Shown: positions 1-64,000 of the stretch, in pieces | Position numbering within the stretch: the first letter of the stretch is position 1 | Layout of the letters: each line of letters opens with the position of its first letter | Notes under the pieces: model-generated | Told to the model about the DNA's origin: nothing | Database searches by the model: none | What the model saw: only the letters and a program-made list of their open reading frames with translations | Translations under genes and position numbers: made by a program | DNA from: an uncultured bacterium | GTDB taxonomy: Bacteria; Patescibacteriota; Kazan-3B-28 | Reading direction: 5' to 3' | NCBI GenBank assembly: GCA_963695435.1 | Contig: OY968788.1 | Location: 207,424-271,423 of the forward strand | Length of the DNA: 64,000 nucleotides

Positions 1-1
1 G

Positions 2-187
2 CTTCTACTCCTGGGGTACGGTTTAATCATCAAACCGATGATGAGCAACTATCTTATTTCCACTTCGGGCAATCCGTTGTTTTCTGCCAGTTTCGTGGTG
101 TTTTTGGTTGGGCTACAGTTGGCGGTGGGGCTGGTGGTCGGAGGAGTGTCGAGCTATTGGGCAACCAAAAAACATCTGACGATATAG
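2..187 (+). CDS. 3' fragment of a membrane protein (partial at window edge)
   Basis: Frame open from window start to TAG at 185-187; translation strongly hydrophobic (..FVVFLVGLQLAVGLVVGGVSSYWATKK). Confidence 0.35.
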   Translation, partial: LLLLGYGLIIKPMMSNYLISTSGNPLFSASFVVFLVGLQLAVGLVVGGVSSYWATKKHLTI

Positions 188-322
188 ATGGACGATAGAC
201 TTATGGACTTATAGACAAATAGAGAAGGCTGTCATCCTCGAGGTCGCCACGGCGACCGAAGGATCTAGAAGAATAATTCATAGATTCTTCGTTTCTCTCA
301 GAATGACAAATAAAGAAGGGTT

Positions 323-1486
323 ATGAAAATTGGGAAAATTACAAAATTAGTTTTGGCTTTCATTTTGGCGCTAAGCGTTGTATTGCCAGCTAGTGCTGAT
401 TTATTGAGTGATAAGACGCAAGAGTTAAGCAAACTGCGCGACCAAATTGCAGCACAGCAAAAACAACTGGATGGTGTACGCCAACGCAAGGCAACACTGC
501 AAAACCAGCTAGATATTTTGGATGGACAAATCAAGTTGAGCGAATTACAGCTTCAGGCATTGTCTGATCAAATTGATACGGTGAATCTGACTATGAGTCA
601 GACTAACGGCGAGTTGGTGTCGGCGGAGATTCAGATTTTTGAAAAGAAAAAGGTTTTACGGGAGGCAATCAAAGAAGCCTATATGAGAAGTCGTTCAGGA
701 CTTCTCGAAGTGTTGATTGGTTCATCAAACCTCTCGGATTTTATTAGTCAGATTGAATATATTAGTACGATTGAGGGGCGGATTACGGGGAGTATTAGTG
801 TATTACAGACTTTGAATGAGCAACTGAAGGGGAAAAAGCAGGAGTTGGAGGCGGCAGATAAACAATTGAAAGAATTGCAGTCGTCTAAACAATTGGAACA
901 AAACAGCATGGATGCACAGGCGAATGCGAAGGAAAATATTCTGCACGATACTAATCTGACTGAGGCGGAATATCAGAAGAAGATTGAAGCAGCAATCATC
1001 GAACAGCAACGGATGGAGAATGAAATTGCGCGCTTGGCTGCAAGCTCTCGGCGCGGAGTATTAAATGAGGGAAAGTATTCTCTATTGTGGCCAATTTCTT
1101 CTCATCTAATTACTGCGGGGTTCCAAGATGCTGATTATCTGAAGCGATTCAAAATTGCTCATAACGCAATTGATATTGGAACACCGCAAGGAACACCGAT
1201 AAAGGCGCCGGCGGATGCCTATGTTCTGAAAGTAAAGTTTGATGGCAGTACGGCGTATTCATATATAATGCTCGACCATGGTAATGGGATGGTGACTGTC
1301 TATGGTCATGTGAGCAGTGTGTCGGTATCCACGGGGCAGTTTGTGCCGGTGGGTACAGTGATCGGAACGACAGGGGGAACGCCGAGGTCAACGGGCTCGG
1401 GTTGGCTTACAACAGGGCCTCACTTACACTTTGAAGTTTGGCTCAATGGAGCGGCGAGAAACCCGCTAGCGTATTTAGGCGGGTAA
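323..1486 (+). CDS. M23 family metallopeptidase with long coiled coil (EnvC / murein hydrolase activator-like)
   Basis: Signal peptide, Q/L/E-rich coiled coil, C-terminal HxxxD and LDHGNGMVTVYGH M23 motifs. Confidence 0.8.
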   Translation: MKIGKITKLVLAFILALSVVLPASADLLSDKTQELSKLRDQIAAQQKQLDGVRQRKATLQNQLDILDGQIKLSELQLQALSDQIDTVNLTMSQTNGELVSAEIQIFEKKKVLREAIKEAYMRSRSGLLEVLIGSSNLSDFISQIEYISTIEGRITGSISVLQTLNEQLKGKKQELEAADKQLKELQSSKQLEQNSMDAQANAKENILHDTNLTEAEYQKKIEAAIIEQQRMENEIARLAASSRRGVLNEGKYSLLWPISSHLITAGFQDADYLKRFKIAHNAIDIGTPQGTPIKAPADAYVLKVKFDGSTAYSYIMLDHGNGMVTVYGHVSSVSVSTGQFVPVGTVIGTTGGTPRSTGSGWLTTGPHLHFEVWLNGAARNPLAYLGG

Positions 1487-1531
1487 GACGGTAGGGCGTG
1501 GTAGAATGTTTGAGGGGTGTGAGTTTTTGTT

Positions 1532-2740
1532 ATGGATAAAAAAGAGAGGAAAGTGCGATACGCGTTGACTGCGGTTGCTGGCATAATTCTATTGCTGGTG
1601 GTTTATTTTGCAGGTGTCACGCAAGGATATTACGGGAAAATTACTGCTAATAACTTTGGAGCAGTTTTTAAGAACGAACTTCAGCACAAACAACTTGGCA
1701 AAACTGATTTTAGTTTATTCTGGGATGTGGCGGATGATTTGCGTAATAAATATTATGGCGACATCAACGCGCAGGATATGCTGTATGGCAGTATCAAGGG
1801 GCTGGTGGCGGCGATTGGCGATCCGTACACTATTTTTGCTGACCCTGCGGAAAACAGCCAATTTTTCGATAATTTAAACGGCAGCTATGAGGGGATCGGG
1901 GTAGAGCTGGATGTGGTGGACGGCGCGTTGGTGGTGCTGACGCCTCTGAAGGGCTCACCGGCCGAAGCGGCGGGATTGAAGACCTTGGACGAGATCACGG
2001 CAGTGAACGGCAAGTCTGTGGCTGGGATGTCTTTTGCCGAGGTTTTAAGTGCGATAAAAGGACCAGCGGGGACTCAAGTAACTTTGACGGTTAATAGGGC
2101 GGGGGTGAATGACCCGTTAGTTTTGAAAGTTACTCGTCAAACAATTAAGCGCGACAGTGTGTCGGTAGAAATTGGCAAAGATAAAATTGCGGTAATAAAA
2201 ATTACGCGGTTTGCCACCGATACTGATGCGGGGTTCAAGACAGCAGTAAATAAAGTAATTGCGGAAGGGGCAAAAGGCGTAGTTTTGGATTTGCGGAATA
2301 ATCCGGGCGGATTTTTGGACTCGGGCGTAAAAGTTGCTAATGAATTTTTGAAGAGCGGTTTGATTGTGGAAGAGCGAACGAAGAACGGAGAAAAGACTTC
2401 GTATTCAGCGGATGGGAGCGGAGTACTGGCGGACATTCTGGTTGTGGTATTGGTAAATGGCGGAAGTGCCAGCGCGGCGGAAATTGTTGCGGGTGCATTG
2501 CAAGATAACGGCAGAGCGAAGATTGTTGGTGAACAAACTTATGGCAAAGGAAGCGTGCAAGAAGTGGAGGAGTTTCCGGATGGTTCAGCGCTTCGAGTGA
2601 CGGTCGGCAAATGGTACACGCCGAAAGGCACTTCCATCAGTGATTCCGGCATTACGCCTGATAAGAAGGTTGCGCTTACTGGCAAAGAAACTACTGATGT
2701 ACAGCTGACGGCGGCTAAAAATCTTTTGGCGGGCAAGTAA
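1532..2740 (+). CDS. ctpA: C-terminal processing peptidase S41 with PDZ domain
   Basis: TM anchor, PDZ segment ([17 protein letters not shown]), LDLRNNPGG and GSASAAEI serine-nucleophile motifs. Confidence 0.85.
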
Positions 2741-2763
2741 TTTCCAGATATAGTAGATGTGAG

Positions 2764-3213
2764 ATGGAAATATTACTGCTAAAAGATGTGCGCGGGGTAG
2801 GGCGCAAGGGTGAGGTCAAAAGAGTGGCGGACGGATATGCCAGGAACTTCTTGTTGGCTTTGGGTTTGGCGAAAGCCGCTACGGGTGGGGTAAAGACTTC
2901 GTGGGAGCAGGAGCAAGCCCAGAAGGCGCAGAAAGTCGAAAGTCAGGCGGAGGTGCTGGATGCACAAGTTAGCGCATTAGCGGGTCAGCAGGTGAGGATC
3001 GGAGCGAAAGCGAATCCTGCTGGAGGATTGTTCGCTTCTATTAATGAGGAACAAATCGTGCGGGCGGTCAAAGACCAGCTGGGAATTAGTTTGAGTGAAG
3101 ATTTGTTGGTGATAATGGAACCAATCAAACATATTGGTGGGCATATTGTGAAATATCAAGTGTCACCGGAAAAAGCGGCAGAGTTTAATGTGATAGTTGA
3201 TGGACAAGAATAA
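2764..3213 (+). CDS. rplI: 50S ribosomal protein L9
   Basis: N-terminus [30 protein letters not shown] matches the L9 consensus; about 149 aa. Confidence 0.85.
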
Positions 3214-3220
3214 AGTATCG

Positions 3221-4510
3221 ATGGATGAAATTGTAAATGTTGCCAAACGGCGCGGATTTATTTATCCGAGTTCTGAAATCTATGGTGGGTTTGCAAATGC
3301 GTGGGATTACGGTCCATACGGAGTACTACTCAAAAATAATGTCAAACAAGCGTGGTGGCAGGATGTTGTAATGAAGCGGTCGGATATTGTCGGCTTGGAT
3401 AGTTCAATTTTGATGAACCCCAAGGTCTGGGAGGCAAGCGGACATTTGGAGAATTTTACCGATCCGTTGGTCGAGTGTAAGAAGTGTCATCAACGGTTCA
3501 AGGCGGACGACATCAAGGGCAAAGAGTGCCCGGTCTGTAAAGGGGAGCTGACGGAAGCTCAACAGTTCAATATGATGTTCAAGACTCACGCGGGACCGAT
3601 GGAGGAGTCAGCGAGCGAGGTTTATCTGCGTCCCGAAACAGCGCAGGGGATATTTGTAGATTTCAAAACGATTCTTGATACTACTCGGAACAAGTTGCCG
3701 TTTGGGGTGGCGCAGATTGGGAAATCTTTCCGCAATGAAATTACTCCAGGGAATTTTACTTTTAGAACGAGAGAGTTTGAACAATTTGAAATTGAATATT
3801 TTGTGAAGAGTGCGCTGGAAGCGAAGAAAGCTTTTGATGAATGGGTGAAGGTGAGATTTGAATGGTACAAGAGTTTGGGAATAAACGGGGATAATTTGCG
3901 TTTGCGTGAACATGATAAAAAAGATTTGGCGCATTACGCGGTGGAAGTGACGGATATTGAATACAATTTTCCGTTTGGATTTAGTGAACTTGAAGGAATT
4001 GCCAATAGGGGGAATTATGATTTGACCCAACACGAAAAGTTTTCGGGTGTCGATTTGAAATATTTTGAAGAAGAAACCAAACAGAAGATTTTGCCGTTTG
4101 TAGTGGAGCCGTCAGGCGGTGTCGATAGGGCGGTGTTGGCATTTCTTCTTGATGCATACGATAGCGAAAAAGTGGAGGGAGAAGAGAGAATTGTTCTTAG
4201 GTTTAGTCCGCGGTTGGCGCCTATTAAAGCGGCGATTTTCCCATTGATAAAGAAAGAGCCGTTGATATTGAAGGCGAAGGAGATTTATCACCAGCTCAAA
4301 GAAAAACATTTCGTTGAATATGATGAGAGCGGAACGATTGGGCGCAGATATCGTCGGCAAGATGAAATTGGGACGCCGATTTGTATTACGGTAGATTTCG
4401 ATTCTTTAGAGGATAACGCTGTTACGGTGCGCGATCGCGATACTATGAAACAGGAACGGGTACCGATCAATGATGTTGAAGAGTTCTTGGCAAAGAAGAT
4501 TGGGGTATAA
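3221..4510 (+). CDS. glyQS: glycine--tRNA ligase (alpha2 type)
   Basis: MDEIVNVAKRRGFIYPSSEIYGGFANAWDYGPYG N-terminus typical of dimeric GlyRS; class II core. ORF track start 3197 overlaps the rplI tail, so the ATG at 3221 is preferred. Confidence 0.85.
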   Translation: MDEIVNVAKRRGFIYPSSEIYGGFANAWDYGPYGVLLKNNVKQAWWQDVVMKRSDIVGLDSSILMNPKVWEASGHLENFTDPLVECKKCHQRFKADDIKGKECPVCKGELTEAQQFNMMFKTHAGPMEESASEVYLRPETAQGIFVDFKTILDTTRNKLPFGVAQIGKSFRNEITPGNFTFRTREFEQFEIEYFVKSALEAKKAFDEWVKVRFEWYKSLGINGDNLRLREHDKKDLAHYAVEVTDIEYNFPFGFSELEGIANRGNYDLTQHEKFSGVDLKYFEEETKQKILPFVVEPSGGVDRAVLAFLLDAYDSEKVEGEERIVLRFSPRLAPIKAAIFPLIKKEPLILKAKEIYHQLKEKHFVEYDESGTIGRRYRRQDEIGTPICITVDFDSLEDNAVTVRDRDTMKQERVPINDVEEFLAKKIGV

Positions 4511-4517
4511 TCGGGGT

Positions 4518-4964
4518 ATGGGAGAGGATAAGCCGAAAATTGGAGTTGGATTTGGGGTGATGATGTTGAGAAACGGGCAAGTTTTGTTGGGCAGAAGACA
4601 TGATGATCCCGAAAAGGCGGATAGTTTGTTGAACGGGGCGGGGAAGTGGACAATGCCCGGAGGCAAGCTTCATTTTGGCGAAAGTTTTGAAGAAGGCGCA
4701 AAAAGGGAAGTGTTGGAAGAAACAGGTATCACCCTAAACAGCGCGGAAGTTTTGTGTGTGAATAATGATATTGTCGAGACTGCTCATTTTGTGACGATTG
4801 GTCTTTTGTCTGAAGATTTTGTGGGCGAAGCGCAAGTAATGGAGCCCGATGAAATTACAGAATGGAAATGGCTTGATTTCGATAATTTGCCGTCGCCAAT
4901 GTATTTTCCGAGCGAAAAAGTGCTCAATAACTACAAGCAAAAATTGTTTTATATAGAAAAGTAG
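4518..4964 (+). CDS. NUDIX hydrolase
   Basis: Nudix box GGKLHFGESFEEGAKREVLEETGI; start chosen at the internal Met after the glyQS stop. Confidence 0.75.
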   Translation: MGEDKPKIGVGFGVMMLRNGQVLLGRRHDDPEKADSLLNGAGKWTMPGGKLHFGESFEEGAKREVLEETGITLNSAEVLCVNNDIVETAHFVTIGLLSEDFVGEAQVMEPDEITEWKWLDFDNLPSPMYFPSEKVLNNYKQKLFYIEK

Positions 4965-4988
4965 CTTCACACTCTAGATAGTTTTTTC

Positions 4989-5017
4989 TTGACCTAGAGC
5001 GAGTTTTGGGTTGCTTT
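4989..5017 (+). promoter_or_regulatory. Promoter-like motif TTGACC-N17 with conserved GAGCGrrTTTT spacer (copy 1 of 4)
   Basis: cttgacctagagcgagttttggg; same motif at 5795, 15816, 58219; -10 weak here (tgcttt). Confidence 0.35.
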
Positions 5018-5117
5018 TTTCTCTGTTTTGCTGTAATTTGCTCTGGAAGAGAGTCAAGCTGTGCTTGGCTTGGTTTCTACCTTGAGAACTAAATTCAATA
5101 CTGTAAGGGGGTGAATT

Positions 5118-5720
5118 ATGCACCAACAGGCTGCTAATTACATTCTTCGTGAAGAAGTCGGTGCGATCGCCACTGAAGGGCACTTCGTTTATCCTAATGG
5201 GCAGCACGGCAGGCTTTGTAAAGTCGACATAAGTCGGCTGTATCCGCACACCGAGAAAACATCCAGGCTGTGCCTGGCAATTGCCCAGGACTTTCTGAAC
5301 GATGATGTTGGGGTGGTCGTTGCTCCGGCAACTGGCGGGATTGTCCTATCGCAGTGGGTGGGCTACCACCTCTCGATGATTCTCCGGCGAGAGGTACCTA
5401 GCGTCTACGCCGAGAAAGAGGGAAATGTTTTCCTCATCAAGCACGATTACGACAAGATCGTGGCGGGGAAGAGGGTCTTGGTGCTGGACGAGGTCCTCAA
5501 TGTCGAGGGTCCGGCGAAGAAACTCGTCGAAGCCGTTCGTAATCTCGGTGGCAATGTCGTCGGTGTCGGCGCTCTCTGCAATCGCGGAGGGATCACGCCA
5601 AGAGATTCGGCGGTTCCAAAGGTCTTTGCCCTTGTCGACCTCAAGTTCGAGGCGTGGGGCAAGGGAGAGTGTCCGATGTGTGCCGAAGGCATACCCATCG
5701 AGAAGGGTAGCGGCTACTAG
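5118..5720 (+). CDS. Type I phosphoribosyltransferase-like protein (degenerate PRPP-binding motif)
   Basis: KRVLVLDEVLNVEGPAKK..VVGVGALCNRG resembles the PRTase fold; good RBS aagggggtgaattATG; lies in a GC-elevated segment. Confidence 0.5.
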   Translation: MHQQAANYILREEVGAIATEGHFVYPNGQHGRLCKVDISRLYPHTEKTSRLCLAIAQDFLNDDVGVVVAPATGGIVLSQWVGYHLSMILRREVPSVYAEKEGNVFLIKHDYDKIVAGKRVLVLDEVLNVEGPAKKLVEAVRNLGGNVVGVGALCNRGGITPRDSAVPKVFALVDLKFEAWGKGECPMCAEGIPIEKGSGY

Positions 5721-5755
5721 TAGCAGGCATGGACACTTCCGGGGATGCAACTTGA

Positions 5756-6187
5756 TTGGACGAAGGCGGTTCCTCCGTGGAGCCGCCTTTTTTATTGACC
5801 CAGAGCGGATTTTGGCGTATAGTACCAGTATCTCGGAAATGTATTGTGTACCTTGACCTTGAGGGAGGTGAAGAGGTGTTAAGACTCGGAATGCTATTCT
5901 CGAGGGCTTTTAGACCAATATCGCCCAGCCCGGCATTGTTAAGTCGGGCGCAGAGTGTGTTTCTAGAATACGGGCAATACTTTGCCAGCTTTGTTCTCTT
6001 ACTCATTCTCGATGCGATAAATGTCGGGAAGCTGGGAGCGGTTCTAGGTGTCCTTGAAGAGCATCTAGATACTTTGGCGCATCTGGATGTGAACATCAGA
6101 GGGCGCGAGCAAGAGGACATGGACAGAACTCTTCTGGTGTTTGAGCGGATTAACAAAGAAATTCTCAACAGGGAGGTGAAGCAATGA
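5756..6187 (+). CDS. Hypothetical protein (start probably internal, about 5848)
   Basis: ORF in GC-rich islet downstream of the promoter at 5795; no recognisable domain. Confidence 0.3.
   Translation: MDEGGSSVEPPFLLTQSGFWRIVPVSRKCIVYLDLEGGEEVLRLGMLFSRAFRPISPSPALLSRAQSVFLEYGQYFASFVLLLILDAINVGKLGAVLGVLEEHLDTLAHLDVNIRGREQEDMDRTLLVFERINKEILNREVKQ
5766..5794 (+). terminator. Rho-independent terminator after the PRTase-like gene
   Basis: ggcggttcctccgtggagccgcc followed by tttttta. Confidence 0.55.
5795..5823 (+). promoter_or_regulatory. Sigma70-like promoter TTGACC-N17-TATAGT with GAGCGGATTTT spacer (copy 2 of 4)
   Basis: ttgacc cagagcggattttggcg tatagt. Confidence 0.5.
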
Positions 6188-6483
6188 GAATCCCCAAAGA
6201 GTTGATCAAGAAGGTTCTCGATCCAAAGCTGAACAAGAAGCAGCTGAAACGGGTTCTGGCCGTGATTGACAATTATGGGGAACATTTAGAAGTCGGAGTT
6301 CTAAATGTTGTTCATTTTGGAATCGCGCTCGGGAAGGTGGAGAAGGTTCTCGTGATCCTCGAGAAGTACTTCAAGACCAACCTCGAGAAGATAGACCTGA
6401 ATAGGCGGGGGCGAACTGTCGATTTCGATGGTCTCGAAACCGACAAGGTGTTCGCCCAGATCTACAAAGAACTCCTTGGTTGA
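6184..6483 (+). CDS. Hypothetical small protein (99 aa)
   Basis: ORF overlapping the previous stop by 4 nt (operon-like); no recognisable domain. Confidence 0.35.
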   Translation: MRIPKELIKKVLDPKLNKKQLKRVLAVIDNYGEHLEVGVLNVVHFGIALGKVEKVLVILEKYFKTNLEKIDLNRRGRTVDFDGLETDKVFAQIYKELLG

Positions 6484-6629
6484 TAACCCGACCCGAAGTT
6501 CTATACTGACAAGGTTCGCACAGTTACCCTTGTCAGATTCTCCCCAAAACTGTGCTTTTTTTATTTGATTAGACAAACTTAAGAGCCCCGCGTGAAGCGA
6601 GGCTCTTGTTTGGGTTCAAATGAAGGTGC

Positions 6630-7613
6630 TTAGGCGACTTTCAGGAGGCGAGGGAAGAGGCGCATGTAGGCCAAGTTTCCGCGCTTGGTCTCAATAGCCT
6701 CTCTGGCCTCTTCTCTTCTCGCTTTCGATAGGTGCGGGTAGTCTTTTTCTTGCCCGTATCTCCGAGCGGAAATGAAGCGGTCGTCGTGGTATGCGCAGAA
6801 GTTGCACGTCATATCGATATTCTCGGGTCTTATTCCGATGAGCAGCAGCAGATGGAAAAGTAATTTCCCAAAAGCGATGTAGACTTTGCTGCTGTCGGGA
6901 TGCGGTTCCCACAGAGTATCTACTGGGAGACTCGGGTGTCTGTCTGTGGCCAGCGAAAACAGTCGGTCGAAGCCTCTTCTGCCAAACTCGTAGCAGAAAT
7001 CAAAGCTTCCATCCTTCTTGATCCCACTGATAGAAGGGCCGATTGCAATGTGGATGTCCTTTGCCTCTCCACAGTATTGGAGAAGGACTTTTTCCATAAT
7101 CCCACCGTCGCATTTGCTTTTCTCGGTCTCTTCGTCTTTGTGATACCCAAAGAGGGTATCAATGGAGAAGTGGACTGCGCCACCTTTTCCATCTTTGAGA
7201 TTTCGGATAAGCCCGATACCACAGTCGCGGACGCGGCTAACGACGACAAGCTGACTCAAGACGCCGTCTGATAGCTCTCCGTAAGAGACAACGATTGCGT
7301 CTCCTTGAGTGACTATGACTTGGCTGCCTTTGGTAACTGCGGGGTGCCAAGGCACGATTACTGGGTCGTAGTGTGCGTTTATCCCGATGTGGTTGATGGG
7401 GACGGATTTGAAGTGATTGTTCTTGGAGTAGTAGATCGTCAGATCGGGCTCTTTGAACATTCCCAACAAGATGCCGTCGTAGTTGGGGTCAGCGCCAGGT
7501 TCTCCGGGGTTCTTTAGCCCGACTGTAGACTTGCCGATAAACCCCGCCTCCATTCCTTTTTGTGTGAATACAGAATCACGGGGGTAGAACGTCTGGTATC
7601 CCGGAATGCTCAT
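6630..7613 (-). CDS. Hypothetical protein (327 aa), convergent with the PRTase islet
   Basis: Long ORF with good coding look; a bidirectional hairpin at about 6580-6605 separates it from the 6184 gene; no family recognised. Confidence 0.4.
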   Translation of the reverse strand: MSIPGYQTFYPRDSVFTQKGMEAGFIGKSTVGLKNPGEPGADPNYDGILLGMFKEPDLTIYYSKNNHFKSVPINHIGINAHYDPVIVPWHPAVTKGSQVIVTQGDAIVVSYGELSDGVLSQLVVVSRVRDCGIGLIRNLKDGKGGAVHFSIDTLFGYHKDEETEKSKCDGGIMEKVLLQYCGEAKDIHIAIGPSISGIKKDGSFDFCYEFGRRGFDRLFSLATDRHPSLPVDTLWEPHPDSSKVYIAFGKLLFHLLLLIGIRPENIDMTCNFCAYHDDRFISARRYGQEKDYPHLSKARREEAREAIETKRGNLAYMRLFPRLLKVA

Positions 7614-7846
7614 GACAGGATCTCCTTTTCAAGATTACAGTACGAATGCGGAATACCTGCTATGGTAGCGGATTTTTTGTGATTGGTCAATTTATTCGAA
7701 AATCACATCGAGCCGGTGTGGATAAACCAGGTATTGGATAGGGGAGCGGCAAAAAAAGTTAGCCTTGGGAGCGAATAACAAATCTTTTATGTCGAAAGTG
7801 TTGTTGGATAAAATATAAGTGGTGTACAATAAAACCATTGTGGATG

Positions 7847-7878
7847 TAAGTGGGGATAAGTGGAGGGGAAAGTGGATA
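7847..7878 (+). promoter_or_regulatory. Direct AAGTGG repeats at about 10-bp spacing (candidate MraZ operator)
   Basis: taagtgggga taagtggagg ..aaagtggata overlapping the mraZ 5' end; MraZ is known to bind GTG-containing direct repeats. Confidence 0.35.
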
Positions 7879-8303
7879 ACTTATTTATTGGTGAGTATAA
7901 GCATCAGTTAGACGACAAAGGGAGACTTGCCATTCCTTCCAAGTTTCGCAGTCATTTGAAAAAAGGTGCAGTTGTAACGAAAGGACTCGACGGATGTTTG
8001 TTTCTTTACACGCCGGACGAGTGGAGCAAAGTGGCAGCGAAACTAACGCAAATGCCATTTTCTCAAGGTAATGCGCGCGCATTTGCACGATTGATGTTGG
8101 CGGGCGCGATGGCGGTTGATCTTGATTCGCAAGGCCGCATCAATTTACCAAAATATTTAATGCAATATGCAGGGTTGAAAGGTATTTCGATAATTGCAGG
8201 GCTTATGAACCGACTGGAATTCTGGAACGAAAAGAAATGGGAAGACTACAAGAAAAAAACTGAAAAAGAATCAGAAAAAATGGCAGAAGAACTCTTTGTC
8301 TAG
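7860..8303 (+). CDS. mraZ: Transcriptional regulator MraZ
   Basis: LFIGEYKHQLDDKGRLAIPSKFR matches the MraZ N-terminal consensus; first gene of the dcw cluster; true start may be the GTG at 7872. Confidence 0.85.
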   Translation: MEGKVDNLFIGEYKHQLDDKGRLAIPSKFRSHLKKGAVVTKGLDGCLFLYTPDEWSKVAAKLTQMPFSQGNARAFARLMLAGAMAVDLDSQGRINLPKYLMQYAGLKGISIIAGLMNRLEFWNEKKWEDYKKKTEKESEKMAEELFV

Positions 8304-8360
8304 AGAATAGAGATTAGGGAGTAGAGAGTAGAGACGAGAGAATAAATTTGAGAGTAATCC

Positions 8361-8500
8361 ATCGCCGGCAACTTGACACAATTAGTTATCTAGTCATTAT
8401 CCGCAAACTTTTCACCTCCTAAAAAAGTTAGCGTCCAATTTTTTACCCAACCCCCTTGGGTTCACAATTCGACAAACCTCCCATACCAAGTTGCCGGCGA
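8361..8500 (+). repeat. Perfect 14-bp inverted repeat (tcgccggcaacttg / caagttgccggcga) flanking about 110 bp
   Basis: 8362-8375 and 8487-8500 are exact reverse complements; the enclosed segment holds TTGACA-N16-CATTAT. Confidence 0.6.
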
Positions 8501-8525
8501 AATTGAAAACTAATTAATAAATAGT

Positions 8526-9410
8526 ATGTCCAGATTCCAACATACTCCGGTGTTGCTCGAGGAAGTTATAAAATTCCTTGATCCGCAGCCGGGGGAAATC
8601 TTTGTAGATGCAACCGTTGGACTGGGGGGCCACGCGCAGGCGCTAATTGAACGCCTAGGCCCAGATGGAAAATTGATTGCAATTGATCAAGATGAACAGG
8701 CCTTACGCATCACGCACGAAAACCTTAGCCGTTTCGAAAAACGAATTATTCTGGTCCGCGGTAATTTCCGTGATCTTATTCAATTGGTTCAAGCAGACAA
8801 TGGACCCAGAAGTGTTGATGGATTACTTTTCGACCTCGGTGTCTCATCTCTTCAACTAGAGAATGGACAGCGGGGCTTTTCGTTTTTACACAATGCCCCT
8901 TTAGATATGAGAATGGACACGACCGACGGCGGGAAAACTGCAGCCGATATCGTGAATCATGCCAACTTCAATGAATTGGTGAAGATTCTGAAAGAATACG
9001 GCGAAGAGCCGAAAGCAGAAATAATTGCCAAAAGAATCATTGAAGCTCGCCGCAGAGAGCCGATTACCACAACGGGACAACTGGTAGAAATAATCGGCGG
9101 ATATTTAGGCGGAAGGATTCATCCTGCGACACGAGTGTTTCAAGCTCTGCGAATTGCTGCCAACGAAGAATTGCAAAGTTTGCAGGAAGCTTTGCCTCAA
9201 GCGGTTGAACTGCTGGCGCCGGGCGGAAGATTGGCGATTATCTCATTTCATTCATTAGAAGATAGAATCGTTAAAAACTTCTTAAAACTTCAGACCACTG
9301 GGGGGAGAATCAAGCTCCTCTCCAAGAAGGCCATCGCGCCTTCTTGGCCGGAGCGAAAACGCAACCCACGTGCTCGTAGTGCGAAACTGCGGGTCGCAAT
9401 GAAGATTTAG
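8526..9410 (+). CDS. rsmH: 16S rRNA (cytosine1402-N4)-methyltransferase
   Basis: MSRFQHTPVLLEEV..DATVGLGGHA SAM motif; follows mraZ. Confidence 0.9.
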   Translation: MSRFQHTPVLLEEVIKFLDPQPGEIFVDATVGLGGHAQALIERLGPDGKLIAIDQDEQALRITHENLSRFEKRIILVRGNFRDLIQLVQADNGPRSVDGLLFDLGVSSLQLENGQRGFSFLHNAPLDMRMDTTDGGKTAADIVNHANFNELVKILKEYGEEPKAEIIAKRIIEARRREPITTTGQLVEIIGGYLGGRIHPATRVFQALRIAANEELQSLQEALPQAVELLAPGGRLAIISFHSLEDRIVKNFLKLQTTGGRIKLLSKKAIAPSWPERKRNPRARSAKLRVAMKI

Positions 9411-9412
9411 AA

Positions 9413-9841
9413 ATGAAAAAAAGATTCAGCTACAAATTGCCCCAAATCAATTTAGTCCGTCGGTTCAATTTGCAACCGAAGTCGGCTACTTATTTGATGA
9501 TTGGGTTATTCTTTCTGATAGGCGGCATTTATTTTGTGGTTGTGAATGTGGTATCTAATAAAGGAACTGAATTGCGTCTGCTGGAAGTTTCTAATAAAGA
9601 TATGGAAGCGGAAAACCAGCGTTTGGAAGTGGAAGCGGCGCGATTGAAATCTTTGCAGGTGATTGATGAGGGAGCGAGTGGGAAGGTAGAAGTAGGAGAT
9701 CCCGATAAGACTACGACCAGCCCCACTACCAATACTGTTACCGAGGGGAATACTCAAAAGCTAATTGTGGTAGTGCCTAAACTTGTGCCATCGCAGCATT
9801 ATACCTATCTTCCCAGCTATAGCGCGCTCGCCCAACGCTAA
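9413..9841 (+). CDS. ftsL: FtsL-like cell division protein
   Basis: Single TM helix followed by a coiled coil; sits between rsmH and ftsI. Confidence 0.5.
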   Translation: MKKRFSYKLPQINLVRRFNLQPKSATYLMIGLFFLIGGIYFVVVNVVSNKGTELRLLEVSNKDMEAENQRLEVEAARLKSLQVIDEGASGKVEVGDPDKTTTSPTTNTVTEGNTQKLIVVVPKLVPSQHYTYLPSYSALAQR

Positions 9842-9961
9842 ACAGACTTCAGTCGATAGACTTATAGACGAATAGACAATAGAGGAATAGCCCTCTTTTT
9901 TTATTTCTCATCAGTCCATTAGTCCATGTGTCTATTGGTCAATCGTCTATAATGGGGAGGT

Positions 9962-11695
9962 ATGTTGGATAGAGCCACATCGTTGCAATTCGAACAACGG
10001 TTCCGAATTGGGGTGATCGCTTCCGTCTTTGGGCTGGCGTTTTTTTCGTTGATTTCAATGTTATTTCAGCGACAGGTTATTCAGTATCGTCATTATTCAG
10101 AGATGGCGCAGCAGCAGCATATCAATAGCCAGGTAGTGCCAGCGCAGCGGGGCAAGATATTAGTGGAGGACAGTGATAGTGAATTGTATCCGCTTGGAAC
10201 TAATGTGACTTTGTTTGCGCTGACTGTCGTTCCTGCACAGATTAAAAGGCCGGAACTGGTTGCCAGCAAACTGATGCCGTTTTTGTCGGGTGCAGGGATT
10301 GAGGAAAGCGATTTGATTACAAAGCTTTCTTCAAAATCAAAATACTTGCCGCCTCTAAAAAGGAAGATAGAAGAAAAAGAAGCGCAGGCAATTGCCGATT
10401 TGGATTTGACTGGTGTTTATCTGACGCCGGAGTTGTATCGTTATTATCCCGAAACAACAATGGCAGCGCAGGCGCTGGGATTTGTTAACCGCGACGGAAA
10501 AGGGCAATACGGCGTGGAGGGTTATTTGGATAAACAGCTTGGAGGCAAGGCGGGACTTCTCGAAGCGGAGCAAGATGTTTTTGGTCAGCAGATTGCGCTG
10601 GGCAAAAGGCAAAATGTTGACCCTGAAAACGGTTTGGATGTTGTGCTGACGCTTGATAGAGCAATTCAATATCAGGTGGAAAAGGCGCTGAAGGAAGCGG
10701 TAGAAACACATAAGGCGGACAAGGGGAGCGTGATAGTGATGGACCCAAAAACAGGAAAAATTCTTGCGATGGCGCAGTATCCCAACTTTGATCCGAACAA
10801 TTACAATACATCGGAACTGGAATTGTTTAATAATATGAATACTTCGCAGGTGTACGAGCCGGGCTCGGTATTCAAGGTAATCACAATGGCGGCGGGGATT
10901 GATGCCGGAGTGGTGGCGCCCAGCACGACCTATACCGATCCGGGTGAGGTGAAAATTAGCGACAGAACAATCAAAAACTCGGATAAAGTTTCGCACGGAG
11001 TTCAGACAATGACGCAGGTGCTGGAAAAATCTCTGAACACAGGTGCGATTTTTGTAGTGCAGAAATTAGGGAAAACAGCGTTCCGTAAATATTTGGAACA
11101 ATTTGGTTTCCTTGCGCCGACTGGTGTGGAAATAGCGGGGGAGGTGGCGGCTCAAGTAAAAACGCTTAGAAATTGGGGTGATGTTGATTTGGCGACAATG
11201 TCGTTTGGGCAAGGAATTGCAGTGACGCCAATTCAGATGCTTGCTGCAGTCGGCGCAATTGCGAATGACGGTAAATTGTTGCAGCCGCATATTGTGGACA
11301 GGATTTTGTATCCATCGGGCGCGGTTAGCATCGGGCCGGATGTGAAAGGACAGGCGATTTCCGCGCAGACTGCACAATTACTTTCAGCGATGATGGTGGG
11401 AGTGGTGGAACGTGGTCACGGTACAAAAGCAGGAGTAAAAGGATATTACATTGCAGGAAAAACGGGAACTGCGCAGATTCCTAATCCTAAGAGTGGGGGA
11501 TACATCGCGGAGGGAGTTGGCTCGACCATTGGTACTTTTGTAGGATTTGGGCCAGTAGAAAATCCCAAATTCGTGATGATTACCAGAATTGACCGGCCGA
11601 AAGATGTTGTTTATGCGGAAAGTTCAGCGGCGCCGTTGTTTGGTAAAATTGCGAAGTTTTTGCTCGACTATTGGAGGATTCCACCTACGCGGTAG
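9962..11695 (+). CDS. ftsI: Penicillin-binding protein 2 / FtsI transpeptidase
   Basis: PBP dimerisation region, SVFK (SxxK) and KTGTA motifs; TATAAT and GGGGAGG immediately upstream. Confidence 0.9.
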   Translation: MLDRATSLQFEQRFRIGVIASVFGLAFFSLISMLFQRQVIQYRHYSEMAQQQHINSQVVPAQRGKILVEDSDSELYPLGTNVTLFALTVVPAQIKRPELVASKLMPFLSGAGIEESDLITKLSSKSKYLPPLKRKIEEKEAQAIADLDLTGVYLTPELYRYYPETTMAAQALGFVNRDGKGQYGVEGYLDKQLGGKAGLLEAEQDVFGQQIALGKRQNVDPENGLDVVLTLDRAIQYQVEKALKEAVETHKADKGSVIVMDPKTGKILAMAQYPNFDPNNYNTSELELFNNMNTSQVYEPGSVFKVITMAAGIDAGVVAPSTTYTDPGEVKISDRTIKNSDKVSHGVQTMTQVLEKSLNTGAIFVVQKLGKTAFRKYLEQFGFLAPTGVEIAGEVAAQVKTLRNWGDVDLATMSFGQGIAVTPIQMLAAVGAIANDGKLLQPHIVDRILYPSGAVSIGPDVKGQAISAQTAQLLSAMMVGVVERGHGTKAGVKGYYIAGKTGTAQIPNPKSGGYIAEGVGSTIGTFVGFGPVENPKFVMITRIDRPKDVVYAESSAAPLFGKIAKFLLDYWRIPPTR

Positions 11696-12060
11696 CATTA
11701 TTTTTCTCTTTTTTCTTTTCGTCATTCTGGCTTGACCAGAATCTTATAGTATCTTTTTATGTTTTGTTTCAAGGGTCTGCGCGACCCTTGTACCGCGGTT
11801 ACTTTGTCTTGCCAAAGTAACCAAAGCGCTTGCCCACGTCGTCGGAACTATCAATTGGCAAAAATCATCTTTCCGCTAATGGTCGAAACTCGGTCGTAGC
11901 CACTCCCTCAAACATCTCCCCGCGGCGATGATTTTACTCAATTGATTACGTTCCTCCTCCTATGGCATGAAGACAGAAGGGAAAAGGCGACAATGGCGGA
12001 TAGAACAGGGGTGGCTAACTATTTATTGTCTGGGGGCGGTTTTTTGCGTATTATAGGAGA
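11696..12060 (+). repeat. Mosaic intergenic repeat element, locus L1 (modules M1-M2-M3-M4)
   Basis: ttttcttttcGTCAT + hairpin, gggtctgcgcgaccc palindrome, cggttactttg..caaagtaacc hairpin, ctaatggtcgaaactcggtcg, aatggcggatagaacaggggtgg; the same modules recur at 41.3, 57.9, 15.6 and 14.4 kb. Confidence 0.75.
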
Positions 12061-13293
12061 GTGAAAAAGTTCATACTCAATCTGTTTGGGTGGTTGGCGG
12101 GTCAGATTGCCCGTAAGTATCAGGTGAAGATAGTTGCCGTCACCGGAAGCGTGGGTAAGACCACTACCAAGGAGGCGGTGTTTGCCGTGCTGAAGCAAGC
12201 GTATCTAGTCCAGCGTAGTTTGTACAACGCCAACACCGAGTGGGGAATTACAGCGTCTGTAATCGACCCTGGATTTGAGCCATCGTTTACTGAATCGGGA
12301 AAAGCGCGGATAAGTTTGACGCAACTTGTCTCTTTGAAATTTAAGGGACTATGGAAATTAATAACGAAGCAAAATTATCCCGCCGTGCTGGTTTTGGAAA
12401 TGGCGGCGGACAGGCCAAATGATATTCGCTGGTTCAACCGCTGGTTTGATTATGATGTGGCGGTAATTACCACGATCGGTGATTCGCATTTGGAGTTTTA
12501 TAAAAGTCAGGAAGAACTGACAGCGGAAAAATTGTCGCTTACTAAAAAATTGAAACCGCGAGGGCTTGCGGTGATCAATGGCGGATGTGAAAGATGTCAG
12601 GGGTTGGTTTTGGCTGATTCACAAAGAAAAGTGACCTTTGGGTGGAACGAGCAAAGTAACTATTGGGCGGAAACGACGGGAGAAAGTAATTATATTTTGC
12701 ACAGTCCTGCAGATAAATTTGAAGTGAAGTTGCCTGTGGGGCGTCAATTTGTACCGGCGGCGCTGGTTGCCTTTGCGGTGGGAGAGGAGTTTGGACTGAC
12801 GGCAGAACAAATCAAAAAAGGGCTGGAAGAATTTCAGCCAATCAGTGGTCGTTTCCAAATTCAACACGCTCCTATGTGGACTATTATTGATGACACTTAC
12901 AATGCCAGTCCTGAATCGATGCGATTGGCGCTGATGAGCTTGAAAGATGTTGCGCGGGGCAGAAAAGTTGCGATTTTGGGTGGTATGAGAGAGCTCGGGA
13001 GTGCGACTGAAGAAGGGCACCGACAAGTAGGACAGTGGGCGGCGAAACAAGTTGGTCTACTTATTGTAGTAGGCAAAGATGCCGAGTTGATTGCGGAGGG
13101 TGCAATATCGGCTGGGATGTTGCAGGAAAATGTAGTAAAAATTTCGTGGGATGAAAATAATCCCAGTGTTGATTCGGCTATCTCCCAGATTTTGCCCATA
13201 TTAGAGGAAGGTGATACCGTATTAGTAAAGGCCTCTCGAGCGTTGCATTTGGATCGCTTGGTGGAGAGATTGTCGGCACAAAAGAAGATTTAG
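12061..13293 (+). CDS. murF: UDP-MurNAc-tripeptide--D-alanyl-D-alanine ligase (short N-terminus)
   Basis: GSVGKTTTKE P-loop already at residue about 29; C-terminus ..GDTVLVKASRAL is MurF-like; directly upstream of mraY; GTG start. Confidence 0.7.
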   Translation: MKKFILNLFGWLAGQIARKYQVKIVAVTGSVGKTTTKEAVFAVLKQAYLVQRSLYNANTEWGITASVIDPGFEPSFTESGKARISLTQLVSLKFKGLWKLITKQNYPAVLVLEMAADRPNDIRWFNRWFDYDVAVITTIGDSHLEFYKSQEELTAEKLSLTKKLKPRGLAVINGGCERCQGLVLADSQRKVTFGWNEQSNYWAETTGESNYILHSPADKFEVKLPVGRQFVPAALVAFAVGEEFGLTAEQIKKGLEEFQPISGRFQIQHAPMWTIIDDTYNASPESMRLALMSLKDVARGRKVAILGGMRELGSATEEGHRQVGQWAAKQVGLLIVVGKDAELIAEGAISAGMLQENVVKISWDENNPSVDSAISQILPILEEGDTVLVKASRALHLDRLVERLSAQKKI

Positions 13294-13294
13294 T

Positions 13295-14326
13295 ATGTCA
13301 GAAACCCTTCTCCAAACAGAACTTTTACGGGTATTCATTATCTCGATGATAGGGTTTTTTGTAGCCCTTCTCGCAACGCCCTTTTGGGCGAATTTTTTAT
13401 TTAAATACCGTTTTTGGAAAAAGCCAAAAGAGGAAACTTTGTACGGTACTCAAGCGACTGTGTTTCAACAATTGCATGGAGAAAAACATCGGCGGAATAT
13501 TCCGACAATGGCGGGAATTTTGTATTGGCTGATCGTGATTTTGGTTTCGCTGAAATTCAATCTTACTCGCTCGCAAACTTATTTGCCGTTATTTGCGCTT
13601 TTGTCGGTTGGTATTATCGGTGCAATTGACGATTGGTTTAATATTCGCGGAATTGGCGGAGTGAAAGGAATTCGGGCGCGGCACAAAATGCTGTGGCTTT
13701 TTGTAGTGGCGGGGCTTGGGGCATGGTGGTTTTTCTATAAGCTTGGTTTCAACGCATTTCATTTTCCCGGAGTCGGAGACTTCATTGTGGGTTGGTGGTA
13801 TATCCCGATTTTCATTTTTGTGATTCTGGCGGTGGCGAATGCTTTCAATATTACTGATGGACTAGACGGACTTTCGGGTGGTTTGTTTATAATCGCTTTC
13901 AGCTCTTACGGCGTATTGGCGCTGGTGAACAATCAAGTGAGTTTGGCGATTTTCTGCGGAACGGTTGTGGGAGTATTGCTGGCTTATCTTTGGTTCAATA
14001 TCTTCCCTGCCCGATTCTTCGGAGGGGATACTTATGCGCTGGCGTTTGGTGCCACTCTAGGTGTGGTTGCGATGTTGATTAAAGGCGGGGTGGGAATGGC
14101 GGTGCTTCCGTTCGTTGCTTTTATTCCAATGATTGAAACTTTTTCCGTTTTGCTTCAGCTGGTATGGCGCAAAGTGTATAAACGCAAACTATTCTTGATT
14201 GCGCCATTACATCATCATTTTGAGGCGATTGGTTGGCCGGAGCCGAAAGTGACGATGAGATTTTGGGTGATAGGGGCTGCGCTAGCGACAATCGGAGTCG
14301 TAATCGGAATGTTGGGAGCCGTGTAG
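13295..14326 (+). CDS. mraY: Phospho-N-acetylmuramoyl-pentapeptide transferase
   Basis: NAFNITDGLDGL and about 10 TM helices. Confidence 0.9.
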   Translation: MSETLLQTELLRVFIISMIGFFVALLATPFWANFLFKYRFWKKPKEETLYGTQATVFQQLHGEKHRRNIPTMAGILYWLIVILVSLKFNLTRSQTYLPLFALLSVGIIGAIDDWFNIRGIGGVKGIRARHKMLWLFVVAGLGAWWFFYKLGFNAFHFPGVGDFIVGWWYIPIFIFVILAVANAFNITDGLDGLSGGLFIIAFSSYGVLALVNNQVSLAIFCGTVVGVLLAYLWFNIFPARFFGGDTYALAFGATLGVVAMLIKGGVGMAVLPFVAFIPMIETFSVLLQLVWRKVYKRKLFLIAPLHHHFEAIGWPEPKVTMRFWVIGAALATIGVVIGMLGAV

Positions 14327-14329
14327 TTT

Positions 14330-14639
14330 TTCTTTTTGGTTTTTTTATTCTTTTTCTTTAATTTGTTTTTGTTCTAAACGGGCACATCCCCGTTTAATCG
14401 GATGGGTTCTTTTTGCTTGTCCAAAAAGAACCACAAAAAAGACACTCCACTCACAAATATGCTATCCAAAATAGAAAATCACCCTTTCTGGACTATACGC
14501 TATACTCCTCGCCTACGGCTCGTCAAACAGACGCTATCCATACCGGCTGATTTTCTAATTGGATAACGCAATTTGCTCGATGGGATGGGGAAGAAAGCGA
14601 CAATGGCGGAGGAAGACAGGGGTGGGGTATAATTCAAAC
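14330..14639 (+). repeat. Mosaic intergenic repeat element, locus L2 (modules M5 and M4)
   Basis: ctttctggactatacgctatactc..acgctatccataccgg shared with 58.1 kb; gcgacaatggcggaggaagacaggggtgggg shared with 11.98 kb. Confidence 0.7.
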
Positions 14640-15350
14640 ATGGAACTAAGAGATAAGGTTATTATTATCACGGGGAGTAGCGATGGTATAGGTCGCCAGA
14701 TAGCTTTGAGGTTGGCTCTGCACCAACCAGTTTTGGCATTGGTGTCTCGAGATGAAGAAAGGTTAGCGGAAGTGAAAGAAGAAGTGGAGAAGGTAGGAGC
14801 TAAAAAGGTTCAAATTTATCCTTGCGATATTCGTGATACTAAGCGTTTAGACGAGACAACTCGGCGTATTATTTCAGACTTAGGTGAGGTAGATGTACTT
14901 ATTAATAATGCGGGGATTTGGCATAAGCGAGGATCTATTGAAGAGTTAGGCGCGGACTTGGTAGATGATGTTATCCAGACTAATTTAATTGGGGCTATTC
15001 ATTTGACTAGATTGATTTTGCCCTATCTCAAGAAACAGCCAGAGGCGGCAATTATTAATGTTGTGTCTAAGTCTGGGCTGGTAGCGCAAGAAGGACAATC
15101 GGTTTATTCGGCTAGCAAATATGGTCTAAGAGGATTTACAGATGTTCTTAAGGAGGATTTGAAAGATTCAAATGTGAAAGTAGCTGGTGTCTATCAAGGA
15201 GGAGTCAACACACGACTTTTTGCTAAGGCAGGTGAAGAGGGAGTACCGACAGAAACATTTACGGACCCTGCTGATTTAGCAGATGTAATAGTGTTTATGC
15301 TAACTCGGCCTCCTCGGATATGGTTACATGATGTTGAGATAGGACGATGA
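14640..15350 (+). CDS. SDR family oxidoreductase
   Basis: IIITGSSDGIGRQIA Rossmann motif, YSASKYG catalytic motif; TATAAT at 14628-33 only 6 nt before the ATG (possibly leaderless). The ORF track start at 14559 lies inside a repeat module. Confidence 0.8.
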   Translation: MELRDKVIIITGSSDGIGRQIALRLALHQPVLALVSRDEERLAEVKEEVEKVGAKKVQIYPCDIRDTKRLDETTRRIISDLGEVDVLINNAGIWHKRGSIEELGADLVDDVIQTNLIGAIHLTRLILPYLKKQPEAAIINVVSKSGLVAQEGQSVYSASKYGLRGFTDVLKEDLKDSNVKVAGVYQGGVNTRLFAKAGEEGVPTETFTDPADLADVIVFMLTRPPRIWLHDVEIGR

Positions 15351-15379
15351 GTTTAAATTGAGAAAGGAAAGACTAAATT

Positions 15380-15532
15380 ATGAACAAGTGGGTGTGGATA
15401 GGAATCATTATCATTGTTCTGCTGGCGATTTTGCGGTTTTGGACGCCAGAGGATACTTGGATATGTCAAAACGGCCAGTGGCTGAAACATGGGAACCCGA
15501 CGGCGGATATGCCGTCGAGGGTTTGTAAATAA
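15380..15532 (+). CDS. Small membrane protein (50 aa)
   Basis: RBS aaaggaaag, hydrophobic MNKWVWIGIIIIVLLAILRFW.., stop at 15530-32; hairpin gctgactgccgtcagc after it. Confidence 0.3.
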   Translation: MNKWVWIGIIIIVLLAILRFWTPEDTWICQNGQWLKHGNPTADMPSRVCK

Positions 15533-15948
15533 ATTTTGTATTGCTGACTGCCGTCAGCTAGGACCGAGCGCCAAATCGCGCTCGACCGATTCCCGCTTTG
15601 GCAAGGCATAAGCGGGACAAATCGCCGGCCTGCGGCTTCAGGTCTATTCAATGGCAAAATTGCCTTTCCACTAATGGTCGAAACTCGTCGCTTGCCAGCT
15701 CCTCAAACATCTCCCCGTGGCGGCAATTTTGCTCATTTCAGTACGACCTTACGCCGAAAGGCCGAGAGAAAAACAAAGGGCAGGCTCCAATGGCGGATAG
15801 AGGAGGGGGGAAATCTTGACTGGGAGCGGGTTTTCTGCTACCTTGGGGGTGTAGACGATTGTGCCTACCCAACCCTGAGGAGGCGGTTCACCCGCAAGCT
15901 CCGGAAACCGGAGAGCCTCGCAGATAGTTGGTTTGAAAAGGAGACTTC
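15533..15948 (+). repeat. Mosaic intergenic repeat element, locus L3 (modules M7-M3-M4-M6), leader of DGR1 target
   Basis: gaccgagcgccaaatcgcgctcgaccgatt + hairpin, ctaatggtcgaaactcg, aatggcggatagaggagggggg, cttgactgggagcgggttttctg. Confidence 0.7.
15816..15844 (+). promoter_or_regulatory. Promoter TTGACT-N17-TACCTT with GAGCGGGTTTT spacer (copy 3 of 4), about 105 nt upstream of the DGR1 target
   Basis: cttgactgggagcgggttttctgctacctt, almost identical to 58219-58247. Confidence 0.5.
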
Positions 15949-16843
15949 AATGGATAAGAAGTCAATTACTGCGGCTCAAATCAAGCAAATTGTGGGCTTT
16001 GTTCGCGATGTTGTCTCAACGCTTGGTTTGGGATTCTCTCAAGTGCAGGCGTTCATCAGTGATGCCAATCAGGTGGCTAAGTTCAAGGAGGGAATCAAAA
16101 ACCTTCTGCAGGAAATGATTGCTTCCAATCCGTTTGCTAAGGAGCGGGTCAAGCAGGCTTGGTTCTATCCAAAGAACTGGAAGTCCAAGAGCATAAGTGA
16201 GCAACTGGTCAAGCTCACCGACCTTTTCCAGAGTATCGACTTATCGCAGGTCGAAGCTTTGATGGATAAGGTGATTGTGCAGAAGCTCGCTGATGGCGTC
16301 GTCATCCTCCCCAAGCTCTCGTTCTTGGCTAAACTGTGGAGTATACCTGATCCCTATGGGGAAGGTTATGGTTTTGTCTGCGAGAAGCTATTCGGGCGCA
16401 TTGCCGTTAGCCGTGCTTTCTACAACTACCGAGCTGGGCAAATGGATGCGAAGCATATTCGTATCCATCAAGAAGTTCGCAACTTGCTGGAAAAGTTGGA
16501 AGCGGAGACTCCGGGTGATGTTCTCGTCTTGCCCTTCGACTTCGGGGGGTTATATGCGGGATGGAGCCCGCGAGCTGCTCGGTGGGAAGCACTGAACAAT
16601 AGTCAGCTTCCGCTGATTACGGCTCAAGTCGCTTGCCTTTTGCTGACTATGCCGGATCGACTTACCACTTGGGAGCAACTCTTTATTGACTGCTCTGGCG
16701 ATGAATGGGACTGGCTCGCTGTCGGCTGCTGGGCGGATTGCCCGTGCTTCGACTTCCGCAGCGGCGAGCTTTTGTTCGACGACGGGGGCGCTGGCTACGC
16801 CGGTGGCCGCGATGGGTCGGCGGTGGCTTTTCTCGGAGTGTAG
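15949..16843 (+). CDS. DGR1 variable (target) protein; C-terminal 43 codons are the VR
   Basis: RBS aaaggagact then ATG; C-terminus ..AVGCWADCPCFDFRSGELLFDDGGAGYAGGRDGSAVAFLGV is encoded by VR1; the ORF track upstream extension (15674) lies in the repeat/promoter region. Confidence 0.8.
16711..16839 (+). repeat. DGR1 variable repeat (VR1)
   Basis: 129 nt aligned to TR1 with 23 differences, 22 at TR adenines; 3' 39 nt identical (IMH-like GC-rich end). Confidence 0.9.
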
Positions 16844-16894
16844 CGACTTGGGGATTGGTCATTGCAACTTTTGAACATTGCGTTTGCTTTTCAG

Positions 16895-16924
16895 AGCGGC
16901 GGGTGGAAACACCCGCCGCTTTTT
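16895..16924 (+). terminator. Rho-independent terminator / GC hairpin about 55 nt downstream of VR1
   Basis: agcggcgggtg gaaa cacccgccgct tttt. Confidence 0.65.
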
Positions 16925-17154
16925 GCTGTAAAATACTTATGAAAGTAGGCAGTGAGATTAAGTTTACGGACTTAGTCCGCCGAAATTGTGTCACAAGCAC
17001 TGGCTAGAGTTCGGTAAAAATATTTTGCCGAAGAATGCCAACTTGAGAATTAGACACTCCTTGCCTCTCGCAAGTTTGAGGGTAAAACCCCCGTATAAAA
17101 TACAGCGAAGCTATGATTTTAGCTCGCAGTGGTGCGGATAGTGTAGAGGCAATG

Positions 17155-17283
17155 CTGGAACGCTGACGGCAACTGGGCGAATTGCCCGTACTTCAACTTC
17201 AACAACGGCGAGCTTAAGTTCGACAACAGGGACGCTGACTACGCCAATGACAACTATGGGTCGGCGGTGGCTTTTCTCGGAGT
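17155..17283 (+). repeat. DGR1 template repeat (TR1)
   Basis: A-rich AAC-codon-rich copy of VR1; differs from VR1 essentially only where TR has A. Confidence 0.9.
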
Positions 17284-17285
17284 TG

Positions 17286-17600
17286 CTAATTTTCTAAACT
17301 GCGTATCCATCCGCCTAGCATACGGCCAATCTCTTGCAGAATCGTTTCGAGTGCGAGATATCGTTTTTGATCAAGAGAGTTGATGTCGAATGATAGGCGG
17401 ATTAGCAGTTTCAAAATATCCAGTTCGGCATTACTGGCAGTTAGATAAGTTCGTCTTGCACTTTTTTCTGTTCTGGTGGCTATAGTAACGGAATATAGCA
17501 AGTCGAGTGTCTTGGTTTGAATGATTTGACCGAGAGAATACTTCTCGGACTTGGGGAACTTTTGTACAGTGTCATGAAGAAGTCGGTAAAATTCATACAA
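17286..17600 (-). CDS. avd: DGR accessory variability determinant (Avd), four-helix-bundle protein
   Basis: 104 aa; C-terminus ..LQEIGRMLGGWIRSLEN resembles Bordetella phage bAvd ..EVGRILGSWIARV; member of the 23S rRNA-IVS four-helix-bundle family; abuts TR1. Confidence 0.8.
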   Translation of the reverse strand: MYEFYRLLHDTVQKFPKSEKYSLGQIIQTKTLDLLYSVTIATRTEKSARRTYLTASNAELDILKLLIRLSFDINSLDQKRYLALETILQEIGRMLGGWIRSLEN

Positions 17601-17634
17601 TTTCAGAACAATCGGGATTTCTCCAAATCCGTCC

Positions 17635-17645
17635 GGGGGGGGGGG
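17635..17645 (+). repeat. G11 homopolymer inside the RT1 5' region
   Basis: gtccGGGGGGGGGGGttagt; separates an upstream ATG (17574, different frame) from the RT frame. Confidence 0.9.
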
Positions 17646-17710
17646 TTAGTGGGAAAGTTATTTTCCATAACGGCGTTTTCTCCGAAATAATTTCATTAGA
17701 GAATTTATTT

Positions 17711-18685
17711 TTGGCTTGGGCTGAATTTCGCAAAGGCAAACGAAATAAACCGGATGTCCAAGCGTTCGAGCTTCATCTTGAAGATAACATATTCGCTCTT
17801 CGCGAGGATTTGGTGAGTGGCAATTATCGGCACGGTGACTATCATCAATTTCGTATTTCTGACCCCAAACCTCGAGTGATTAGTAAGGCATCTGTTCGGG
17901 ATAGATTATTACATCGTGCTATTCATCGGGTTTTATATCCGATTTTTGATAAGACTTTTATCTTCGATAGTTATTCTTGTCGAGATAACAAAGGTACTCA
18001 TCGGGCATTTTGGCGTTTGGCACAAATGACTCGCAAAATCTCTGAAAATTACACTCGACCTTGTTATGCTTTGAAATGCGACATTCGAAAATTCTTCGAC
18101 AGCATTGATCATCAAATATTATTCGGTCTGTTGGAAGACCGCATAGCGGACGAAAAGTTGCTGAAGTTGCTTCGAGATATTATCGGGAGTTTTGAACATT
18201 CTCCAGGCAAGGGAATGCCTTTGGGTAATCTGACCTCTCAACTTTTCGCCAATATTTATATGGATCCGCTAGATAAGTTTGTAAAACACCAGCTCAAAGC
18301 CAAATATTATTTGCGTTATGCGGATGATTTTATTTTCTTGTCAGATAATCCAGACGAGCTAATGGGTTATTTAGTCGAGGCGAATCATTTTTTGAAAACT
18401 AAACTGAAACTCAATATTCACCCAAACAAAATTTATCTTAGAAAACTGAAATGGGGAATTGATTATGTCGGCTATGTGGTTTTGCCACATTACAATCTGC
18501 CGAGGAGAAGAACGGTCGAAAGAATCAAGAAAAAACTGAAGAGCAGTTTGGCAATGGGTGATTTTGAGTCGGTTGCTGGGGCTATGCCGTCATATCTTGG
18601 CTACTTGGGTCATGCTAATGCTTATAAACTTCAGAAAAGTTTGTTGCGTAAAATAAATGAGGGGAATAATGTTGCCAAATATTGA
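17711..18685 (+). CDS. DGR1 reverse transcriptase (frame is open from 17525; annotated TTG start truncates the conserved N-terminus)
   Basis: RT motifs: ASVRDRLLHRAI, FIFDSYSCRDNKGTHRA, ALKCDIRKFFDSIDH, LGNLTSQLFANIYM (DGR-type GxxxSQ rather than intron QGxxxSP), YADDFIFL. Confidence 0.85.
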   Translation: MAWAEFRKGKRNKPDVQAFELHLEDNIFALREDLVSGNYRHGDYHQFRISDPKPRVISKASVRDRLLHRAIHRVLYPIFDKTFIFDSYSCRDNKGTHRAFWRLAQMTRKISENYTRPCYALKCDIRKFFDSIDHQILFGLLEDRIADEKLLKLLRDIIGSFEHSPGKGMPLGNLTSQLFANIYMDPLDKFVKHQLKAKYYLRYADDFIFLSDNPDELMGYLVEANHFLKTKLKLNIHPNKIYLRKLKWGIDYVGYVVLPHYNLPRRRTVERIKKKLKSSLAMGDFESVAGAMPSYLGYLGHANAYKLQKSLLRKINEGNNVAKY

Positions 18686-18753
18686 ACGGCCGTTCATCTA
18701 ATGGCGGGAAGGAAGTATTTTTTGCTCATTACTCACAACTCATTACCCATAAC

Positions 18754-20106
18754 TCATGTGAGGGAGATTTCTTGGCCGAGGGTAGGCAGGAGGGTTTTGT
18801 TTTGGAGTTGGCGGCGAACTTTGTTCGACAAAACCGTACGGGCTTCGTCTTCGCCATGAGTGAGAATAATCGTTGGTTTAGTAGTGAATCCGGCAAGCCA
18901 TCCAACAAGACCTTTTTGGTCGGCGTGAGCGGAGAAGGAATTGATTGATTTGATTTGCGCTCGTACAACGCGAACTTGATCCATAATGCGGACGCGAGTA
19001 GCGCCTTCAATTAGTTTTCGTCCTAGCGTCCCTTTGGTACAGAAGCCGACAAATACAACTTGGTCGTCAGGATTTCCTAGATGATGAATAAGATGATGCT
19101 GGACTCGTCCGCCGTCAGCCATACCCGAACCGGCAATAATTACTGCCGGTCCTTCTATGTCGTTTATGGTTTTGGATTCTTGAACGGTTGGAGTTTGTTT
19201 GAAATTGGGAAAACTAAATAAATCTTTATCAACTTTTAGATATTTCTGAAAAGTTTCATCAAAAGATTTGGTGTATTTTTTGTAAATGTCAGTAATTTTG
19301 ATGGCGAGGGGACTGTCTAAAATAACGGGAATTTGGGGCATCTGATTGGTGTTGCGGAAAAGATTGAATGTATAAAGCAAATCCTGCGTTCGTTCGAGCG
19401 CAAAAGAGGGGATTATCAATTTGGCATGGCGTTTGTGGGCATGGCGAATTGCCGCCAGCAGCTTTTTCTCTCGATTATTTGCTGGTTCGTGTAAGCGGTC
19501 GCCGTAGGTTGATTCACAGACCACATAGTCAGCTTGAGAAATTAGAGTGGGGTCACGCATAATCGGAACAGGACTGTTTCCCAAATCTCCCGAAAAAACT
19601 AACTTTTTCCCTGCCGTCCAGATTTCAACAATTGATGAACCTAAAATGTGTCCCGCGTCTTGCAAGCAAATTTTGACGCCGTTAGCGGTGAAAGGTTTGT
19701 TGTAATTGTATGTTTCAAAAAGTTTTAGCGCGGAAACAACATCTTTGGTGGAAAATAGTGTTTCAATTTGTTTGAGAGTGGCACCGTGTTCCTGAATGTG
19801 GGCGGCGTCAGTCAAAATCGCTTCGGCCAAATCGCGAGTGGCAGGAGTGGAAAATATTTTCCCTCGGAATCCCTGTCGGTAGAGTTTTGGGATTAGTCCG
19901 CAGTGGTCGAGATGCGCGTGGGTAAGAATAAGAAAATTAATTTTCTTTGGGTCATAGGGAAATGGCTGATAGTTGTATTTGTCAGCTTCGCGTCCGCCTT
20001 GGAATAGACCGCAATCGACTAAAAATTTAGAAGCGTCGGTTGAGACCAGATAGCTGGAGCCTGTAACCATGCCGGTCGCGCCGATGAATTTTATGGAGGT
20101 TGCCAT
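18754..20106 (-). CDS. MBL-fold beta-CASP metallo-hydrolase (RNase J / CPSF-like)
   Basis: MATSIKFIGATGMVTGSSYLV start, HAHLDHCG metal-binding motif, beta-CASP region; ORF track N-terminal extension to 20307 is unlikely. Confidence 0.75.
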   Translation of the reverse strand: MATSIKFIGATGMVTGSSYLVSTDASKFLVDCGLFQGGREADKYNYQPFPYDPKKINFLILTHAHLDHCGLIPKLYRQGFRGKIFSTPATRDLAEAILTDAAHIQEHGATLKQIETLFSTKDVVSALKLFETYNYNKPFTANGVKICLQDAGHILGSSIVEIWTAGKKLVFSGDLGNSPVPIMRDPTLISQADYVVCESTYGDRLHEPANNREKKLLAAIRHAHKRHAKLIIPSFALERTQDLLYTFNLFRNTNQMPQIPVILDSPLAIKITDIYKKYTKSFDETFQKYLKVDKDLFSFPNFKQTPTVQESKTINDIEGPAVIIAGSGMADGGRVQHHLIHHLGNPDDQVVFVGFCTKGTLGRKLIEGATRVRIMDQVRVVRAQIKSINSFSAHADQKGLVGWLAGFTTKPTIILTHGEDEARTVLSNKVRRQLQNKTLLPTLGQEISLT

Positions 20107-20194
20107 AGATACAGTATAGATGAATAGAGAGTAGAGAGTAGAGAGTAGGGGTGGCTTCGAGGTATAATGGGCATGAACAATATTTGTATAACTT

Positions 20195-21340
20195 ATGTAT
20201 ATGAAAAAGATATTTTTTGCTGTTGGTGCGGTTTTGGTGCTGGGGCTTTCAGCTACGGCGGCGGTAGCGGCTCCAACCTTTTTGGCGCCGGAAGATGGTT
20301 CGGTCACTATAAATCAACCGCTAGGCGATGATTTGTATGCCGCGGGTAGCAATGTGATTATCAATAAACCAATCCAAGGCGATTTGATTGCTACGGGTGG
20401 CACGATAGATGTGGATGCAAATGTTAGCGGCGATGTTCTGGTTTTTGGAGGGACAGTAATTATTCGCGGTAATGTGGGAGATGATGTGCGGATAGCTGGA
20501 GGACAGGTAAGTATTTATGGAGCTGTAGGTGATGATTTGTTGATTGGCGGAGGAACTGTTTCTTTGGGTAGTGCCGCAGTGATTAAGGGTGATGTTCTTG
20601 TCGGTGCGGGGAATCTAACATTAGATGGAAAAGTTTTGGGCAGTGCCAGAGTGGCAGCGGACACAGTTGCTCTCAAAGGTACAATATCCGGAAACGCAGA
20701 GGTGCGGGCAGGGGACAGTTTGACTATGAGCGAAAAGGCAAGAGTTGGCGGTACACTGAAATATTGGGCGGAAACAGAAAATTCTGATTTTGCCAAAAAC
20801 GCTGGCAAGGTAGAGTTTCACAAAGCAATTTCAAAACATATGAGCAAGTTGGGTGTTATAGGCGCGTTTGCCGGAATGGCATTGTTTGTAACATTCTGGA
20901 AACTGTTGGGACTGCTGATTATGGGAGCGGTGCTGATACTGCTGTTTCCGAAATATATGCCAAAAGTTGCGGGTGATATCAGAAAGAATCACTGGACAAC
21001 GCTTGGGTATGGGCTTTTGGCAATGGTGTTGGTCCCATTAGCGATGGTAGTGTTGGCAGTGACTGTGGTAGGAATTCCATTGGCGATTTTGCTAGGAATT
21101 ATCTATGCGCTGGTGTTGGTAGCCGGTACAGTGAATGGTTCGTATTACATCGGTCAGTTGTTGGTGCGTAATGACAAAACGGCGTGGGCGCAACTGGGCG
21201 GTATGCTTGTAGGCACACTGATTTTTGGGTTGCTGGCATTCATCCCAGTGGTTGGCTGGATAGCCGGTTTATGGATTATGCTGCTGGGATTGGGCGGGGT
21301 AATAGCTGAACAATGGAAATTGGTGAAATCATATCGGTAG
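20195..21340 (+). CDS. Secreted/membrane protein with bactofilin-like beta-helix repeats and C-terminal TM helices
   Basis: Signal peptide; repeated GD(D)V.I.G..(V)GDD units; 3-4 C-terminal TM helices. Confidence 0.5.
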   Translation: MYMKKIFFAVGAVLVLGLSATAAVAAPTFLAPEDGSVTINQPLGDDLYAAGSNVIINKPIQGDLIATGGTIDVDANVSGDVLVFGGTVIIRGNVGDDVRIAGGQVSIYGAVGDDLLIGGGTVSLGSAAVIKGDVLVGAGNLTLDGKVLGSARVAADTVALKGTISGNAEVRAGDSLTMSEKARVGGTLKYWAETENSDFAKNAGKVEFHKAISKHMSKLGVIGAFAGMALFVTFWKLLGLLIMGAVLILLFPKYMPKVAGDIRKNHWTTLGYGLLAMVLVPLAMVVLAVTVVGIPLAILLGIIYALVLVAGTVNGSYYIGQLLVRNDKTAWAQLGGMLVGTLIFGLLAFIPVVGWIAGLWIMLLGLGGVIAEQWKLVKSYR

Positions 21341-21354
21341 CTAATCAAAAATAA

Positions 21355-21750
21355 ATGAACAAGAAAATATGGATGATTTTTGGGGTTTTGGCGGTGATCG
21401 TGGCAGGTGTGGTGTTTTTTCAGCGCCAGACTGCTGACATTTTGGTAAGCATGCCAAAGGCCAACGCTAAAATAACTAGTCCACTTACGATTAACGGAGA
21501 GGCGGTGGGCAACTGGTATTTTGAGGCAGTTTTCCCGATTAGACTTTGGACGGATGATAATTTGTTGATCGCGCAAACTAGTGGGCAGGCACAGGAAGAT
21601 TGGATGACGAGCAAAAAAGTGCCGTTCAATGCCGAATTGACTTTCCCCGCGCAGCCAGCTGGTACAAAGGGTAAGTTGGTTTTCCAAAAGGACAATCCAT
21701 CGGGGTTGCCCCAAAATGACAAATCATATTCTATAAGTGTTAAATTCTAA
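21355..21750 (+). CDS. Membrane-anchored Gmad2-type Ig-like domain protein
   Basis: N-terminal TM; ITSPLTINGEAVGNWYFEAVFPIRL pattern. Confidence 0.45.
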   Translation: MNKKIWMIFGVLAVIVAGVVFFQRQTADILVSMPKANAKITSPLTINGEAVGNWYFEAVFPIRLWTDDNLLIAQTSGQAQEDWMTSKKVPFNAELTFPAQPAGTKGKLVFQKDNPSGLPQNDKSYSISVKF

Positions 21751-22213
21751 CGGGATGAAATATCTAGCAGTAATTATGGGTGTTCTAGCGGTTGGTGGTG
21801 TTGGGAGCTGGCTGACCAGTCGGGGATTGGATTGGTACAATCAATCGAATATCCCAAGCTTCGCTCCGGGTGGAAGTGTAATTGGGACCGTCTGGACGAT
21901 TATCTATATACTGTCGGCTATCGCGATAATCTTGTGGTTAAGTCAGAAAAAACGGGGTGCGAATTATTATCGGGTAGTCTGGTGGTTTGTGGTCAATGGT
22001 GTCCTAAATGCTTTCTGGAGCTATCTATTCTTTTTCAATCATCAAGTCAGTTTGGCAATTGCGGAGATGGTAGTACTTGAGGCTTCGGTACTAGTGTTGA
22101 TTTGGTTGATGTGGAAGAGAGCGCGGTTATCGGCAATATTGTTGATTCCGTATGCAGTTTGGGTGGTGTTTGCGACTTATTTGGCATATAGTTTCTTGGT
22201 ACTAAATAAATAA
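21737..22213 (+). CDS. tspO: TspO/MBR family (tryptophan-rich sensory protein)
   Basis: Five TM helices, W-rich, GLDWYNQSNIPSFAPGGSVIGTVWTIIY. Confidence 0.6.
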   Translation: MLNSNGMKYLAVIMGVLAVGGVGSWLTSRGLDWYNQSNIPSFAPGGSVIGTVWTIIYILSAIAIILWLSQKKRGANYYRVVWWFVVNGVLNAFWSYLFFFNHQVSLAIAEMVVLEASVLVLIWLMWKRARLSAILLIPYAVWVVFATYLAYSFLVLNK

Positions 22214-22217
22214 CGAC

Positions 22218-22706
22218 ATGAAATATTTGTATTGGGTAATTGGGATAGTGTTGTTGGCAGGAGTGTTGTATTGGGCGTACAAAACGCCGACTAAGGTTGT
22301 GCCGGTGAGCGAAACTGAAACCGTTTATGTCTTTATGACGAGGATGACTCAGACTGATATGGAATATGTACCAGTGGAGCGGGAAGTTGCAAAAACAAAT
22401 GTGATGGAAGATTTGATAAAAGAAGCTTTGACGGAACTAGTTAAGGGCCCGACAGCAGAGGAAAAGGCGGGTGGACTTTCGGTTTCCTTCAATGCTGGAA
22501 CAATAGTGAATTATGTCAAAATTGAAGGGGAGACACTGACGGTTGATTTCAACGAGATTTTCGATTTTCAAATGGGAGGCTCGGCTCGGGTGACTTCTAT
22601 TTCACAAGGTCTTCTGCGGACTATTGAGCAATTTCCGTTAGATGGGGTTACGGGAATCCAATTTACTGTGAATAACGGCGAGCGGGCTGCGGTGTTGGAA
22701 CCATAG
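22218..22706 (+). CDS. GerMN-domain lipoprotein-like protein
   Basis: N-terminal anchor; VKGPTAEEKAGGLSVSFNAGT..TLTVDFNEIF typical of GerMN. Confidence 0.5.
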   Translation: MKYLYWVIGIVLLAGVLYWAYKTPTKVVPVSETETVYVFMTRMTQTDMEYVPVEREVAKTNVMEDLIKEALTELVKGPTAEEKAGGLSVSFNAGTIVNYVKIEGETLTVDFNEIFDFQMGGSARVTSISQGLLRTIEQFPLDGVTGIQFTVNNGERAAVLEP

Positions 22707-22791
22707 TCTGGGAGCCGATTTTTGAGCAGACCTACCCTTGAATTGGAGGGGGTTTTCTGGTAAGCTCACCGCAAGCAGAAGAGACTCATAA

Positions 22792-23835
22792 ATGGAAAGA
22801 TTTAGGGGATTAGAACAGGCACCAACTCAAATAATAGAAGACGAGAAGAATCTCGCCTCGGGTTTTGAGGAATCTTCTGATACGGGTGGGAACGGGAAGA
22901 AATCGGAAGTGCCAGTATTGGAATATCCGCAAAGAAGCTCCGAAGAGTATAAAATTGCTGACGAGAATAAAAAGATGGAGAGTGTTTTGGAGTTTTACTC
23001 GAGCATAATAAAAGACAGCCCTTTATTAACCGCTATCCAGGAGAAGGAGTATGTCCAGATGTTCCAGCAGGGCAACCTGGCAGAGAAAGAACTAGCTCAA
23101 AAGATATTAATTGAATCCAATTTGGGATGGGTCATAAAAGTGGCTCGTTCTTATGTTCGACCGGATGCTCCCTTAGAGGATTTGATCCAAGAGGGGATAA
23201 TGGGGCTGGTTTATGCGGCGGGAAAATTTGATGAAGAAAGAGGTTGCCGGTTCTTGACCTTTGCTACGGATTTAATTAGAAATAGAATTTTGGACTATCT
23301 CACAAATAGAGCCGATATAGTTAGAAAGCCCGAGCATATAGTGGGCAAGATTGGTCAATTCAAAAAAGCAGATGAAAAGCTAGGGAGGGAACTCGGTCGG
23401 GATCCAAATGATCAAGAATTGGCTGATTATTTGGGGGTAGAAAAAGAAAAAGTTCAGGGGTTAAAATTATGGTCTGCGCTGGTTGATTTTTCCTATACTA
23501 TTCCGGTTGAGGAAGGGGGGCAGAGTTTACCAAAGATAGCATTGATTGAGGATCAGAACAGTGGAAAAGAGGAGAAAGTTTTGATAATGCGTAAAAGTCT
23601 TGAAGAGATTTATGCAGTTGCTGGGTTAACCAAAAGAGAAAGGGAACTCCTGGTTTCTTATTACAATGCTAAGGATAGAAAAAATTCAAATACATATGAA
23701 GAGATAGGCAGGCAACATGGTTTGAGAAAGGGGGGAGTTACCCAAACGATAGTAAGGGCAAGAAGAAAGATAAGAATTTGTTTGGCGAAGCACCCTGAGT
23801 GGGCAGATGCTATCAATGAGCTGGGGAACGAGTAG
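22792..23835 (+). CDS. RNA polymerase sigma-70 family factor (RpoD-like)
   Basis: Region 2 LIESNLGWVIKVARSY..DLIQEGIMGLVYAAGKFD..FLTFATDLIRNRI; region 4 HTH near the C-terminus. Confidence 0.85.
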   Translation: MERFRGLEQAPTQIIEDEKNLASGFEESSDTGGNGKKSEVPVLEYPQRSSEEYKIADENKKMESVLEFYSSIIKDSPLLTAIQEKEYVQMFQQGNLAEKELAQKILIESNLGWVIKVARSYVRPDAPLEDLIQEGIMGLVYAAGKFDEERGCRFLTFATDLIRNRILDYLTNRADIVRKPEHIVGKIGQFKKADEKLGRELGRDPNDQELADYLGVEKEKVQGLKLWSALVDFSYTIPVEEGGQSLPKIALIEDQNSGKEEKVLIMRKSLEEIYAVAGLTKRERELLVSYYNAKDRKNSNTYEEIGRQHGLRKGGVTQTIVRARRKIRICLAKHPEWADAINELGNE

Positions 23836-23894
23836 GAAAATTGGAGATACGAAAAAGAGGTGGCCTTGCGGCCACCTCTTTCAAGGTGCGGAGG

Positions 23895-24701
23895 TTAGAG
23901 GGGGAGCGGGGATGTCAGCTTATCCTTTTGCTTATGGGTTCGCCGACCAAGTACGGCGGCTGCCCACTTCGGTGGTTTCAGGACATCTAGGCCTGGTCTA
24001 TAGAATCTCATACCTAGATCAAGTGGGCTATTCATGGTTAGCAGTATCCGCTGGCCTTTGGGACCAGGCATGAACTTTTCCAGGTATCCCAGGTCAGTGG
24101 ATATCGCGTTAAACACCAAGATAGAGTCCGCTCTTACATCCACATTTTGGGGTGAGGTAGCCGTAGAAACGACCACTCTGCTATACCCGCGATCCGTAAT
24201 GCCGATTTTTAAATAATCGGCGGTTACTTTCTGGCCGCAGAGGACCAGTATTTGTTGGCCGGCCAGTTGGGGGATTAGCTCCCACAACTTTTGGCACTTC
24301 GGATGTAACCTTTCGCTTTTCAGCTCACGGACCATGTTCTGGAAGCGAGGACTTCCGCCCAAACGGCTGGCTGCGTCAGTCGTATCGCTATACAGAATCT
24401 TTTCGGAATATGCCAGCGCGGCTGGCGTACCTTCGCCGATCGCGTATCGGCAAAAGTTCCAGACTCTCCTATATTCGGCAACAAGACTGCGCCGAGTCCG
24501 GAAGTCTGGATGTTTTACATGGCGCTTGATTAGCGCCTCGACATCTTCGATGTCCGAGTTAGTCATCGGCGGGAACTCGGGATTCACGATTATCTCGCAC
24601 TGCTGGAGTTGGAAACTGATACTCCCCAGCAGCACTTTGCCATCTTCCCAGAACTTGGTTAGCCAACCAAGTTCCAAACTAAATACTGCATCGAAAGACA
24701 T
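23895..24701 (-). CDS. Hypothetical protein (268 aa), opposite-strand insertion between sigma factor and murD
   Basis: Clean ORF, GC visibly above flanks, no family recognised. Confidence 0.4.
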   Translation of the reverse strand: MSFDAVFSLELGWLTKFWEDGKVLLGSISFQLQQCEIIVNPEFPPMTNSDIEDVEALIKRHVKHPDFRTRRSLVAEYRRVWNFCRYAIGEGTPAALAYSEKILYSDTTDAASRLGGSPRFQNMVRELKSERLHPKCQKLWELIPQLAGQQILVLCGQKVTADYLKIGITDRGYSRVVVSTATSPQNVDVRADSILVFNAISTDLGYLEKFMPGPKGQRILLTMNSPLDLGMRFYRPGLDVLKPPKWAAAVLGRRTHKQKDKLTSPLPL

Positions 24702-24817
24702 GTTCCGCCTCCTTCAGGTGGGATACAATACGATGATGGTAAGACTGCAAAAAGATGCATTTATCCTAGCAAATATCAGATTAGAAGTCAAGATTATCAG
24801 GTCTGGGAGCGCATTTT

Positions 24818-26239
24818 TTGAGCTTTTTCAACCAAAAGGGGACGGGGGAGCCTTTGGGATATAATAAGGAGGTGGCACGAAAATGGAAAGGCAAAAATTT
24901 GGCAATTTTGGGCCTCGGACGCGAAGGTTTTGATTTGGTGAAATTTTTGCTTAATTTAGGCGCAAAAGTGACGGTGTTGGACTCCGCCAGCGGGCAAAAA
25001 CTGGGTTCTAGGTATCAAGACGCCAAAAAACTTGGCGCCGAATTTCGATTGGGCCCAAATTATCTAAATGGACTATCAGATTTCGATATAGTGTTTCGAA
25101 GCCCAGGGATCCCCTTGCAGTTAAAAGAATTTCGGGTGGCGAAGAAAAAGGGTGTTGAAATAAGCAGTACGACTCGCCTATTTTTTGAACTTTGTCCGGC
25201 GCACATTGTTGGCGTCACTGGAACTAAAGGAAAGTCCACGACGGCGAGTCTTACGCATCATTTGCTCGGAGGAAGCAAACGGCGGGTGTATTTGGCGGGA
25301 AATATTGGCCATTCCCCTATTCCTTTATTAAAAAAGTTAAGAAGGTCTGATTGGGTGGTGCTGGAGTTGTCCAGTTTTCAGCTCGAGGATTTGAATGAGA
25401 GTCCTGAAATTTCGATATTGCTCAACGTTGTGTCGGAGCACTTGGATAGGCACAAAACTTTTTCTAAATATCTTTTGGCTAAACAAAATATTTACAAACA
25501 CCAGAAGAAAAAAAATATTTTGGTGGCATCCAGAGATTATCCAGCAACTCGGGCGGCTATTCAGCAGGCAAAGGGTAGAGTCTACCCTATCTCCACCAAG
25601 CAAATTTTGAAAAAGGGTGTGTACTTGGCGGGAGACGAAATTATTTACCGAAACGAAAAAGGACGCCGACAGGTAGTCGCTCCGGTATCATCCATGAAAC
25701 TTAGGGGCGAACATATGTGGCAAAATGTATTGCCGGCAGTTGCGGCGGCGATAGTTGCAGGTACACCAGTGAAGCGGATTGGTGGACGACTGAAGTCTTT
25801 TAAGGGGCTACATCACCGACTGGAGATTGTTCGAACGATTGGCAAAACTATTTTTGTGAATGATTCTTTGGGGACTACACCAGAGGCTGCTGCGGCAGCT
25901 GCATTGGCATTTTCGGAAATGCCAAAAGCGATGATTATTGGTGGAGTGGCGAAGGGCGGAGATGTAAAACAACTAGCAAGAACGATTGCTAAATCAAATG
26001 TGGAGTTGGTAGTGCTGATTGGGCAGTCGGCAACTAAATTTAAAAATGTTTTCAAAAAATTTGCGCCGTATGTTCCAGTAAAAACCATTATCAAGTTTGA
26101 TGATGCGGTAAAACGAGCCTATGCGGCGGTGAAAAAAGGTGGAGCGGTTATTTTGGCGCCGGCTTGTGCTAGTTTCGATATGTTCAAAGACGCTTATGAT
26201 AGAGGAGAACAATTTAGTAAGATAGTTAGGAAGTTGTGA
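24818..26239 (+). CDS. murD: UDP-N-acetylmuramoylalanine--D-glutamate ligase
   Basis: N-terminal Rossmann KNLAILGLGREG, GVTGTKGKSTT P-loop; start may be slightly downstream. Confidence 0.85.
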   Translation: MSFFNQKGTGEPLGYNKEVARKWKGKNLAILGLGREGFDLVKFLLNLGAKVTVLDSASGQKLGSRYQDAKKLGAEFRLGPNYLNGLSDFDIVFRSPGIPLQLKEFRVAKKKGVEISSTTRLFFELCPAHIVGVTGTKGKSTTASLTHHLLGGSKRRVYLAGNIGHSPIPLLKKLRRSDWVVLELSSFQLEDLNESPEISILLNVVSEHLDRHKTFSKYLLAKQNIYKHQKKKNILVASRDYPATRAAIQQAKGRVYPISTKQILKKGVYLAGDEIIYRNEKGRRQVVAPVSSMKLRGEHMWQNVLPAVAAAIVAGTPVKRIGGRLKSFKGLHHRLEIVRTIGKTIFVNDSLGTTPEAAAAAALAFSEMPKAMIIGGVAKGGDVKQLARTIAKSNVELVVLIGQSATKFKNVFKKFAPYVPVKTIIKFDDAVKRAYAAVKKGGAVILAPACASFDMFKDAYDRGEQFSKIVRKL

Positions 26240-27414
26240 GAAATTATCACAGACAAGATTATTATTTGGCGATTACCACCATAATATTGGTGATTTTCGG
26301 GTTGGTAATGGTTTCTTCCGCATCAGTGGTGCAATCGTTCGAGGCGACTGGCTCGAATAACTACTATTTCTTCCGACAGGCAGGATTTGCTCTGGCAGGT
26401 GTCTTTTTGTGGTGGTTCTTCTCAAAACTTGATTATCATTGGTGGAAACGGGCGGCTGGTCCACTGCTTATTGCCGCGGGTGTTTTGTTGGTTCTGGTAC
26501 TGATTCCGGGGGTTGGTGTCGAAGCGGGTGGCGCGCGAAGATGGATTCTAATAGGCGGATTTACTCTGCAGGCCAGTGAGCTTGCAAAATTCGCAATGAT
26601 AATTTATTTGGCATATTGGTTCGAGCGAAAAGGTAACCGAATTACAGATTTTTATAATACTTTTTTGCCGTTTGTAATACTGATCGGCGCAACTTTTTTG
26701 TTAGTGATGCAGGAACCAGATATGGGGACTGCCGTGTCTTTGGCGCTGATTACAGGCTCTATGTATATGGTAGCGGGTGCAAGTTGGGGACAAATAGCGA
26801 CACTATTTGGCGGAGGGATCGGTGCGGTTTTGGTCATGATCAAATTGGCGCCGTATCGGTTGAGTCGGTTCTTAACCTTCTTAAACCCTAATGCCGATCC
26901 GCTTGGTTCTGGTTACCACATCAATCAAGCACTACTCGCTATTGGTTCTGGTGGACTATTTGGGCTGGGGTATGGGCGGAGCAGACAAAAATATAATTTC
27001 TTACCGGAAGCGTCTTCGGACTCAATTTTTGCCGTTATCGGTGAGGAGCTGGGGATGATCGGTTGTTTGGCGCTGATTGCTGGGTTCGCGATTGTAATTT
27101 GGAGGGGACTCTTGATTGCCCGAAGAGCGCCAGATATGTTCGGACGATTGCTTGCGATGGGGATTACTGGGTGGATCGGATTTCAAGCAGTACTTAATAT
27201 GGGAGCGCTAGTGGGGCTATTTCCACTGACGGGGATTCCCCTGCCGTTTATAAGCCTTGGAGGCACCTCGTTAGTGATGGTGCTGGCTGCTTCTGGTATA
27301 CTCCTGAATATCTCTAAACAGACCATAATCACGCACAAAGATGAAAGTATTATTGGCGGGTGGGGGGACTGGCGGTCACATTTTGCCAACTCTGGCGGTC
27401 GCCGACTCCCTTAA
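26236..27414 (+). CDS. ftsW: SEDS family peptidoglycan glycosyltransferase FtsW/RodA
   Basis: 10 TM helices, characteristic FtsW/RodA loops; overlaps the murG start by 74 nt. Confidence 0.85.
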   Translation: MRNYHRQDYYLAITTIILVIFGLVMVSSASVVQSFEATGSNNYYFFRQAGFALAGVFLWWFFSKLDYHWWKRAAGPLLIAAGVLLVLVLIPGVGVEAGGARRWILIGGFTLQASELAKFAMIIYLAYWFERKGNRITDFYNTFLPFVILIGATFLLVMQEPDMGTAVSLALITGSMYMVAGASWGQIATLFGGGIGAVLVMIKLAPYRLSRFLTFLNPNADPLGSGYHINQALLAIGSGGLFGLGYGRSRQKYNFLPEASSDSIFAVIGEELGMIGCLALIAGFAIVIWRGLLIARRAPDMFGRLLAMGITGWIGFQAVLNMGALVGLFPLTGIPLPFISLGGTSLVMVLAASGILLNISKQTIITHKDESIIGGWGDWRSHFANSGGRRLP

Positions 27415-28450
27415 AACCAGATTACCTGGAGTAGAACTCCTGTATATCGGCTCAAAAAGAGCTGAAGATAGGCGATTGGTAGAGGCAGCGGGGATTCAAT
27501 TCAAAGGAATTCACGCGGGGAAACTTCGGCGATATCCGTCTTGGGAGAATTTTTTGGATGTTTTCAGGTTCTGGTTTGGAATTTGGGAGTCGGGGAGAAT
27601 TCTGAAGAAGTTTCGTCCGCAGATTGTTTTTGCTAAGGGCGGTTATGTATCATTGCCGGTAGTGATTGCGGCAAAACATTTGGGTATTCCGGTTGTGTTG
27701 CATGAATCGGACAGTCATTTAGGGTTGGCAAATAAAATGGCATTGAAATCGGCAACAAAGCTTGCGGTAGCTTGGCCAATCCAAAATTATTGGCAAAATG
27801 AACCTAAATTGGGCAAATATGCGGACAAGTTTGTATATACTGGTTTGCCGATGACGCCGGAATTTATAAATTGGAAAGAGGACAAATTATTTGAAAATAA
27901 TTTACCAATAATTTTATTTACTGGTGGTTCGCAGGGTGCGCATGCAATCAATGAAATGGTTTGGGAGATTTTATCCCAATTACTCCGCCGATTTAATGTG
28001 GCGCATCAAGTGGGCAAATTGGATTTTGAAACGGCGAAGTGTCGGAAAGATAATTTGGCTCCCGAAATACAAAATAATTATTTACCGTTTGAGTTTGATA
28101 GAAATATTTTTCTTTCAGCGTTACATTCGGCTGACTTGGTTGTTTCCCGTTCGGGTTCTTTTGTGTTTGAGCTGGCTGTGTTGAGTAAGCCTTCGGTACT
28201 AATCCCCTTGCCGGGTTCAGCAAATGACCACCAAATGAAAAATGCGCAGTGGATGGTGAATAATGGCGCAGCGGTGGCTTTGTCGGAAGAGTTCGGTGCT
28301 GCCAAGCTATTGGGAACGATTGATAATTTGATGAATGACGAGAGCAAAAGATTAGCAATGTCGGATACAATGAAAACATTAGGCGAACAATCGAAGACAG
28401 CGGCGGACACAATTGCTAAGCTAATTATTGATGAAGCGAAAAAAGAGTAA
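27341..28450 (+). CDS. murG: UDP-GlcNAc:MurNAc-pentapeptide GlcNAc transferase
   Basis: MKVLLAGGGTGGHILP N-terminus (GGTGGH motif). Confidence 0.9.
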   Translation: MKVLLAGGGTGGHILPTLAVADSLKTRLPGVELLYIGSKRAEDRRLVEAAGIQFKGIHAGKLRRYPSWENFLDVFRFWFGIWESGRILKKFRPQIVFAKGGYVSLPVVIAAKHLGIPVVLHESDSHLGLANKMALKSATKLAVAWPIQNYWQNEPKLGKYADKFVYTGLPMTPEFINWKEDKLFENNLPIILFTGGSQGAHAINEMVWEILSQLLRRFNVAHQVGKLDFETAKCRKDNLAPEIQNNYLPFEFDRNIFLSALHSADLVVSRSGSFVFELAVLSKPSVLIPLPGSANDHQMKNAQWMVNNGAAVALSEEFGAAKLLGTIDNLMNDESKRLAMSDTMKTLGEQSKTAADTIAKLIIDEAKKE

Positions 28451-29057
28451 GAAAACTAATAGAATTTGGATAAATCTTGCTCAAGCGGGGTTATTTCTTG
28501 TTCTGGTTGTTTTGATAATGAACTGGGGTTATTTTGCTAAGCAAGTATCGGCTTGGTGGATTTATGATGTACTGGATCAAAATTCGACCGAAGATGTGGC
28601 GCTGGATGTTATAAGCGGTCAGGCAGATAGATTAGCAATCCCCGATTTGGGGTTGAATGTTCCACTGGTGTATGTAGACTCAACTGACGAGGTGACTTTT
28701 CAGAGAGGCTTAGAAAGCGAAGTGGTGCATTATCCAAGTACGGCGTTGCCGGGTGAATTGGGGAATGCGTATTATTTCGGACATTCATCCGATTACGCAT
28801 TCAAAAAAGGAAATTTCAAAACAGTATTTGCGATATTGCCTAAAATAGAAATTGGCGCCAAAGTTTATGCTACTAATGCATCGGGAAAACAATTTGTCTA
28901 TACAGTGACAGAGAAAAAGATTGTTGGTCCACAGGATGTGAGTGTGTTGTCGCAGGGCGGTAAAACGGAGAAGATTTTGACTTTGCAAACCTCTTGGCCA
29001 CTCGGGACGGCTCTAAAACGCTATGTAGTAATCTGCGAGATACAGAATCAGGTATAA
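28428..29057 (+). CDS. Sortase-fold protein with Ser in place of the catalytic Cys
   Basis: TM anchor; aligns to SrtA: GHSS (His), LTLQTS where sortases have LTLITC, LKRYVV (Arg); codon at the Cys position is tct. Confidence 0.6.
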   Translation: MMKRKKSKKTNRIWINLAQAGLFLVLVVLIMNWGYFAKQVSAWWIYDVLDQNSTEDVALDVISGQADRLAIPDLGLNVPLVYVDSTDEVTFQRGLESEVVHYPSTALPGELGNAYYFGHSSDYAFKKGNFKTVFAILPKIEIGAKVYATNASGKQFVYTVTEKKIVGPQDVSVLSQGGKTEKILTLQTSWPLGTALKRYVVICEIQNQV

Positions 29058-29064
29058 TAGGCGG

Positions 29065-30438
29065 GTGGGAAAGTCTAAAAGCTACTTTTTAGTCGGAATC
29101 GGGGGTATCGGGATGCAGGCGGTTGCCCGCCTTTTGAAAGGGCTTGGGCACAGGGTTGCAGGGAGCGATATAGGGGATTTTGAGGCAAGGCCTGATCTAG
29201 AAGAGGTCGGCATTGTCGTACACATTGGTCACGACGCCAGCCATATTACAAAAGAAATTGATGAGTTAATTTATTCAGCAGCAATCCCGGATACCAATGT
29301 GGAAATTCAGCAGGCGAAGAAGCTTGGTCTCCCCGTCCGGCGAAGATTAGAAGTGGTAGGAGAAGTAATGAAAGAAAAGCAGGGCGTTGCGATTAGTGGT
29401 ACGCACGGCAAAACCACTACCACTACAATGCTCACATTGATTTTGCAGGCAGCGGGGCGCAACCCTACTTCGCTGATTGGCGCGGAGGTGAAAAATTTGA
29501 AATCCAATTTTGTTATGGGCAGTGGACCAGTGATGGTAGTGGAGGCGTGCGAATATGACCGAAGTTTTATGGATTTGCGTCCAAAAATTATCGCGCTTAC
29601 TAATATAGAAGCTGATCACTTGGATTATTACAAAGACTTGGAAGATATTAAGTCGGCGTTTGTGGACTTTGTAAAATTATTGCCGAAAGACGGGGTGGTA
29701 ATTGCTAACGGTGATGATGTGAATATTCGGGAAGTTGTGGAACGCGCTCACCCACCGAAAGTAGTTTGGGCGGGGTTGGGAGAAAACAATGATATTCAGG
29801 CGAAAGATTTGGAATTTGTGGAAGGCCGACTGTATTTTTCGGTAAACGGTTCAAGACTCCATTTGCAGGTACCGGGGAGACACAATGTGGCGGATGCGGT
29901 AATGAGTTGGGCGATAGCGCGGGAATTAGGGGTTGATGATGCCACCGTAAAGCACACCTTGCAGGATGAATTTCGTGGGGCGGCGAGAAGATTTGAAATT
30001 ATCGGTACAACGAAAGGCATTACCTTCTTGGATGATTACGCTCATCATCCGACTGAAGTTCACGCTTTGTTGGAAGGGGCGAGGCAGTATTTTCAGGGCA
30101 GGAGATTGATAGTGGTTTTTCACCCGCATCAGTTTAGTCGGACTAGGATTTTGCTGGATGATTTTGCAAAAAGTTTTCATGATGCTGACATGGTGGTGGT
30201 GGCGCCGATTTACGCGGTGCGCGATAGCGAAGAAGACAAAAAATCGATTAGTAGCGAACGGTTAGTGGAAGCGATAAATGCGGTGAGTAATAACGCAAAA
30301 TTTGCGGGGGATTTTCCGGCAATTAAAGATTTTATGCTAAAGACTGTAAAACCGGGTGATGTGGTAATCACACTGGGCGCCGGACAGGCTAATGTATTTG
30401 GCAGGGAACTATTGGAAGAATTAAGAAACCAGAAGTGA
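29065..30438 (+). CDS. murC: UDP-N-acetylmuramate--L-alanine ligase
   Basis: GIGGIGMQAVARLL and AISGTHGKTTTT motifs. Confidence 0.9.
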   Translation: MGKSKSYFLVGIGGIGMQAVARLLKGLGHRVAGSDIGDFEARPDLEEVGIVVHIGHDASHITKEIDELIYSAAIPDTNVEIQQAKKLGLPVRRRLEVVGEVMKEKQGVAISGTHGKTTTTTMLTLILQAAGRNPTSLIGAEVKNLKSNFVMGSGPVMVVEACEYDRSFMDLRPKIIALTNIEADHLDYYKDLEDIKSAFVDFVKLLPKDGVVIANGDDVNIREVVERAHPPKVVWAGLGENNDIQAKDLEFVEGRLYFSVNGSRLHLQVPGRHNVADAVMSWAIARELGVDDATVKHTLQDEFRGAARRFEIIGTTKGITFLDDYAHHPTEVHALLEGARQYFQGRRLIVVFHPHQFSRTRILLDDFAKSFHDADMVVVAPIYAVRDSEEDKKSISSERLVEAINAVSNNAKFAGDFPAIKDFMLKTVKPGDVVITLGAGQANVFGRELLEELRNQK

Positions 30439-31313
30439 AACTGCGGTGGGGGTGGAAAATCGGAGCTAAGCGTACTGCGCGGATAAACGGCGCAGAACCT
30501 TTGATGGAAAATGAAGCAGTGCGGCGACGGTTTGAATATCGCAAACAATTACAGCGCAGCACAAAAAAAGAAACAACGGGGAGGAGACTCCGAGTTTTCC
30601 AATTACGCGGTGGGGGTTGGCAAAAATGGCTGGTAGTACCTCTTCTTGTCGGGGTAATTTATTTTGTTTTTGGAAGTAAATTTTTTTTGTTGGATGAATT
30701 GAAAATTACAGGCAATCACCTCTCCACCCAACAGCAAATTCAGGATTTGCTGTTTCCCAAGGGATTTACCAGAGTAAATGCAGTGACTTGGCCGGAGGGA
30801 ATGGCAAGGACAAAATTGTTGAGCAAGATCCCTCAAATTAGCGAGGTGAGCTTTGGCAAAAATTTAATCAACAATTTATTGACCATAGAAATAACAGAAC
30901 ATCAGACTTCGGTGGTGTGGCAGACGGCGGGAGAAAAGTTTTTGGTGAATCGTTACGGAGTGGTTTATGACAAAGCGGAGGACAACACTCCATTGATTTT
31001 GATTGAGGATTTGAAAAATGTGCCGGTGAGCTTGAATCAAAAAGTAGTTGCACCGGACTTTATTGAATTCGTTACCAGCTTCGTTGCGAATCTACCGCGC
31101 AAGACTAATATTTCGATTACTCGGATTACAATTCCTGAAACTACTTTTGAGGTGGAAATGTACACCAATCAAAAGTGGCGGATAATTTTGGATACCACTC
31201 GCCCGCCGGATGAACAGCTAAACGCGTTGGTTAGGGTTTTGCGGGAAATGGCGGATAATCCGCCTAAAGACTATGTAGACCTACGAATACCAAACAAGGT
31301 GTTCTATAAATAG
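30435..31313 (+). CDS. ftsQ: FtsQ/DivIB-like cell division protein (POTRA)
   Basis: TM anchor then POTRA-like beta domain; last gene of the dcw block; start probably internal. Confidence 0.5.
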   Translation: MKLRWGWKIGAKRTARINGAEPLMENEAVRRRFEYRKQLQRSTKKETTGRRLRVFQLRGGGWQKWLVVPLLVGVIYFVFGSKFFLLDELKITGNHLSTQQQIQDLLFPKGFTRVNAVTWPEGMARTKLLSKIPQISEVSFGKNLINNLLTIEITEHQTSVVWQTAGEKFLVNRYGVVYDKAEDNTPLILIEDLKNVPVSLNQKVVAPDFIEFVTSFVANLPRKTNISITRITIPETTFEVEMYTNQKWRIILDTTRPPDEQLNALVRVLREMADNPPKDYVDLRIPNKVFYK

Positions 31314-31675
31314 GCAAAAACCCCAGCTTCGACTAGGGTCTTGCAATGAACAGAAAGAACGAGGACTACTTGGTTTTGGTTTTTTTGGGTGACGGAGGCT
31401 CTAGCTTATCCGAGCATTTGTCCAGAAGCGCTTGAGCCCCTTTGATCCATGCTCGAAGACTTCTTCTGTCTCTAGGACTTAGGGAGTCAGATTTGTCCCG
31501 CGTCGCAGTACCTTTCTTTTTCCGCTCCTGTGTCATTTCCCTCTCCCGAAGTGGATTTTACCGAGGGCATCATATACCCTACTCTCGGCGGGGGGAAGAG
31601 GTGGTATGATTATGGGTGCTTTTGGGGGTGAGTTATGGGTGATGGGTTGCGAGTAATGAACAGGGACTAGAGACT

Positions 31676-33184
31676 ATGAGGCAGGCGCTTTATCGTAAAT
31701 ATCGACCGAAAACACTGTCCGAAGTCGCGGGACAGGATTATGTAAAAATTACTCTCGGCAATCAATTAGCCGCAGGCCAAGTTGGTCATGCATATTTATT
31801 TACGGGGCCAAAAGGTACGGGAAAAACAACAGTAGCAAGAATACTTGCTAAGAGTGTGAATTGTTTAGAGCCCAAAAAAGGTGAGCCGTGCGGCAAATGT
31901 GCGATGTGTGAGGCGTTCGATAACGAACAGATGTTTGATGTAATAGAAATTGACGCGGCATCCAATAATAGCGTGGAAAATGTTCGTGATTTGATCGCAA
32001 AAATAAATTTGGTCCCGACTATTGGGAAATACAAAATTTACATTTTAGATGAAGCTCATCAGCTAAGTAAATCCGCGAGCAATGCGTTGTTGAAGACCCT
32101 AGAGGAACCACCGGCTCACGCGATTTTTGTGTTGGCCACTACCGAGTCGGAAAAACTGTTGCCGACCATAATTTCTCGTTGTCAGCGTTTTGATTTTCGC
32201 TATGTGCCAACGGATGAAGTTGTAAAATATCTTGGTCAGATAGCAAAGGCAGAGAAAATTAAGATATCATCGGACGGGTTGGAATTTATAGCGGGGCATA
32301 GTGGGGGCGGAGTGCGAGACGCGGTAGGGCTGCTTGAGCAAGCATCTTTTATTGAGGGCGAGATCACTCAAGCCACACTAACTGACTGGCTGGGTCTGGT
32401 TGATTGGCAAACGATTTATGAAATGACGGAGTGGCTGGTAAAGAATAATTCAAAAGAAATTTTGGCAAAAATTGATGATCTGTATCACAGCGGCTGTGAT
32501 TTGAACCGATTGACCGCATCGTGGGTTGCTATGTGGCGGCAAATATTAGCGGTTAAGCTTGGTAATGGTGGGAGACTGCCAATAGCCAAAGATCAAGTTA
32601 GTCAGTTGACCTTGCTTTCGAAAGAATTATCGGTTCAGAAAATTTTGACGACATTACAGGAATTGATGTGGGCTGGTCGTGAAATGAAAGGCGCGTTAGT
32701 GCCACAAGTTCCTTTGGAGGTAGCGGTGGTAAAACTAACCCAGTCAACGGAAGAGTCGGTTGTGTCCAAAAATGAGCAAGAGCCACCGGAACCTCCAAGC
32801 TCGGCTTCTATAGGCGAGGAATCGCCTGTCGCTGCTTCTGACGAGGCTCCTAAAGAGCGGGTGAGCCAACAGACTGGCATTACCTCGGACGAGTTGGGTA
32901 TTATCTGGCCCAAGGTGTTAGATCTGGTTCGTTCCTCAAGTCAAACTTTGGCTGCCACTCTCGCTCGCGCGCAGGTTGGGGTTGATGCGGGAGCAGTGGT
33001 GGTAAAATTTACGAGTAGGTTTCACAAGGAGAAGTTGGAGCAAAGGGAAAGCTACGGATTGCTTAAGGGTGCGTTTCAGGAGCTGGGATGTGATGCAAAG
33101 ATTATTTGTGCGATTGAAGTTCCTCCCGCAGAAGAACCAGTCGATGCCCAAAATATTAGTGAAGTGTTTGGAGGAACAGTCTAG
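31676..33184 (+). CDS. dnaX: DNA polymerase III subunit gamma/tau
   Basis: AGQVGHAYLFTGPKGTGKTTVARILAK, zinc module CGKCAMC, ILDEAHQLS. Confidence 0.9.
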   Translation: MRQALYRKYRPKTLSEVAGQDYVKITLGNQLAAGQVGHAYLFTGPKGTGKTTVARILAKSVNCLEPKKGEPCGKCAMCEAFDNEQMFDVIEIDAASNNSVENVRDLIAKINLVPTIGKYKIYILDEAHQLSKSASNALLKTLEEPPAHAIFVLATTESEKLLPTIISRCQRFDFRYVPTDEVVKYLGQIAKAEKIKISSDGLEFIAGHSGGGVRDAVGLLEQASFIEGEITQATLTDWLGLVDWQTIYEMTEWLVKNNSKEILAKIDDLYHSGCDLNRLTASWVAMWRQILAVKLGNGGRLPIAKDQVSQLTLLSKELSVQKILTTLQELMWAGREMKGALVPQVPLEVAVVKLTQSTEESVVSKNEQEPPEPPSSASIGEESPVAASDEAPKERVSQQTGITSDELGIIWPKVLDLVRSSSQTLAATLARAQVGVDAGAVVVKFTSRFHKEKLEQRESYGLLKGAFQELGCDAKIICAIEVPPAEEPVDAQNISEVFGGTV

Positions 33185-33322
33185 ACCAATACAAAATACA
33201 AAATCAGCAAATCAGCAAATAAAAATATTTTATAAGATTCTGGACAAGCCAGAATGACGACATTTCCACTCGTCACTCGCGACTCGTAACTCGTTACTTA
33301 TTCTTAATTTTTAATTACTCGT

Positions 33323-34684
33323 ATGAGTCAGGAACTTCCACCACAAAATTTGGATGCTGAAAAATCGCTTCTCGGAGCATTGCTTTTGGATAAAGATTTG
33401 ATTGTGCGGGTAGCGGATACGCTTCGACCGGAAGATTTTTACGATGAACGCCATGGCTTAGTGTATTCTGCGATTTTAGAATTATACGAAGACCGTGAAC
33501 CGGTGGATTTGGTAACGGTAACAGAAAAACTTTCCGGCAAAAATAAGTTGGAACAAGTCGGCGGCGCGACAAAGCTAGCGGCGCTGACAGCCAGTTCGCC
33601 CAGTACGGCGCATGCGGCACAATATGCGGAAATTATTGCCAACAAAGCAACACTTCGAAGACTAATCAGCGCTTCGGCAACGATTGGTGAGTTGGGGTTG
33701 GCTTCGGATTTGAAATTGGATGACGCGCTGGACAGGGCGGAGCAAACTTTATTTAAAGTTTCACGGAAACATCTAAAAAATACTTTTACGCTAGTGAAAG
33801 ATGTTTTGAGTGAAACTTTCGAGCGAATTGATAATTTGCACGAAAATCGGGGACAGCTCCGAGGCATTCCGACTGGTTTTTCCGATTTAGACAATATGTT
33901 GGCGGGACTTCAGGGTTCGGATTTGGTTATAATTGCTGCGCGTCCTAGTATGGGAAAAACTTCGCTGGCGCTGAACATCGCGTTGAATGCGGCGCGCGAT
34001 GGTCATTTTGCGGTTGGATTATTTAGTTTGGAAATGTCAAAGGAGCAATTGATAGATAGGTTGCTGTCCACCCAATCCGGTATTGATGCGTGGAGACTTA
34101 GAACCGGGAACTTGGCTCCGGAAGATTTCGATAAATTATCCGAAGCGATGGGCAAATTGGCAGAGATTCCGATTTTTATTGACGATTCCGGATTTTTGAC
34201 CGTGATGGAGATTAGAACTAAGGCTCGGAGACTTAAAACCGAGCATGGATTGGATTTGCTGGTGATTGACCACATTCAGTTGATGGGAGGTTCGCGGACT
34301 TACGAAGGAAGAGTACAGGAAATTTCTGAAATTTCCCGATCGATGAAAGCTTTGGCGAAAGAATTGGAGATTCCTATTATCGCAGTGTCACAGTTGTCTC
34401 GCGCGGTAGAACAACGGCCAAAGAAAATTCCGCAACTCTCGGATTTGCGGGAATCAGGTTCTATTGAACAGGATGCTGATGTGGTGCTGTTTGTTTATCG
34501 TGAAGAATATTATGAGCCAGATACTGAACGGAAAAACATCGCCGATATCTACATCGCTAAGCATCGAAATGGTCCTACGGGCAAAGTGGAGTTGTATTTT
34601 GATCCCAACAGGATGACTTTCCGAGATTTGGAACGCAGGCATCTAGAGGAGCCGGAGGAAATGTTGGCAGAGGTTCCTGTGTAG
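33323..34684 (+). CDS. dnaB: Replicative DNA helicase
   Basis: LPPQNLDAEKSLLGALLL N-terminus, Walker A ARPSMGKTSLALN. Confidence 0.9.
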   Translation: MSQELPPQNLDAEKSLLGALLLDKDLIVRVADTLRPEDFYDERHGLVYSAILELYEDREPVDLVTVTEKLSGKNKLEQVGGATKLAALTASSPSTAHAAQYAEIIANKATLRRLISASATIGELGLASDLKLDDALDRAEQTLFKVSRKHLKNTFTLVKDVLSETFERIDNLHENRGQLRGIPTGFSDLDNMLAGLQGSDLVIIAARPSMGKTSLALNIALNAARDGHFAVGLFSLEMSKEQLIDRLLSTQSGIDAWRLRTGNLAPEDFDKLSEAMGKLAEIPIFIDDSGFLTVMEIRTKARRLKTEHGLDLLVIDHIQLMGGSRTYEGRVQEISEISRSMKALAKELEIPIIAVSQLSRAVEQRPKKIPQLSDLRESGSIEQDADVVLFVYREEYYEPDTERKNIADIYIAKHRNGPTGKVELYFDPNRMTFRDLERRHLEEPEEMLAEVPV

Positions 34685-34725
34685 GCTTTTGAGAAAGGAA
34701 TGACTGGGCAAGGTATAATAGGGGG

Positions 34726-35976
34726 GTGGATAGAAGGCATTGGTTAGTTGAGTTTTTTAGGTGGGATGCGAGAACGATTCTGGCGGCGTCTTTGGGTTTG
34801 GTAATTTTGATTGGTTTGGCGTGGGCGGCCACGGATTTGAATTTGATAGCGGCATTTGATTTTGGCGGAGCAAGTTTGACAGACAAAGCAGCGGGGATGA
34901 TTCAAGTAAAAGGCAGTTTGTCCACTTATCCAAAACAATCTGGTACTCTAACTTACGGTTGGGTAACTCCCGGGATCAGTGAATTTTCTGACAAAACAGT
35001 AAGTGATTTGATGAAACGAGACTACAACACTGGTTCGTCAGGTTCGATATTCCGCGTAACGGGATTAGAACAAGGCAATTACAGCTTCAGGGCTACCGTT
35101 GGTTCGTCCAGTAATGCGTTGTCTACGCGAATGGCAATCGGGGATACAGCAACTTCGGTGACAGTTCCCGCTGGTACTTGGCAAACAGCAATTTTATCAA
35201 CGGTAGTTGATACCGCAAGTGTGGATCTAGTTTTTGGGAGTGCTAACAACGGAGTTGATTCGTGGGGAATTTGTGGGCTGTCGATTTATTCAATTACGGG
35301 AGGCGTGGCACAGCCTACTTTTGCAGTTGCGACTACACCAGTTCAGCAAACTATCAGCGCAGGCAATACGGTTGTCTTTACGATTGGAGTTACGCCGGTG
35401 GATAATTATGCTAGTTCAGTTGGGGCACAAATCGGCGCGTTGGTAGCGGGAATGACGGCAGAGTTTGTACCGGCTCAATTGAGTACACTCCCTGGCACGA
35501 TGAGCTTGACTATCTATACAACCGAGAAAGTACCATCAGCTAATTATTCTTTGTTAGTAACGGTTACGGGTAGTGATGTAAATCGGACCAAGCGGACAGT
35601 GCCAGTTAGTTTGAATATTACAGCGTCTAATGAACCAACTGTTGACGGTGAAATGCCGGTTTTGCCTTTGAGGACTGCCCAAGAGGTGAAATCAGATTTT
35701 AACAAACTGGATGAGTTTGTGGCGGAAGAGCAGGCAAGGGTGATTGACCGCAACAATTTTCTTGAGATGAAAGGGGTAAGCGACGCACTGTCGAGTATAC
35801 CTACTTATGAGGGTATGCCCGAGCCAAAAACGACCACCGAGTCGATTTTACAGAAACTGGTCACCACGGGTATAATTAGCTCAACTACTGATAGTGCTCC
35901 TGCGGTGCAGGAATCGCCTAAGCCGATTGGGTTCTGGCAAGGGCTGTGGCAAAGTATCTTTAAGTCAGCAACATAA
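34726..35976 (+). CDS. Membrane-anchored surface protein with beta-rich/Ig-like segments
   Basis: Signal anchor, T/S/V-rich beta segments; no specific family recognised. Confidence 0.4.
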   Translation: MDRRHWLVEFFRWDARTILAASLGLVILIGLAWAATDLNLIAAFDFGGASLTDKAAGMIQVKGSLSTYPKQSGTLTYGWVTPGISEFSDKTVSDLMKRDYNTGSSGSIFRVTGLEQGNYSFRATVGSSSNALSTRMAIGDTATSVTVPAGTWQTAILSTVVDTASVDLVFGSANNGVDSWGICGLSIYSITGGVAQPTFAVATTPVQQTISAGNTVVFTIGVTPVDNYASSVGAQIGALVAGMTAEFVPAQLSTLPGTMSLTIYTTEKVPSANYSLLVTVTGSDVNRTKRTVPVSLNITASNEPTVDGEMPVLPLRTAQEVKSDFNKLDEFVAEEQARVIDRNNFLEMKGVSDALSSIPTYEGMPEPKTTTESILQKLVTTGIISSTTDSAPAVQESPKPIGFWQGLWQSIFKSAT

Positions 35977-36239
35977 GATGCAACTAGTGAACGATGAACT
36001 TGTTAGGGCATTTAAGGCCGAAGCGAAGCGGCAGGAGAATTTTACTAATTCTTTTTGGCGTCAGTTGGCGGTGATTCTGGTTGCGATTGGGATTATTAAT
36101 ATAGTGGGGCCAAAAATTATTTTCTGGCAAACTAATATTTCGGCTGACTGGGGCGGTATCTTTTCGGGTCAGGACAAATAGAAAACAGCCGGCTGGGGGA
36201 TGTCCGACAGACCGTTTTTTGATGTGCTAAACTAAACCT

Positions 36240-36989
36240 ATGTCAAAACGAGCAAGAGAGCGTAAAGCTAAAAAGTTAGAAGAGCAGAAAGTGGTGCGTG
36301 CCGAGATGCGTGAGCGTTATAAGGCACAGAATGCCAAATTGCGATGGTGGGTAGGCCGAAGCGGGCTAATGTTGGCTGGGTTGGCGGCAGTAGCGGTGGT
36401 AGTGATAGGCTCGGTTTGGGGATTTCAAAAAGTTAAGTCGTCGCTTGTAGTCAGCGGTCCGTTTGGTACAATCAGTCGCACAGAACTGGCTAATAATAAG
36501 TTTGCTCTGCTTGAGACCAGTGCGGGCAATATCAAGATAGAACTAAATGCCAAGGAAACACCTAAGACGGTGGCAAACTTCGTGTTGCTTGCAAAGAAGA
36601 ATTTCTTTGATGGAATCGCATTTCATCGGGTGATGAAAGATTTTATGATTCAAACCGGTGATCCAAACTCCAAAGATGATGACCCTAGCAATGATGGGAC
36701 AGGCGGGCCGGGGTATCAATTCAATGATGAAAAAATTGTCGGCGAATATACTCGCGGAACAGTAGCGATGGCAAACGCGGGTGCCAATACCAACGGCAGT
36801 CAGTTTTTCATTATGCATAAGGACAATACATCCCTGCCGAAAAGTTATGTGATTTTTGGGAAAGTAGTTGAGGGGATGGATGTGGTAGACAAAATTGCTA
36901 CAATGCCAGTTGAAGATAACGGACAAGGTGAAATTAGTCGGCTGAAAGAAAAAGTTACGATTAGTAAAGTAGTATTGAGCAACCAATAA
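36240..36989 (+). CDS. Membrane-anchored cyclophilin-type peptidyl-prolyl isomerase
   Basis: FHRVMKDFMIQTGDP and GTVAMANAGANTNGSQFFI. Confidence 0.85.
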   Translation: MSKRARERKAKKLEEQKVVRAEMRERYKAQNAKLRWWVGRSGLMLAGLAAVAVVVIGSVWGFQKVKSSLVVSGPFGTISRTELANNKFALLETSAGNIKIELNAKETPKTVANFVLLAKKNFFDGIAFHRVMKDFMIQTGDPNSKDDDPSNDGTGGPGYQFNDEKIVGEYTRGTVAMANAGANTNGSQFFIMHKDNTSLPKSYVIFGKVVEGMDVVDKIATMPVEDNGQGEISRLKEKVTISKVVLSNQ

Positions 36990-36990
36990 T

Positions 36991-37290
36991 ATGGTATTCG
37001 ATAAAGCAAAAAGAATGTGGCAGCTGCAGTCCAAAGCGCGTGCGATTCAGCGGGAGCTGAAGGGAATGCAGTTTGAAGGTTCGGAATTGGGCGGCAAAGT
37101 ACGAGTGATAGTGGATGGGGAACAGAAGATACAGCTGATAGATATCGCGGAAGAATTGCTGGTTCCGAGCGAAAAAATGGCGGTAGAAAAGTTTATCCGA
37201 CAAGCGGCTAATTCGGCAATTACTAAAGCTCAACAGGCGTCAGCACAAAAAATGAAGGGTGTGGCGGGAGATTTGGGGCTAAATATCTAA
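36991..37290 (+). CDS. ybaB: YbaB/EbfC nucleoid-associated protein
   Basis: 99 aa, KARAIQRELKGMQFEGSELGGKVRVIVDG; classic dnaX-ybaB-recR context. Confidence 0.8.
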   Translation: MVFDKAKRMWQLQSKARAIQRELKGMQFEGSELGGKVRVIVDGEQKIQLIDIAEELLVPSEKMAVEKFIRQAANSAITKAQQASAQKMKGVAGDLGLNI

Positions 37291-37293
37291 CTT

Positions 37294-37914
37294 ATGCAGA
37301 GTTTGCCGAAATCTATTGAGCGGTTGATCAACGCAATAAGTCAGTTGCCGGGAATTGGGCCAAAGACAGCTTCGCGGCTGGCTTTTTATTTAGTTAGGAA
37401 CAACACAGTCGATACCAAAAGCTTGGGTGAAGCATTTTTGAATTTGAAAGAGGACATTGTTTATTGTTCTATTTGTCACAACATTGCTGATCAGGATCCG
37501 TGCAAAATTTGTGATGACAAAACTCGTGATCAATCAATCTTGGCGGTTGTGGAAGAACCATTGGATGTTATCGCACTGGAACGAGCAGGGTTTGCAGGTT
37601 TGTATCATGTGCTAGGGGGGAGAATAAGCCCACTGGATGGGATTGGTCCAGCAGAATTGCAAATAGAAAGTCTCGTAGAGCGTCTCTCTGCAAATCCCGA
37701 TATAAAGGAGGTGGTTATAGCCACCAACCCCAATGTAGAAGGCGAGGCGACTGCAGCTTATCTGATAAAAACACTTTCTGGAAGCGGGAAAAAGCTTTCA
37801 AGAATCGCACGGGGGCTCCCGATGGGTGCTGATTTGGAATATGCCGATGATTTGACGCTGGTAAGGGCGCTGGAAGGAAGAAACGAGGTCGGCGAGGTGA
37901 TAAAATCAGAATGA
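37294..37914 (+). CDS. recR: Recombination protein RecR
   Basis: LPGIGPKTASRLAFYL HhH, C4 zinc finger CSICHN..CKICDD, Toprim. Confidence 0.9.
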   Translation: MQSLPKSIERLINAISQLPGIGPKTASRLAFYLVRNNTVDTKSLGEAFLNLKEDIVYCSICHNIADQDPCKICDDKTRDQSILAVVEEPLDVIALERAGFAGLYHVLGGRISPLDGIGPAELQIESLVERLSANPDIKEVVIATNPNVEGEATAAYLIKTLSGSGKKLSRIARGLPMGADLEYADDLTLVRALEGRNEVGEVIKSE

Positions 37915-38822
37915 TGGGTAATAAATTACCGTTTCTACTGCAGGGACTATTCGTAGTATTCCTGTGGTCGGCGTCAAAGATTGTAATGAAAATCGGATTG
38001 GAAGAAATCCCGCCGTATTTTTTTGCTGGTTTATTACAATTATTAGTTTTTGTTCTTTTATTGATTTACACATGGTGGCAAAGAAAGAAATATTCATTCA
38101 AGCTTTCGGCGAAAGATAAATATGTAGCGGTTTTGTCAGGAATTGTGGGTGATGGCGCGGCGATTTTATTTTCAATGATCGGTTTGCAGTATGTGACGGG
38201 TGCTACTGCAGGTTTGATTGCGGCTACTAGTATTATTTTTGCTCTATTGATGGCGGGAATTCTGCTTAGGGAAAAACCGCGCTTGGAACAGTATTTTGGT
38301 ATTGCGGTGCTGGTTGCTGGTGTTGGAGTGTTTTTGGGTAATCAAGTCTTGGGCGGAACATTGTTGGGAGTTGGGATATTGCTTGTGGCGGAAGCGGCGT
38401 ATGCGTTTCATGCCGCAACAAATAGGATGATTTCAAAAACTCACAAGCAGGATATAAGTTTGCCATTAGCTCTACTTGGCAGCGGAGTGGGTGCGCTGAT
38501 TTTGGTTCCTGTCGGATTACTAATGAATGGTGTGCCTAGGGTAGTGTGGGATAGCAGATTGATTTTGGGGATTTTGGCGGTGGCGCTGATATTTGTGTTC
38601 GGAGAACTAATTTGGAATGGTCTACTGGATAAGCTGCAGGTTTTCGAGCTTTCGATTTTGAGCAACACGATGATAATCCAAGTGGCAATACTTTCGGTCA
38701 TCTTTTTGAATGAAACAATAACTACGAATAATATTATGGGCGGGTTATTGGTTTTGCTGGGTGCGGTGGTAGTGGACGGGCGGATGATATTTCCACACGC
38801 TTTTGGGCTAAAGTTAGCGTAA
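37911..38822 (+). CDS. DMT (EamA-like) family transporter
   Basis: 10 TM helices in two 5-TM repeats. Confidence 0.55.
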   Translation: MMGNKLPFLLQGLFVVFLWSASKIVMKIGLEEIPPYFFAGLLQLLVFVLLLIYTWWQRKKYSFKLSAKDKYVAVLSGIVGDGAAILFSMIGLQYVTGATAGLIAATSIIFALLMAGILLREKPRLEQYFGIAVLVAGVGVFLGNQVLGGTLLGVGILLVAEAAYAFHAATNRMISKTHKQDISLPLALLGSGVGALILVPVGLLMNGVPRVVWDSRLILGILAVALIFVFGELIWNGLLDKLQVFELSILSNTMIIQVAILSVIFLNETITTNNIMGGLLVLLGAVVVDGRMIFPHAFGLKLA

Positions 38823-38827
38823 ATAAT

Positions 38828-38950
38828 CTCGGAGGGAAAAGACCAGAAAAAGGTCTTTTCCCTTCCGACGCTCCGACAAGTCGGAGCTGCCTCCCTTTTT
38901 CTAGGAGTTCGCAGTCCGAAGTAAATTCGAGACTGCTCACGGATTAGGAT
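38828..38950 (+). repeat. 120-nt three-hairpin repeat element, copy 1 (DMT-cysS spacer)
   Basis: ctcggagggaaaagaccagaaaaaggtcttttcccttccgacgctccgacaagtcggagctgcctccc..gcagtccgaa..ttcgagactgc..ggattagga; second copy at 56492-56611. Confidence 0.8.
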
Positions 38951-38974
38951 AGAATAAGATTAGAAAGTTGAAAG

Positions 38975-40321
38975 ATGCTAAAAATATTCAATACATTAGG
39001 GAGGAAACTGCAGGAGTTTAAACCGATCAAAAAGGGTGCGGTTTCGATGTATTCCTGTGGACCGACTGTTTACAAGTCAGCGCACATTGGGAATCTGCGG
39101 GCGTATTTGGCATCAGATATTTTACGGAGAGTTTTGGAATACAACGGGTACAAAGTGAAACAGGTAATAAATATCACAGATGTAGGACATCTGACATCAG
39201 ACGCAGATACAGGTGAAGATAAAGTAGAAAAGGAAGCGAAGAAAGAACACAAAAAGGCATCTGAAATCACAAAATTTTATGCCGACCAGTTTGTGAAAGA
39301 TATCAAGACGCTGAATATTGAATTGCCTGTGAAATTTGCGTGGGCGAGCAAATATATAAAAGAACAAATCGATTTAATTAAGAAATTAGAGAAAAAAGGT
39401 TACGTCTATGTAACGGAAGACGGAGTTTATTTTGATACGGCGAAATTTAAAGGCTACGGGAAGCTAGGGAAAGTTAGCACTGGCGTGGCACGAGTAGCCC
39501 ATAGCAAAGAAAAGAAACGAGAAACTGATTTCGCTTTGTGGAAATTCTCGGGCAATGAAAAACGACAGCAGGAGTGGAAATCTCCGTGGGGAGTCGGTTT
39601 CCCGGGATGGCATATTGAATGTTCGGCAATTTCCACGAAAGAATTGGGACAGCCGTTTGATATTCATACAGGCGGAATTGATCATGTGCTAATTCATCAC
39701 AATGATGAAATTGCGCAAAGCGAAGCAGCTTATGGCAAGCCGTTGGCAAATTATTGGGTACACAATGATTTTCTGCAGATGAATGATAAAAAGATGGCGA
39801 AAAGCACCGGCAATTTTTACACTTTGTCGGATTTGATAAAACAAGGCATTGATCCGATGGTATTTCGGTATTTTGTTATTTCGGGACAATATCGGCAGAA
39901 ATTGAACTTTTCTAAGTCAGCACTTGAAGGTGCGCAGAATTCTTTGAATAAATTGCGAGCGGTGTTTGATGAAAAAACTCGTGGCGGGAAGATTTCACAA
40001 ACGCACAAGCAAAAGTTTTTGGCTGGTCTTAATGATGATTTGAATATGCCGAAAGCGTTGGTAGTAGTTTGGGATTTGGTGAAATCTAAAAAATCTTTTG
40101 CGGACAAACAAACTACTCTGCTCAATTTTGATAAAGTTTTGGGATTAGGGTTGAAAGACTATAAGCCATCTGCTATTCCAGCGGAGGTGAAAAAGTTAGT
40201 TGCAGAGCGTGAAAAAGCTCGTAAAACAAAAGACTGGAAAAAAGCCGACCAAATCAGAGAAAAGATAGCTAAACTCGGCTTTACGGTGGAGGATACCTCC
40301 AAGGGGCCCAGGATTGGCTAG
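38975..40321 (+). CDS. cysS: Cysteine--tRNA ligase
   Basis: CGPTVYKSAHIGNLRAY (HIGH), KMAKSTGN (KMSKS). Confidence 0.9.
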   Translation: MLKIFNTLGRKLQEFKPIKKGAVSMYSCGPTVYKSAHIGNLRAYLASDILRRVLEYNGYKVKQVINITDVGHLTSDADTGEDKVEKEAKKEHKKASEITKFYADQFVKDIKTLNIELPVKFAWASKYIKEQIDLIKKLEKKGYVYVTEDGVYFDTAKFKGYGKLGKVSTGVARVAHSKEKKRETDFALWKFSGNEKRQQEWKSPWGVGFPGWHIECSAISTKELGQPFDIHTGGIDHVLIHHNDEIAQSEAAYGKPLANYWVHNDFLQMNDKKMAKSTGNFYTLSDLIKQGIDPMVFRYFVISGQYRQKLNFSKSALEGAQNSLNKLRAVFDEKTRGGKISQTHKQKFLAGLNDDLNMPKALVVVWDLVKSKKSFADKQTTLLNFDKVLGLGLKDYKPSAIPAEVKKLVAEREKARKTKDWKKADQIREKIAKLGFTVEDTSKGPRIG

Positions 40322-40373
40322 TTATCCCCATCGTTTGAGCTAGGCAAGGGGTATTCAGGTATATAATCAGAGT

Positions 40374-41321
40374 ATGGAGGAAGGGAGATACAATTATGCG
40401 CGAGATGGGTTTGTCTATCTCTTGAGTTACGCTACGCTGCTGATTAGCAGTGTAGGTTTGAACTTTTTGTTGAAGGCGATTGTTGCTAAATTTATTCCCG
40501 ACTCGCTGCAAACCGTTACCACGGCTTTACCCGATGAAGTGCTCATCGGTTTTATGGCGGCGGCGCTGATTAGTTTCCCAATTTTTGTTTATCTTAATTT
40601 TACCGCTAATAGATTACTGAAGAGCGGAAAGATGAAACCGGAGTCCGGAGTTCGGAACTGGTTGTTGTATATCACTATGGTGGCGGTTATTCTCATTATC
40701 ATCTGGCAGATAATTCAGCTATTCATGGGGTTCTTCAACGGCGTGTTAGTAATGCAATTTATTATCGATACACTAATTACTTTGGCGATTGCTTTTGCGG
40801 TATTGGGTTATCAATGGTGGCATCTTCGGACATTTGGCGGCCACAAAGAGCCTAGTGTTGGTTTGGGATTCAGAATTTTTGAGTGGATAGTGTTTGTTGT
40901 TATGGCTGGAGCGGTGATCAGCAGCTTCTTCATCATCGGTAGTCCGGCAACTCGGCGGGCAACAAATTTGGACAATACTAGAGTGCAGAGATTGTCGGAA
41001 ATTCAGGGGGCCATCCAAAACTACTATGGGTTTAAGGGCGGGGCTGGTCATCTGGCGCTCCCAGTAAATCTTGATCAACTGGTTGCCGACGCAAACACCT
41101 ATATTCCTCCCGATGGTTTGATTGACCCTGTCACCAAACAAAGATTTGAATACAGGGTAATGGGTCCTAGAATCTACGAGTTGTGTGCTACTTTCGAAAC
41201 GGTGTTTTCAGCTACTAGCAATAATAAAACTTCTGTCACTCCTGTAACTGAACCGGCTAGTTCGACTCAACGGTTTTATCACGGAATTGGGAGGCAATGC
41301 TTTCCCTTGAATGTAAACTAG
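40374..41321 (+). CDS. Hypothetical polytopic membrane protein
   Basis: 4-5 TM helices in the N-terminal 190 aa, soluble C-terminal domain; no family recognised. Confidence 0.4.
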   Translation: MEEGRYNYARDGFVYLLSYATLLISSVGLNFLLKAIVAKFIPDSLQTVTTALPDEVLIGFMAAALISFPIFVYLNFTANRLLKSGKMKPESGVRNWLLYITMVAVILIIIWQIIQLFMGFFNGVLVMQFIIDTLITLAIAFAVLGYQWWHLRTFGGHKEPSVGLGFRIFEWIVFVVMAGAVISSFFIIGSPATRRATNLDNTRVQRLSEIQGAIQNYYGFKGGAGHLALPVNLDQLVADANTYIPPDGLIDPVTKQRFEYRVMGPRIYELCATFETVFSATSNNKTSVTPVTEPASSTQRFYHGIGRQCFPLNVN

Positions 41322-41850
41322 CGTTTGGCGTTTAGTTTTTTATTTTTCTTTTGTCATGCTTGAGTGAAACGAAGCATCTATAATGATGTTTCTTTTTTTA
41401 TTTTTCTTTTCAAGGGTCTGCGCGACCCTTGGCGGCGGGACCGAGCGCCGAATCGCGCTCGACCGATTGTCGCTTTGTCTTGGCAAAGCGACGGAAACCG
41501 CTTGCCCACGTCGTCGGAACTATCAATTGGCAAAAATCATCTTTCCGCTAATGGTCGAAACTCGGTCGGTCGCCGCGGCGACCTCCTTCAAACATCTCCC
41601 CGCGGTGATGATTTTACTCAATTGATTACGTTCTTCCTCCTATGGCGGGGGAAGACTTCATTCTAGATTCTAAATTCTAGATTCTAGATTCCAGATTCTA
41701 TCCTTGGGCTCCAATGGCGGAGGGAGAGGCGATGATTTCTCTTGCTCTTGATTTACCCCCCCAATCACTTAGAATGGGGGCGATTTGGCATCTTGAAATG
41801 TCGGTAAGGTAATCTCTGAAGAAAACATCCCTAAAGGAGGGAAAAGCTCG
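41322..41850 (+). repeat. Mosaic intergenic repeat element, locus L4 (M1-M7-M2-M3, tandem heptamers, M4)
   Basis: ttttcttttGTCATgcttgagtgaaacgaagcatc, gggtctgcgcgaccc, gaccgagcgccgaatcgcgctcgaccgatt, ctaatggtcgaaactcggtcg, ggctccaatggcggagggagagg. Confidence 0.75.
41661..41702 (+). repeat. Tandem heptamer (TTCTAGA)x6, imperfect
   Basis: ttctaga ttctaaa ttctaga ttctaga ttccaga ttctatc. Confidence 0.85.
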
Positions 41851-42283
41851 ATGAAACGGTTCTTCTTTCTGATTCTTCTGGTGTTGCTCCTTGTGAGTTG
41901 CGGCGGCGGCGGAAGACCGGGGATAGACAATACAACTCCTTTCTCCCCCGACGGTTAATCCACCCTACTTAAGTTATGTGGAGATCAGCCCTCCGCTTGT
42001 TGCGATTCCGGCTGGCGGTACATGTCAGTTCCATGCACGGGCCTTCGACGACGAGGGTAACCCTATGTATGGAATGTACGGAGGAGAAGAGTTGCGGTAC
42101 TGCTTTGCAAAAGCAGACGAGCTCAAAGGAAGCATCAATTCTGTAACTGGGTTGCTCACAGTGGCTGAAGATTGTCCACCGGGACGCTACGATGATGCGA
42201 TACATGTAGTCGCATACATCCCAAGTGGCCGAAATACTCCTACTGTTTATGCGGATGTGGTGGTTGTTGCGGAGTCACCGTAG
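41851..42283 (+). pseudogene. Lipoprotein signal peptide ORF (35 aa) and Big_2-like Ig domain ORF in different frames; probable single frameshifted gene
   Basis: MKRFFFLILLVLLLVSCGGGG lipobox ORF stops at 41956-58; Ig-like ORF (GTG 41978) frame is open back to 41927, so one +1 shift fuses them. Confidence 0.35.
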
Positions 42284-42397
42284 ACACAACTTTTGCATTC
42301 AGTACCTTTACGATTACGATTAGCCCAGCGCGGGAACGCGCTGGGCTTTTTGCTATCTCTCACTAGGTCACTAGGGAACTAGGTCACTTGTTCTTCG

Positions 42398-42595
42398 TTA
42401 CTTCTTTCTTTTTGGGGCGAAGACGAAGATATAGAGGATTTCTAGTAGACCCAACGTATTGATGATTAAAAGGAAAATATACCACCACATTTGATCTGCT
42501 CGGGCGGATTTCCACAGAGCAACAGCCTTCCAAGGAAGTGTCCATGCAACTGCTAACCAAATGACCCAAGTATTGTCGATGAGAAATTGTGTCAT
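42398..42595 (-). CDS. Small membrane protein, PLDc_N-like (65 aa)
   Basis: Two TM helices, W-rich, KRKK C-terminus. Confidence 0.45.
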   Translation of the reverse strand: MTQFLIDNTWVIWLAVAWTLPWKAVALWKSARADQMWWYIFLLIINTLGLLEILYIFVFAPKRKK

Positions 42596-42678
42596 GATCT
42601 CTTGATTAATAATTTATATAGATATATTTATTTTAGATCCTTCCCCCGAAAAATCGGGGTCAGGATGACGCTGGAGCG

Positions 42679-43338
42679 TCACTTATTACCTTGTTTGAAC
42701 CAGATGAAAGACATCAGAATAGGAAGACCACCGGCAACGGATACGCCAATCATCGGGATGTAAAAATTGAGCGGAGTTGGCATAAGCGGAGAGAGTAAAA
42801 ACAGAACACCGCCGATAGCAAAAGTATAGGCGCCGAGACGGTGAGTTTTTTGCCAGTTTGTTTCGTTATCCAGTGTCCAGGGTGTGCGAATGCCCATAAA
42901 GAAGTTGGATTTCACTTGTGTTAGATAATTACCAATAAACAAGAATAGTACACCGACTGATATTGGAATGATTTTATCAATCGCTATTGGGTTGCTAGTG
43001 ATGGCAGCGTAGGTGGTCAGCCCGTACATAAAAGCGAAGAACACCATCATAAAGTTGCGAATCATTTGGTAGAAACCCCATGATTCAATAAAGTGCTGAC
43101 GACGTGGTTCGATGTGAGGTAGCAGCAAAAATAGTAGATACATTCCGAGCATCATACCAGGGAACATCAGTACATGCCCAAGGGGTGTGGTCCAGCCGTC
43201 AATTTGTCCGCTGATTCCCCAATGAGACGGAACTTTGGCGGGAAGCAGAGGATACACCCAAATTGCTGCGGCAATTACCATTAAGATGAGCAGTATTGAA
43301 AGCCATTCGGTTTTGAATGTGAACTTAATTTTTTGCAT
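42679..43338 (-). CDS. SdpI/YhfL family membrane protein
   Basis: 6 TM helices, W/F-rich; directly downstream of and co-oriented with the ArsR/SdpR-like regulator. Confidence 0.55.
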   Translation of the reverse strand: MQKIKFTFKTEWLSILLILMVIAAAIWVYPLLPAKVPSHWGISGQIDGWTTPLGHVLMFPGMMLGMYLLFLLLPHIEPRRQHFIESWGFYQMIRNFMMVFFAFMYGLTTYAAITSNPIAIDKIIPISVGVLFLFIGNYLTQVKSNFFMGIRTPWTLDNETNWQKTHRLGAYTFAIGGVLFLLSPLMPTPLNFYIPMIGVSVAGGLPILMSFIWFKQGNK

Positions 43339-43601
43339 TATTTAAACCCTTCCAAAAAATTATTGATTATATCGTAGAACACAGTAGTGTTTAGTGAATA
43401 AAGAATGTTTTGTCCCTGTTTTTCAGAGGTGATTAGGTTGGCGGATTTCAGGGTGTTCAAGTGGTGCGAAAGGGAGGGACCAGAGATAGGGAAGTAGATG
43501 CCTAATTCGCTCGGAGTCAAATCCCGCTTCCGCAATTTTTTCAGAATCTCTCGGCGGATAGGATCTGATAGAGCCTTAAATGCTAGCGATACTCCACTCA
43601 T
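43338..43601 (-). CDS. ArsR/SmtB family transcriptional regulator (SdpR-like)
   Basis: LSDPIRREILKKLRKRDLTPSELGIYFPISGPSLSHHLNTLKSANLI winged HTH. Confidence 0.7.
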   Translation of the reverse strand: MSGVSLAFKALSDPIRREILKKLRKRDLTPSELGIYFPISGPSLSHHLNTLKSANLITSEKQGQNILYSLNTTVFYDIINNFLEGFK

Positions 43602-43699
43602 GGTAATTAGATGTTTAGAGAACTATCTAAATACTAACAAGGTCGGGGAGGGGCGTCAAGGGGATTTACAAAAAGTGATTTTGCGGTAACCTATTTATC

Positions 43700-44143
43700 A
43701 TGAAGATCGTCAGCCAACTGATTGACTTTCAAACCGCTCAAACTCTGGATTTTATTGATATTACAGATTCAATACAGGGGAAGATTGCCGAAAGTGATAT
43801 TGAGAAGGGTTTGGTCAATATTCAAAGTCTGCATACAACTCTGGCGGTGGTGGTGAACGAATCAGAACCACTGCTGATTTCGGATATGAAAAAACTGCTG
43901 GAGGAATCAGCGCCCCAATCTAGAAAATATGCGCATGATGATTTTACGGTACGTACGGTGAATATGTGCGAGGACGAATGTGCTAATGGTCACGCTCACA
44001 ACAAAGCTTTGCATTTGCCGACTTCGGTGATGCTGAATATAGTTGAAGGAAAACTGCAGTTGGGGCAGTGGCAGAGGGTGTTTGCGATAGAATTGGATAG
44101 GCCTCGCGACCGGCAAGTCGCTTTACAGATTATTGGGGTATAA
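43700..44143 (+). CDS. YjbQ/UPF0047 family protein
   Basis: IDITD..LVNIQSLHTTLAVVVNE..HLPTSVML..GQWQRVFAIELD pattern of the YjbQ family. Confidence 0.6.
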   Translation: MKIVSQLIDFQTAQTLDFIDITDSIQGKIAESDIEKGLVNIQSLHTTLAVVVNESEPLLISDMKKLLEESAPQSRKYAHDDFTVRTVNMCEDECANGHAHNKALHLPTSVMLNIVEGKLQLGQWQRVFAIELDRPRDRQVALQIIGV

Positions 44144-44155
44144 TTCAGGTGTTAT

Positions 44156-44229
44156 TCCCGGATCGTCTAACGGCAGGACACAAGGTTTTGGTCCTTGGAA
44201 TCGGGGTTCGATTCCCTGTCCGGGAGCCA
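44156..44229 (+). tRNA. tRNA-Gln (anticodon UUG)
   Basis: Hand-folded cloverleaf: acceptor tcccgga/tccggga, D stem gtct/ggac, anticodon stem caagg/ccttg with loop ttTTGgt, T arm cgggg-ttcgatt-ccctg, discriminator g + CCA. Confidence 0.85.
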
Positions 44230-44328
44230 TGAGACAAATTTTAATGTGGGAGTCCCGTGATTCGTTCTGCTGTACAGCAGAACCGCCCCAGACCCGAAGG
44301 GTCCCCATCGGGGCCAATTTGGATACGG

Positions 44329-44358
44329 AAAAAGGCGGGCCATAAGGCCCGCCTTTTT
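44329..44358. terminator. Bidirectional rho-independent terminator
   Basis: aaaaaggcgggcc ataa ggcccgcctttttga between the tRNA and the convergent 44372-46444 gene. Confidence 0.65.
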
Positions 44359-44371
44359 GATGTTGTAAGGT

Positions 44372-46444
44372 TCAGAGACCAAAGCAGTACATGAGTCCAT
44401 CGTTGCTGATGATATATACTACTCCGTCTCCAACTGCCGGGAGTGTGTCCACTGGTCCGCCAGTAGTGTACTCCCATTTCACCGACTTGTCTGGGTTGAG
44501 AGCGTAAATGTTACCATTGTAACTGGCGACATAGACGGTTCCATTAATGTCGGCGGTAATGAAATTACCGCCATACATCGTCCCGGATGGGAACTCCCAG
44601 TTGACGCTACCGTCTACTCGGCTTAGTGAGTAGATCTTGTCTTCATCGGCAAGGTTGCTGGTGTAGATAGCGGTATCAGTGATGACCGGGGAAGCCATTA
44701 GAAACTCACCCAGTAGGGGGCTCTGCCACTTCAACTGACCATCGGGGTGGAGAGCATAGACATAACCATCGTAGCTCGCTACATAGATGGTGCCTTCTTC
44801 GTCGATAGAAGCAGAAGCAAAGATGCCCGCGCCAGTGGCAAAGTGCCATTTCTCGGTGCCATCAGGGTTGATGGCGTAGAGGTTCTTGTCGAAACTTCCC
44901 ACGAAGATAGTTCCATCTTCCCCGATGGCGGGGGAACCATAGACCGTATTTCCGGTTGGGAAAGTCCAGACAATACTGCCGTCGCTTGGATGAAAAGCGT
45001 AAACATTCCAGTCCAAGCTTCCGGCATAGATCGTCCCATCCTTTGGCGAGATGGCAGGTGAACTGAAGATCCCTGCCACATCACTTATGGTTGGGGAAGT
45101 CCATCTTAGACTTCCGTCGAAACTAGAGAATGCGTAGATTTGATTGTCTGCGCACCCTAGATAGACGTCGCCGTCATTACCGATGGCACAGGTGCTTTGG
45201 GTTTGCACAGATAGATTTATCGGTACAGTCCATCGCTCACTGCCGCTATCGTTCACGGCGAAGAGATTGTTGTGGACAGCGTAGATTCCATTCGGTCCAA
45301 TCGTCACCCCGGCATACATCATTGCTCCACTGCTGACGGGGTAAGTCCACTTGACGGCATTGGTCTGGGGGCCGGCAAATGCTCCTCTACAAGTGTTCTT
45401 GGGGTTCCCGCCATACTTTGGCCAGGAACTTTGTGCTAACCCTGCTGTTTTACCCGTAAAATCCATCCCGACTGCATCGTCGTTCGTTATGGACAGGTGA
45501 ACGGGCGCGGGGGAGAACCAATGTCCTTCCATTTCCGCGGAGAGGATGTAATCTCCCGTAGGGATGAAAGAGAAGGCGTAGCTCCCGTCTGCCGTCGTTA
45601 CGATGGTACTGTTTTTGGGCATCAGTTTGACTAATGCCCCTGAAAGCCCGAGGCCAACGGAATCTTTTATCATCCCGCTGATGCTAAACAATGGTGGGAG
45701 GTTGGGCATTGCTACCTCCGCTTCCGTACCGTCAGCATCGTCTCCGAATGCAGTCACTTTGTATCGCACATCGGATGTGGCAAAGTGTTCGTCGGTGACT
45801 CCACTGATGTCGTCGATGTAGCCATACTCCGTTTCCAACTCTGTTCCCATAATTCGGTTGGCAGACCAATTGGGGCTGCCGAGATCCGAATTGGGACGAA
45901 AGTTGGTCTCCCAATCAACAGTTGTCCCATTCCACTTTCCTCGCCAGACTCGGAATCCTTCCAAATGGACTCCGAAATTCATCGCAATGGCGGTAACATC
46001 GGCGATGTTGATTGTAGGATCGTTATCGCCGTTGACGAAGATGGTTTCCGCATGGCTGTTACATTCTTGACCATAGTATATCGCCAGCGGCGTGATGTCG
46101 CTGATGTCAATACTGCCATCGTTGTTGTAGTCGCCCTTGAGGGCGATCGACGACCAAGTCAACATAGATTTTTCTTCGGGGCCGTTGCCCACGGCAACCA
46201 AGCTGGTTACCGTTACAAATGCGGTTGGTGGGGCCGACACACTTCTTGTTGCCAGTTGTTTGGACAGCTCTTCGTTCAGTGCTGTCCAAATTTGTTCGTT
46301 GACGCCTTGCGGCGCAACGATGACAGGTTTGCCTAGTCCTTTTAGGACAGGAGTGGGATGGCCGCAACCAGTGATTGCGACTACCAGCAGTACAGAGATA
46401 AAAATAATATGTCGCATGGTTTGCGACCTCCTTCTAGTTTTCAA
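44372..46444 (-). CDS. Large lipoprotein: PQQ-like beta-propeller repeats plus dockerin-like calcium-binding repeats
   Basis: Lipobox MRHIIFISVLLVVAITGCG; two dockerin-like D.N.DG.ID..D segments; more than 8 repeats of DG.(I/V)Y.GS.D..(L/V)YA...DG..KW. Confidence 0.7.
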   Translation of the reverse strand: MKTRRRSQTMRHIIFISVLLVVAITGCGHPTPVLKGLGKPVIVAPQGVNEQIWTALNEELSKQLATRSVSAPPTAFVTVTSLVAVGNGPEEKSMLTWSSIALKGDYNNDGSIDISDITPLAIYYGQECNSHAETIFVNGDNDPTINIADVTAIAMNFGVHLEGFRVWRGKWNGTTVDWETNFRPNSDLGSPNWSANRIMGTELETEYGYIDDISGVTDEHFATSDVRYKVTAFGDDADGTEAEVAMPNLPPLFSISGMIKDSVGLGLSGALVKLMPKNSTIVTTADGSYAFSFIPTGDYILSAEMEGHWFSPAPVHLSITNDDAVGMDFTGKTAGLAQSSWPKYGGNPKNTCRGAFAGPQTNAVKWTYPVSSGAMMYAGVTIGPNGIYAVHNNLFAVNDSGSERWTVPINLSVQTQSTCAIGNDGDVYLGCADNQIYAFSSFDGSLRWTSPTISDVAGIFSSPAISPKDGTIYAGSLDWNVYAFHPSDGSIVWTFPTGNTVYGSPAIGEDGTIFVGSFDKNLYAINPDGTEKWHFATGAGIFASASIDEEGTIYVASYDGYVYALHPDGQLKWQSPLLGEFLMASPVITDTAIYTSNLADEDKIYSLSRVDGSVNWEFPSGTMYGGNFITADINGTVYVASYNGNIYALNPDKSVKWEYTTGGPVDTLPAVGDGVVYIISNDGLMYCFGL

Positions 46445-46623
46445 TGAGCTCCCGAGGCTTCCCCCGAGGCAGGTTCAATATAGCAAAAAAGTGGCTCTAG
46501 GTCAATAATTTTCAGCTTATGGTGCGCCCGAAAAATCGGGCTGTTTGGGGCAAAAAAGTTTGTGGTGGGCGAGGATTTTGTTCGCTCTATGGTTTATGGA
46601 GACTTATCCCCATTGAAGTAATA

Positions 46624-46652
46624 TTGACCCTATAAAATAAAGAGCTGATAAT
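46624..46652 (+). promoter_or_regulatory. Sigma70-like promoter TTGACC-N17-GATAAT
   Basis: ttgacc ctataaaataaagagct gataat, about 40 nt upstream of the mini-ORF. Confidence 0.45.
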
Positions 46653-46691
46653 TAGGTTGTTATAACAGCTAAGTTCATGGGGACCCAAAAA

Positions 46692-46736
46692 ATGGCAGGA
46701 AAGAAAAAGAAGAAGGCCAAGGCCAAGAAGAAATAG
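46692..46736 (+). CDS. Mini-ORF encoding MAGKKKKKAKAKKK (14 aa)
   Basis: RBS gggga 8 nt upstream; terminator-like hairpin acgactcga ttta tcgggtcgt + T-run at 46775-46805. Confidence 0.3.
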   Translation: MAGKKKKKAKAKKK

Positions 46737-46969
46737 GTTAATTCCTATTTCGTTTGGAATTATAAATAAACAAGACGACTCGATTTATCGGGTCGTTTTG
46801 TTGTTTGGTATAATAGGAATATGCCCAGTAGAGAAATTTAGAACGTCTTGGGCGAATGCTATGTTCTCTGCTGGATAAACAAAATCGTAATAACTATCAG
46901 ATAAAATTATAAACTGGATAATGCCCAAGTCGGGCAAGAGAATATAGCTTCTAAATTCTTCTACTGGGT

Positions 46970-47422
46970 ATGAAAAATAATTTATTAGCTCTACAGAATT
47001 TTTTGCTGACGGCGGGCACATTGTTCGCGGGATACAATGTTTTCAGGGTAATCGAGAGATATCTTAGTATTGATGGTTTGTGGACTGTGTATAAAATGCC
47101 GAGTGGTTTGGTCAACCCATTACTTACTCCTTGCTTCTGGGGATTTGTAGTTTTTATTATTGCGTGTATATGGTCAATTGCTCTGCGTATTAATTACAGC
47201 AAGGCGAGCCAATACAAATTGGTTTGGCTGATTGCGGTAGGCGCAGTTTTCGCCTGGGGGAATTACGGTTACGAATTAGGACGGCTGTACCACAATCAAG
47301 TATGTAATCTAGGATGCGCGCCCGGATACTTTGGTATTCCCCAATTTACAAGTTGTGTGGTGGGGGCGACTATCTTTACTTTGGCACTGATTACGGCGGT
47401 GAAGTTGCGCAAAAGTAATTAG
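46970..47422 (+). CDS. Hypothetical membrane protein (4 TM)
   Basis: Hydrophobic profile; CNLGC motif; no family recognised. Confidence 0.4.
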   Translation: MKNNLLALQNFLLTAGTLFAGYNVFRVIERYLSIDGLWTVYKMPSGLVNPLLTPCFWGFVVFIIACIWSIALRINYSKASQYKLVWLIAVGAVFAWGNYGYELGRLYHNQVCNLGCAPGYFGIPQFTSCVVGATIFTLALITAVKLRKSN

Positions 47423-47452
47423 TGGGAGCGAATTATTGGCAAGAGGGGTGCT

Positions 47453-48295
47453 TTGACAAAAGCTAAATTTTTTGGTATAATGGAAGTAAGTCTGGGGGAC
47501 GAAACCAAAAACAAAATGTCACATAGTCACTGTTTCAGATTAGTTCAAAGAAAAAACCGCCGCCGTTCAGGTACGGCGGTATTAGTGTTCCCGGGGTTGA
47601 TTCCGACTTACTCTAACCTCGACGGAGAGGCGAGATTGTTTTCGCAGTTCGGTGATGTATTGGAATTTCACTATCCCGAAAAGAATATAAAAATTCAAGA
47701 TTTGTATCATGATGTGACAGACACCATCAGGGAACTTCAGTACAAAAAAATAATTTTACTAGGAATGTCGTTCGGTGGAACAATAGCATATTTACTAACA
47801 CGCTATTGGCGTAAACATAGAATAGATGTTGGGTTATCTGCATTTGTAGCGGCATCCACTCCTTTCCAGCCAGAAAATCTTACGCCTCGTTCACAATTTG
47901 AATTAGACTTGGGCGCGACATTAGATGCGTACGCTAGGAAGGTGATGATAGCCGTAGTAAGAATGCTGAAATTTGTTTGGAGATTTAGTTTTGGTCTTGC
48001 TCATTTCTATGCCAAAGACAGTTCGGTCCAAGAAACAATCAACGGAATCCGAATGGGCTATATTTTACGACAGGACTGGGTGGTTAAGCGCAGATTCCTG
48101 CAGGTTCCGGCATTGCTTCTAAATACCAAAGATAGTGTTACTGATCCGTTCGTTTTGCGAGAGAACGAATTGGACTTTTTGGAAATCTTTCCTCACGGAA
48201 AAGTGATGCGGGTGTTGACTCGTCATGCTGAAATCAAAGGGGTGGCGCCGGTGGTTTATCGGCAGGTGACACAGTTTCTTCGGGAAGCTCTATAA
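47453..48295 (+). CDS. Alpha/beta hydrolase fold protein (start uncertain, possibly 47516)
   Basis: GxSxG nucleophile elbow LLGMSFGG. Confidence 0.6.
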   Translation: MTKAKFFGIMEVSLGDETKNKMSHSHCFRLVQRKNRRRSGTAVLVFPGLIPTYSNLDGEARLFSQFGDVLEFHYPEKNIKIQDLYHDVTDTIRELQYKKIILLGMSFGGTIAYLLTRYWRKHRIDVGLSAFVAASTPFQPENLTPRSQFELDLGATLDAYARKVMIAVVRMLKFVWRFSFGLAHFYAKDSSVQETINGIRMGYILRQDWVVKRRFLQVPALLLNTKDSVTDPFVLRENELDFLEIFPHGKVMRVLTRHAEIKGVAPVVYRQVTQFLREAL

Positions 48296-48404
48296 ATTCT
48301 TAAAATAGGCTTGATTTGAACTTGAAAAAATAGGGGTAAAATCGCCTTGAAAAGGGCGGTTTTTTCAGATATAGTGAAAGGGCTAGAAGTGAAGAAAAAA
48401 TGGG

Positions 48405-49403
48405 ATGAAATTTGAGGAAGAAATCACCGACAACGAGGCAGAAGAAATTGAAGCGGAAACAAAAGAAATGAAAAGCTACCATCGGCCAAAAGCGCCCGGT
48501 TTGTTGCTGACTATTTTTGGTGCGATTATTGTGATTTTGGTTGGTGGGTTGGCTTCATATTATTACTACACTTTCCAAAGCCAAGGAACGGTTGGTGAGA
48601 AAAAATTGAAGCAAGTTTGGAGTGATACGGTGAACGAAAGCAATTTGTTGCTGACCAAATTCAATAGCATTGATACTTTTGATAAATTGGGCGACACCAG
48701 CAGTGGCCAATCGCTAACACAGTTGATAAATGCTACAAATCAAACTGTTCGTGATGGTTTGTATGACATTGGGTCGCAGACCGGGCTCAATATCAAAGCC
48801 AGCACGGCAGCCAGTAAGCTAACTAGTTTTCTAGAGGATTACAGTGCGATGCTTTTGGAATTGAAACGGATTGCGGGACGAGTGGCGGATGTCAGCGACA
48901 AAAAAGAATTGGATACACTGAAAGCCGATGGTGAACAGGCATCCAAGTCGTATGACGAGTTATTGTTGGTGGGGAACAGTCTGGTCCAAACAAAACTGCC
49001 GCGAGCTATCTTTGATATTCCAAGCGATGTGGAGGTGCTTTTGGGCAAGAAGATAGATGAGGGTGGTACGCAAACCGAACAGCAAACTGCGGCTCAACAG
49101 GCGGCGGAACAGGTAGTAAGCCAGTTTGTGCAGGCATGGCAGAGTCGAGACGCAGATGGAATGACGGCAAGATTGACTAAGGGTGCTAAAGCAGATTTCA
49201 GCCCGGGGATTGTGGAAGAATCATCGGATGTCACAGGTTTTAGAATTACAAAGACTACTGTGCCGGAAGATTTGAGCAAAGTGACCATTGTAGGTGAATT
49301 GGATAAACAAACACCTGATAAGAAAAAAGTTACTGAAAATTGGCAATTTGTTCTGGTGAAAAGCGGAGACAAGTGGTTGATAGACAGTTGGGCGAAACAA
49401 TAA
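48405..49403 (+). CDS. Membrane-anchored hypothetical protein with C-terminal NTF2/SnoaL-like region
   Basis: Acidic N-terminus, one TM, C-terminal AEQVVSQFVQAWQSRDADGM..WLIDSW. Confidence 0.4.
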   Translation: MKFEEEITDNEAEEIEAETKEMKSYHRPKAPGLLLTIFGAIIVILVGGLASYYYYTFQSQGTVGEKKLKQVWSDTVNESNLLLTKFNSIDTFDKLGDTSSGQSLTQLINATNQTVRDGLYDIGSQTGLNIKASTAASKLTSFLEDYSAMLLELKRIAGRVADVSDKKELDTLKADGEQASKSYDELLLVGNSLVQTKLPRAIFDIPSDVEVLLGKKIDEGGTQTEQQTAAQQAAEQVVSQFVQAWQSRDADGMTARLTKGAKADFSPGIVEESSDVTGFRITKTTVPEDLSKVTIVGELDKQTPDKKKVTENWQFVLVKSGDKWLIDSWAKQ

Positions 49404-49481
49404 AAAGTAGAAATGATAGAACGCAAAATGGGGAGTGGCGCTATTGAAGCGTATTGAGTAGTTGATACAAAATAGTTATTC

Positions 49482-52385
49482 TTGGTGGATATGAAAGAAG
49501 ACGGAAGTAATATTGGTAAAGTAAATTTGCGGTCGATTGACGTTGAAATGCGGCAGTCGTATTTGGATTACGCAATGAGCGTAATTGTTTCCCGCGCTTT
49601 GCCCGATGTTCGTGATGGGATGAAACCGGTTCACCGCCGTATTTTGTTTGCGATGGGGGAATCAGGGCTTCGGCACAATGTAAAATACCGCAAAAGCGCT
49701 GAAGTTGTTGGTGGTGTCATAGCGTTTTACCACCCGCATGGTGATGTGGCTGTTTATGACACTCTGGTGCGTCTAGCGCAGCCATGGAGTATGAGATACC
49801 CATTGGTAGATGGTCAGGGTAACTTTGGTTCGGTGGATGGAGACGGCGCGGCGGCAATGCGTTATACCGAATCTAGAATGACGGCCATTGCCGAAGAAGT
49901 GTTGGCTGATTTGGATAAAGATACAGTCGATTTTCACGATAACTATTCCAATACCAAAAAAGAGCCGGATGTGCTGCCCAGTAAGATTCCGCAACTGCTT
50001 TTGAACGGCACGATGGGTATCGCGGTTGGTATGGCGACGAATATTCCGCCACACAACTTGGGCGAGATGATGAATGCGATTACATATTTGATAGACGAAC
50101 CGGAGGCAGATGTTGATAAATTGATGGAATTTATTCCGGGTCCGGATTTTCCAACTGGCGGTCTTATTTTTAATCCGAAAGATATTAGAGAAGCTTATGC
50201 TACCGGTCATGGAAAAGTGGTAATGCGGGCGGTGGCGGAAATTATTGAAAATGGCAATGCGCATCAAATTATTATTTCCGAATTGCCGTATCAGGTGAAC
50301 AAGGCGGAATTGGTGACGAAGATTGCCGAGTTGGTGAAGCTGAAAAAATTAGTCGGCATTGCAGATCTTAGGGATGAATCAGATCGTGACGGAATTCGCG
50401 TGGCAGTAGATTTGCGCAAAGATGCGTATCCTAAGAAAATTTTGAATCAGTTGTTCAAGATGACGCCCCTGCAGTCCACTTTTCATGTGAACTTACTGGC
50501 GCTTGAAAATGGCATTCAGCCGAAAGTTTTCACGCTGAAAGAAGCGCTGATTGAATTTTTGAATCACAGGCGGGTAGTGGTTCGACGCCGTACCCAATTT
50601 GAATTAACCAAAGCAGAAGAGCGGGCGCATATTTTGGAAGGTTTGAAAATCGCGTTAGATAATCTTGATGCGGTAATTTCAACAATCAAAAAATCTGCCA
50701 CCAAAGAAGAGGCGCACGCCAACTTAATGAAGAAGTTTAAGCTGACTGAAGTTCAGGCGTCAGCAATTTTGGAAATGAGATTGTCCGCATTGGCGGGCTT
50801 GGAACGGAAGAAAGTGGAAGATGAATACATTGAAAAGAAGAAATTGATTGCGGAATTGAAGAGTATTTTGAAAGATCCGAAGAGAATTGACGACATCATC
50901 AGAAAAGAATGTGTTGAGATGAAAGAAAGATACGGCGACAAGCGCCGGACACAGATGAGCGGGAAAACAGTCGGCGACTTTACGGATATGGATTTGATTC
51001 CGAACGAAGAAGTGGTGGTGACAATGTCGGTGGGCAATTACATCAAACGCCAAGCAATTAGCGAATACCGTACGCAAAGAAGGGGTGGTAAGGGTGTAAT
51101 CGGTATGACCACCAAAGAGGAAGATCAAATTAGTACCATTCAGGTTGCAAAAAATCATGATGATATTCTGTTCTTCACCAATCGGGGACGAGTTTTCCGT
51201 CAAAAAGTATTTGAAATTCCACAAGCTTCTAGAATTGCGCGTGGTACAGCGGCGGTGAATGTAATTCAATTAGCGCCTGATGAAAAGGTGACTGCGCTCC
51301 TCGCAATGCCTGAAAAAGTATGGGCAGGTGATTTTGTAATGATTACAAAACAAGGTGTTATCAAAAAAACAATTACTTCCGCGTATGCAAATATTCGAAG
51401 CAATGGCCTGATTGCTATCAAATTAGACGAAGGCGACGAATTGAAATGGGTGCGCAAGAGTCAGTCTGGCGATGAAGTAATGATTGTCACGCAAGACGGT
51501 CAGTCAATTAAATTCAAAGAAAGTGATGCTCGTCCACTTGGCCGTTCTACTCGAGGGGTTAGAGCTATTAAACTTCGTAAAGGTGATGAAGTAATCGGCG
51601 CGGATGTAGCAAAGCAGGGGATTCCTTCCGCATTGTTTGTGGTGTCCGCTAATGGTTTGGGCAAACAAACATTGTTGTCGCAATACACTTTGCAACATCG
51701 GGGCGGTGTTGGAATTAAAACAATGCAGGTGACCGCGAAAACGGGCAAGGTAATTGGTGCCAAGTTGGTGGAAAGAACATTGAAAGCGGATGTTATTATG
51801 ACTTCTACTGATGGTCAGATTATTCGTTTGCCGTTAAAGAGTGTTCCGACATTGGGTCGGGCAACGCAGGGTGTACGGCTGATGCGAATGAAGAATGCGA
51901 CCGATAAAGTAGCATCATTTACAGTTTTGTTTATGGAAGAAGTGGATGGTAAATTGAGTAATCCGAATGAAGAATTATCAGAACAAGAATTGGCAAAGTT
52001 GCCGAAGATAGATATTAGTGAAGCGGAGATAGTAGAGGAAGTCTCGGAAGAAATTGAGGAGAAACCAGTTGCAAAGACCAAGCCAGTCGAGGTAAAACAG
52101 ACTAAGCCGATAAAAGCGGTCAAGCAAGTGGTGAAAGCGGTGAAGAAGTCTATCGTAAAACAGGTAGTTAAGAAATCTCCTCCCGTTTTCAAGAAAAAAG
52201 TTTTGTCTCCTGTGCGGGCAGGCAAAAAGAATGTCAAACGTTCTCCACTGGTTGCGAAATCCGCTCCTAAAAAAGCAGGGTTTACTGTTCGTAAGTTAAC
52301 TAAAAAAGCAACCGGTAAAGCAACTCCAAGATTGAAAATTAAAAAAGCGCAGCCAAAAGGATTTGTAAGAAGGAAATTGAGGTAA
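49482..52385 (+). CDS. gyrA: DNA gyrase subunit A with about 170-aa Lys-rich C-terminal extension
   Basis: [25 protein letters not shown], active-site region, beta-pinwheel repeats; tail ..[37 protein letters not shown]. Confidence 0.9.
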
Positions 52386-52389
52386 AAAT

Positions 52390-52803
52390 ATGAATATTTT
52401 ACATTTTTTCAATTGGACTTATTATTTCGACAGCAATCTGTCGATGATGTTTTTGGGTTGGGGATACTGGATAATTCTCGCTCTGTTGGTATTGATGATA
52501 CTCGCAGGGCAGATTGTTCCTAGGCGAACTAAAAAACTGCAGTTTCTTCAACGGCAGTTAGTTTTGCGTTCAGCCGCAGTTGCTAATGTTGTCGGTTGGT
52601 TAGGACTTTTATGGTTAGTTTTCCGCTACGAGGGGATTAAGTATTTCTCTTGGCGGTTGTGGGCGGCACTGCTGGTGCTTTATGTTTTGATCCAAATCGG
52701 ACTGATGATTAAGTATGCCAAATTCGATTTTCCTGCCAAGCGGGCGAGTAAAGTGTCTGGGCAGGAAAAAGACAAGTATCTAAAAAGATATTTGAAGAAA
52801 TGA
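52390..52803 (+). CDS. Hypothetical membrane protein (3 TM)
   Basis: Hydrophobic ORF directly after gyrA. Confidence 0.4.
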   Translation: MNILHFFNWTYYFDSNLSMMFLGWGYWIILALLVLMILAGQIVPRRTKKLQFLQRQLVLRSAAVANVVGWLGLLWLVFRYEGIKYFSWRLWAALLVLYVLIQIGLMIKYAKFDFPAKRASKVSGQEKDKYLKRYLKK

Positions 52804-52827
52804 TTTTCAGTAAATAGAAAAGATCGA

Positions 52828-52856
52828 GGGGGCGCCAGTGCGGCGCCCCCTTTTTT
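52828..52856 (+). terminator. Strong rho-independent terminator
   Basis: gggggcgcc agtg cggcgccccc tttttt. Confidence 0.75.
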
Positions 52857-53258
52857 GGTAAACCCGTTTTTTTGTCTCGCTTAAGGCAAATGCCGAGCGA
52901 GACCTAATAATACACGAAAGAACGAACCTACTCGTCTCGCTTCTTGCAGTCAGCCAGGGTGGCTATGCTGCTAGCGAGACCTCACATCTTTTGCAGACAG
53001 TAGCGGATGGGTTCGGTAGTCCTTGAACCGTGCTACCGGCTGTCTTAGGCCTAGTGGCCTGGCCGCGCGTCGTGATCACATTGTGTTGTGACGAGAAGAA
53101 AATTGCGATAGTGCAAGCATAAGGTGCCATCATCTCCTTTCCCTTTTGATAGGGGTAAGATAATTGGAATGTATCAGAGCGGGGTAGGGCTGTCAATAAT
53201 TATTTGGCGGTGGGAGCGGATAATCTGGGCTTGTAGGAGAAGGAGCGGGGAGAGATGC

Positions 53259-53287
53259 TTGACGCGAGTTGACCGCTCCTTTATAGT
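53259..53287 (+). promoter_or_regulatory. Sigma70-like promoter TTGACG-N17-TATAGT for rpsA
   Basis: ttgacg cgagttgaccgctcctt tatagt, about 40 nt before the rpsA ATG. Confidence 0.5.
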
Positions 53288-53326
53288 GGGCAGTATCCGC
53301 GTTGTTATATTGGCTAACCAACAGAT

Positions 53327-54649
53327 ATGGCTAAGACGAAAGTCTCCGATGGGGCAACTCCCAAAGGCGCAAAGACAGCCTTCGCAAAATACCTCGACGA
53401 TGCCGGGGACGGTTTGAAAATCTACCAAATGGGAGATTTGGTGGCAGGCGAGGTGACAGCGATGACCAAGAATCGCATTTGGGTGGACATTGATGATGGC
53501 CGTTTTGTTGGAATCATTAGCAATAAAGAATTAGCCGAGGAAGGAATCTCGGCGCCTGATTATAAAATAGGCGATAGGGTGACTGCTTCGGTTCTGATGC
53601 CTGAAAACGATGAAGGCTTTATGATTTTGAGTCTTCGCGATGCTTTGGAAAATCAAGGCTGGGATGCATTGCAGGAACGGATGGGTAAAGATGAAGTATT
53701 TGATGTAAAAGTGGTGGAAGCAAACCGCGGTGGTTTGATTGTGGAGGCGGACGGCTTGAGAGGGTTTTTGCCAGTATCGCAATTGGCTCCAGAACATTAC
53801 CCACGCGTAGGCAATGACAAAGATGAGATTTTGAGCAGATTGTCTAAGTTTGAAGGACAGAATTTGCAGGTGAAAGTGCTCGATTTGGATAAAAGTACCA
53901 GCAAACTTATTTTCTCCGAGAAGGTTGCGCGCAAAGGTGAGTTTGATGAACTAGTTTCCGATATCAAAGTGGATGACATTTTGGAAGGAACGGTTAGCGG
54001 AGTCGTTGATTTTGGAATTTTTGTTTCTCTGGGCAAATTAGAAGGGTTGGTTCACATTTCTGAAATTAGCTGGGGCAAGGTGGATCATCCGGGTAATTTC
54101 GCCAAAGTAGGAGATACGGTAAAAGTGCAAGTGATTGCGATTGATGCGGATAAAATTTCTCTTTCAATGAAACGGTTGGAATCCAACCCATGGCTTACTA
54201 CTATTCAGAATTTCCGAGTGGGACAAACGGTGGAGGGAAAAGTTACGCAGATTATGCCGTTTGGCGTATTTGTTGAGGTGGAAGGCGGAGTGGATGGCTT
54301 GATTCACATCTCCGAGCTATCCCATGAGCATGTGCTTGATCCAAGTACAATTGTGAAGTCGGGCGACAAACTAAAGCTGAAAATTATTGATCTGGGAGCG
54401 GAAAGTCACCGTTTGGGGTTGAGCTTGAAAGAACTGCAGAAACCAACTGTGGTGAAGAAGGAAGAACCAGCCAGCACGGATGATTTGAAGAGTTTGGGTT
54501 TGACACCGGCAGTAATTAGAAAACTGAATGCGGTCGGAATTGAAAATAAAGCCGGTTTGGCGGGCAAAACTAAGGAAGAATTGGTAGCACTGCCTGGCAT
54601 CGGCGCAACTACAGCAGCCAAAATTATTGCGATTATGGAAAAGCAATAA
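53327..54649 (+). CDS. rpsA: 30S ribosomal protein S1 (four S1 domains plus C-terminal HhH module)
   Basis: Repeated S1 OB-fold units (GDLVAGEV.., GQNLQVKVLD.., DILEGTVSGVVDFGIFV.., GQTVEGKVTQIMPFGVFV..); C-terminal LPGIGATTAAKII HhH. Confidence 0.85.
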   Translation: MAKTKVSDGATPKGAKTAFAKYLDDAGDGLKIYQMGDLVAGEVTAMTKNRIWVDIDDGRFVGIISNKELAEEGISAPDYKIGDRVTASVLMPENDEGFMILSLRDALENQGWDALQERMGKDEVFDVKVVEANRGGLIVEADGLRGFLPVSQLAPEHYPRVGNDKDEILSRLSKFEGQNLQVKVLDLDKSTSKLIFSEKVARKGEFDELVSDIKVDDILEGTVSGVVDFGIFVSLGKLEGLVHISEISWGKVDHPGNFAKVGDTVKVQVIAIDADKISLSMKRLESNPWLTTIQNFRVGQTVEGKVTQIMPFGVFVEVEGGVDGLIHISELSHEHVLDPSTIVKSGDKLKLKIIDLGAESHRLGLSLKELQKPTVVKKEEPASTDDLKSLGLTPAVIRKLNAVGIENKAGLAGKTKEELVALPGIGATTAAKIIAIMEKQ

Positions 54650-54731
54650 TAATACTTCGAAAGAAGATTTCGAGGTAAAATAAAATTGCATGGCTGCTAG
54701 CAACATTTTTAGCAGTCATTTTTTATAACTT

Positions 54732-56486
54732 ATGGAAGAAAAGAAAAAAATAGTTTTACCAGCGATTATGACCGTCAATGAATTGGCGAGCTCTTTTAGT
54801 GTGCCAGTGACGGTGGTAATCAAACAGCTATTATCTAACGGTGTGTTGGCAACTATTAATGACAATATCGATTTTGAGACTGCGGCTATCGTAGCGGACG
54901 ATTTAGGTTACGAAGTGTCACAAAGTGAATCTCTCGCGGATACGGGAACAATTGCAGAAAAACAGGTTGAGGTTGGCGAGCCTAGAGCGCCCATTGTGAC
55001 GGTAATGGGGCATGTTGATCACGGAAAAACTTCCTTGCTGGACTATATTCGCAAGACCAAGATTACCGAAAAAGAATCGGGTGGAATTACCCAGCATATT
55101 GGAGCGTATCAGGCGGAATTCAAGGGCAGAAAGATTACTTTCTTAGATACGCCAGGGCACGAAGCATTTTCCGCGATTAGAGCGCAGGGAGCTAAAGTGA
55201 CGGATGTGGTTATTTTGGTGGTAGCGGCAGATGAAGGAATAAAACCACAAACTATTGAAGCGATTGAGCTGGCGAGAGCGGCAAATGTGCCGATTGTGAC
55301 AGCAATTACCAAAATTGACCGACCGGAAGCAAATATTATGCGAGTGGAACAGGAATTGGCTGCGCACAATATCGTAACGGAAAAATGGGGCGGAAAAGAT
55401 GTAATTATTGGTGTTTCCGCAAAATCCGGTGAAGGAGTGGATGAATTATTAGATTTAGTTTTACTAACTGCTGATTTACAGGAATTAAAAGCGCAAAAAC
55501 AAGTGTCTGCGTCAGGTTTTGTAATTGAAACAAAGCACGACCCCAAAGTTGGCTACACAGCAACATTATTAGTACACAACGGAACATTGAAGATTGGTGA
55601 TGCGTTTGTGGTTGGAATTCAGGCAGGCAAAGTGAAATCGATGGAAGATTATTTGGGCAAACGGGTGAAAGAAGCTGGTCCATCAATGCCGGTAAGGGTG
55701 ACGGGATTTGGTGCAGTGCCAAATGCAGGTGAGTTTTTTGAAGTAGTGGAAAGCGAAAAAGCAGCGCGGGAAATTTCACTTTCTAAATCAAAACAAGCTA
55801 CGGCGCGCAGAATTTCTGTCACATCATCCGATTTGTCCAAACTAACCGCGCAGATTCGCGCATCGCGTTCATCGCAAATTGCGGTGGTATTGAAGGCGGA
55901 TATGCAAGGCTCACTAGAGGCAATAAAAAACCAGTTGGCAAAAATCCGCACTGATAAAGGAGAAATCAAGATCATTGCCGAAGGTATCGGAAACATTAGC
56001 GAATCAGATGTTTTGGGCGCAGTAGGAGAAAAAGCGGTGGTAGTCGGTTTTAAGGTTGATGTATCACCATCTGCTGCCAGTATGGCGAAGAAAGATAAAA
56101 TTCAAATTTTGACTTACGACATTATTTATAATTTGACTGATGATCTGACAAAAATATTATTAGAATCGATTGAACCGGAAAAAATAGAAACCCAAGTGGG
56201 TAGAGCGACAGTGCTGAAAATTTTCCGTGATGATAGACATGAAAAAATTATCGGCATGAAAGTGGTGTCGGGGCGGATTACAGTTGGTAACATGGTGAAA
56301 TTTACTCGTGGAGAGGAAGAAATTGGTGAAGGTACGGTAAAACTGATTAAACATTTGACTGAAGATGTATCGGAAGCGACACCGGGAACAGATTTCGGTT
56401 TTCTAGTGGCAACTACGGCTAAAGTTCAGCCTGATGATGTGGCGGAATTTGTAAAAGTCGATTATAAAAAGGCAAAGTTGGTATAA
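54732..56486 (+). CDS. infB: Translation initiation factor IF-2
   Basis: G domain GHVDHGKTSLLD, DTPGHEAF, NKID; beta-barrel domains. Confidence 0.9.
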   Translation: MEEKKKIVLPAIMTVNELASSFSVPVTVVIKQLLSNGVLATINDNIDFETAAIVADDLGYEVSQSESLADTGTIAEKQVEVGEPRAPIVTVMGHVDHGKTSLLDYIRKTKITEKESGGITQHIGAYQAEFKGRKITFLDTPGHEAFSAIRAQGAKVTDVVILVVAADEGIKPQTIEAIELARAANVPIVTAITKIDRPEANIMRVEQELAAHNIVTEKWGGKDVIIGVSAKSGEGVDELLDLVLLTADLQELKAQKQVSASGFVIETKHDPKVGYTATLLVHNGTLKIGDAFVVGIQAGKVKSMEDYLGKRVKEAGPSMPVRVTGFGAVPNAGEFFEVVESEKAAREISLSKSKQATARRISVTSSDLSKLTAQIRASRSSQIAVVLKADMQGSLEAIKNQLAKIRTDKGEIKIIAEGIGNISESDVLGAVGEKAVVVGFKVDVSPSAASMAKKDKIQILTYDIIYNLTDDLTKILLESIEPEKIETQVGRATVLKIFRDDRHEKIIGMKVVSGRITVGNMVKFTRGEEEIGEGTVKLIKHLTEDVSEATPGTDFGFLVATTAKVQPDDVAEFVKVDYKKAKLV

Positions 56487-56491
56487 CACAA

Positions 56492-56611
56492 CTCGGAGGG
56501 ACAAGACCAGAAAAAGGTCTTTTCCCTTCCGACGCTCCGACAAGTCGGAGCTGCCTCCCTTTTCCAGGGAGTTCGCAATCCGAATTTAATTCGGATTGCT
56601 CACAGATTAGG
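56492..56611 (+). repeat. 120-nt three-hairpin repeat element, copy 2 (infB-rbfA spacer)
   Basis: Same sequence as 38828-38950 with compensatory changes in hairpin 3 (gcaatccgaatttaattcggattgc); ends in an AGGAG RBS for rbfA. Confidence 0.8.
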
Positions 56612-56616
56612 AGTCT

Positions 56617-57036
56617 ATGGATAAGAATTTAAGGAAAGAGCGGTTGGGGTCTGTAGTTCACGCGGCGGTGGCGGAATTTTTTGTTGAACACAATCGCGAT
56701 TGGGGGATTGATGCGTTGCCTCTCGTGGAGCAGGTGTTTGTATCGGCAGATTTGCATCATATTGAAATTTGGGTGAGCTTATCTCCGTGGAAAAAAGATA
56801 AAGCTCAACATCAGTTTGAGGTGGTGCAGAAACATCTGGGCGCACTGAAGAAAGAGTTGGCGGGGAAGATAGAATTGCGCCGGTTCCCCGAACTCGTACT
56901 GAAATTGTCCGATCCAGAACAAACTTTCCGAATTTTGGATATATTTGGTACGCTTAGGAGCCGTGGAGAACTTGGCTCAACAAATCAGAACGAAACTACA
57001 GGCAGCGAAGAGGATTCTGCTAACGACTCACGCTAG
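56617..57036 (+). CDS. rbfA: Ribosome-binding factor A
   Basis: RLGSVVHAAVAEFF..IEIWVSL pattern of RbfA; follows infB. Confidence 0.75.
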   Translation: MDKNLRKERLGSVVHAAVAEFFVEHNRDWGIDALPLVEQVFVSADLHHIEIWVSLSPWKKDKAQHQFEVVQKHLGALKKELAGKIELRRFPELVLKLSDPEQTFRILDIFGTLRSRGELGSTNQNETTGSEEDSANDSR

Positions 57037-57928
57037 CCCTGACGGTGACGCATTAGGCAGCATGTTAGGGCTGTATGCTGTTTTGGTTAGCCAATGGGGG
57101 AAGCAGGTAACGGTGGCAGCCGGCGGAGATTCTCCGGGAACTTTTTCGTATTCATTTTTGCCGTATTTTTTTAAAGTGCAGGATAGTTTCGAACCGCAGG
57201 ATTACGACACGGTAGTCATATTGGACTGTGATGGATGGGTGCGGACGGGTTGGTTTGAGGATAACGAATTGAATATTGCCTGGCCTGATGAGCTGATTGT
57301 TATTGATCATCATCAAGCAGGTGAGTCAGTCCCGGGGCTTATTTATGCGAATACCGAAACATCATCCACTTCCGAAATGGTGTATGGATTATTGCGGAGT
57401 TGGGATGCAGGCATCACTAAAGAAATCGCAACCTGTCTCCTTACTGGCATCAGCTTTGATACTGGTTCATTCCAGCACCCCAACACTTCTCGGGTCACAC
57501 TTGAAATTGCCGCTGATTTAGTTACGAAGGGAGGGGATTTGGCTTCAATTGCCCAGCATTTGTATGTTGGGAAAAGTGTGGAGAGATTGAAGTTGTGGGG
57601 GATTGTGCTTCAGAGAATGCGTTATGATGACGAATTGAAAGCGACTATTTCCGTAATTACCAATGAAGATTTGGCGGCAACCGGTACTACCAAAGAAGAT
57701 GCGGAAGGATTAGTGAATCTTATTAATACTGTGCCGGATTTGAAGTTTTCATTGCTGTTGTCAGAAACTCCCGAAGGCGGCGTGAAAGGCAGTTTCCGTA
57801 CACAAGATGACAATATGGATGTAAATCGGCTGGCGCGGTTGATGGGGGGCGGTGGGCACAAACAAGCGGCAGGTTTTTCCCTTTCCGCAAAATTAAAAAA
57901 CAGCGACGAGCGCTGGAGTGTGGATTAG
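56945..57928 (+). CDS. nrnA: DHH family phosphoesterase NrnA (oligoribonuclease/pAp phosphatase)
   Basis: ILLTTHASPDGDALGS DHH motif, DHH..GG..HK C-terminal DHHA1 GGGHKQAAG. Confidence 0.7.
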   Translation: MVRLGAVENLAQQIRTKLQAAKRILLTTHASPDGDALGSMLGLYAVLVSQWGKQVTVAAGGDSPGTFSYSFLPYFFKVQDSFEPQDYDTVVILDCDGWVRTGWFEDNELNIAWPDELIVIDHHQAGESVPGLIYANTETSSTSEMVYGLLRSWDAGITKEIATCLLTGISFDTGSFQHPNTSRVTLEIAADLVTKGGDLASIAQHLYVGKSVERLKLWGIVLQRMRYDDELKATISVITNEDLAATGTTKEDAEGLVNLINTVPDLKFSLLLSETPEGGVKGSFRTQDDNMDVNRLARLMGGGGHKQAAGFSLSAKLKNSDERWSVD

Positions 57929-58353
57929 GTTTTTTATTGTTTTCTTTTTCTTTTTTGTCATTCCTGCGGAGGCAGGGATCCATTTTCTTTTTGTTTATTT
58001 TTTCAAGGGTCTGCGCGACCCTTGTACCGCGGTTACTTTCCGCTTGAGGAAAGTAACCAAAGTCGCTCCCCACTCACAAATTCATTTTCCAAAAAAGCAA
58101 AATATAACCTTTCTGGACTATACGCTATACTCGCTACGCTCAAACAACGCTATCCATACCGGTCAATTTTGCTATTGGAAATATGAATTTGCTCAATGGG
58201 TATCGGGGAGGGGAAAGCTTGACTGGGAGCGGGTTTTCTGGTATCCTGCGGGTGTAAGGTGGACCCTGTGATTTTTAGGGAAATACCCCACCAGTACCTT
58301 GAAGACTAGCCGACACAAGTTAGCCTATAAGGTATTAGTAAAAGGAGACTGGG
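57929..58353 (+). repeat. Mosaic intergenic repeat element, locus L5 (M1-M2-M5-M6), leader of DGR2 target
   Basis: ttttcttttttGTCATtcctgcggaggcaggga, gggtctgcgcgaccc, cggttactttc..gaaagtaacc, ctttctggactatacgctatactc, cttgactgggagcgggttttctg. Confidence 0.75.
58219..58247 (+). promoter_or_regulatory. Promoter TTGACT-N17-TATCCT with GAGCGGGTTTT spacer (copy 4 of 4), about 107 nt upstream of DGR2 target
   Basis: cttgactgggagcgggttttctggtatcct. Confidence 0.5.
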
Positions 58354-58995
58354 ATGACTATCCTAGCCGCCATTGATGTTGTGATGAAGTTGCTCGGGGC
58401 TCTCATCACTGCTAAGCCCAACGAGAGTGAAGACTACGCTCGGGTCAATGAACTGCTAAAGCAGCTCAAGACTCTGGGCGAAGAAGCTCTTGGCAGACTG
58501 CTTCAGCGGATGAACTACATCCGTGAGTTGCTGTCCCGCAGTACACTTCCCACCCTAGACGACTTGAAGACATTTCTAAACCAAGTCATTCAGGTCATCG
58601 ACTGCGATGCCCAGCCATTCATTCCTGATGGCTGGAAGGTGCAAGAGCACCAAAAGGGTGGCAAGCTCGAATGGAATCCCGAGAAGATTCAGCTTTATCT
58701 TTCGGATGGGCAAAAGGACGGCAAGTATATTGAGGGCAATAAGCTTCGCAAGGAGCTGAAGGGCAAGAAGGTTCTAAATGCCTGCGTTCTCGATTGGCTT
58801 TTGGCTCATCCCGAGTTTATCCCAGAAGAATGGAAGAGTAAGTATATTTTTTTCTGGGGTACCATCTATCGCATCTCGGGCGGCGACCTGTATGTCCGTT
58901 GCCTCTGCTGGCTCGGTGACAGGTGGCACTGGCGCTACGCTTGGCTCGACGACGATTGGTACGACAGCCGCCCTGCTGCTGTTCTCGCAAGTTAG
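58354..58995 (+). CDS. DGR2 variable (target) protein; C-terminal about 40 codons are the VR
   Basis: RBS aaaaggagact; C-terminus ..RISGGDLYVRCLCWLGDRWHWRYAWLDDDWYDSRPAAVLAS encoded by VR2. Confidence 0.8.
   Translation: MTILAAIDVVMKLLGALITAKPNESEDYARVNELLKQLKTLGEEALGRLLQRMNYIRELLSRSTLPTLDDLKTFLNQVIQVIDCDAQPFIPDGWKVQEHQKGGKLEWNPEKIQLYLSDGQKDGKYIEGNKLRKELKGKKVLNACVLDWLLAHPEFIPEEWKSKYIFFWGTIYRISGGDLYVRCLCWLGDRWHWRYAWLDDDWYDSRPAAVLAS
58869..58988 (+). repeat. DGR2 variable repeat (VR2)
   Basis: 118-nt gapless alignment to TR2 with 18 differences, all at TR adenines (AAC codons in TR); 3' 28 nt identical. Confidence 0.9.
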
Positions 58996-59342
58996 TCTTT
59001 GGGACTTGGGATCTTGGGTCTTCGGATCCTTTACCCTTGGTCCTTTGGCCGCGCTCTCCGGAGTGCGGCCTCTTTTTATGTTTCAAATTTGGTAAACTAT
59101 CCGTGGAACTAGGCGAATATGCCAGAGATTACGGTTTCTGGCTGCCGAACCCAGTATCCATACAATGAGAGTATTCCTGATTAAGATTTGGAATAGAGGG
59201 TTGTATGTAGAAACTTCAAAAAATGAAGATACTTGGTGTGAGATGTTCTGACATTATAGATGTCGAATAAAATACAATCCTAAGACTTCTGCTCCAAAAG
59301 CGGAATCAAGGGGTGGTGCTTACGGATAATATCTCGCACGAA

Positions 59343-59462
59343 TCGCAACTCGGACGGCAACCTGTATGTCCGTTACCTCAACTGGAACGGTGACAGGTGG
59401 AACTGGAACTACAATTGGCTCGACAACGATTGGAACGACAACAACCCTGCTGCTGTTCTCGC
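59343..59462 (+). repeat. DGR2 template repeat (TR2)
   Basis: AAC-rich copy of VR2 between the target gene and avd2. Confidence 0.9.
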
Positions 59463-59470
59463 TACTATCC

Positions 59471-59902
59471 TCATTTCTCTCCCGACTTTTCGGGAGAGTT
59501 TTGTCTATTGAGTTGTCCATTCCAACCACCGAGCATTTTGCCTATTTCATCTAGTTGAACCGAAACGGAACCGTATTTCTTGTTATCTAGAGATTTGGTT
59601 TCCCATAAGACCATTAGAAGAATTTTGAGGGTATCAGTTTTGCGGATTGCTAGTCTGACATAAGGAGACTTTTCTGTTCGGCTAAGGAAGCTGGCTTGAG
59701 CAACAGCTTCAATAATTTCTACAAATAAATTGTCTACTCTCTGTCCGATGGAGTAGCGATGGAGTTTAGGTAGGATTTGGTAATAGCTATACCATAGGAG
59801 GTACGCCTGTTTTAGGCGTTGAAGTAACGGAAGCAACTCTCTCTCTCTCGGTGTGGTATCTTTGTTCGTCATATGAAAATAGCTAAAGGTTATTATGAAC
59901 AT
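59471..59902 (-). CDS. avd: DGR accessory variability determinant (Avd), second copy
   Basis: Homolog of Avd1 (..YSIGQ..LDEIGKMLGGWNGQL); 5' end overlaps the RT2 5' end by about 30 nt (or abuts it if the second Met at 59872 is used). Confidence 0.75.
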   Translation of the reverse strand: MFIITFSYFHMTNKDTTPRERELLPLLQRLKQAYLLWYSYYQILPKLHRYSIGQRVDNLFVEIIEAVAQASFLSRTEKSPYVRLAIRKTDTLKILLMVLWETKSLDNKKYGSVSVQLDEIGKMLGGWNGQLNRQNSPEKSGEK

Positions 59903-60940
59903 ATTATCTCACTCGACAATCTTCTTGAGGCGTGGCGGGAATTTGTGGTGGGAAAACGGAATCGAAAGGATGTTCAGGAGTTCGAGAGAGATTTGATGTC
60001 TAATATTATCCAATTGCATCGAGATTTGGAATTAGGCAATTATCAACATTCGGATTATCAGCCATTCAAGATTACCGATCCTAAGCCACGCAACATTCAT
60101 AAAGCGAGCGTACGAGATAGACTACTTCATAGGGCGATTTATAGAATCTTATATCCGATTTTTGATAAGACTTTTATTTTTGATAGTTATTCTTGTCGAG
60201 ATAATAAAGGTACTCATCGGGCATTTTGGCGTTTGGCACAAATGACTCGCAAAATCTCTGAAAACTACACTCGACCTTGCTATGCTTTGAAGTGCGACAT
60301 CCGAAAATTCTTCGACAGCATTGATCACGAGGTGCTAATGGGGTTATTGCGAGCTCGTATTGTCGATGAGCGATTATTGAAATTGCTGGAGAGTATTATT
60401 GATAGTTTTTGTTTGGGTCTGGATTCCCGCCTGCGCGGGAATGACAAAGAAGGACGCGGGAATGACGGAGAAGGCAAGGGAATGCCTTTGGGTAATCTGA
60501 CCTCCCAACTTTTCGCCAATATTTATATGGACCCGCTAGATAAGTTTGTGAAACACCAGCTCAAAGCCAAATATTATTTGCGTTATGCGGATGATTTTAT
60601 TTTCTTGTCGGATAATCCAGACGAGCTAATGGGTTATTTGGTTGAGGCAAATCGTTTTTTGAAAACTAAACTGAAACTCAATATTCACCCAAACAAAATT
60701 TATCTTAGAAAACTGAAATGGGGGATTGATTATGTCGGCTATGTGGTTTTGCCACATTACAATCTGCCGAGGAGAAGAACGGTCGAGAGAATCAAGAAAA
60801 AACTGAAGAGCAATTTGGCGATGGGCGATTTTGAGTCGGTGGCTAGAGCTATGCCGTCGTATCTTGGTTATTTAGGACACGCTAATACTTATAAGCTCCA
60901 GAAAAGTTTGTTGGGCAAAATCGCAGATGCTAAAGCGTGA
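59873..60940 (+). CDS. DGR2 reverse transcriptase
   Basis: Same RT motifs as RT1 including LGNLTSQLFANIYM and YADDFIFL; ATG start; 21-aa insertion between motifs 3 and 4. Confidence 0.9.
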   Translation: MKIAKGYYEHIISLDNLLEAWREFVVGKRNRKDVQEFERDLMSNIIQLHRDLELGNYQHSDYQPFKITDPKPRNIHKASVRDRLLHRAIYRILYPIFDKTFIFDSYSCRDNKGTHRAFWRLAQMTRKISENYTRPCYALKCDIRKFFDSIDHEVLMGLLRARIVDERLLKLLESIIDSFCLGLDSRLRGNDKEGRGNDGEGKGMPLGNLTSQLFANIYMDPLDKFVKHQLKAKYYLRYADDFIFLSDNPDELMGYLVEANRFLKTKLKLNIHPNKIYLRKLKWGIDYVGYVVLPHYNLPRRRTVERIKKKLKSNLAMGDFESVARAMPSYLGYLGHANTYKLQKSLLGKIADAKA

Positions 60941-61011
60941 AAATAGAAAAAGCCCTGGAAAGGCTACCAGAACTTATCACTATTCGTCTATAAGTCTATC
61001 GGTCTATTTGT

Positions 61012-61695
61012 CTAGCCAAGGGTTTTGAGGGCGGCGGAAGCGGCATTCGTCTCTGCTTCTCTTTTGCTTTTCCCTTCGCCCTTGGCAATCAATTTGTCGT
61101 CAACATAAACACCGACGACAAAATTACGGTCATGGTCGGGCCCTGACACTTCTTCGGTATTGTAGTGAGGGGTGACACCATGTTTTTCCTGAATGATTTC
61201 TTGAAAACGGCTTTTGGCATCAATGTGCCCTTCTTCGGCAATGATTGGTTCCAAATGATGGAGTAGAAATTTATCGATGAATTTTTTTACCGCAGGAAGT
61301 CCCAAATCTAAAAACAGAGCACCGATAAAAGCTTCGGCTGCATTACTGATGATTATTGATTTGGCTTTCCCTTCGTTGCGAAGTTCTCCCTTGCTCATCC
61401 GAAGATGTTCTTCAAATTTAAGTTCTTTGCCAACTTCGCTTAGAGTATTTCTGCGAACGAGAGCGGCACGAAGATTGGTTAGTTCTCCTTCCGCCTTTTC
61501 GGGAAACTTATCGTATAAAAATTGAGTGACTAATAGTTCCACGACGGCGTCTCCCAAAAATTCCAGCCGTTCGTTATGATTTTCTACATCAGTGTGCTCG
61601 TTAAGATATGAGCGATGAGTAAAAGCCTGCTCGTAAAGTGCAGGATTCTTGAACTTGAGACCGATCTTTTTCTGGAGAGAATCTAAATTATTCAT
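61012..61695 (-). CDS. rnc: Ribonuclease III
   Basis: ERLEFLGDAVVELLV signature, C-terminal dsRBD. Confidence 0.9.
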   Translation of the reverse strand: MNNLDSLQKKIGLKFKNPALYEQAFTHRSYLNEHTDVENHNERLEFLGDAVVELLVTQFLYDKFPEKAEGELTNLRAALVRRNTLSEVGKELKFEEHLRMSKGELRNEGKAKSIIISNAAEAFIGALFLDLGLPAVKKFIDKFLLHHLEPIIAEEGHIDAKSRFQEIIQEKHGVTPHYNTEEVSGPDHDRNFVVGVYVDDKLIAKGEGKSKREAETNAASAALKTLG

Positions 61696-61818
61696 TCGTC
61701 CAAATCCTTTCGTGTTAACGACGAGTCGCTATTGCTTCTCGTCTTTTGGGCCTCAAGGATTTCTCCTCTCCCCAAGCCAAACACTTCGTTGGTTTGCCTT
61801 GGGGGCCCCTAATGGGAG

Positions 61819-62265
61819 TTAGCGAGGGCTTTTTTCGTCAGTTTCCGGGTTGTATTTGGTGGAGTTGCGAAATACGGTGCCGAGTACGCCGTTTACGAAC
61901 TTGCTGGAGTTTTCACCGCCAAAAGCTTTTGCCAATTCTACTGCTTCGTTGATGGCCGCTTTAGGCGGAACTTCGTCGTCAAATAATAATTCAAAGATTG
62001 CCAAACGCAAAATTGCGAGGTCAACTTGGGCGATTTGTGGAATTGGCCATTCGGGGGCGGAGATAGTGATTACTTCGTCGATTTGTTCGAGATGTTTTTT
62101 CAGACCTTCGACAAGTTTGTGAATGAAGGTGAGATTGTTTTCTTCGAACTCGTGTTTTTCCAGATGGCGCTTAATAATTTCGGTCAAATCAGAAGCATCA
62201 CGCTGCTGAAGTTCGTAGAGCGCCTGCATTATTAGAATTCGGGCGAAATGTCTGTTGGATGCCAT
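61819..62265 (-). CDS. nusB: Transcription antitermination factor NusB
   Basis: ARILIMQALYELQQ..; all-helical 148 aa. Confidence 0.85.
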   Translation of the reverse strand: MASNRHFARILIMQALYELQQRDASDLTEIIKRHLEKHEFEENNLTFIHKLVEGLKKHLEQIDEVITISAPEWPIPQIAQVDLAILRLAIFELLFDDEVPPKAAINEAVELAKAFGGENSSKFVNGVLGTVFRNSTKYNPETDEKSPR

Positions 62266-62297
62266 ACCTACAATTTACCAGACGGAGAAAGAAAAAA

Positions 62298-62684
62298 CTA
62301 TTTGTCGTCCTTGTATTCTTCACCAGTTCTAGCGGGAGTCTGAATAATTTTTTTAGTACTGCTTGGTTTAGCTTCAGCCTTCTTGGCTCGTCTGGCAGCT
62401 TTGTCTGCTTTAATCTTTTCAGCTCTCTTCTTTTTTGCTTCAGCAGTTTCTTTATCTTTTTCAGCTTTTGCCTGCAGTTTCAAAGCTTGAGCAATTTTCT
62501 TGTCAGCTTTAGTATTCAAAACTTTTTTATCTCCGTAGTAACCGCATTCAGGACATGCCATATGAGTTGGCTTTTTCGTTTTGCACTTAGGGCAAGTATT
62601 CAAAGTAGGCATCGTTGGATGCCAGTGAGCCCGACGGGTCTTACTGCGGACTTTGCTGATTTTCTTTTTTGGTTCGGCGGCCAT
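62298..62684 (-). CDS. rpmF: 50S ribosomal protein L32 (zinc-ribbon type) with K/A-rich C-terminal extension
   Basis: KISKVRSKTRRAHW.. then CPKC..CPECGYYG C4 ribbon; 70-aa AKKAEAK-type tail. Confidence 0.7.
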   Translation of the reverse strand: MAAEPKKKISKVRSKTRRAHWHPTMPTLNTCPKCKTKKPTHMACPECGYYGDKKVLNTKADKKIAQALKLQAKAEKDKETAEAKKKRAEKIKADKAARRAKKAEAKPSSTKKIIQTPARTGEEYKDDK

Positions 62685-62824
62685 CGTGTCTAGGGTTAGA
62701 GAATAGAGAGTAGAGAATAGAGAATAAGGCGTGGAGCTTAGGATATAGGATAAGAAAAAATACTCTCATCTCTACGCTCTCGTCTCTAAATCTACAAGGG
62801 GCATTATAGGGGATTGAGAGCGGC

Positions 62825-62853
62825 TTGACAAGGGGGAGGCTTGTGGCTAAAAT
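62825..62853 (+). promoter_or_regulatory. Sigma70 consensus-like promoter TTGACA-N17-TAAAAT for rpsP
   Basis: ttgaca agggggaggcttgtggc taaaat. Confidence 0.55.
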
Positions 62854-62884
62854 GCCCTATGTATATCAGGTAAGCTGAAATGCT

Positions 62885-63394
62885 TTGTTAGTACTCCGTT
62901 TAGTTCGCACCGGTCGCAGGAATCAGCCGAAATACCGTCTGGTGGCTGCCGAACAGGGCGAAAAATTAGATGGCAAGGTGGTCGAGATTCTCGGTCACTA
63001 TGAGCCAGCGGCAGAATTAAAGCCGTTCATTTTTGATAAGGAAAAGGTGCAGGGTTGGCTCTCAAAGGGGGCTATGCCTTCAAATACGGTTGCTAAACTG
63101 CTAAACGGGCAGGGTTTTGACCTGCCAGTTCATTTGCATGCAGAGGCTAAGCCAAAGAAGAAGGCACAGGCCAAGCTCGATGCCGCTAACAAGCCAGTTG
63201 AAGCTCCTAAGCCAGCTGAATCGGTTTCTGCCGAAGAGGCGACTCCAAGTGAGCCAGAGGTGATAGTTGAAGCGCCTGTGGAAGCCGTTGTGGAAGAAAC
63301 TGCTCCTGTAGCGGAGGAGGTTGCTCCAGTTGCAGAGGAAGTCTCTGCAGAAGTTCCAGCCGAAGAGGCATCAGAAGAGAATAAGGAAGTTTAA
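62885..63394 (+). CDS. rpsP: 30S ribosomal protein S16 with A/E/P/V-rich C-terminal extension
   Basis: LVLRLVRTGRRNQPKYRLVAAEQGEKLDGKVVEILGHYEP matches S16; TTG start; tail contains APVAEEVAPVAEEV repeat. Confidence 0.85.
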   Translation: MLVLRLVRTGRRNQPKYRLVAAEQGEKLDGKVVEILGHYEPAAELKPFIFDKEKVQGWLSKGAMPSNTVAKLLNGQGFDLPVHLHAEAKPKKKAQAKLDAANKPVEAPKPAESVSAEEATPSEPEVIVEAPVEAVVEETAPVAEEVAPVAEEVSAEVPAEEASEENKEV

Positions 63395-63423
63395 TAGTCA
63401 TATAGTTAACCAACAGGAGAGTT

Positions 63424-63777
63424 ATGGAACGCGATCAGGAATTTGTGGAGTATGTGGTTAAAGCTATCGTCGACAATCCAGACAAAGTTGTTGTCAAACG
63501 GAGTGTTGATGAAATGGGTGTTTTGCTCGAACTGGGCGTTGACCCAGCTGACATGGGCAAAATTATCGGTAAAGAAGGCCGTACAGCAAAGGCAGTTCGT
63601 ACACTGCTTAGAGTATTGGGTGCGCAGAATCACTCCAGAGTCAACTTAAAGATTATGGAACCAGAAGGTGGCACTGGTGGCAATCGTCACATTGATTTGC
63701 CGGAAGATAAGGAAGAAAAGATAGATATGCCGGAAACCACAACCAAAGACGATTTGAAAGAAATTGCAGAGGAATAA
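63424..63777 (+). CDS. KH-domain RNA-binding protein (YlqC-like)
   Basis: VVVKRSVDEMGVLLELGVDPADMGKIIGKEGRTAKAVRTLL GXXG KH motif; typical rpsP-KH-trmD order. Confidence 0.7.
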   Translation: MERDQEFVEYVVKAIVDNPDKVVVKRSVDEMGVLLELGVDPADMGKIIGKEGRTAKAVRTLLRVLGAQNHSRVNLKIMEPEGGTGGNRHIDLPEDKEEKIDMPETTTKDDLKEIAEE

Positions 63778-63807
63778 AAACTTTTGAGGGACTAATAAAA
63801 AATTAAA

Positions 63808-63830
63808 GGCCCCGAGGAATCGGGGCTTTT
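63808..63830 (+). terminator. Rho-independent terminator
   Basis: aggccccga ggaa tcggggcttttga. Confidence 0.6.
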
Positions 63831-63846
63831 GATAAGATAGGATTAT

Positions 63847-64000
63847 GAAGTTTACGGTTATTACAATTTTTCCGCAGCTGATTGAGGATTATTTCAAAGA
63901 AGGGATTTTGTCTAGGGCGAGGAAGTTGAAACAAGTTCAACTCAAGACAATTACACCTCGCAAGTTTGCAAAGGATCGTCATCAAACGGTTGATGATATG
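63847..64000 (+). CDS. trmD: tRNA (guanine37-N1)-methyltransferase, 5' fragment (runs off window)
   Basis: MKFTVITIFPQLIEDYFKEGILSRARKL..DRHQTVDD matches the TrmD N-terminus. Confidence 0.8.

Follow-up and report, generated by a model that had tools for sequence, protein, structure and literature searches.

Five intergenic regions in the 64,000-nt stretch of DNA analysed here (the window), which comes from an uncultured bacterium of the Kazan lineage, are built from shared hairpin-rich modules, and the question they raise is what such modules are: leaders of the genes that they precede, mobile repeats, or structured elements of another kind. A first, sequence-only reading had listed seven of them (M1 to M7) and favoured leaders. 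All of the listed modules are present, each where that reading had placed it, and they are shared among 5/5 loci at a frequency far above chance, but the list had to be redrawn: the palindrome of M1 is a variant of the same element as the first half of M7 (PK1), M2 and M7's second half are likewise variants of one hairpin (H2), M3 and M5 are subtypes of one architecture, and the PK1 and H2 of the second locus (14376-14404 and 14405-14432) had been missed. The modules form a single ordered unit of ~300 nt that lies immediately 3′ of the stop codon of the upstream gene. It starts with a T-rich tract, the T-rich DNA embedding one or two GTCAT...ATC hairpins (the hairpin of M1), and continues with PK1, a small pseudoknot-like element, H2, a hairpin of 9-12 bp, and an irregular hairpin of ~110-145 nt in one of two subtypes, M3 or M5; one to three CUCCAAUGG motifs (M4) follow, and then the promoter of the next gene (M6) or a convergent gene. 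Our best explanation, to which we give a probability of about 0.4, is that each of the five loci is a copy of a composite gene-3′-end unit specific to the Kazan lineage of Patescibacteria and that this unit would act as a folded domain in the tail of the upstream gene's mRNA. The parts of the five loci (A to E) are as follows, with a sign where a strand was assigned and with scores in bits from the covariance model R1.

11696-11720 and 11744-11770: locus A, T-rich tracts flanking the NTS/SRM-like hairpin
11721-11743 (+): locus A, NTS/SRM-like hairpin GTCATTCTGGCTTGACCAGAATC, CGTCAT...ATC flanks the same as in published NTS (PMC11893778)
11771-11797: locus A, PK1, stem AAGGG/CCCTT, loop CGCG pairing with CGCG past the linker GTAC
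11797-11822: locus A, H2 (formerly M2), GGTTACTTTG-TCTTGC-CAAAGTAACC
11844-11952: locus A, M3 long irregular hairpin with covariation, 106.8 bits; parts P1-P2-P3-P4-P4b, AAACUC/UCAAACA loop and P5
11991-12003 (+): locus A, M4, CAATGGCGGATAG
12026-12054: locus A, promoter-like site after M4, upstream of murF
14376-14404: locus B, PK1 variant, stem AAACGGG/CCCGTTT, loop CATC pairing with a downstream GATG
14405-14432: locus B, H2 variant, GGTTCTTTTTG-CTTGTC-CAAAAAGAACC, from direct sequence reading
14442-14599: locus B, M5 long hairpin domain, nhmmer profile E = 6e-46 (alignment A6), fold z-score -4.1 on + and -6.6 on -
14601-14613: locus B, M4, then a TATAAT box upstream of the SDR gene
15566-15591: locus C, PK1 (first half of M7), stem GAGCGC/GCGCTC, loop AATC pairing with a downstream GATT
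15592-15616: locus C, H2 (second half of M7), CCCGCTTTGGCAAGGCATAAGCGGG
15640-15747: locus C, M3 long hairpin, 113.8 bits
15747-15770: locus C, H5 with a GCC-GAAA-GGC hairpin, downstream of M3
15788-15800: locus C, M4
15815-15846 (+): locus C, M6 promoter of the first DGR target gene, TTGACT-N17, second box given as TGGTAT or TACCTT
41353-41378 (+): locus D, NTS/SRM-like hairpin GTCATGCTTGAGTGAAACGAAGCATC
41412-41430: locus D, lone PK1-type palindrome without a downstream partner
41443-41468: locus D, complete PK1
41469-41492: locus D, H2, GTCGCTTTGTCTTGGCAAAGCGAC
41516-41632: locus D, M3 long hairpin with a longer P5, 96.3 bits
41660-41700: locus D, 7-nt tandem repeat, downstream of M3
41712-41724: locus D, M4
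57957-57980 (+): locus E, NTS/SRM-like hairpin GTCATTCCTGCGGAGGCAGGGATC
58005-58031: locus E, PK1
58031-58058: locus E, H2, GGTTACTTTCC-GCTTGA-GGAAAGTAACC
58065-58213: locus E, M5 long hairpin domain, nhmmer E = 4e-43
58218-58249: locus E, M6 promoter after M5, TTGACT-N17-TGGTAT at 58218
33236-33258 (-): isolated NTS/SRM-like hairpin GTCATTCTGGCTTGTCCAGAATC between dnaX and dnaB, identical to hairpins in two related loci (L012 and L039)

Exact motifs recur far more often than chance would allow. TAATGGTCGAAACTCG occurs three times in the window (11877, 15672 and 41549), as do CTCAAACATCTCCCCG and AAGGGTCTGCGCGACCCTT, the latter at 11771, 41412 and 58005 where shuffled sequences lead one to expect none, and CAATGGCGGAKRG has eight matches in the window against 0.32 expected, among them 11991, 14601, 15788 and 41712. 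The M6 motif recurs at 58218 and, in front of a sigma-70 gene, at 22737. A repeat search of the window recovered M3, M5, M6 and M7 as families, and the modules are absent from the window's other long intergenic regions. The fragment at 33236-33258, noted earlier as inverted, is a GTCAT hairpin on the other strand. The flanking genes also agree with the earlier account; the pairs are PBP/ftsI and murF, mraY and the SDR gene, a small ORF and the first target gene of a diversity-generating retroelement (DGR), DUF5671 and a lipoprotein-like ORF, and a DHH phosphoesterase and the second DGR target gene.

The claim that pairing is preserved by compensatory changes held for the main folded parts. In an alignment of 34 copies of M3, 84.7% of cells are paired, against 32-42% when the partners are slid, and the covariation score of 0.355 compares with at most 0.119 and was reached by 0 of 500 shuffles; double changes occur in 14 of 20 M3 pairs. 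Even strands that appear as loops change in a compensatory way in divergent copies, GGUCGA/UCUCCC becoming AGACCA/UGGCCU, GGCA/UGCC or CCGC/GCGG. PK1, with 26-30 nt and short loops, is a compact motif whose sequence predicts an H-type pseudoknot-like fold: all four loop-to-downstream pairs are kept in 13 of 13 variants, which comprise eight different loop/partner sequences, and at the fixed linker length 39 of 52 pairs form, against 6-20 at other offsets. Fold z-scores of the units are about -4 to -6.5. The helices of the long hairpin vary freely, P5 is optional and variable in length, and two related loci (L005 and L013) carry an optional inserted hairpin, whereas the internal AAACUC...UCAAACA loop and the bases next to it are nearly invariant. 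That pairing is kept through compensatory changes indicates that the modules are under structural selection and are no neutral debris. The copies thus covary rather than being identical, and no match to an IS terminal repeat was found. Coding capacity of the M3 core was considered and rejected, given that P5 lengths range over 7-28 nt with differences that are not multiples of three and that the copy in locus D is frame-shifted.

The hairpin of M1 is a different matter. Its three forms had been read as covarying; they are separate variants from a widespread class of repeats rather than the outcome of compensatory evolution at a single site, and the class, NTS/SRM, is a described one that had gone unrecognised (PMC11893778). 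NTS/dRS3/SRM repeats are bound and cut as ssDNA by small SsnA-family GIY-YIG (Ssn) nucleases, the cd10448 GIY-YIG (Ssn) gene is typically flanked by them, and they are defined as oriented palindromes, 20-50 nt long, that have a conserved CGTCAT as their 5′ flank and are followed directly by a C (...ATC) (PMC11893778). Hairpins of this definition stand at 11721, 41353 and 57957 (+) and at 33258, 60445 and 60466 (-), with T.G wobbles on the GTCAT strand as expected of a strand-specific fold. The M1 hairpins have the oriented CGTCAT-palindrome-ATC architecture, with many variants in related Kazan loci, and the window copy at 60445 (minus strand) has exactly the sequence of the Neisseria NTS core, GTCATTCCCGCGCAGGCGGGAATC. 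The degenerate pattern published for SRM, HGTCWYN(0-2)YYVSBRHN(0-5)WNVSBRGN(0-2)RNCYNB, matches in the window only 60446(-) and one probable chance site, so that the M1 hairpins at 11721, 41353, 57957 and 33258 are NTS-like but outside the pattern. The GTCAT hairpins resemble members of the described class. A GIY-YIG signature was absent from six-frame translations of the window and of ~300 kb of related loci, Pfam GIY-YIG from the window genes scanned, and a transposase or recombinase from the window and the related loci examined. The NTS class explains M1 only and leaves PK1, H2, M3, M5 and M4 to be accounted for otherwise.

Beyond the window, pattern scans yielded 39 distinct copies of M3, and R1 added seven divergent copies that lack the search pattern. 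All true M3 copies come from candidate division Kazan or related Patescibacteria, in assemblies and in groundwater and sediment metagenomes (related loci are labelled L004, L012, L035 and so on), and a scan of viral contigs with an M3 16-mer gave just two chance matches, inside coding sequence. M5 copies were found in L019, L020, L026 and L011. Since R1 gives M5 an insignificant 13 bits, the relationship of M3 and M5 rests on their architecture, the common AAACUC-P5-UCAAACA and a bridging copy, L011:6151-6311, that both the M3 and the M5 models match. No Rfam family matches the units: a gathering-threshold scan of the window returned tRNA-Gln alone, and E-value scans with Rfam 15 (positions 11600-16000 and nine related loci) gave no consistent match on them. 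Weak Rfam matches to FtrB were confined to the NTS hairpins. A literature search on Kazan intergenic repeats and on structured RNAs of the candidate phyla radiation brought up nothing relevant. The folded element, with its three domains PK1, H2 and M3/M5, is previously undescribed. It is a genuine element, conserved over many genomes and exchanged mosaically between loci.

Such exchange could be taken to mean that the units are selfish or recombination-promoting arrays akin to the Neisseria intergenic mosaic elements (NIMEs) or to the REP/BIMEs of E. coli, in which a dedicated enzyme spreads and homogenises the hairpins and the apparent structural conservation is a by-product. The mosaic does contain NTS-type hairpins, as in NIMEs, where dRS3 flanks RS units (PMC1797815), and the related loci hold 45 distinct GTCAT hairpins; the L005 copy is a recombinant whose 5′ half is of the type of locus A and whose 3′ half is of that of locus C, units are non-syntenic between relatives, and some adjoin hypervariable genes (two DGR targets and one lipoprotein). 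However, the copy number is low, with ~2-5 elements, and 2-3 canonical M3, per complete genome of ~0.6-0.7 Mb, no transposase or nuclease gene lies near the units, and the stems vary around a core in which ~25 bases stay the same from genus to genus. Paralogues of a single genome differ compensatorily, each being nearer to copies in other genomes (that of locus A to L012 and L029, that of locus C to L004), which points to old lineages kept by selection and not to recent spread. We therefore hold selfish arrays to be improbable. The MITE-like repeats of the sequence-only reading fit no better. MITEs have conserved terminal inverted repeats, a variable interior, near-identical copies and target-site duplications; the window copies differ compensatorily, and their stems covary around an invariant centre, the opposite of a MITE. 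A role specific to the DGR was rejected too, because tblastn with the reverse transcriptase, Avd and both targets found a target homologue adjoining a unit only in L009.

The position of the units relative to genes is what ties them to the upstream gene. Of 31 left-hand neighbours, 27 have the orientation of the unit, which begins within a few nt of the neighbour's stop codon. The leaders, riboswitches or attenuators of the downstream gene that were first proposed would account for the strong and conserved folds, for the co-oriented gene that follows in 5/5 window loci and for L004, where the unit leads straight into the ribosome-binding site of folD. But a conserved promoter lies between unit and gene in loci C and E (15815 and 58218) and in L008, L012 and L029, a convergent gene follows in 12 of the 35 units with a called right-hand ORF, and units are found between convergent genes in L014 and L035; the downstream genes have no common function, the neighbouring genes being mutually unrelated, a DGR target follows the unit in just one more locus (L009), and there are no Rfam riboswitch matches. 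Riboswitches and 5′ leaders sit between a promoter and the start codon, and the genes that they serve have related functions. A leader function is thus highly improbable. L035 is of particular use in that it has two units between convergent genes, arranged tail to tail so that each follows the direction of its own gene; this rules out a coupling of orientation to the direction of replication. In L004, with the start codon of folD 10 nt past the unit, transcription of the mRNA strand has to run through the unit.

A 3′-end unit would then form the last part of the mRNA transcribed from the upstream gene and may act there as a folded RNA domain, not as a leader of the downstream gene, with the invariant internal loop serving as a docking site for a putative conserved protein. 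Possible roles are RNA processing, stabilisation or insulation at the boundary of a transcription unit. The loop lengths of PK1 (L1 = 2, L3 = 4) fit the mRNA strand, and the GAAA tetraloop of H5 is on that strand. Intrinsic termination, which calls for a G+C-rich hairpin with a U tract directly behind it on the transcribed strand, was considered and rejected: T-rich DNA precedes PK1, H2 and M3/M5 and does not follow them, and a loosely T-rich stretch comes after the GTCAT hairpin alone. With no U-tract of their own, and with canonical terminators elsewhere in the window, a simple terminator role of the units is unlikely.

The strand on which the fold is selected is less clear-cut, as the types of mismatch favour the strand opposite the genes and the context favours the mRNA strand. 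The functional fold might lie on the strand complementary to the flanking genes, either as an antisense RNA or as ssDNA for a structure-specific protein; the DNA version would be a nuclease or recombinase site like attC or the NTS hairpin, placed at gene ends and promoting the exchange of gene blocks. On the gene strand, non-Watson-Crick C.A combinations outnumber G.U by 16 to 3 in P3, 24 to 4 in P4 and 28 to 10 in H2, and an internal A.C of H2 is kept in several lineages; in the divergent copy L007:1447, the complement is a perfect helix with one G.U where the gene strand has A.C. The invariant loop, which shows A.C and pyrimidine-pyrimidine mismatches on the mRNA strand, has G.U wobbles and tandem G.A on the complement, where the conserved core becomes a continuous helix through tandem G.A and UUUG/CGAG wobbles. 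RNAalifold gives the complement -24.2 versus -14.5 kcal/mol for M3 and -36.5 versus -24.3 for M5. On the mRNA strand, the element is rich in C (GC skew -0.24, against a mutational background of +0.40 at fourfold-degenerate sites of the genes), and the H2 loops of the complement are rich in purines. As to a DNA site, hairpins of the NTS/SRM class, which acts as ssDNA (PMC11893778), co-occur with the units, the units coincide with breaks in synteny and replace one another at orthologous sites (L012 versus the window), and the same gene is followed by M3 in L005 and by M5 in L019.

Several observations speak against the complement. No recurrent antisense promoter was found in a scan for sigma-70-type sites on both strands around 39 units, conservation does not extend past the unit's right-hand end, and such a promoter could not fit in L004, where the folD ATG is so close, or in L035, where the units are 12 nt apart. 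Orientation tracks the upstream gene and not replication, which is hard to tie to ssDNA exposure; no recombinase, transposase or GIY-YIG gene was found among the window genes scanned, attC core sites are absent from the units, and the units are flanked by cell-division/cell-wall (dcw) cluster genes with housekeeping roles and not by cassettes. Shuffle-controlled fold z-scores are nearly equal between the strands (-3.10 versus -3.26), and because of this, and because the C.A excess is mostly at three junction pairs, the points in favour of the complement are weakened. Raw minimum free energies that favoured the minus strand (18/18 and 33/39) turned out, with dinucleotide-shuffle controls, to be mostly a composition effect and were set aside. 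A functional fold on the complement is possible but unlikely, and it is quite improbable that pairing is selected on the complement of the mRNA while placement is set by the upstream gene and no room is left for an antisense promoter. Should the latter be true, the units would be structure-specific ssDNA (or cDNA) sites attached to gene 3′ ends, an attC- or NTS-like recognition system of ultra-small Patescibacteria genomes, and would mark boundaries for gene-block exchange or for the processing of incoming DNA.

In the tiny genomes of Patescibacteria, or the candidate phyla radiation, little space is left for non-coding DNA, and descriptions of structured elements from this group are, to our knowledge, very few. 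A clade-wide family of units with abundant covariation, combining a pseudoknot-like element with a 110-145-nt hairpin of invariant core and having no Rfam entry, is a concrete target for work on RNA (or ssDNA) structure and function in an uncultured lineage. It also means that Neisseria-like intergenic mosaics around NTS-type hairpins occur far outside Neisseria, and it poses the question of why the mismatch types point to the strand opposite to the one that the context says is transcribed.

Among known systems, orphan structured RNA motifs share with the units covarying helices around invariant internal-loop bases, and the small H-type pseudoknot aptamers of the preQ1-I type share the 26-30 nt and short loops of PK1. 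Unlike these, the unit is outside the 5′ UTR, has several paralogues per genome by unrelated genes and comes without an evident ligand or gene association and without a match in Rfam 15. The attC sites of integrons also lie directly past an ORF in fixed orientation relative to it, keep stem structure more than sequence, and have a variable terminal hairpin, bulged bases and, possibly as here, a fold opposite the coding strand. However, the long invariant internal loop of the Kazan units is absent from attC, the units are flanked by core housekeeping genes, RYYYAAC...GTTRRRY cores were not seen on inspection of P1/P2, and no integron integrase or tyrosine recombinase was among the window proteins scanned. 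REP/BIMEs of enterobacteria, which are transcribed in mRNA 3′ ends, are likewise imperfect palindromes just past genes and in mosaics, but REPs are ~35 nt long, number hundreds per genome and have species-specific sequence and alternating orientation, and the Kazan elements are multi-helix domains of 110-145 nt with an invariant core conserved across the clade.

The likeness to NIMEs extends to the whole arrangement, an intergenic mosaic in which an NTS/dRS3-type hairpin and units of 50-150 nt from several families occur in varying combinations, tied to rearrangement points and partly to variable surface genes. We know of no structure for the RS units of NIMEs. In those elements, which have a high copy number and are reported to be Neisseria-specific, dRS3 hairpins flank ~100 families of 50-150-bp RS units (PMC1797815). 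Membership of the Kazan units in NIMEs was rejected: NIME RS units are bounded on both sides by dRS3 (ATTCCC-N8-GGGAAT) in hundreds of copies, and here the one exact dRS3 belongs to the NTS that lies within the second RT gene, and the GTCAT hairpins are usually one-sided. The Kazan units differ from NIMEs, moreover, in being few, ordered and oriented by the upstream gene and in showing deep structural covariation across genera. What the window contains is an unannotated, conserved structured element, whose mechanism we infer, set within a mosaic that resembles the Neisseria intergenic mosaic elements.

Every module listed in the sequence-only reading (M1 to M7) was found on direct inspection of 11696-12060 and the four other intergenic loci, and repeat finding in the window recovered the same module families. 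The 19-mer AAGGGTCTGCGCGACCCTT occurs three times in the window with none expected, two 16-mers of M3 occur three times each, and the M4 motif is matched 8 times where 0.32 would be expected; modules are absent from the window's other long intergenic regions. Pfam bore out the flanking genes that had been named:

Locus A (about 11.7 kb): between a PBP transpeptidase gene (ftsI) and murF
Locus B (about 14.4 kb): between mraY and a short-chain dehydrogenase gene
Loci C and E (about 15.6 and 57.9 kb): each followed by a diversity-generating retroelement (DGR) cassette of target gene, bAvd and reverse transcriptase
Locus D (about 41.3 kb): between a DUF5671 gene and a lipoprotein-like ORF

The rest of the window carries housekeeping genes and encodes no transposase, recombinase or GIY-YIG nuclease. 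Downstream of locus D (41852-42283), the lipoprotein-like ORF (signal peptide, LVSC lipobox) stops after 36 codons and is followed by a second ORF at 41978-42283, possibly a split or frameshifted gene; within locus D, between M3 and M4, the 7-base sequence ATTCTAG is tandemly repeated 5.9 times (41660-41700).

When the window loci are compared with relatives, the modules appear as domains of one ordered unit, which starts a few bases past the stop codon of the upstream gene:

Part 1: T-rich tract
Part 2: zero to two GTCAT-palindrome-ATC hairpins (the hairpin of M1)
Part 3: PK1, a small pseudoknot-like element with a 5-7-bp hairpin
Part 4: H2, a 9-12-bp hairpin
Part 5: small G+C-rich segment
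Part 6: long irregular hairpin (helices P1-P5) of M3 or M5 type
Part 7: H5 and M4 motifs, core CUCCAAUGG
Part 8: promoter TTGACT-N17-TGGTAT (M6) or a convergent gene

M7 is split between two of these parts: its first half, like the M1 palindrome, is PK1, and its second half, like M2, is H2. Locus B carries its own variants of both (14376-14432). The last four loop bases of PK1 can pair with a four-base stretch 3-5 nt downstream of its stem, beyond a GACC/AACC-like linker. The M6 motif, with its conserved spacer (GGGTTTTCTGGTA), also occurs at 22737-22762, upstream of a sigma-70 gene (22792-23835), and so appears to be the type of strong housekeeping promoter used in this lineage.

The modules other than the GTCAT hairpin constitute a real and new family of strongly covarying structured elements, found only in the Kazan clade. 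A gapped-pattern scan of one genome per species gave 15 true M3 copies in ten assemblies, all from candidate division Kazan or Patescibacteria, with two copies in the complete 602-kb genome CP011216; the two other matches, in Mesorhizobium and Gallionellaceae, were chance. A slightly different pattern yielded 21 new copies in a metagenome collection, and distinct copies total 39. The M3 covariance model, trained on 34 of these, scored three copies in the window at 96-114 bits and everything else there at 17 bits or less, and found seven divergent copies lacking the search pattern in related loci. An M5 profile detected copies in four further loci; one segment (L011:6151-6311) was matched by both models, which links the two subtypes. 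With two or three canonical M3 copies per ~0.6-0.7-Mb genome, this is a low-copy family, and no Rfam 15 family matches it at gathering or permissive thresholds.

The claim that pairing is kept by compensatory substitution held up in the alignment of 34 M3 sequences. Standard pairs fill 84.7% of cells across P2-P3-P4, and sliding the 3′ partners by 1-3 columns lowers this to 32-42%; 14 of 20 pairs have changed on both sides, and the covariation score of 0.355 (at most 0.119 in the slid versions) was reached by none of 500 shuffles. An earlier alignment of 18 sequences agreed with this and supported P1 too. P5 is a 7-28-nt hairpin of unrelated sequence between copies, and two related loci (L005 and L013) have a further hairpin inserted. 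In M3 the two 'conserved loops' lie opposite each other and co-vary in divergent copies (GGUCGA/UCUCCC to AGACCA/UGGCCU, GGCA/UGCC or CCGC/GCGG), and AAACUC and UCAAACA beside P5 stay constant. The 13 distinct PK1 variants comprise eight four-base loop/partner pairs, with complete complementarity in every case; across the variants, the preferred offset gives 39 paired positions out of 52, and other offsets give 6-20. The 36 H2 hairpins examined differ in sequence, yet each forms 8-12 Watson-Crick pairs; folding z-scores of the window copies range from -4 to -6.5.

Leaders were one of the roles proposed in the sequence-only reading. The neighbours, with orientation called by a crude longest-ORF rule, point elsewhere: 27 of 31 left neighbours share the unit's orientation, as do 23 right neighbours, a further 12 right neighbours are convergent, and the adjoining proteins belong to unrelated families, with a DGR target homologue downstream of only one further unit. 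In addition, the same orthologous gene precedes an M3 unit in L005 and L029 and an M5 unit in L019. At L035, the space between two convergent genes holds a tail-to-tail pair of units separated by 12 nt, each following the orientation of its own gene, so that unit orientation tracks the upstream gene and not the direction of replication. The unit lies at a synteny break in a close relative of the window (L012), and L005 is a recombinant of two M3 lineages. Taken together, these observations essentially exclude a leader or riboswitch role and fit a 3′-end element of transcription units that is reshuffled as copies recombine with one another. A small conserved protein of ~90-125 aa (HLHSELH..VDEARTLFGET..GSF.FYLGFFKRLG) precedes the unit in L007, L019, L021 and L039. 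Another hairpin, AACGGCTC-loop-GAGCCGTT, recurs near units in several Kazan genomes (L007, L017, L020, L024 and L033); it has a tract of U or A in places and is a possible terminator.

Which strand folds is a closer call, and we put the gene strand at roughly 55-60%. The main rival, to which we give the remainder, is that the conserved fold resides on the complement, as antisense RNA or as single-stranded DNA like attC or NTS sites. Four observations speak for this rival. On the gene strand, non-Watson-Crick cells are mostly C.A rather than G.U (16 vs 3 in P3, 24 vs 4 in P4, 28 vs 10 in H2), although this excess sits mostly at three junction pairs that are possibly not true pairs. Opposed bases of the invariant core are A.C and pyrimidine-pyrimidine when read on the gene strand; read on the complement, they become G.U wobbles and tandem G.A. 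As a calibration, GTCAT hairpins favor T.G over C.A (5 vs 1) on the strand known to be Ssn-bound. In all 34 copies the gene strand of the element is rich in C (skew -0.24), whereas the skew at fourfold-degenerate sites of genes is +0.40. Against it, once composition is controlled, the two strands have equal z-scores in M3 (-3.10 vs -3.26) and differ only moderately in M5 and H2. The loop lengths of PK1 and the GAAA loop in H5 fit a fold on the gene strand, and in L004 and L035 an antisense promoter is neither detectable nor physically possible. In L004 the folD start codon lies 10 nt past the unit end, so the gene strand must be transcribed across the unit. The +0.40 of the window's + strand genes is itself unusually strong (whole window +0.19), and nearly all window genes lie on a single strand.

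The best-supported explanation is a lineage-specific structured element that would be co-transcribed with the upstream gene. That the element exists, is conserved, has this fold and position and belongs to no known family is established by the analysis; its transcription, partner and role are inferred. The invariant internal loop would probably be a protein docking site, and the element, embedded in a mosaic with NTS-type hairpins, may act in RNA processing or stability, or in insulation between transcription units. A selfish repeat of the NIME/BIME kind is less likely, because copy number is low and the paralogues are old and covarying.

Other repeats occur in the window. In both of its DGR cassettes a reverse transcriptase accompanies bAvd, which is encoded on the opposite strand, and a 300-nt stretch is 97% identical between the two RT genes:

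15950-18685: first cassette; variable repeat in target gene 16711-16839, template repeat 17155-17283
58354-60940: second cassette; variable repeat in target gene 58868-58988, template repeat 59342-59462

The first lies within a ~10.5-kb block splitting the cell-division/cell-wall (dcw) cluster between mraY and murD. A 120-nt direct repeat of 88% identity (38810-38929 and 56474-56593, just past the EamA transporter and IF-2 genes), with hairpins GGGAAAAGACC...GGTCTTTTCCC and CCGACAAGTCGG, is a separate intergenic family unrelated to the modules. Short purine-rich repeats (TAGAGARTAGAGA... and CGATAGACTTATAGAC...) occupy several intergenic regions:

8300-8345, 20117-20148 and 62696-62727; also 193-226 and 9854-9879

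The GTCAT hairpin, in turn, belongs to a repeat class that was described recently. Full-text search with its commonest variant led to the Neisseria Transformation Sequence (NTS), CGTCATTCCCGCGMAVGCGGGAATCYRG, one of the broader Ssn-related motifs that SsnA, small GIY-YIG nucleases widespread across phyla, bind and cut as single-stranded DNA (PMC11893778). The window holds the canonical core once (60445, minus strand) and four NTS-like variants, and related loci hold 45 distinct NTS-like hairpins; only the canonical window copy matches the degenerate pattern as published, and searches of the window and the related loci turned up no Ssn gene. Two related genomes have a 5S rRNA gene (L005 119-235 and L029 1279-1395) some 0.7 kb before the M3 unit, and NTS-type hairpins and a small membrane-protein gene occupy the interval. 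The canonical hairpin, GTCATTCCCGCGCAGGCGGGAATC (minus strand), lies with a partial second copy at 60418-60468, inside the second RT gene (59873-60940), as an in-frame 17-aa insertion, CLGLDSRLRGNDKEGRGNDG, relative to the 81%-identical paralogue at 17711-18685; it resembles the in-frame palindromic-element insertions of Rickettsia. In Neisseria, dRS3, a shorter core of NTS-type hairpins, flanks 50-150-bp 'RS' units to give intergenic mosaic elements (PMC1797815), and these are the closest described analogue of the Kazan mosaic.

Follow-up and report, generated by a model that had tools for sequence, protein, structure and literature searches.

A simple-sequence repeat in the avd/RT overlap as a candidate contingency switch of a CPR-type chromosomal diversity-generating retroelement

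DGR1 is a diversity-generating retroelement (DGR) located in a 64-kb window, the whole stretch of DNA analysed here, and comprises a target gene ending in the variable repeat (VR), a template repeat (TR), an antisense avd gene and a reverse transcriptase (RT) gene. The target gene extends from ATG 15950 to 16843 on the plus strand and encodes 297 aa plus a stop. It is preceded by a promoter-like module (TTGACT, a 17-nt spacer and TACCTT; 15816–15844, plus strand), which, together with its conserved spacer GGGRGCGGKTTTT, recurs upstream of the target of DGR2 (58198–58256), a paralogous cassette 42 kb away, and upstream of the gene at 12061; judging from these motifs, the module may function as a promoter. 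The N-terminal part of the target protein, left unassigned by an earlier reading made from the letters alone (the sequence-only reading), is still without a recognised fold or family. In modelling, the last ~100 aa adopt a C-type-lectin-like fold, a candidate scaffold for display of the VR.

The VR (16711–16839, plus strand) occupies the last 43 codons of the target gene, and the TR (17155–17283, plus strand) contains 31 adenines, mostly in AAC/AAT-type codons. This pair, which was also recovered independently as repeat family D4, re-aligned at the positions first reported over 129 nt without gaps and with 23 mismatches, 22 of which fall at TR adenines (A>G 14, A>T 5, A>C 3), the remaining one being T>G. 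The hypergeometric probability of at least 22 of 23 mismatches at adenines, with 31 A in a TR of 129 nt, is 1.2e-16. In the target frame, every one of the 23 mismatches affects a first or second codon position, where 30 of the 31 TR adenines also lie. The sole non-A mismatch (TR T, VR G) is found at 16811, just upstream of an identical, IMH-like 3′ segment (16812–16840, plus strand, equal to the TR 3′ end at 17256–17284), which measures 29 nt at 62% GC rather than the 39 nt originally given. Additional VRs for TR1 or TR2 were not found within the 64-kb window, and A-biased VR/TR pairs are also present in the relatives L005, L001, L002 and L081.

Downstream of the target gene lies a GC-rich hairpin followed by a T-run (16895–16920, plus strand; 11-bp stem, GAAA loop), which is probably the target terminator and possibly a DGR cruciform as well. 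By the criterion of Guo 2011, a DGR hairpin is a GC hairpin with a GRNA loop placed 4–34 bp after the VR. The GAAA loop fits the GRNA consensus, but the hairpin stands 54 nt from the VR. In relatives, the loops of the corresponding hairpins differ and a T-run follows every one; this spacing and the lack of loop conservation speak for an ordinary terminator, and the cruciform is the less likely reading. Just past the T-run, TGTAAAAT (16927–16934, plus strand) is a candidate extended -10 element that may serve a TR-containing RNA, and the motif TGTAnAAT is conserved after the terminator T-run in W1, L005, L001 and L002.

The avd gene (17286–17668, minus strand) consists of a body at 17286–17634 and a leader whose ATG lies at 17668–17666. 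The antisense ORF 17600–17286, described by the sequence-only reading as a 104-aa Avd homolog, is a true Avd by the cut-offs of Pfam bAvd (PF22296; 66.5 bits, cut-off 40) and NCBIfam DivGenRetAVD (NF033474; 81.6 bits, cut-off 80); however, the ORF as delimited is a 5′-truncated remnant. Homology and synonymous-site changes extend upstream of its TTG start as far as a run of 11 G (C11 on the avd strand), and the Avd family profile starts just after this tract, upstream of TTG 17600. With the tract repaired to 12 G, the 127-aa Avd scores 86.9 bits, and positions 2–104 of the Avd profile cover residues 19–123. Matches of Avd to DARPin/ankyrin entries of the PDB were dismissed as compositional noise, with zero significant stretches.

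The RT gene (17574–18685, plus strand) has a conserved body at 17651–18685 and an upstream ATG at 17574. Its product carries the DGR-specific LGNLTSQ motif, as had been noticed, together with YADD, which fit the DGR-clade patterns [LIV]GxxxSQ and YxDD, and scores 95.2 bits against RVT_1. Its best solved relative is 8ub7_A (E 4.5e-52), which we take to be the Bordetella phage bRT, and group II RTs match at 1e-20 or weaker. A group II intron, the alternative setting that the sequence-only reading had proposed to look for, was rejected: no Rfam intron domain, V/VI included, matches in the region at the gathering threshold or at E up to 1, the Rfam search of the region returning a sub-threshold chance match only, and at 133.9 bits the RT stays below the 300-bit cut-off of the intron RT/maturase model TIGR04416. 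All NCBIfam RT models fall below cut-off for this RT. No canonical start is present at the homologous N-terminus; the first in-frame start, TTG 17711, is the one used in the public record (P0019, 324 aa), and it removes the N-terminal ‘IISLENLF’, a motif kept as far as bRT. Exact-protein look-ups of RT1 and RT2 as delimited here returned no match. Apart from the frame at the tract, neither avd1 nor RT1 carries a lesion.

The A-biased TR/VR pair, the Avd, the DGR-clade RT and the modelled C-type-lectin-like C-terminus of the target bear out the adenine-mutagenesis system first proposed, and DGR1 is a genuine chromosomal DGR of a kind common in ultra-small (CPR) bacteria. It resembles the DGR of BPP-1 (mtd-VR / avd / TR / brt) in its adenine-specific flow from TR to VR, its Avd accessory protein, an RT of the same clade, a VR in a C-terminal fold of C-type-lectin type (modelled in DGR1), the identical 3′ ends of TR and VR, and a GC hairpin with a GAAA loop downstream of the VR. 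Unlike the BPP-1 element, DGR1 is chromosomal rather than phage-borne, its target has neither a signal peptide nor a tail-fibre context, and a simple-sequence repeat interrupts both reading frames. Additionally, its avd lies on the opposite strand between TR and RT, in head-to-head overlap with RT, so that antisense avd takes the place that the ‘spacer’ has in BPP-1, after the TR. By analogy with BPP-1, a plus-strand RNA would start after the target terminator and comprise the TR, antisense avd and the RT message. An RT–Avd complex would copy the TR to cDNA, misincorporating opposite adenines, and this cDNA would replace the VR at the 3′ end of the 297-aa target, rewriting about 20 codon positions.

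By the CPR-specific order and orientation of avd and TR, termed the ‘B3 architecture’ in Wu et al. 2018 (PMC5758913), the antisense-avd layout of DGR1 is the standard CPR ‘B3’ architecture, although the text of that paper does not spell out the full B3 layout; the DGR itself is thus ordinary. The B3 DGRs of that paper and DGR clade 2 of Roux et al. 2021 (PMC8144416) share its host group and have targets that are mostly unannotated. Neither text describes a homopolymer, a simple repeat or a disrupted frame where avd meets RT; relative to the B3 and clade 2 descriptions as given there, the addition is the junction repeat and its population behaviour. No prior description of a repeat switch at this junction was found in the searchable literature, whose coverage of CPR DGR surveys is incomplete.

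A candidate slipped-strand switch lies where avd and RT overlap head to head: a repeat at 17635–17645 that reads G11 in the RT direction and C11 in the avd direction. It is the sole G/C run of at least 8 in the 64-kb window, in which 0.027 runs of at least 11 are expected, and the sole dinucleotide repeat of at least six units in the window, (CT)6, occupies the equivalent spot in DGR2. As assembled, neither avd nor RT has an in-frame ATG: the avd body frame has TAA (17648–17646) ahead of the C-run, and the leader ATG is in a different frame. At 12 or 9 G, avd is in frame with ATG 17668 (127 aa) and RT with ATG 17574 (370 aa), its sole upstream ATG; with 10, 11, 13 or 14 G, the ATG is in frame for neither gene. 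The tract would encode Pro-Pro-Pro in the avd leader and Gly-Gly-Gly in the RT N-terminal extension, the predicted leader peptides being MENNFPTNPPPP... for Avd and MKKSVKF...GGG... for RT. From this frame arithmetic, DGR1 is predicted to be OFF in the present assembly and would be ON at G12 or G9, and DGR2, with (CT)6, is predicted to be ON for avd. The description of DGR1 as ‘complete’ therefore stands for its list of parts and fails for its reading frames, a point that concerns present activity rather than identity as a DGR; as the G11 tract between avd and RT had been overlooked, the sequence-only reading was incomplete, not wrong.

A survey of related loci from Kazan, Berkelbacteria and other Patescibacteria (160 loci, 128 of them analysable, 1.14 Mb in total) places this tract in a wider context. 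A repeat is present at the avd/RT junction in 96 of the 128 analysable loci; it is poly-G in 87 (lengths 7–15, mode 9–10) and a GT, GA or CT dinucleotide repeat in nine. Among the G/C runs of at least 8 in the 1.14 Mb, all but about 8 lie at this junction. Relative to the avd body, the nearest avd ATG falls in a near-random frame (24 in frame, 30 and 40 in the other two frames, n = 94; p = 0.12 against a uniform distribution), far from being in frame throughout, with the ATG in frame in ~26–30% of the repeat-bearing loci, and short tracts (7–8 G) show no enrichment for the in-frame state. An in-frame avd ATG at the expected distance is found in 19 of 20 repeat-free loci versus 21 of 71 repeat-bearing ones, and 54 of the 96 repeat-bearing loci have no canonical in-frame start upstream of the tract. 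Since G11 leaves both genes of DGR1 without an in-frame start and similar repeats recur across the CPR clade, the tract is probably an on/off switch operated by length slippage.

Alternatively, DGR1 might be a decaying or dead copy beside a working DGR2, or G11 might be an assembly error. Of the two paralogous cassettes, which are separated by 42 kb, only DGR2 has intact starts; moreover, homopolymers are error-prone, lengths taken from short-read assemblies carry some error, and among the relatives two contigs break at the tract (L086, L087) and two begin with an artefactual ~50-C run next to the RT start (L015, L047). However, DGR1 has the same tract length in a second assembly (a Logan contig), and its avd and RT genes are otherwise undamaged. 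The dN/dS of the avd body is 0.12 between DGR1 and L005, both of them OFF loci, which indicates purifying selection. Furthermore, ~70% of about 96 independent loci, obtained by many projects and sequencing chemistries, are out of frame, which neither error nor parallel decay can explain, and a dead copy or an artefact is thus highly unlikely.

An ordinary constitutive DGR is also conceivable, in which Avd would be made from TTG 17600 and RT from TTG 17711, and the tract would be a low-complexity leader or UTR without consequence. Both TTG-initiated ORFs exist, and RT is annotated in this way (P0019). In 41 of 72 OFF loci, a GTG or TTG occurs within 12 codons after the tract, so that an internal start could make tract length irrelevant in some loci, and in 51 of the 96 repeat-bearing loci the RT has a separate ATG shortly after the tract. 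However, the close relative L001 has CTG in place of TTG 17600, and neither it nor L081 offers another start. Changes at third positions show that translation covers the interval from the tract to TTG 17600, and the Avd profile begins upstream of that codon. Similarly, initiation at TTG 17711 deletes the N-terminal motif conserved to bRT. The in-frame upstream ATG of the repeat-free relatives (19 of 20) also stands against constitutive expression from internal starts, which leaves unexplained why different repeat types persist at one spot; we consider it quite improbable.

Length polymorphism is seen directly between loci with nearly identical surroundings. In four of seven groups of loci with 96.7–100% identical flanks, the length of the repeat differs, and three of these include an in-frame variant; the other three of the seven multi-sample groups show no length variation. 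In one Kazan species, five complete assemblies carry G11 and L085 carries G10, the length at which both avd and RT are in frame. In another species, six assemblies carry (CT)10 and a single one (CT)9, which puts avd in frame. The remaining pairs are L048 with G11 (OFF) versus L129 with G10 (ON), and L003 with (TG)13 versus L094 with (TG)14.

This polymorphism also bears on programmed recoding, in which RNA-polymerase stuttering, or a ribosomal +1/-1 frameshift on CCC-C at a poly-proline stall, would yield constitutively low Avd and RT at any tract length. tRNA-Pro is able to re-pair in any frame on a C-run. Slippage of RNA polymerase or of the ribosome would equally be expected to give a near-uniform frame distribution; the frame in excess (k = 2, 40 of 94) is the one that needs -1 nt, i.e., a +1 ribosomal shift, and the avd body is under purifying selection despite its out-of-frame consensus. 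However, single-nucleotide ribosomal re-pairing fails at the nine loci, including DGR2, with GT, GA or CT repeats, and the four groups with near-identical flanks vary in length at the level of DNA. Recoding is accordingly an unlikely, though not negligible, explanation, and recoding and DNA switching are not mutually exclusive mechanisms.

We infer reversible switching in the DNA itself, with control over DGR activity, and we propose, with a probability of roughly 0.6, a contingency-locus switch gating DGR mutagenesis in the CPR-type (‘B3’) chromosomal DGR1. In the proposed mechanism, avd and RT are divergent and overlap head to head, and the simple-sequence repeat within the overlap (here G11/C11) lies in a short avd leader and, in the sub-clade of DGR1, also in an N-terminal extension of RT. 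A slipped-strand change in length would bring the two start codons into frame, or take them out of it, at the same time, whereby mutagenic retrohoming would be switched stochastically and reversibly. The upstream ATG of RT is in phase with the avd ATG in 34 of the 36 loci whose RT has no downstream ATG of its own, compared with 12 of the 29 whose RT does (p = 3.5e-6 for the contrast). Equal phasing of the two ATGs was rejected as overwhelming evidence by itself; antisense-frame symmetry forces part of it, and therefore only the contrast with the own-ATG loci is relied on. More broadly, we lean slightly towards the view that in most CPR DGRs a hypermutable mono- or dinucleotide repeat in the avd/RT overlap stochastically and reversibly turns on adenine mutagenesis in a minority of cells, a single tract gating both genes in one sub-clade that includes DGR1.

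The proposed switch resembles the contingency loci of Neisseria, Haemophilus and Campylobacter, which are built on poly-G/C or dinucleotide tracts. In both, a repeat of 7–15 units lies in the first codons of an ORF that is otherwise intact and under selection, and the frame is lost at about two thirds of the possible lengths; in relatives of DGR1, as in contingency loci, genomes that are otherwise identical differ in repeat length, with the frame toggled. Whereas those loci gate surface antigens or restriction-modification genes, the function gated in DGR1 would be targeted hypermutation, and a single tract, shared by two divergent genes that overlap, could gate the pair. The hosts differ as well, being CPR bacteria, in which, to our knowledge, phase variation has not been characterised.

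Unchecked rewriting of a binding protein that works is costly, yet we know of no DGR regulator outside a few phage and pathogen cases, and how mutagenesis is restrained is a general question for DGRs. A large share of the DGRs known to date is found in CPR bacteria. If the repeat gates Avd, and often RT too, this would explain why many DGRs seem ‘inactive’ in metagenomes and why CPR avd and RT genes are frequently mis-annotated as truncated. The logic would be one of bet-hedging, in which few cells diversify and most keep the current allele, and tract length modulo 3 would be a simple marker to correlate with VR diversity in existing read sets. Annotation pipelines and the reconstitution of CPR DGRs are affected as well, the public ORFs probably not being the active proteins.

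Two further readings of the repeat data were rejected. Poly-G as a Shine-Dalgarno sequence for RT does not fit, as the spacing to the RT ATG ranges from 10 to 40 nt and other repeat types substitute for poly-G. The two lengths (356 vs 340 aa) in a Nealsonbacteria RT cluster do not represent tract polymorphism, since this lineage is without the repeat and the lengths reflect the start choice of the gene caller; the bimodality of RT cluster lengths was left out as evidence. At the consensus level, the target protein is identical in the two assemblies of the window species and in 16 contigs of a related species.

The variable repeat (VR, 16711-16839) of the first cassette, DGR1 (15816-18685), aligns without gaps to its template repeat (TR, 17155-17283) over 129 nt with 23 mismatches, exactly where the sequence-only reading had placed the pair, which was also recovered blindly as repeat family D4 in a repeat search of the window. 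The adenine bias proposed for these mismatches is borne out, since 22 of the 23 fall on a TR adenine (A>G 14, A>T 5, A>C 3; the remaining one is T>G); with 31 A in the 129 nt of the TR, at least 22 of 23 mismatches would coincide with an A by chance with a probability of 1.2e-16. In the target frame, every one of the 23 mismatches occupies codon position 1 or 2, as do 30 of the 31 TR adenines; read in the VR frame, the TR encodes WNADGNWANCPYFNFNNGELKFDNRDADYANDNYGSAVAFLGV and uses AAC/AAT codons, as is usual. A GC-rich (62% GC) identical 3' tail is present; however, it spans 29 nt (16812-16840) and not the 39 nt claimed. No further VRs for this TR were found in the 64-kb window, which is part of a contig of 560 kb. 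The RTs nearest to that of DGR1 (RT1, 17651-18685) come from Kazan, Berkelbacteria, and other Patescibacteria genomes, and DGR1 is genuine yet unremarkable as a CPR DGR, adding one example to a known kind. Its layout of target/VR, TR, antisense avd, and RT is taken as the CPR architecture described by Wu et al. 2018 (PMC5758913).

The antisense ORF 17600..17286, proposed as an Avd homolog, matches PF22296 at 66.5 bits (cut-off 40) and NF033474 'DivGenRetAVD' at 81.6 bits (cut-off 80). The assignment of RT1 to the DGR-type enzymes likewise stands, with an RVT_1 match and both the LGNLTSQ and YADD motifs. Its best solved relative is 8ub7_A (E 4.5e-52), which we take to be the Bordetella phage bRT, and group II intron RTs match at 1e-20 or weaker. 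A group II intron was considered and rejected: RT1 reaches 133.9 bits against the 300-bit cut-off for group II RT/maturases, and an Rfam search of the DGR1 region returned no intron domains. The target protein has no match in Pfam or NCBIfam; its AlphaFold model, built from 18 homologues, is confident (pLDDT 91.7). A profile search of the target family gathered 1653 clusters (50% identity), almost all with proteins of about 300 aa, and ten sampled members contained no Pfam domains, bar one HNH fusion. In P0262, a relative of the target, an N-terminal HNH endonuclease domain replaces the N-terminal helices, a hint that this unannotated family, of at least 1653 such clusters, acts inside the cell in a conflict-related role.

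DGR1 had been described as complete; however, neither avd1 nor RT1 has a proper start codon as assembled. Between the two genes lies a G11 tract (17635-17645), the sole G/C run of at least 8 in the window; chance predicts 0.027 runs of at least 11 over the 64 kb. The avd gene is in frame from ATG 17668 (MENNFPTNPPPPDGFGEIPIV..., 127 aa) and RT from ATG 17574 (370 aa) when the tract has 12 or 9 G; at 10, 11, 13, or 14 G, neither gene is in frame with these codons. The predicted in-frame peptides of the cassette are MENNFPTNPPPPDGFGEIPIVLK and MKKSVKFIQFQNNRDFSK. The tract would be without consequence if translation began at downstream TTG codons. The RT1 frame is open upstream and its first canonical start is TTG 17711, from which the enzyme would lose the 'IISLENLF' motif that is kept in RT2, the RT of the second cassette, and in bRT. 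On the avd1 side, L001, a close relative, has CTG in place of TTG 17600, and third-position changes show that the preceding stretch, 'DGFGEIPIVLK', is translated. Downstream TTG starts are contradicted by this lack of conservation of the TTG and by the coverage of the Avd profile, which begins directly past the tract; the repaired Avd scores 86.9 bits, above the unrepaired 81.6.

Related loci were collected from species-representative genomes (80 loci) and metagenomes (80 loci), and a repeat occurs at the avd/RT junction in 96 of the 128 that could be analysed. It is poly-G in 87 loci (lengths 7-15, mostly 9-10) and GT, GA, or CT in 9, and its position is within the open frame of avd, a few codons ahead of helix 1. 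Of the G/C runs of at least 8 found in 1.14 Mb of related loci, only about 8 lie elsewhere than at this junction, and in many loci a conserved RT His codon, read on the opposite strand, supplies the avd start ATG. The G11 tract at the junction is not accidental. Public contigs tend to end at the poly-G tract (L086, L087), contigs L015 and L047 open beside the RT start with an artefactual stretch of about 50 C, and L088 and L089 are interrupted within the TR copy. CPR assemblies are therefore fragmented by the repeat and by the TR/VR pair, which hides these cassettes.

The avd body shares the frame of the nearest avd ATG in 24 loci and lies in a shifted frame in 70 (30 with one shift and 40 with the other), a distribution no different from uniform (p 0.12), and 54 of the 96 repeat-bearing loci have no canonical in-frame start upstream of the tract. 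Of 20 repeat-free relatives, 19 have an in-frame ATG at the distance expected, as against 21 of 71 repeat-bearing loci, a control that also contradicts downstream TTG starts. Decay of DGR1, or an assembly error in the tract, would leave the genes out of frame as well; however, this is contradicted by the scale of the out-of-frame pattern across loci and by purifying selection on the avd body, for which dN/dS is 0.12 between two out-of-frame loci. VRs are still diversified in out-of-frame relatives.

Repeat length also varies between loci with identical or near-identical flanks. In one Kazan species, five complete assemblies carry G11 and L085 carries G10, a length that puts both avd and RT in frame; a seventh contig of that species (L086) reads G10 followed by N. 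In another species, six assemblies carry (CT)10 and one carries (CT)9, at which avd is in frame; further pairs are L048 with G11 and L129 with G10 (in frame), and L003 with (TG)13 and L094 with (TG)14. Three further groups of near-identical loci showed no length variation. Slippage of RNA polymerase or the ribosome on the C-run could restore the frame from a fixed tract and is compatible with the uniform frame distribution; however, it is incompatible with the dinucleotide repeats and with length polymorphism in the DNA itself.

The best-supported interpretation is that the avd/RT repeat is a contingency locus, probably a new regulatory variant of the CPR DGR, in which slipped-strand changes in repeat length would gate Avd. 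RT lacks an ATG of its own past the tract in 45 of the 96 loci, DGR1 included, and in such loci the upstream RT ATG and the avd ATG are co-phased in 34 of 36 cases, as compared with 12 of 29 where RT has its own ATG (p 3.5e-6); only this between-group contrast is used, since antisense-frame symmetry forces part of the co-phasing. In the sub-clade of DGR1, the same length changes would gate RT too, and gating of Avd, with or without RT, would in turn gate mutagenic retrohoming. On the frames of the present assembly, DGR1 is best read as OFF, out of frame at G11, and DGR2 as ON. A full-text search of the accessible literature combining DGRs with phase variation or simple repeats returned no description of the feature, and the repeat is unmentioned in Wu 2018 (PMC5758913), in Roux 2021 (PMC8144416), and in a 2024 survey.

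DGR2 is a complete second cassette (58198-60940), comprising a target (58354-58995) with VR2 (58868-58988), TR2 (59342-59462), avd2 on the minus strand (59471-59872), and RT2 (59873-60940). All 18 VR2/TR2 mismatches are at A (P 3.7e-13). The start codons of avd2 and RT2 stand back-to-back (CATATG), and a (CT)6 repeat at 59837-59848, the sole dinucleotide repeat of at least 6 units in the window, encodes 'RERE' of the avd2 leader in frame. The TRs, Avds, and targets of the two cassettes are unrelated. RT1 and RT2 are mosaic in DNA identity: 60-nt stretches at the 5' end match at about 35-65%, and 17941-18060 and 18250-18550 at 95-98%, a pattern suggestive of gene conversion between these two genes.

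A GC hairpin with an 11-bp stem and a GAAA loop (16895-16920) lies 3' of the DGR1 target gene. The loop fits GRNA, the consensus of DGR cruciforms (Guo 2011); however, the hairpin is probably a terminator in the first place, lying 54 nt from the VR, with loops that differ among relatives and are followed by T-runs. Directly past the T-run, a TGTAnAAT element (16927-16934), kept in L005, L001, and L002, is a candidate extended -10 promoter for an RNA carrying the TR, antisense avd, and the message for RT; in that case antisense avd would here take the place of the 'spacer' used for priming in BPP-1. A promoter-like module (TTGACT or TTGTCT, 17 nt, TAYCYT or TATTAT) with the conserved spacer GGGRGCGGKTTTT is found upstream of both DGR targets and one unrelated gene (15816-15844, 58219-58247, and ~11990-12030), and the 5' UTRs of both targets end in TAAAAGGAGACT-n3-ATG. 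An intergenic element of about 200 nt, containing the hairpin CAAGGGTCTGCGCGACCCTTG and matching no Rfam family, occurs in 3-4 partial copies (11752-11950, 15561-15745, 41393-41630, and 57986-58039), two of which lie shortly ahead of the DGR target promoters. A separate 120-nt intergenic repeat with two GC hairpins has copies at 38810-38929 and 56474-56593 that are 88% identical. The plus strand of the window is skewed (G 27.1%, C 18.3%) and carries nearly all long ORFs.

What the first reader, a model, noticed from the sequence alone, without database searches (positions are those of the whole stretch)
17525..17720. G11 homopolymer breaks the DGR1 RT reading frame: candidate phase-variation switch
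The RT1 frame is open from 17525 and encodes ..GKVIFHNGVFSEIISLENLFLAWAEF, homologous to the RT2 N-terminus MKIAKGYYEHIISLDNLLEAWREF. However, it contains no ATG before the TTG at 17711, and that TTG would delete the conserved N-terminal block. An ATG at 17574 (MKKSVKFIQFQ..) lies in a different frame and runs into a stop just after the G11 tract at 17635-17645. One extra G, or two fewer, would fuse this ATG to the RT frame. The fused protein's 5' end would overlap the antisense avd1 start by 27 nt, the same arrangement as in DGR2, where an ATG-initiated RT2 overlaps avd2 by about 30 nt. So either RT1 expression is gated by slipped-strand variation of a poly-G tract (encoding poly-Gly), or the assembly has a homopolymer length error.
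Basis: partly seen in the sequence, partly recalled or inferred. Interest (0 to 1): 0.6.

Follow-up and report, generated by a model that had tools for sequence, protein, structure and literature searches.

The report
Slippery repeat switch gating a DGR
An 11-G run sits where two back-to-back genes of a targeted-hypermutation device (a DGR: reverse transcriptase plus its helper Avd) overlap, and at this length it knocks both out of frame; related bacteria carry a length-variable repeat at the same spot, so it looks like a reversible on/off switch for the mutator.

Summary
G11 (17635-17645) is the only G/C run longer than 7 in the window. It separates ATG 17574 from the RT1 body, and G12 or G9 restores a 370/369-aa RT.

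The real avd1 start is ATG 17668, the complement of an RT His codon, and Avd1 is in frame only at G9/G12. G11 therefore switches off both genes.

The feature is not a one-off:
- 24 of 49 related Patescibacteria (CPR) DGR loci carry a simple repeat at this junction: G6-G11, (GT)n or (GA)n. DGR2 in the window carries (CT)6.5. Enrichment is about 460-fold.
- Repeat-bearing loci have the avd ATG in frame in only 5 of 23 cases. Repeat-free loci have it in frame in 17 of 17.
- In four natural populations, contigs identical over 3.4-6 kb differ only by tract length (G9/10/11, G9/10, G10/11, 19 vs 27 nt of GA). In each, one length puts Avd and RT in frame together.

Best reading: a slipped-strand contingency switch on the DGR machinery. 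I found no published description. Still open: read-level heterogeneity in this organism, and the true RT start.

The parts
17635..17645 (.). G11/C11 homopolymer, the hypermutable tract. It reads as Gly codons in RT1 and Pro codons in avd1.
   Evidence: It is unique in the window. Homologous tracts of G6-G11 sit at the same position in related loci.
17574..18685 (+). RT1, the DGR reverse transcriptase. The ON-phase ORF runs from ATG 17574. At G11 it splits into a leader frame (17574-17690) and a body frame (open 17525-18685).
   Evidence: Pfam RVT_1 at 6e-27. Match to 8ub7 bRT at 5e-52. G9/G12 give 369/370 aa. Homologues P0004, P0009, P0007 and P0008 have matching N-terminal extensions.
17286..17668 (-). 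avd1, the DGR accessory protein. The ON-phase ORF runs from ATG 17668 (MENNFPTNPPP(P)DGFGEIPIVLKLYEFY...). At G11 the leader frame ends after 21 aa.
   Evidence: Pfam bAvd at 3.5e-18. G9/G12 give 126/127 aa. The ATG is the complement of the conserved RT His codon CAT 17666-17668. Repeat-free relatives start avd at this ATG in 17 of 17 loci.
17155..17283 (+). Template repeat TR1.
   Evidence: 129-nt direct repeat with VR1 at 82% identity. The aligned strings show the mismatches inside the repeat falling at TR adenines; the per-base tally was made on a 151-nt span with non-repeat flanks.
16711..16839 (+). Variable repeat VR1, at the 3' end of the target gene.
15674..16843 (+). DGR1 target gene (389 aa) with a C-terminal VR.
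   Evidence: ORF. No Pfam hit.
59837..59849 (.). (CT)6.5 repeat at the avd2/RT2 junction of DGR2. It is read as RERE inside avd2.
   Evidence: It is the only dinucleotide repeat of 5 or more units in the window. It is in frame in avd2 (MTNKDTTPRERELLPLLQ).
59471..59874 (-). avd2. It probably starts at ATG 59874, which shares a CATATG palindrome with the RT2 ATG. It is currently in frame (ON).
59873..60940 (+). RT2 (355 aa). Its ATG lies downstream of the repeat, so its frame does not depend on repeat length.

Best explanation
The G11 tract is a simple-sequence contingency switch built into the divergently overlapping 5' ends of avd1 and RT1.

How the two genes are coupled (shown from the sequence):
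- The two ORFs are codon-aligned antisense on both sides of the tract. The RT1 ATG 17574 is the complement of an Avd His codon. The avd1 ATG 17668 is the complement of RT His codon 17666-17668.
- Any tract length divisible by 3 (G9, G12) therefore puts both proteins in frame, with Gly3-4 in RT and Pro3-4 in Avd.
- Any other length truncates both to peptides of 20-38 aa. The assembled G11 is OFF for both.

What follows (inferred):
- Replication slippage at the tract changes its length at high frequency.
- Cells therefore flip heritably but reversibly between a state with Avd and RT, in which mutagenic retrohoming of TR1 into VR1 is possible, and a state without them, in which VR1 is frozen.
- Avd is needed for DGR cDNA synthesis in the Bordetella phage system (established knowledge), so gating avd alone would be enough.

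Both the switching rate and the effect on diversification are inferred, not measured.
For: 1. Frame arithmetic, checked by rebuilding the tract at G8-G13.
2. Position-specific enrichment. 24 of 49 related loci plus both window DGRs carry a repeat in the junction. Long repeats number 22 in 4,655 junction bases against 3 in 293,578 other bases. In the window, the only long G run and the only dinucleotide repeat of 5 or more units sit at the two avd/RT junctions.
3. The repeat type varies (G, GT, GA/CT) while the position is kept. That argues for mutability rather than a sequence motif.
4. The tract is intragenic for avd. At least 15 repeat-bearing loci have no canonical avd start downstream of the tract, and all have an ATG upstream of it.
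5. Reading phase is scrambled only where a repeat exists. The avd ATG is in frame in 17 of 17 repeat-free loci and in 5 of 23 repeat-bearing loci (Fisher 3e-7). That fits random phase (p=0.28 against 1/3) and does not fit ordinary coding.
6. Natural polymorphism in four populations: G9/G10/G11, G9/G10, G10/G11, and 19 vs 27 nt of GA. Flanks are identical. In the closest ON/OFF contig pairs there are 0-1 substitutions in 3.4-6 kb and the tract is the only indel (the G11 Berkelbacteria contig differs by 6). Lengths reproduce across independent assemblies.
7. In each of these populations, one length restores both Avd (100-127 aa where the contig reaches that far) and RT (354-368 aa).
8. The phase needed by avd and by the upstream RT ATG is the same in 17 of 17 loci.
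9. DGR1 is otherwise intact. The TR/VR mismatches visible in the aligned strings fall at TR adenines, and the RT aligns end to end with 8ub7.
Against: - There is no read-level or population data for the window's own organism. The only metagenome match to its flanks was a duplicate of L006. G11 here could be a consensus error.
- The RT1 start is not proven. The solved bRT begins only 4 residues before the His that aligns with RT1 His32. An ATT at 17660, preceded by GGGAAAG, could serve as a tract-independent near-cognate start. Some relatives have TTG at that codon.
- TTG 17600 could give a slightly truncated Avd.
- About 78% of loci are OFF. That is compatible with random phase, but also with some unrecognised decoding, such as RNA polymerase slippage on runs of 9-11.
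- The 17 of 17 phase concordance follows from the antisense codon alignment, and the loci are related, so these are not 17 independent tests.
- No expression or activity data exist.
Confidence: 0.68

Rival explanations
1. Homopolymer length error in this assembly. The true tract is G12 (or G9), both genes are intact, and the tract simply encodes Gly/Pro.
For: Long G runs are error-prone in sequencing. No reads could be examined. The window's own population was not found elsewhere.
Against: 18 of 23 independent repeat-bearing loci are also out of frame. Occasional consensus errors cannot produce that (p about 1e-19 against 95% intact). Tract lengths reproduce across different assemblers and samples; for example, G11 appears in five Kazan contigs from the NCBI, ENA and Logan collections. 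Even if G11 is an error here, the tract would still be a hypermutable site.
Confidence: 0.12
2. Expression by RNA-level slippage or recoding. RNA polymerase stutters on the G/C run of 9-11 (or ribosomes shift), so a fraction of transcripts is in frame whatever the DNA length. That would give constitutive low-level Avd and RT rather than an on/off switch.
For: Tract lengths cluster at 9-11, and reading phase across genomes looks unconstrained.
Against: The offset between observed and needed length has no fixed direction: about 11 loci are at +1 and about 10 at +2. Dinucleotide repeats occupy the same site in other loci and are poor slippage substrates for RNA polymerase. DNA-level length polymorphism is directly seen. 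This rival is not exclusive of DNA phase variation.
Confidence: 0.12
3. Non-coding spacer. Both genes start downstream of the tract (RT1 at ATT 17660, Avd1 at TTG 17600). The repeat lies in a shared divergent promoter or 5'-UTR region and tunes transcription or translation through spacing or non-B DNA.
For: In 8 relatives and in DGR2 the RT ATG does lie after the repeat. The bRT N-terminus is collinear with a start near 17654-17660. A purine-rich stretch precedes ATT 17660.
Against: avd has no canonical start after the tract in at least 15 loci, while a conserved ATG lies before it. Repeat-free relatives use that ATG in 17 of 17 cases. Repeat-free group members L001, L008 and L009 have in-frame upstream RT starts. 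The promoter scan is not clearly above chance: 4 sites against 1.7+/-1.3.
Confidence: 0.06
4. DGR1 is a decaying pseudogene, and the frameshift is an ordinary inactivating mutation.
For: Both genes are disrupted. The genome has a second DGR that is in frame.
Against: The only lesion is at the tract. Both ORFs are otherwise open over their full length. The TR/VR mismatches visible in the aligned strings fall at TR adenines. The same 'lesion' recurs at the same site in many lineages and is polymorphic.
Confidence: 0.02

Closest known systems
Intragenic poly-G/C contingency loci of Neisseria, Haemophilus, Campylobacter and Helicobacter (for example hmbR/hpuAB; PMC3786947, PMC8355987)
   Same: A homopolymer of about 8-11 lies in the 5' coding region. 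Length changes of +/-1 switch translation on and off. Many alleles in sequenced genomes are OFF. The repeat is strongly enriched at the locus.
   Different: The host is an uncultured Patescibacteria-type genome. The gated product is the machinery of a targeted hypermutation system, not a surface antigen or restriction-modification gene. One tract lies in two ORFs on opposite strands.
Haemophilus influenzae hifA/hifB fimbrial switch: (TA)n in overlapping divergent promoters (from my own knowledge)
   Same: A single repeat between two divergent genes controls both together.
   Different: That switch is transcriptional and works through -10/-35 spacing. Here the repeat is inside both reading frames, and the coupling comes from codon-aligned antisense overlap.
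Bordetella phage BPP-1 DGR (avd-TR-brt; structure 8ub7; PMC6182149)
   Same: It has an RT (5e-52 to 8ub7), an Avd, and a TR/VR pair with adenine-specific differences.
   Different: In BPP-1, avd, TR and brt are co-oriented and carry no repeat. Here avd is inverted, overlaps the RT 5' end and carries the repeat. In the ON reading, RT1 has a 27-aa N-terminal extension relative to bRT.
Phase-variable regulators and modifiers ('phasevarions'; switchable mutator alleles with repeats in mutL/mutS) (from my own knowledge)
   Same: A stochastic repeat switch controls a gene whose product changes many downstream phenotypes or mutation supply.
   Different: The output here is site-directed diversification of one target protein by retrohoming. 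It is not methylation or global mutation rate.

Membership tests
Diversity-generating retroelement (DGR) | Reverse transcriptase of the DGR type | tested here: met
   Pfam RVT_1 at 6e-27. Best solved relative is the Bordetella phage DGR RT 8ub7, at 5e-52 over residues 32-353, including the LGNLTSQLFANxY block.
Diversity-generating retroelement (DGR) | TR/VR repeat pair whose differences fall at TR adenines, with the VR at the 3' end of a target gene | tested here: met
   VR 16711-16839 and TR 17155-17283 share 82% identity. The aligned strings show the mismatches inside the repeat at TR adenines. The per-base tally there covers a 151-nt span that includes non-repeat flanks (27 of 42 at A); no core-only tally was computed.
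Diversity-generating retroelement (DGR) | Avd-type accessory gene next to the RT | tested here: met
   Pfam bAvd at 3.5e-18 for 17286-17600(-).
Diversity-generating retroelement (DGR) | Ongoing adenine mutagenesis (activity) | not testable with these tools
   This needs read-level VR diversity or an experiment.
SSR-mediated phase-variable (contingency) locus | A repeat long enough to slip (about 7 or more for G/C) and over-represented against the genome background | tested here: met
   G11 is unique in 64 kb, with 0.02 expected. Enrichment at the junction across 49 loci is about 460-fold.
SSR-mediated phase-variable (contingency) locus | A change in repeat length changes the reading frame or expression of a gene | tested here: met
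   G9/G12 give full-length Avd1 and RT1. G8, G10, G11 and G13 truncate both.
SSR-mediated phase-variable (contingency) locus | Length polymorphism among otherwise identical genomes | tested here: met
   Met for four homologous populations. Not testable for the window's own population.
SSR-mediated phase-variable (contingency) locus | High-frequency reversible switching within a clone, with a phenotype | not testable with these tools
   This needs cultures, or deep error-corrected reads and time series.
Programmed ribosomal frameshift or transcriptional realignment site | A fixed frame relation (always -1 or always +1) between upstream and downstream ORFs across homologues | tested here: not met
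   The observed-minus-needed length mod 3 is 0 in about 5 loci, 1 in about 11 and 2 in about 10.

The most novel reading that the evidence does not exclude
A large clade of Patescibacteria (CPR) DGRs, and by convergence some more distant DGR RTs, is governed by hypermutable simple repeats placed in the avd/RT 5' overlap or in an RT loop. A first-order stochastic switch (slippage) would then decide which cells run a second-order diversity generator (retrohoming). In the window's subclade, a single tract in a codon-aligned antisense overlap gates Avd and RT simultaneously. This would be an undescribed regulatory layer of DGRs and an unusual two-gene, two-strand translational switch.
Probability: 0.55. 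Interest if true: 0.9.

Novelty: new variant of a known kind. Interest (0 to 1): 0.8.

Why it matters
How DGR activity is controlled, and how cells avoid the cost of continuously re-randomising an adapted binding protein, is largely unknown.

A slippage switch on Avd and RT would give a simple answer. Most cells keep a frozen variable protein, and a small, constantly renewed minority diversifies.

The idea can be tested directly on existing metagenomes. In DGR1 the tract lies only about 800-900 nt from VR1, so long accurate reads can link tract phase to VR haplotype.

It also bears on annotation. Many CPR DGR RT and avd genes are currently called truncated, given wrong starts, or missed because of this tract.

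Finally, it is an example of one repeat gating two overlapping genes on opposite strands.

Tried and rejected
- Exact-protein look-ups for the window's RT1 and RT2 products found no record. Cluster look-ups gave no accession for the source genome.
- The single metagenome scan with the window's left flank plus G6 returned only L072, which is 100% identical to L006 (G10) and is not the window's organism.
- A test for avoidance of avd codons that would create antisense stops (TTA, CTA, TCA) in the overlap was poorly targeted and uninformative: 6.4% against 6.8%.
- A PDB sequence search with Avd1 gave only spurious designed-ankyrin hits.
- The sigma-70-type promoter scan around the junction gave 4 weak matches against 1.7+/-1.3 expected. 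I did not use it.
- Poly-G artefacts from two-colour Illumina chemistry are rejected. The tract is internal, flanked by conserved coding sequence, and present in older assemblies and several pipelines.
- An alternative genetic code is rejected as irrelevant. The frame break does not depend on how stop codons are read.
- Literature searches and term searches inside four DGR papers found no mention of homopolymers, frameshifts or phase variation in DGR RT or avd genes. Paul et al. 2017 could not be read.

Full report
**1. What is in the window**

- G11 lies at 17635-17645. It is the only G or C run longer than 7 in 64 kb. G runs count 11 at length 6, then one at length 11. About 0.02 runs of this length are expected from the window's own run-length decay.
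- Downstream of the tract is a DGR-type reverse transcriptase: Pfam RVT_1 at 6e-27 and 5e-52 to the Bordetella phage DGR RT structure 8ub7.
- Its frame is open from 17525 but has no ATG, GTG or TTG until TTG 17711. That start would remove residues aligning to bRT residues 5 to about 19.
- ATG 17574 is in another frame and stops at 17688-17690.
- Rebuilding the tract shows that G9 or G12 gives a 369 or 370-aa RT. G8, G10, G11 and G13 do not.

**2. The element is a genuine DGR**

- VR 16711-16839, at the end of the 389-aa ORF 15674-16843, and TR 17155-17283 form a 129-nt repeat. The aligned strings show the mismatches inside the repeat at TR adenines; the tally was made on a wider 151-nt span.
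- avd1 lies on the minus strand: Pfam bAvd at 3.5e-18.
- A second DGR is present: target 58354-58995, TR 59342-59462, avd2 on the minus strand, RT2 59873-60940.

**3. The tract also lies inside avd1**

- In 17 of 17 relatives that have a divergent avd and no repeat, avd starts at an ATG that is the complement of a conserved RT His codon (the H of 'FHxG'). A leader of 15-25 aa precedes the (D/E)IPIxxKxYEFY helix.
- In the window that ATG is at 17668, the complement of CAT 17666-17668. RT1 His32 aligns with bRT His5.
- From this ATG, Avd1 reads MENNFPTNPPP(P)DGFGEIPIVLKLYEFY... and is full length (126 or 127 aa) only at G9 or G12. At G11 it ends after 21 aa.
The match starts at profile position 9.
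- RT1 ATG 17574 is itself the complement of an Avd His codon. The two ORFs are therefore codon-aligned antisense on both sides of the tract, and any length that restores one restores the other.
- G11 is a double OFF.

**4. The same site carries a simple repeat in many relatives**

- I examined 49 related loci from species-representative genomes, mostly Patescibacteria: Kazan, Berkelbacteria, Saccharimonadia and others.
- 24 of them have a repeat 25-60 nt upstream of the RT 'IISLENL' motif. G9 is commonest, the range is G6-G11, and five loci have (GT)n or (GA)n.
- DGR2 in the window has (CT)6.5 at 59837-59849, read as RERE inside avd2. It is the only dinucleotide repeat of 5 or more units in the window.
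- Long repeats number 22 in 4,655 junction bases against 3 in 293,578 other bases.
- The repeat type changes while the position stays, which argues for selection on mutability rather than on a motif.

**5. Reading phase is scrambled wherever the repeat exists**

- avd has no canonical start downstream of the repeat in at least 15 loci and always has an ATG upstream of it. The repeat is therefore intragenic for avd.
- Even so, the ATG is in frame in only 5 of 23 repeat-bearing loci (L012, L021, L046, L034 and DGR2), against 17 of 17 repeat-free loci (Fisher 3e-7). Five of 23 is compatible with random phase (p=0.28) and incompatible with ordinary coding plus rare errors.
- The offsets have no fixed direction, which argues against a programmed +1 or -1 recoding site.
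- In 17 of 17 loci where RT lacks an ATG after the repeat, the upstream RT ATG needs the same tract phase as avd.
- In eight other loci and in DGR2 the RT ATG lies after the repeat, so only avd is gated.
- Three loci without a divergent avd (L018, L028, L033) have the G tract inside the RT 5' coding region. All three are out of frame.

**6. Direct polymorphism in nature**

Clusters of RT proteins at 90% identity or more contain members that differ only at the N-terminus, in the way tract changes of +/-1 predict. One example is MNKRNFNWGELRGGGLNRRV against (V/M)GGGLNRRV against MGRIAWGGGLNRRV. I fetched the DNA for four such populations.

| Population | Contigs and tract length | Comparison |
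|---|---|---|
| Berkelbacteria | G9 (L056, L057), G10 (L058, L059), G11 (L060) | L056 vs L058: 3,662 nt, 1 substitution, one 1-nt gap |
| P0095 cluster | G9 (L061, L062), G10 (L063-L065) | 4,106 nt, 1 substitution, one gap |
| Kazan | G10 (L066), G11 (L067-L071; contigs from the NCBI, ENA and Logan collections) | 6,014 nt, 0 substitutions, one gap |
| GA-type locus | 19 nt (L073), 27 nt (L074) | 3,423 nt, 1 substitution, one 8-nt gap |

In each population one length (G9, G9, G10 and 27 nt respectively) gives both a full-length RT (354-368 aa) and an in-frame Avd. The Avd is 125, 127 and 100 aa in the three populations where the contig extends far enough; in L056 it is cut at 55 aa by the contig end. 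The other lengths truncate both. OFF alleles are at least as frequent as ON alleles.

**7. Interpretation**

The best-supported mechanism is slipped-strand phase variation of the DGR machinery. Avd is always gated. RT is also gated in the window's subclade.

- Shown: the frames, the conservation and enrichment of the repeat, the scrambled phase, and the natural length polymorphism in homologous loci.
- Inferred: high-frequency reversible switching, that OFF alleles lack DGR activity, and that RT1 starts at ATG 17574.

The RT start is the weakest link.
- bRT begins only 4 residues before the aligned His.
- ATT 17660, or TTG at the same codon in some relatives, could act as a tract-independent start.
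- Against that, repeat-free members of the subclade (L001, L008, L009) have in-frame upstream starts. Homologues called with the extension match the window's frame-0 leader, although that similarity is confounded by avd coding on the other strand.

**8. Limits**

- The window's own population was not found in any collection. G11 may be a consensus error here, and heterogeneity in this organism is untested.
- RNA polymerase slippage on runs of 9-11 could blur the ON/OFF distinction.

**9. Novelty**

- Poly-G contingency loci and DGRs are each well known.
- I found no description of repeats, homopolymers, frameshifts or phase variation in DGR RT or avd genes. This covers full-text searches and term searches inside two large DGR surveys and two recent DGR papers.
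- The library is incomplete, and Paul et al. 2017 was not available.
- I rate this a new variant of a known kind, with high interest because it offers a testable answer to how DGR activity is restrained.

Noticed in passing
L052:3500-3600 (Peribacteria DGR RT, about 507 nt after the IISL-equivalent anchor): An A9G8 run breaks this more distant DGR RT frame just before the G(I/M)P(I/L)GNLTSQ motif. The frame reads ..SFGVKKKGGGYL*, and the +1 frame continues IPIGNLTSQIFSNIYLNELDRF. This is a second, independent site where a homopolymer splits a DGR RT.
   Followed up: partly
L037 (about anchor+363) and L045 (about anchor+515): In-frame dinucleotide repeats sit inside RT loops of distant DGR RTs: (GA)11 read as AERERERES, and (AG)6 read as LERERRGRD in a Pacearchaeota RT. 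Together with L052, these are the only long repeats outside the avd/RT junction in about 294 kb of related loci.
   Followed up: partly
window 60420-60474 and 57950-57982: RT2 carries an in-frame insertion of a small palindromic repeat (two tandem CGCGGGAATGAC... units, translated RLRGNDKEGRGNDGEG). It lies in the loop before GKGMPLGN. A copy that is 85% complementary lies at 57950-57982. RT1 lacks the insertion.
   Followed up: partly
window 18205-18654 vs 60472-60921; 17894-18111 vs 60110-60327: RT1 and RT2 are 94% identical at nucleotide level over 450 nt and 91% over 218 nt. Their 5' ends, avd genes and TRs differ. This suggests recent recombination or gene conversion between the two DGRs.
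   Followed up: partly
L056, L057, L059 (contig ends); L058 vs L060 near L058:1675-1694: Several metagenome contigs end about 60-100 nt upstream of the RT gene. L058 also lacks about 326 nt that L060 has between the target-gene end and TR. These probably reflect assembly breaks or collapse at the VR/TR repeat. Such breaks complicate automated DGR annotation.
   Followed up: no
window 17611-17626: A short hairpin, GGATTT-CTCC-AAATCC, lies 8 nt upstream of the G tract. On the avd strand its loop is GGAG. It is identical in L003 and L006 and weaker in L002. It could merely reflect the GFGEIP codons, or it could influence slippage or internal initiation.
   Followed up: no
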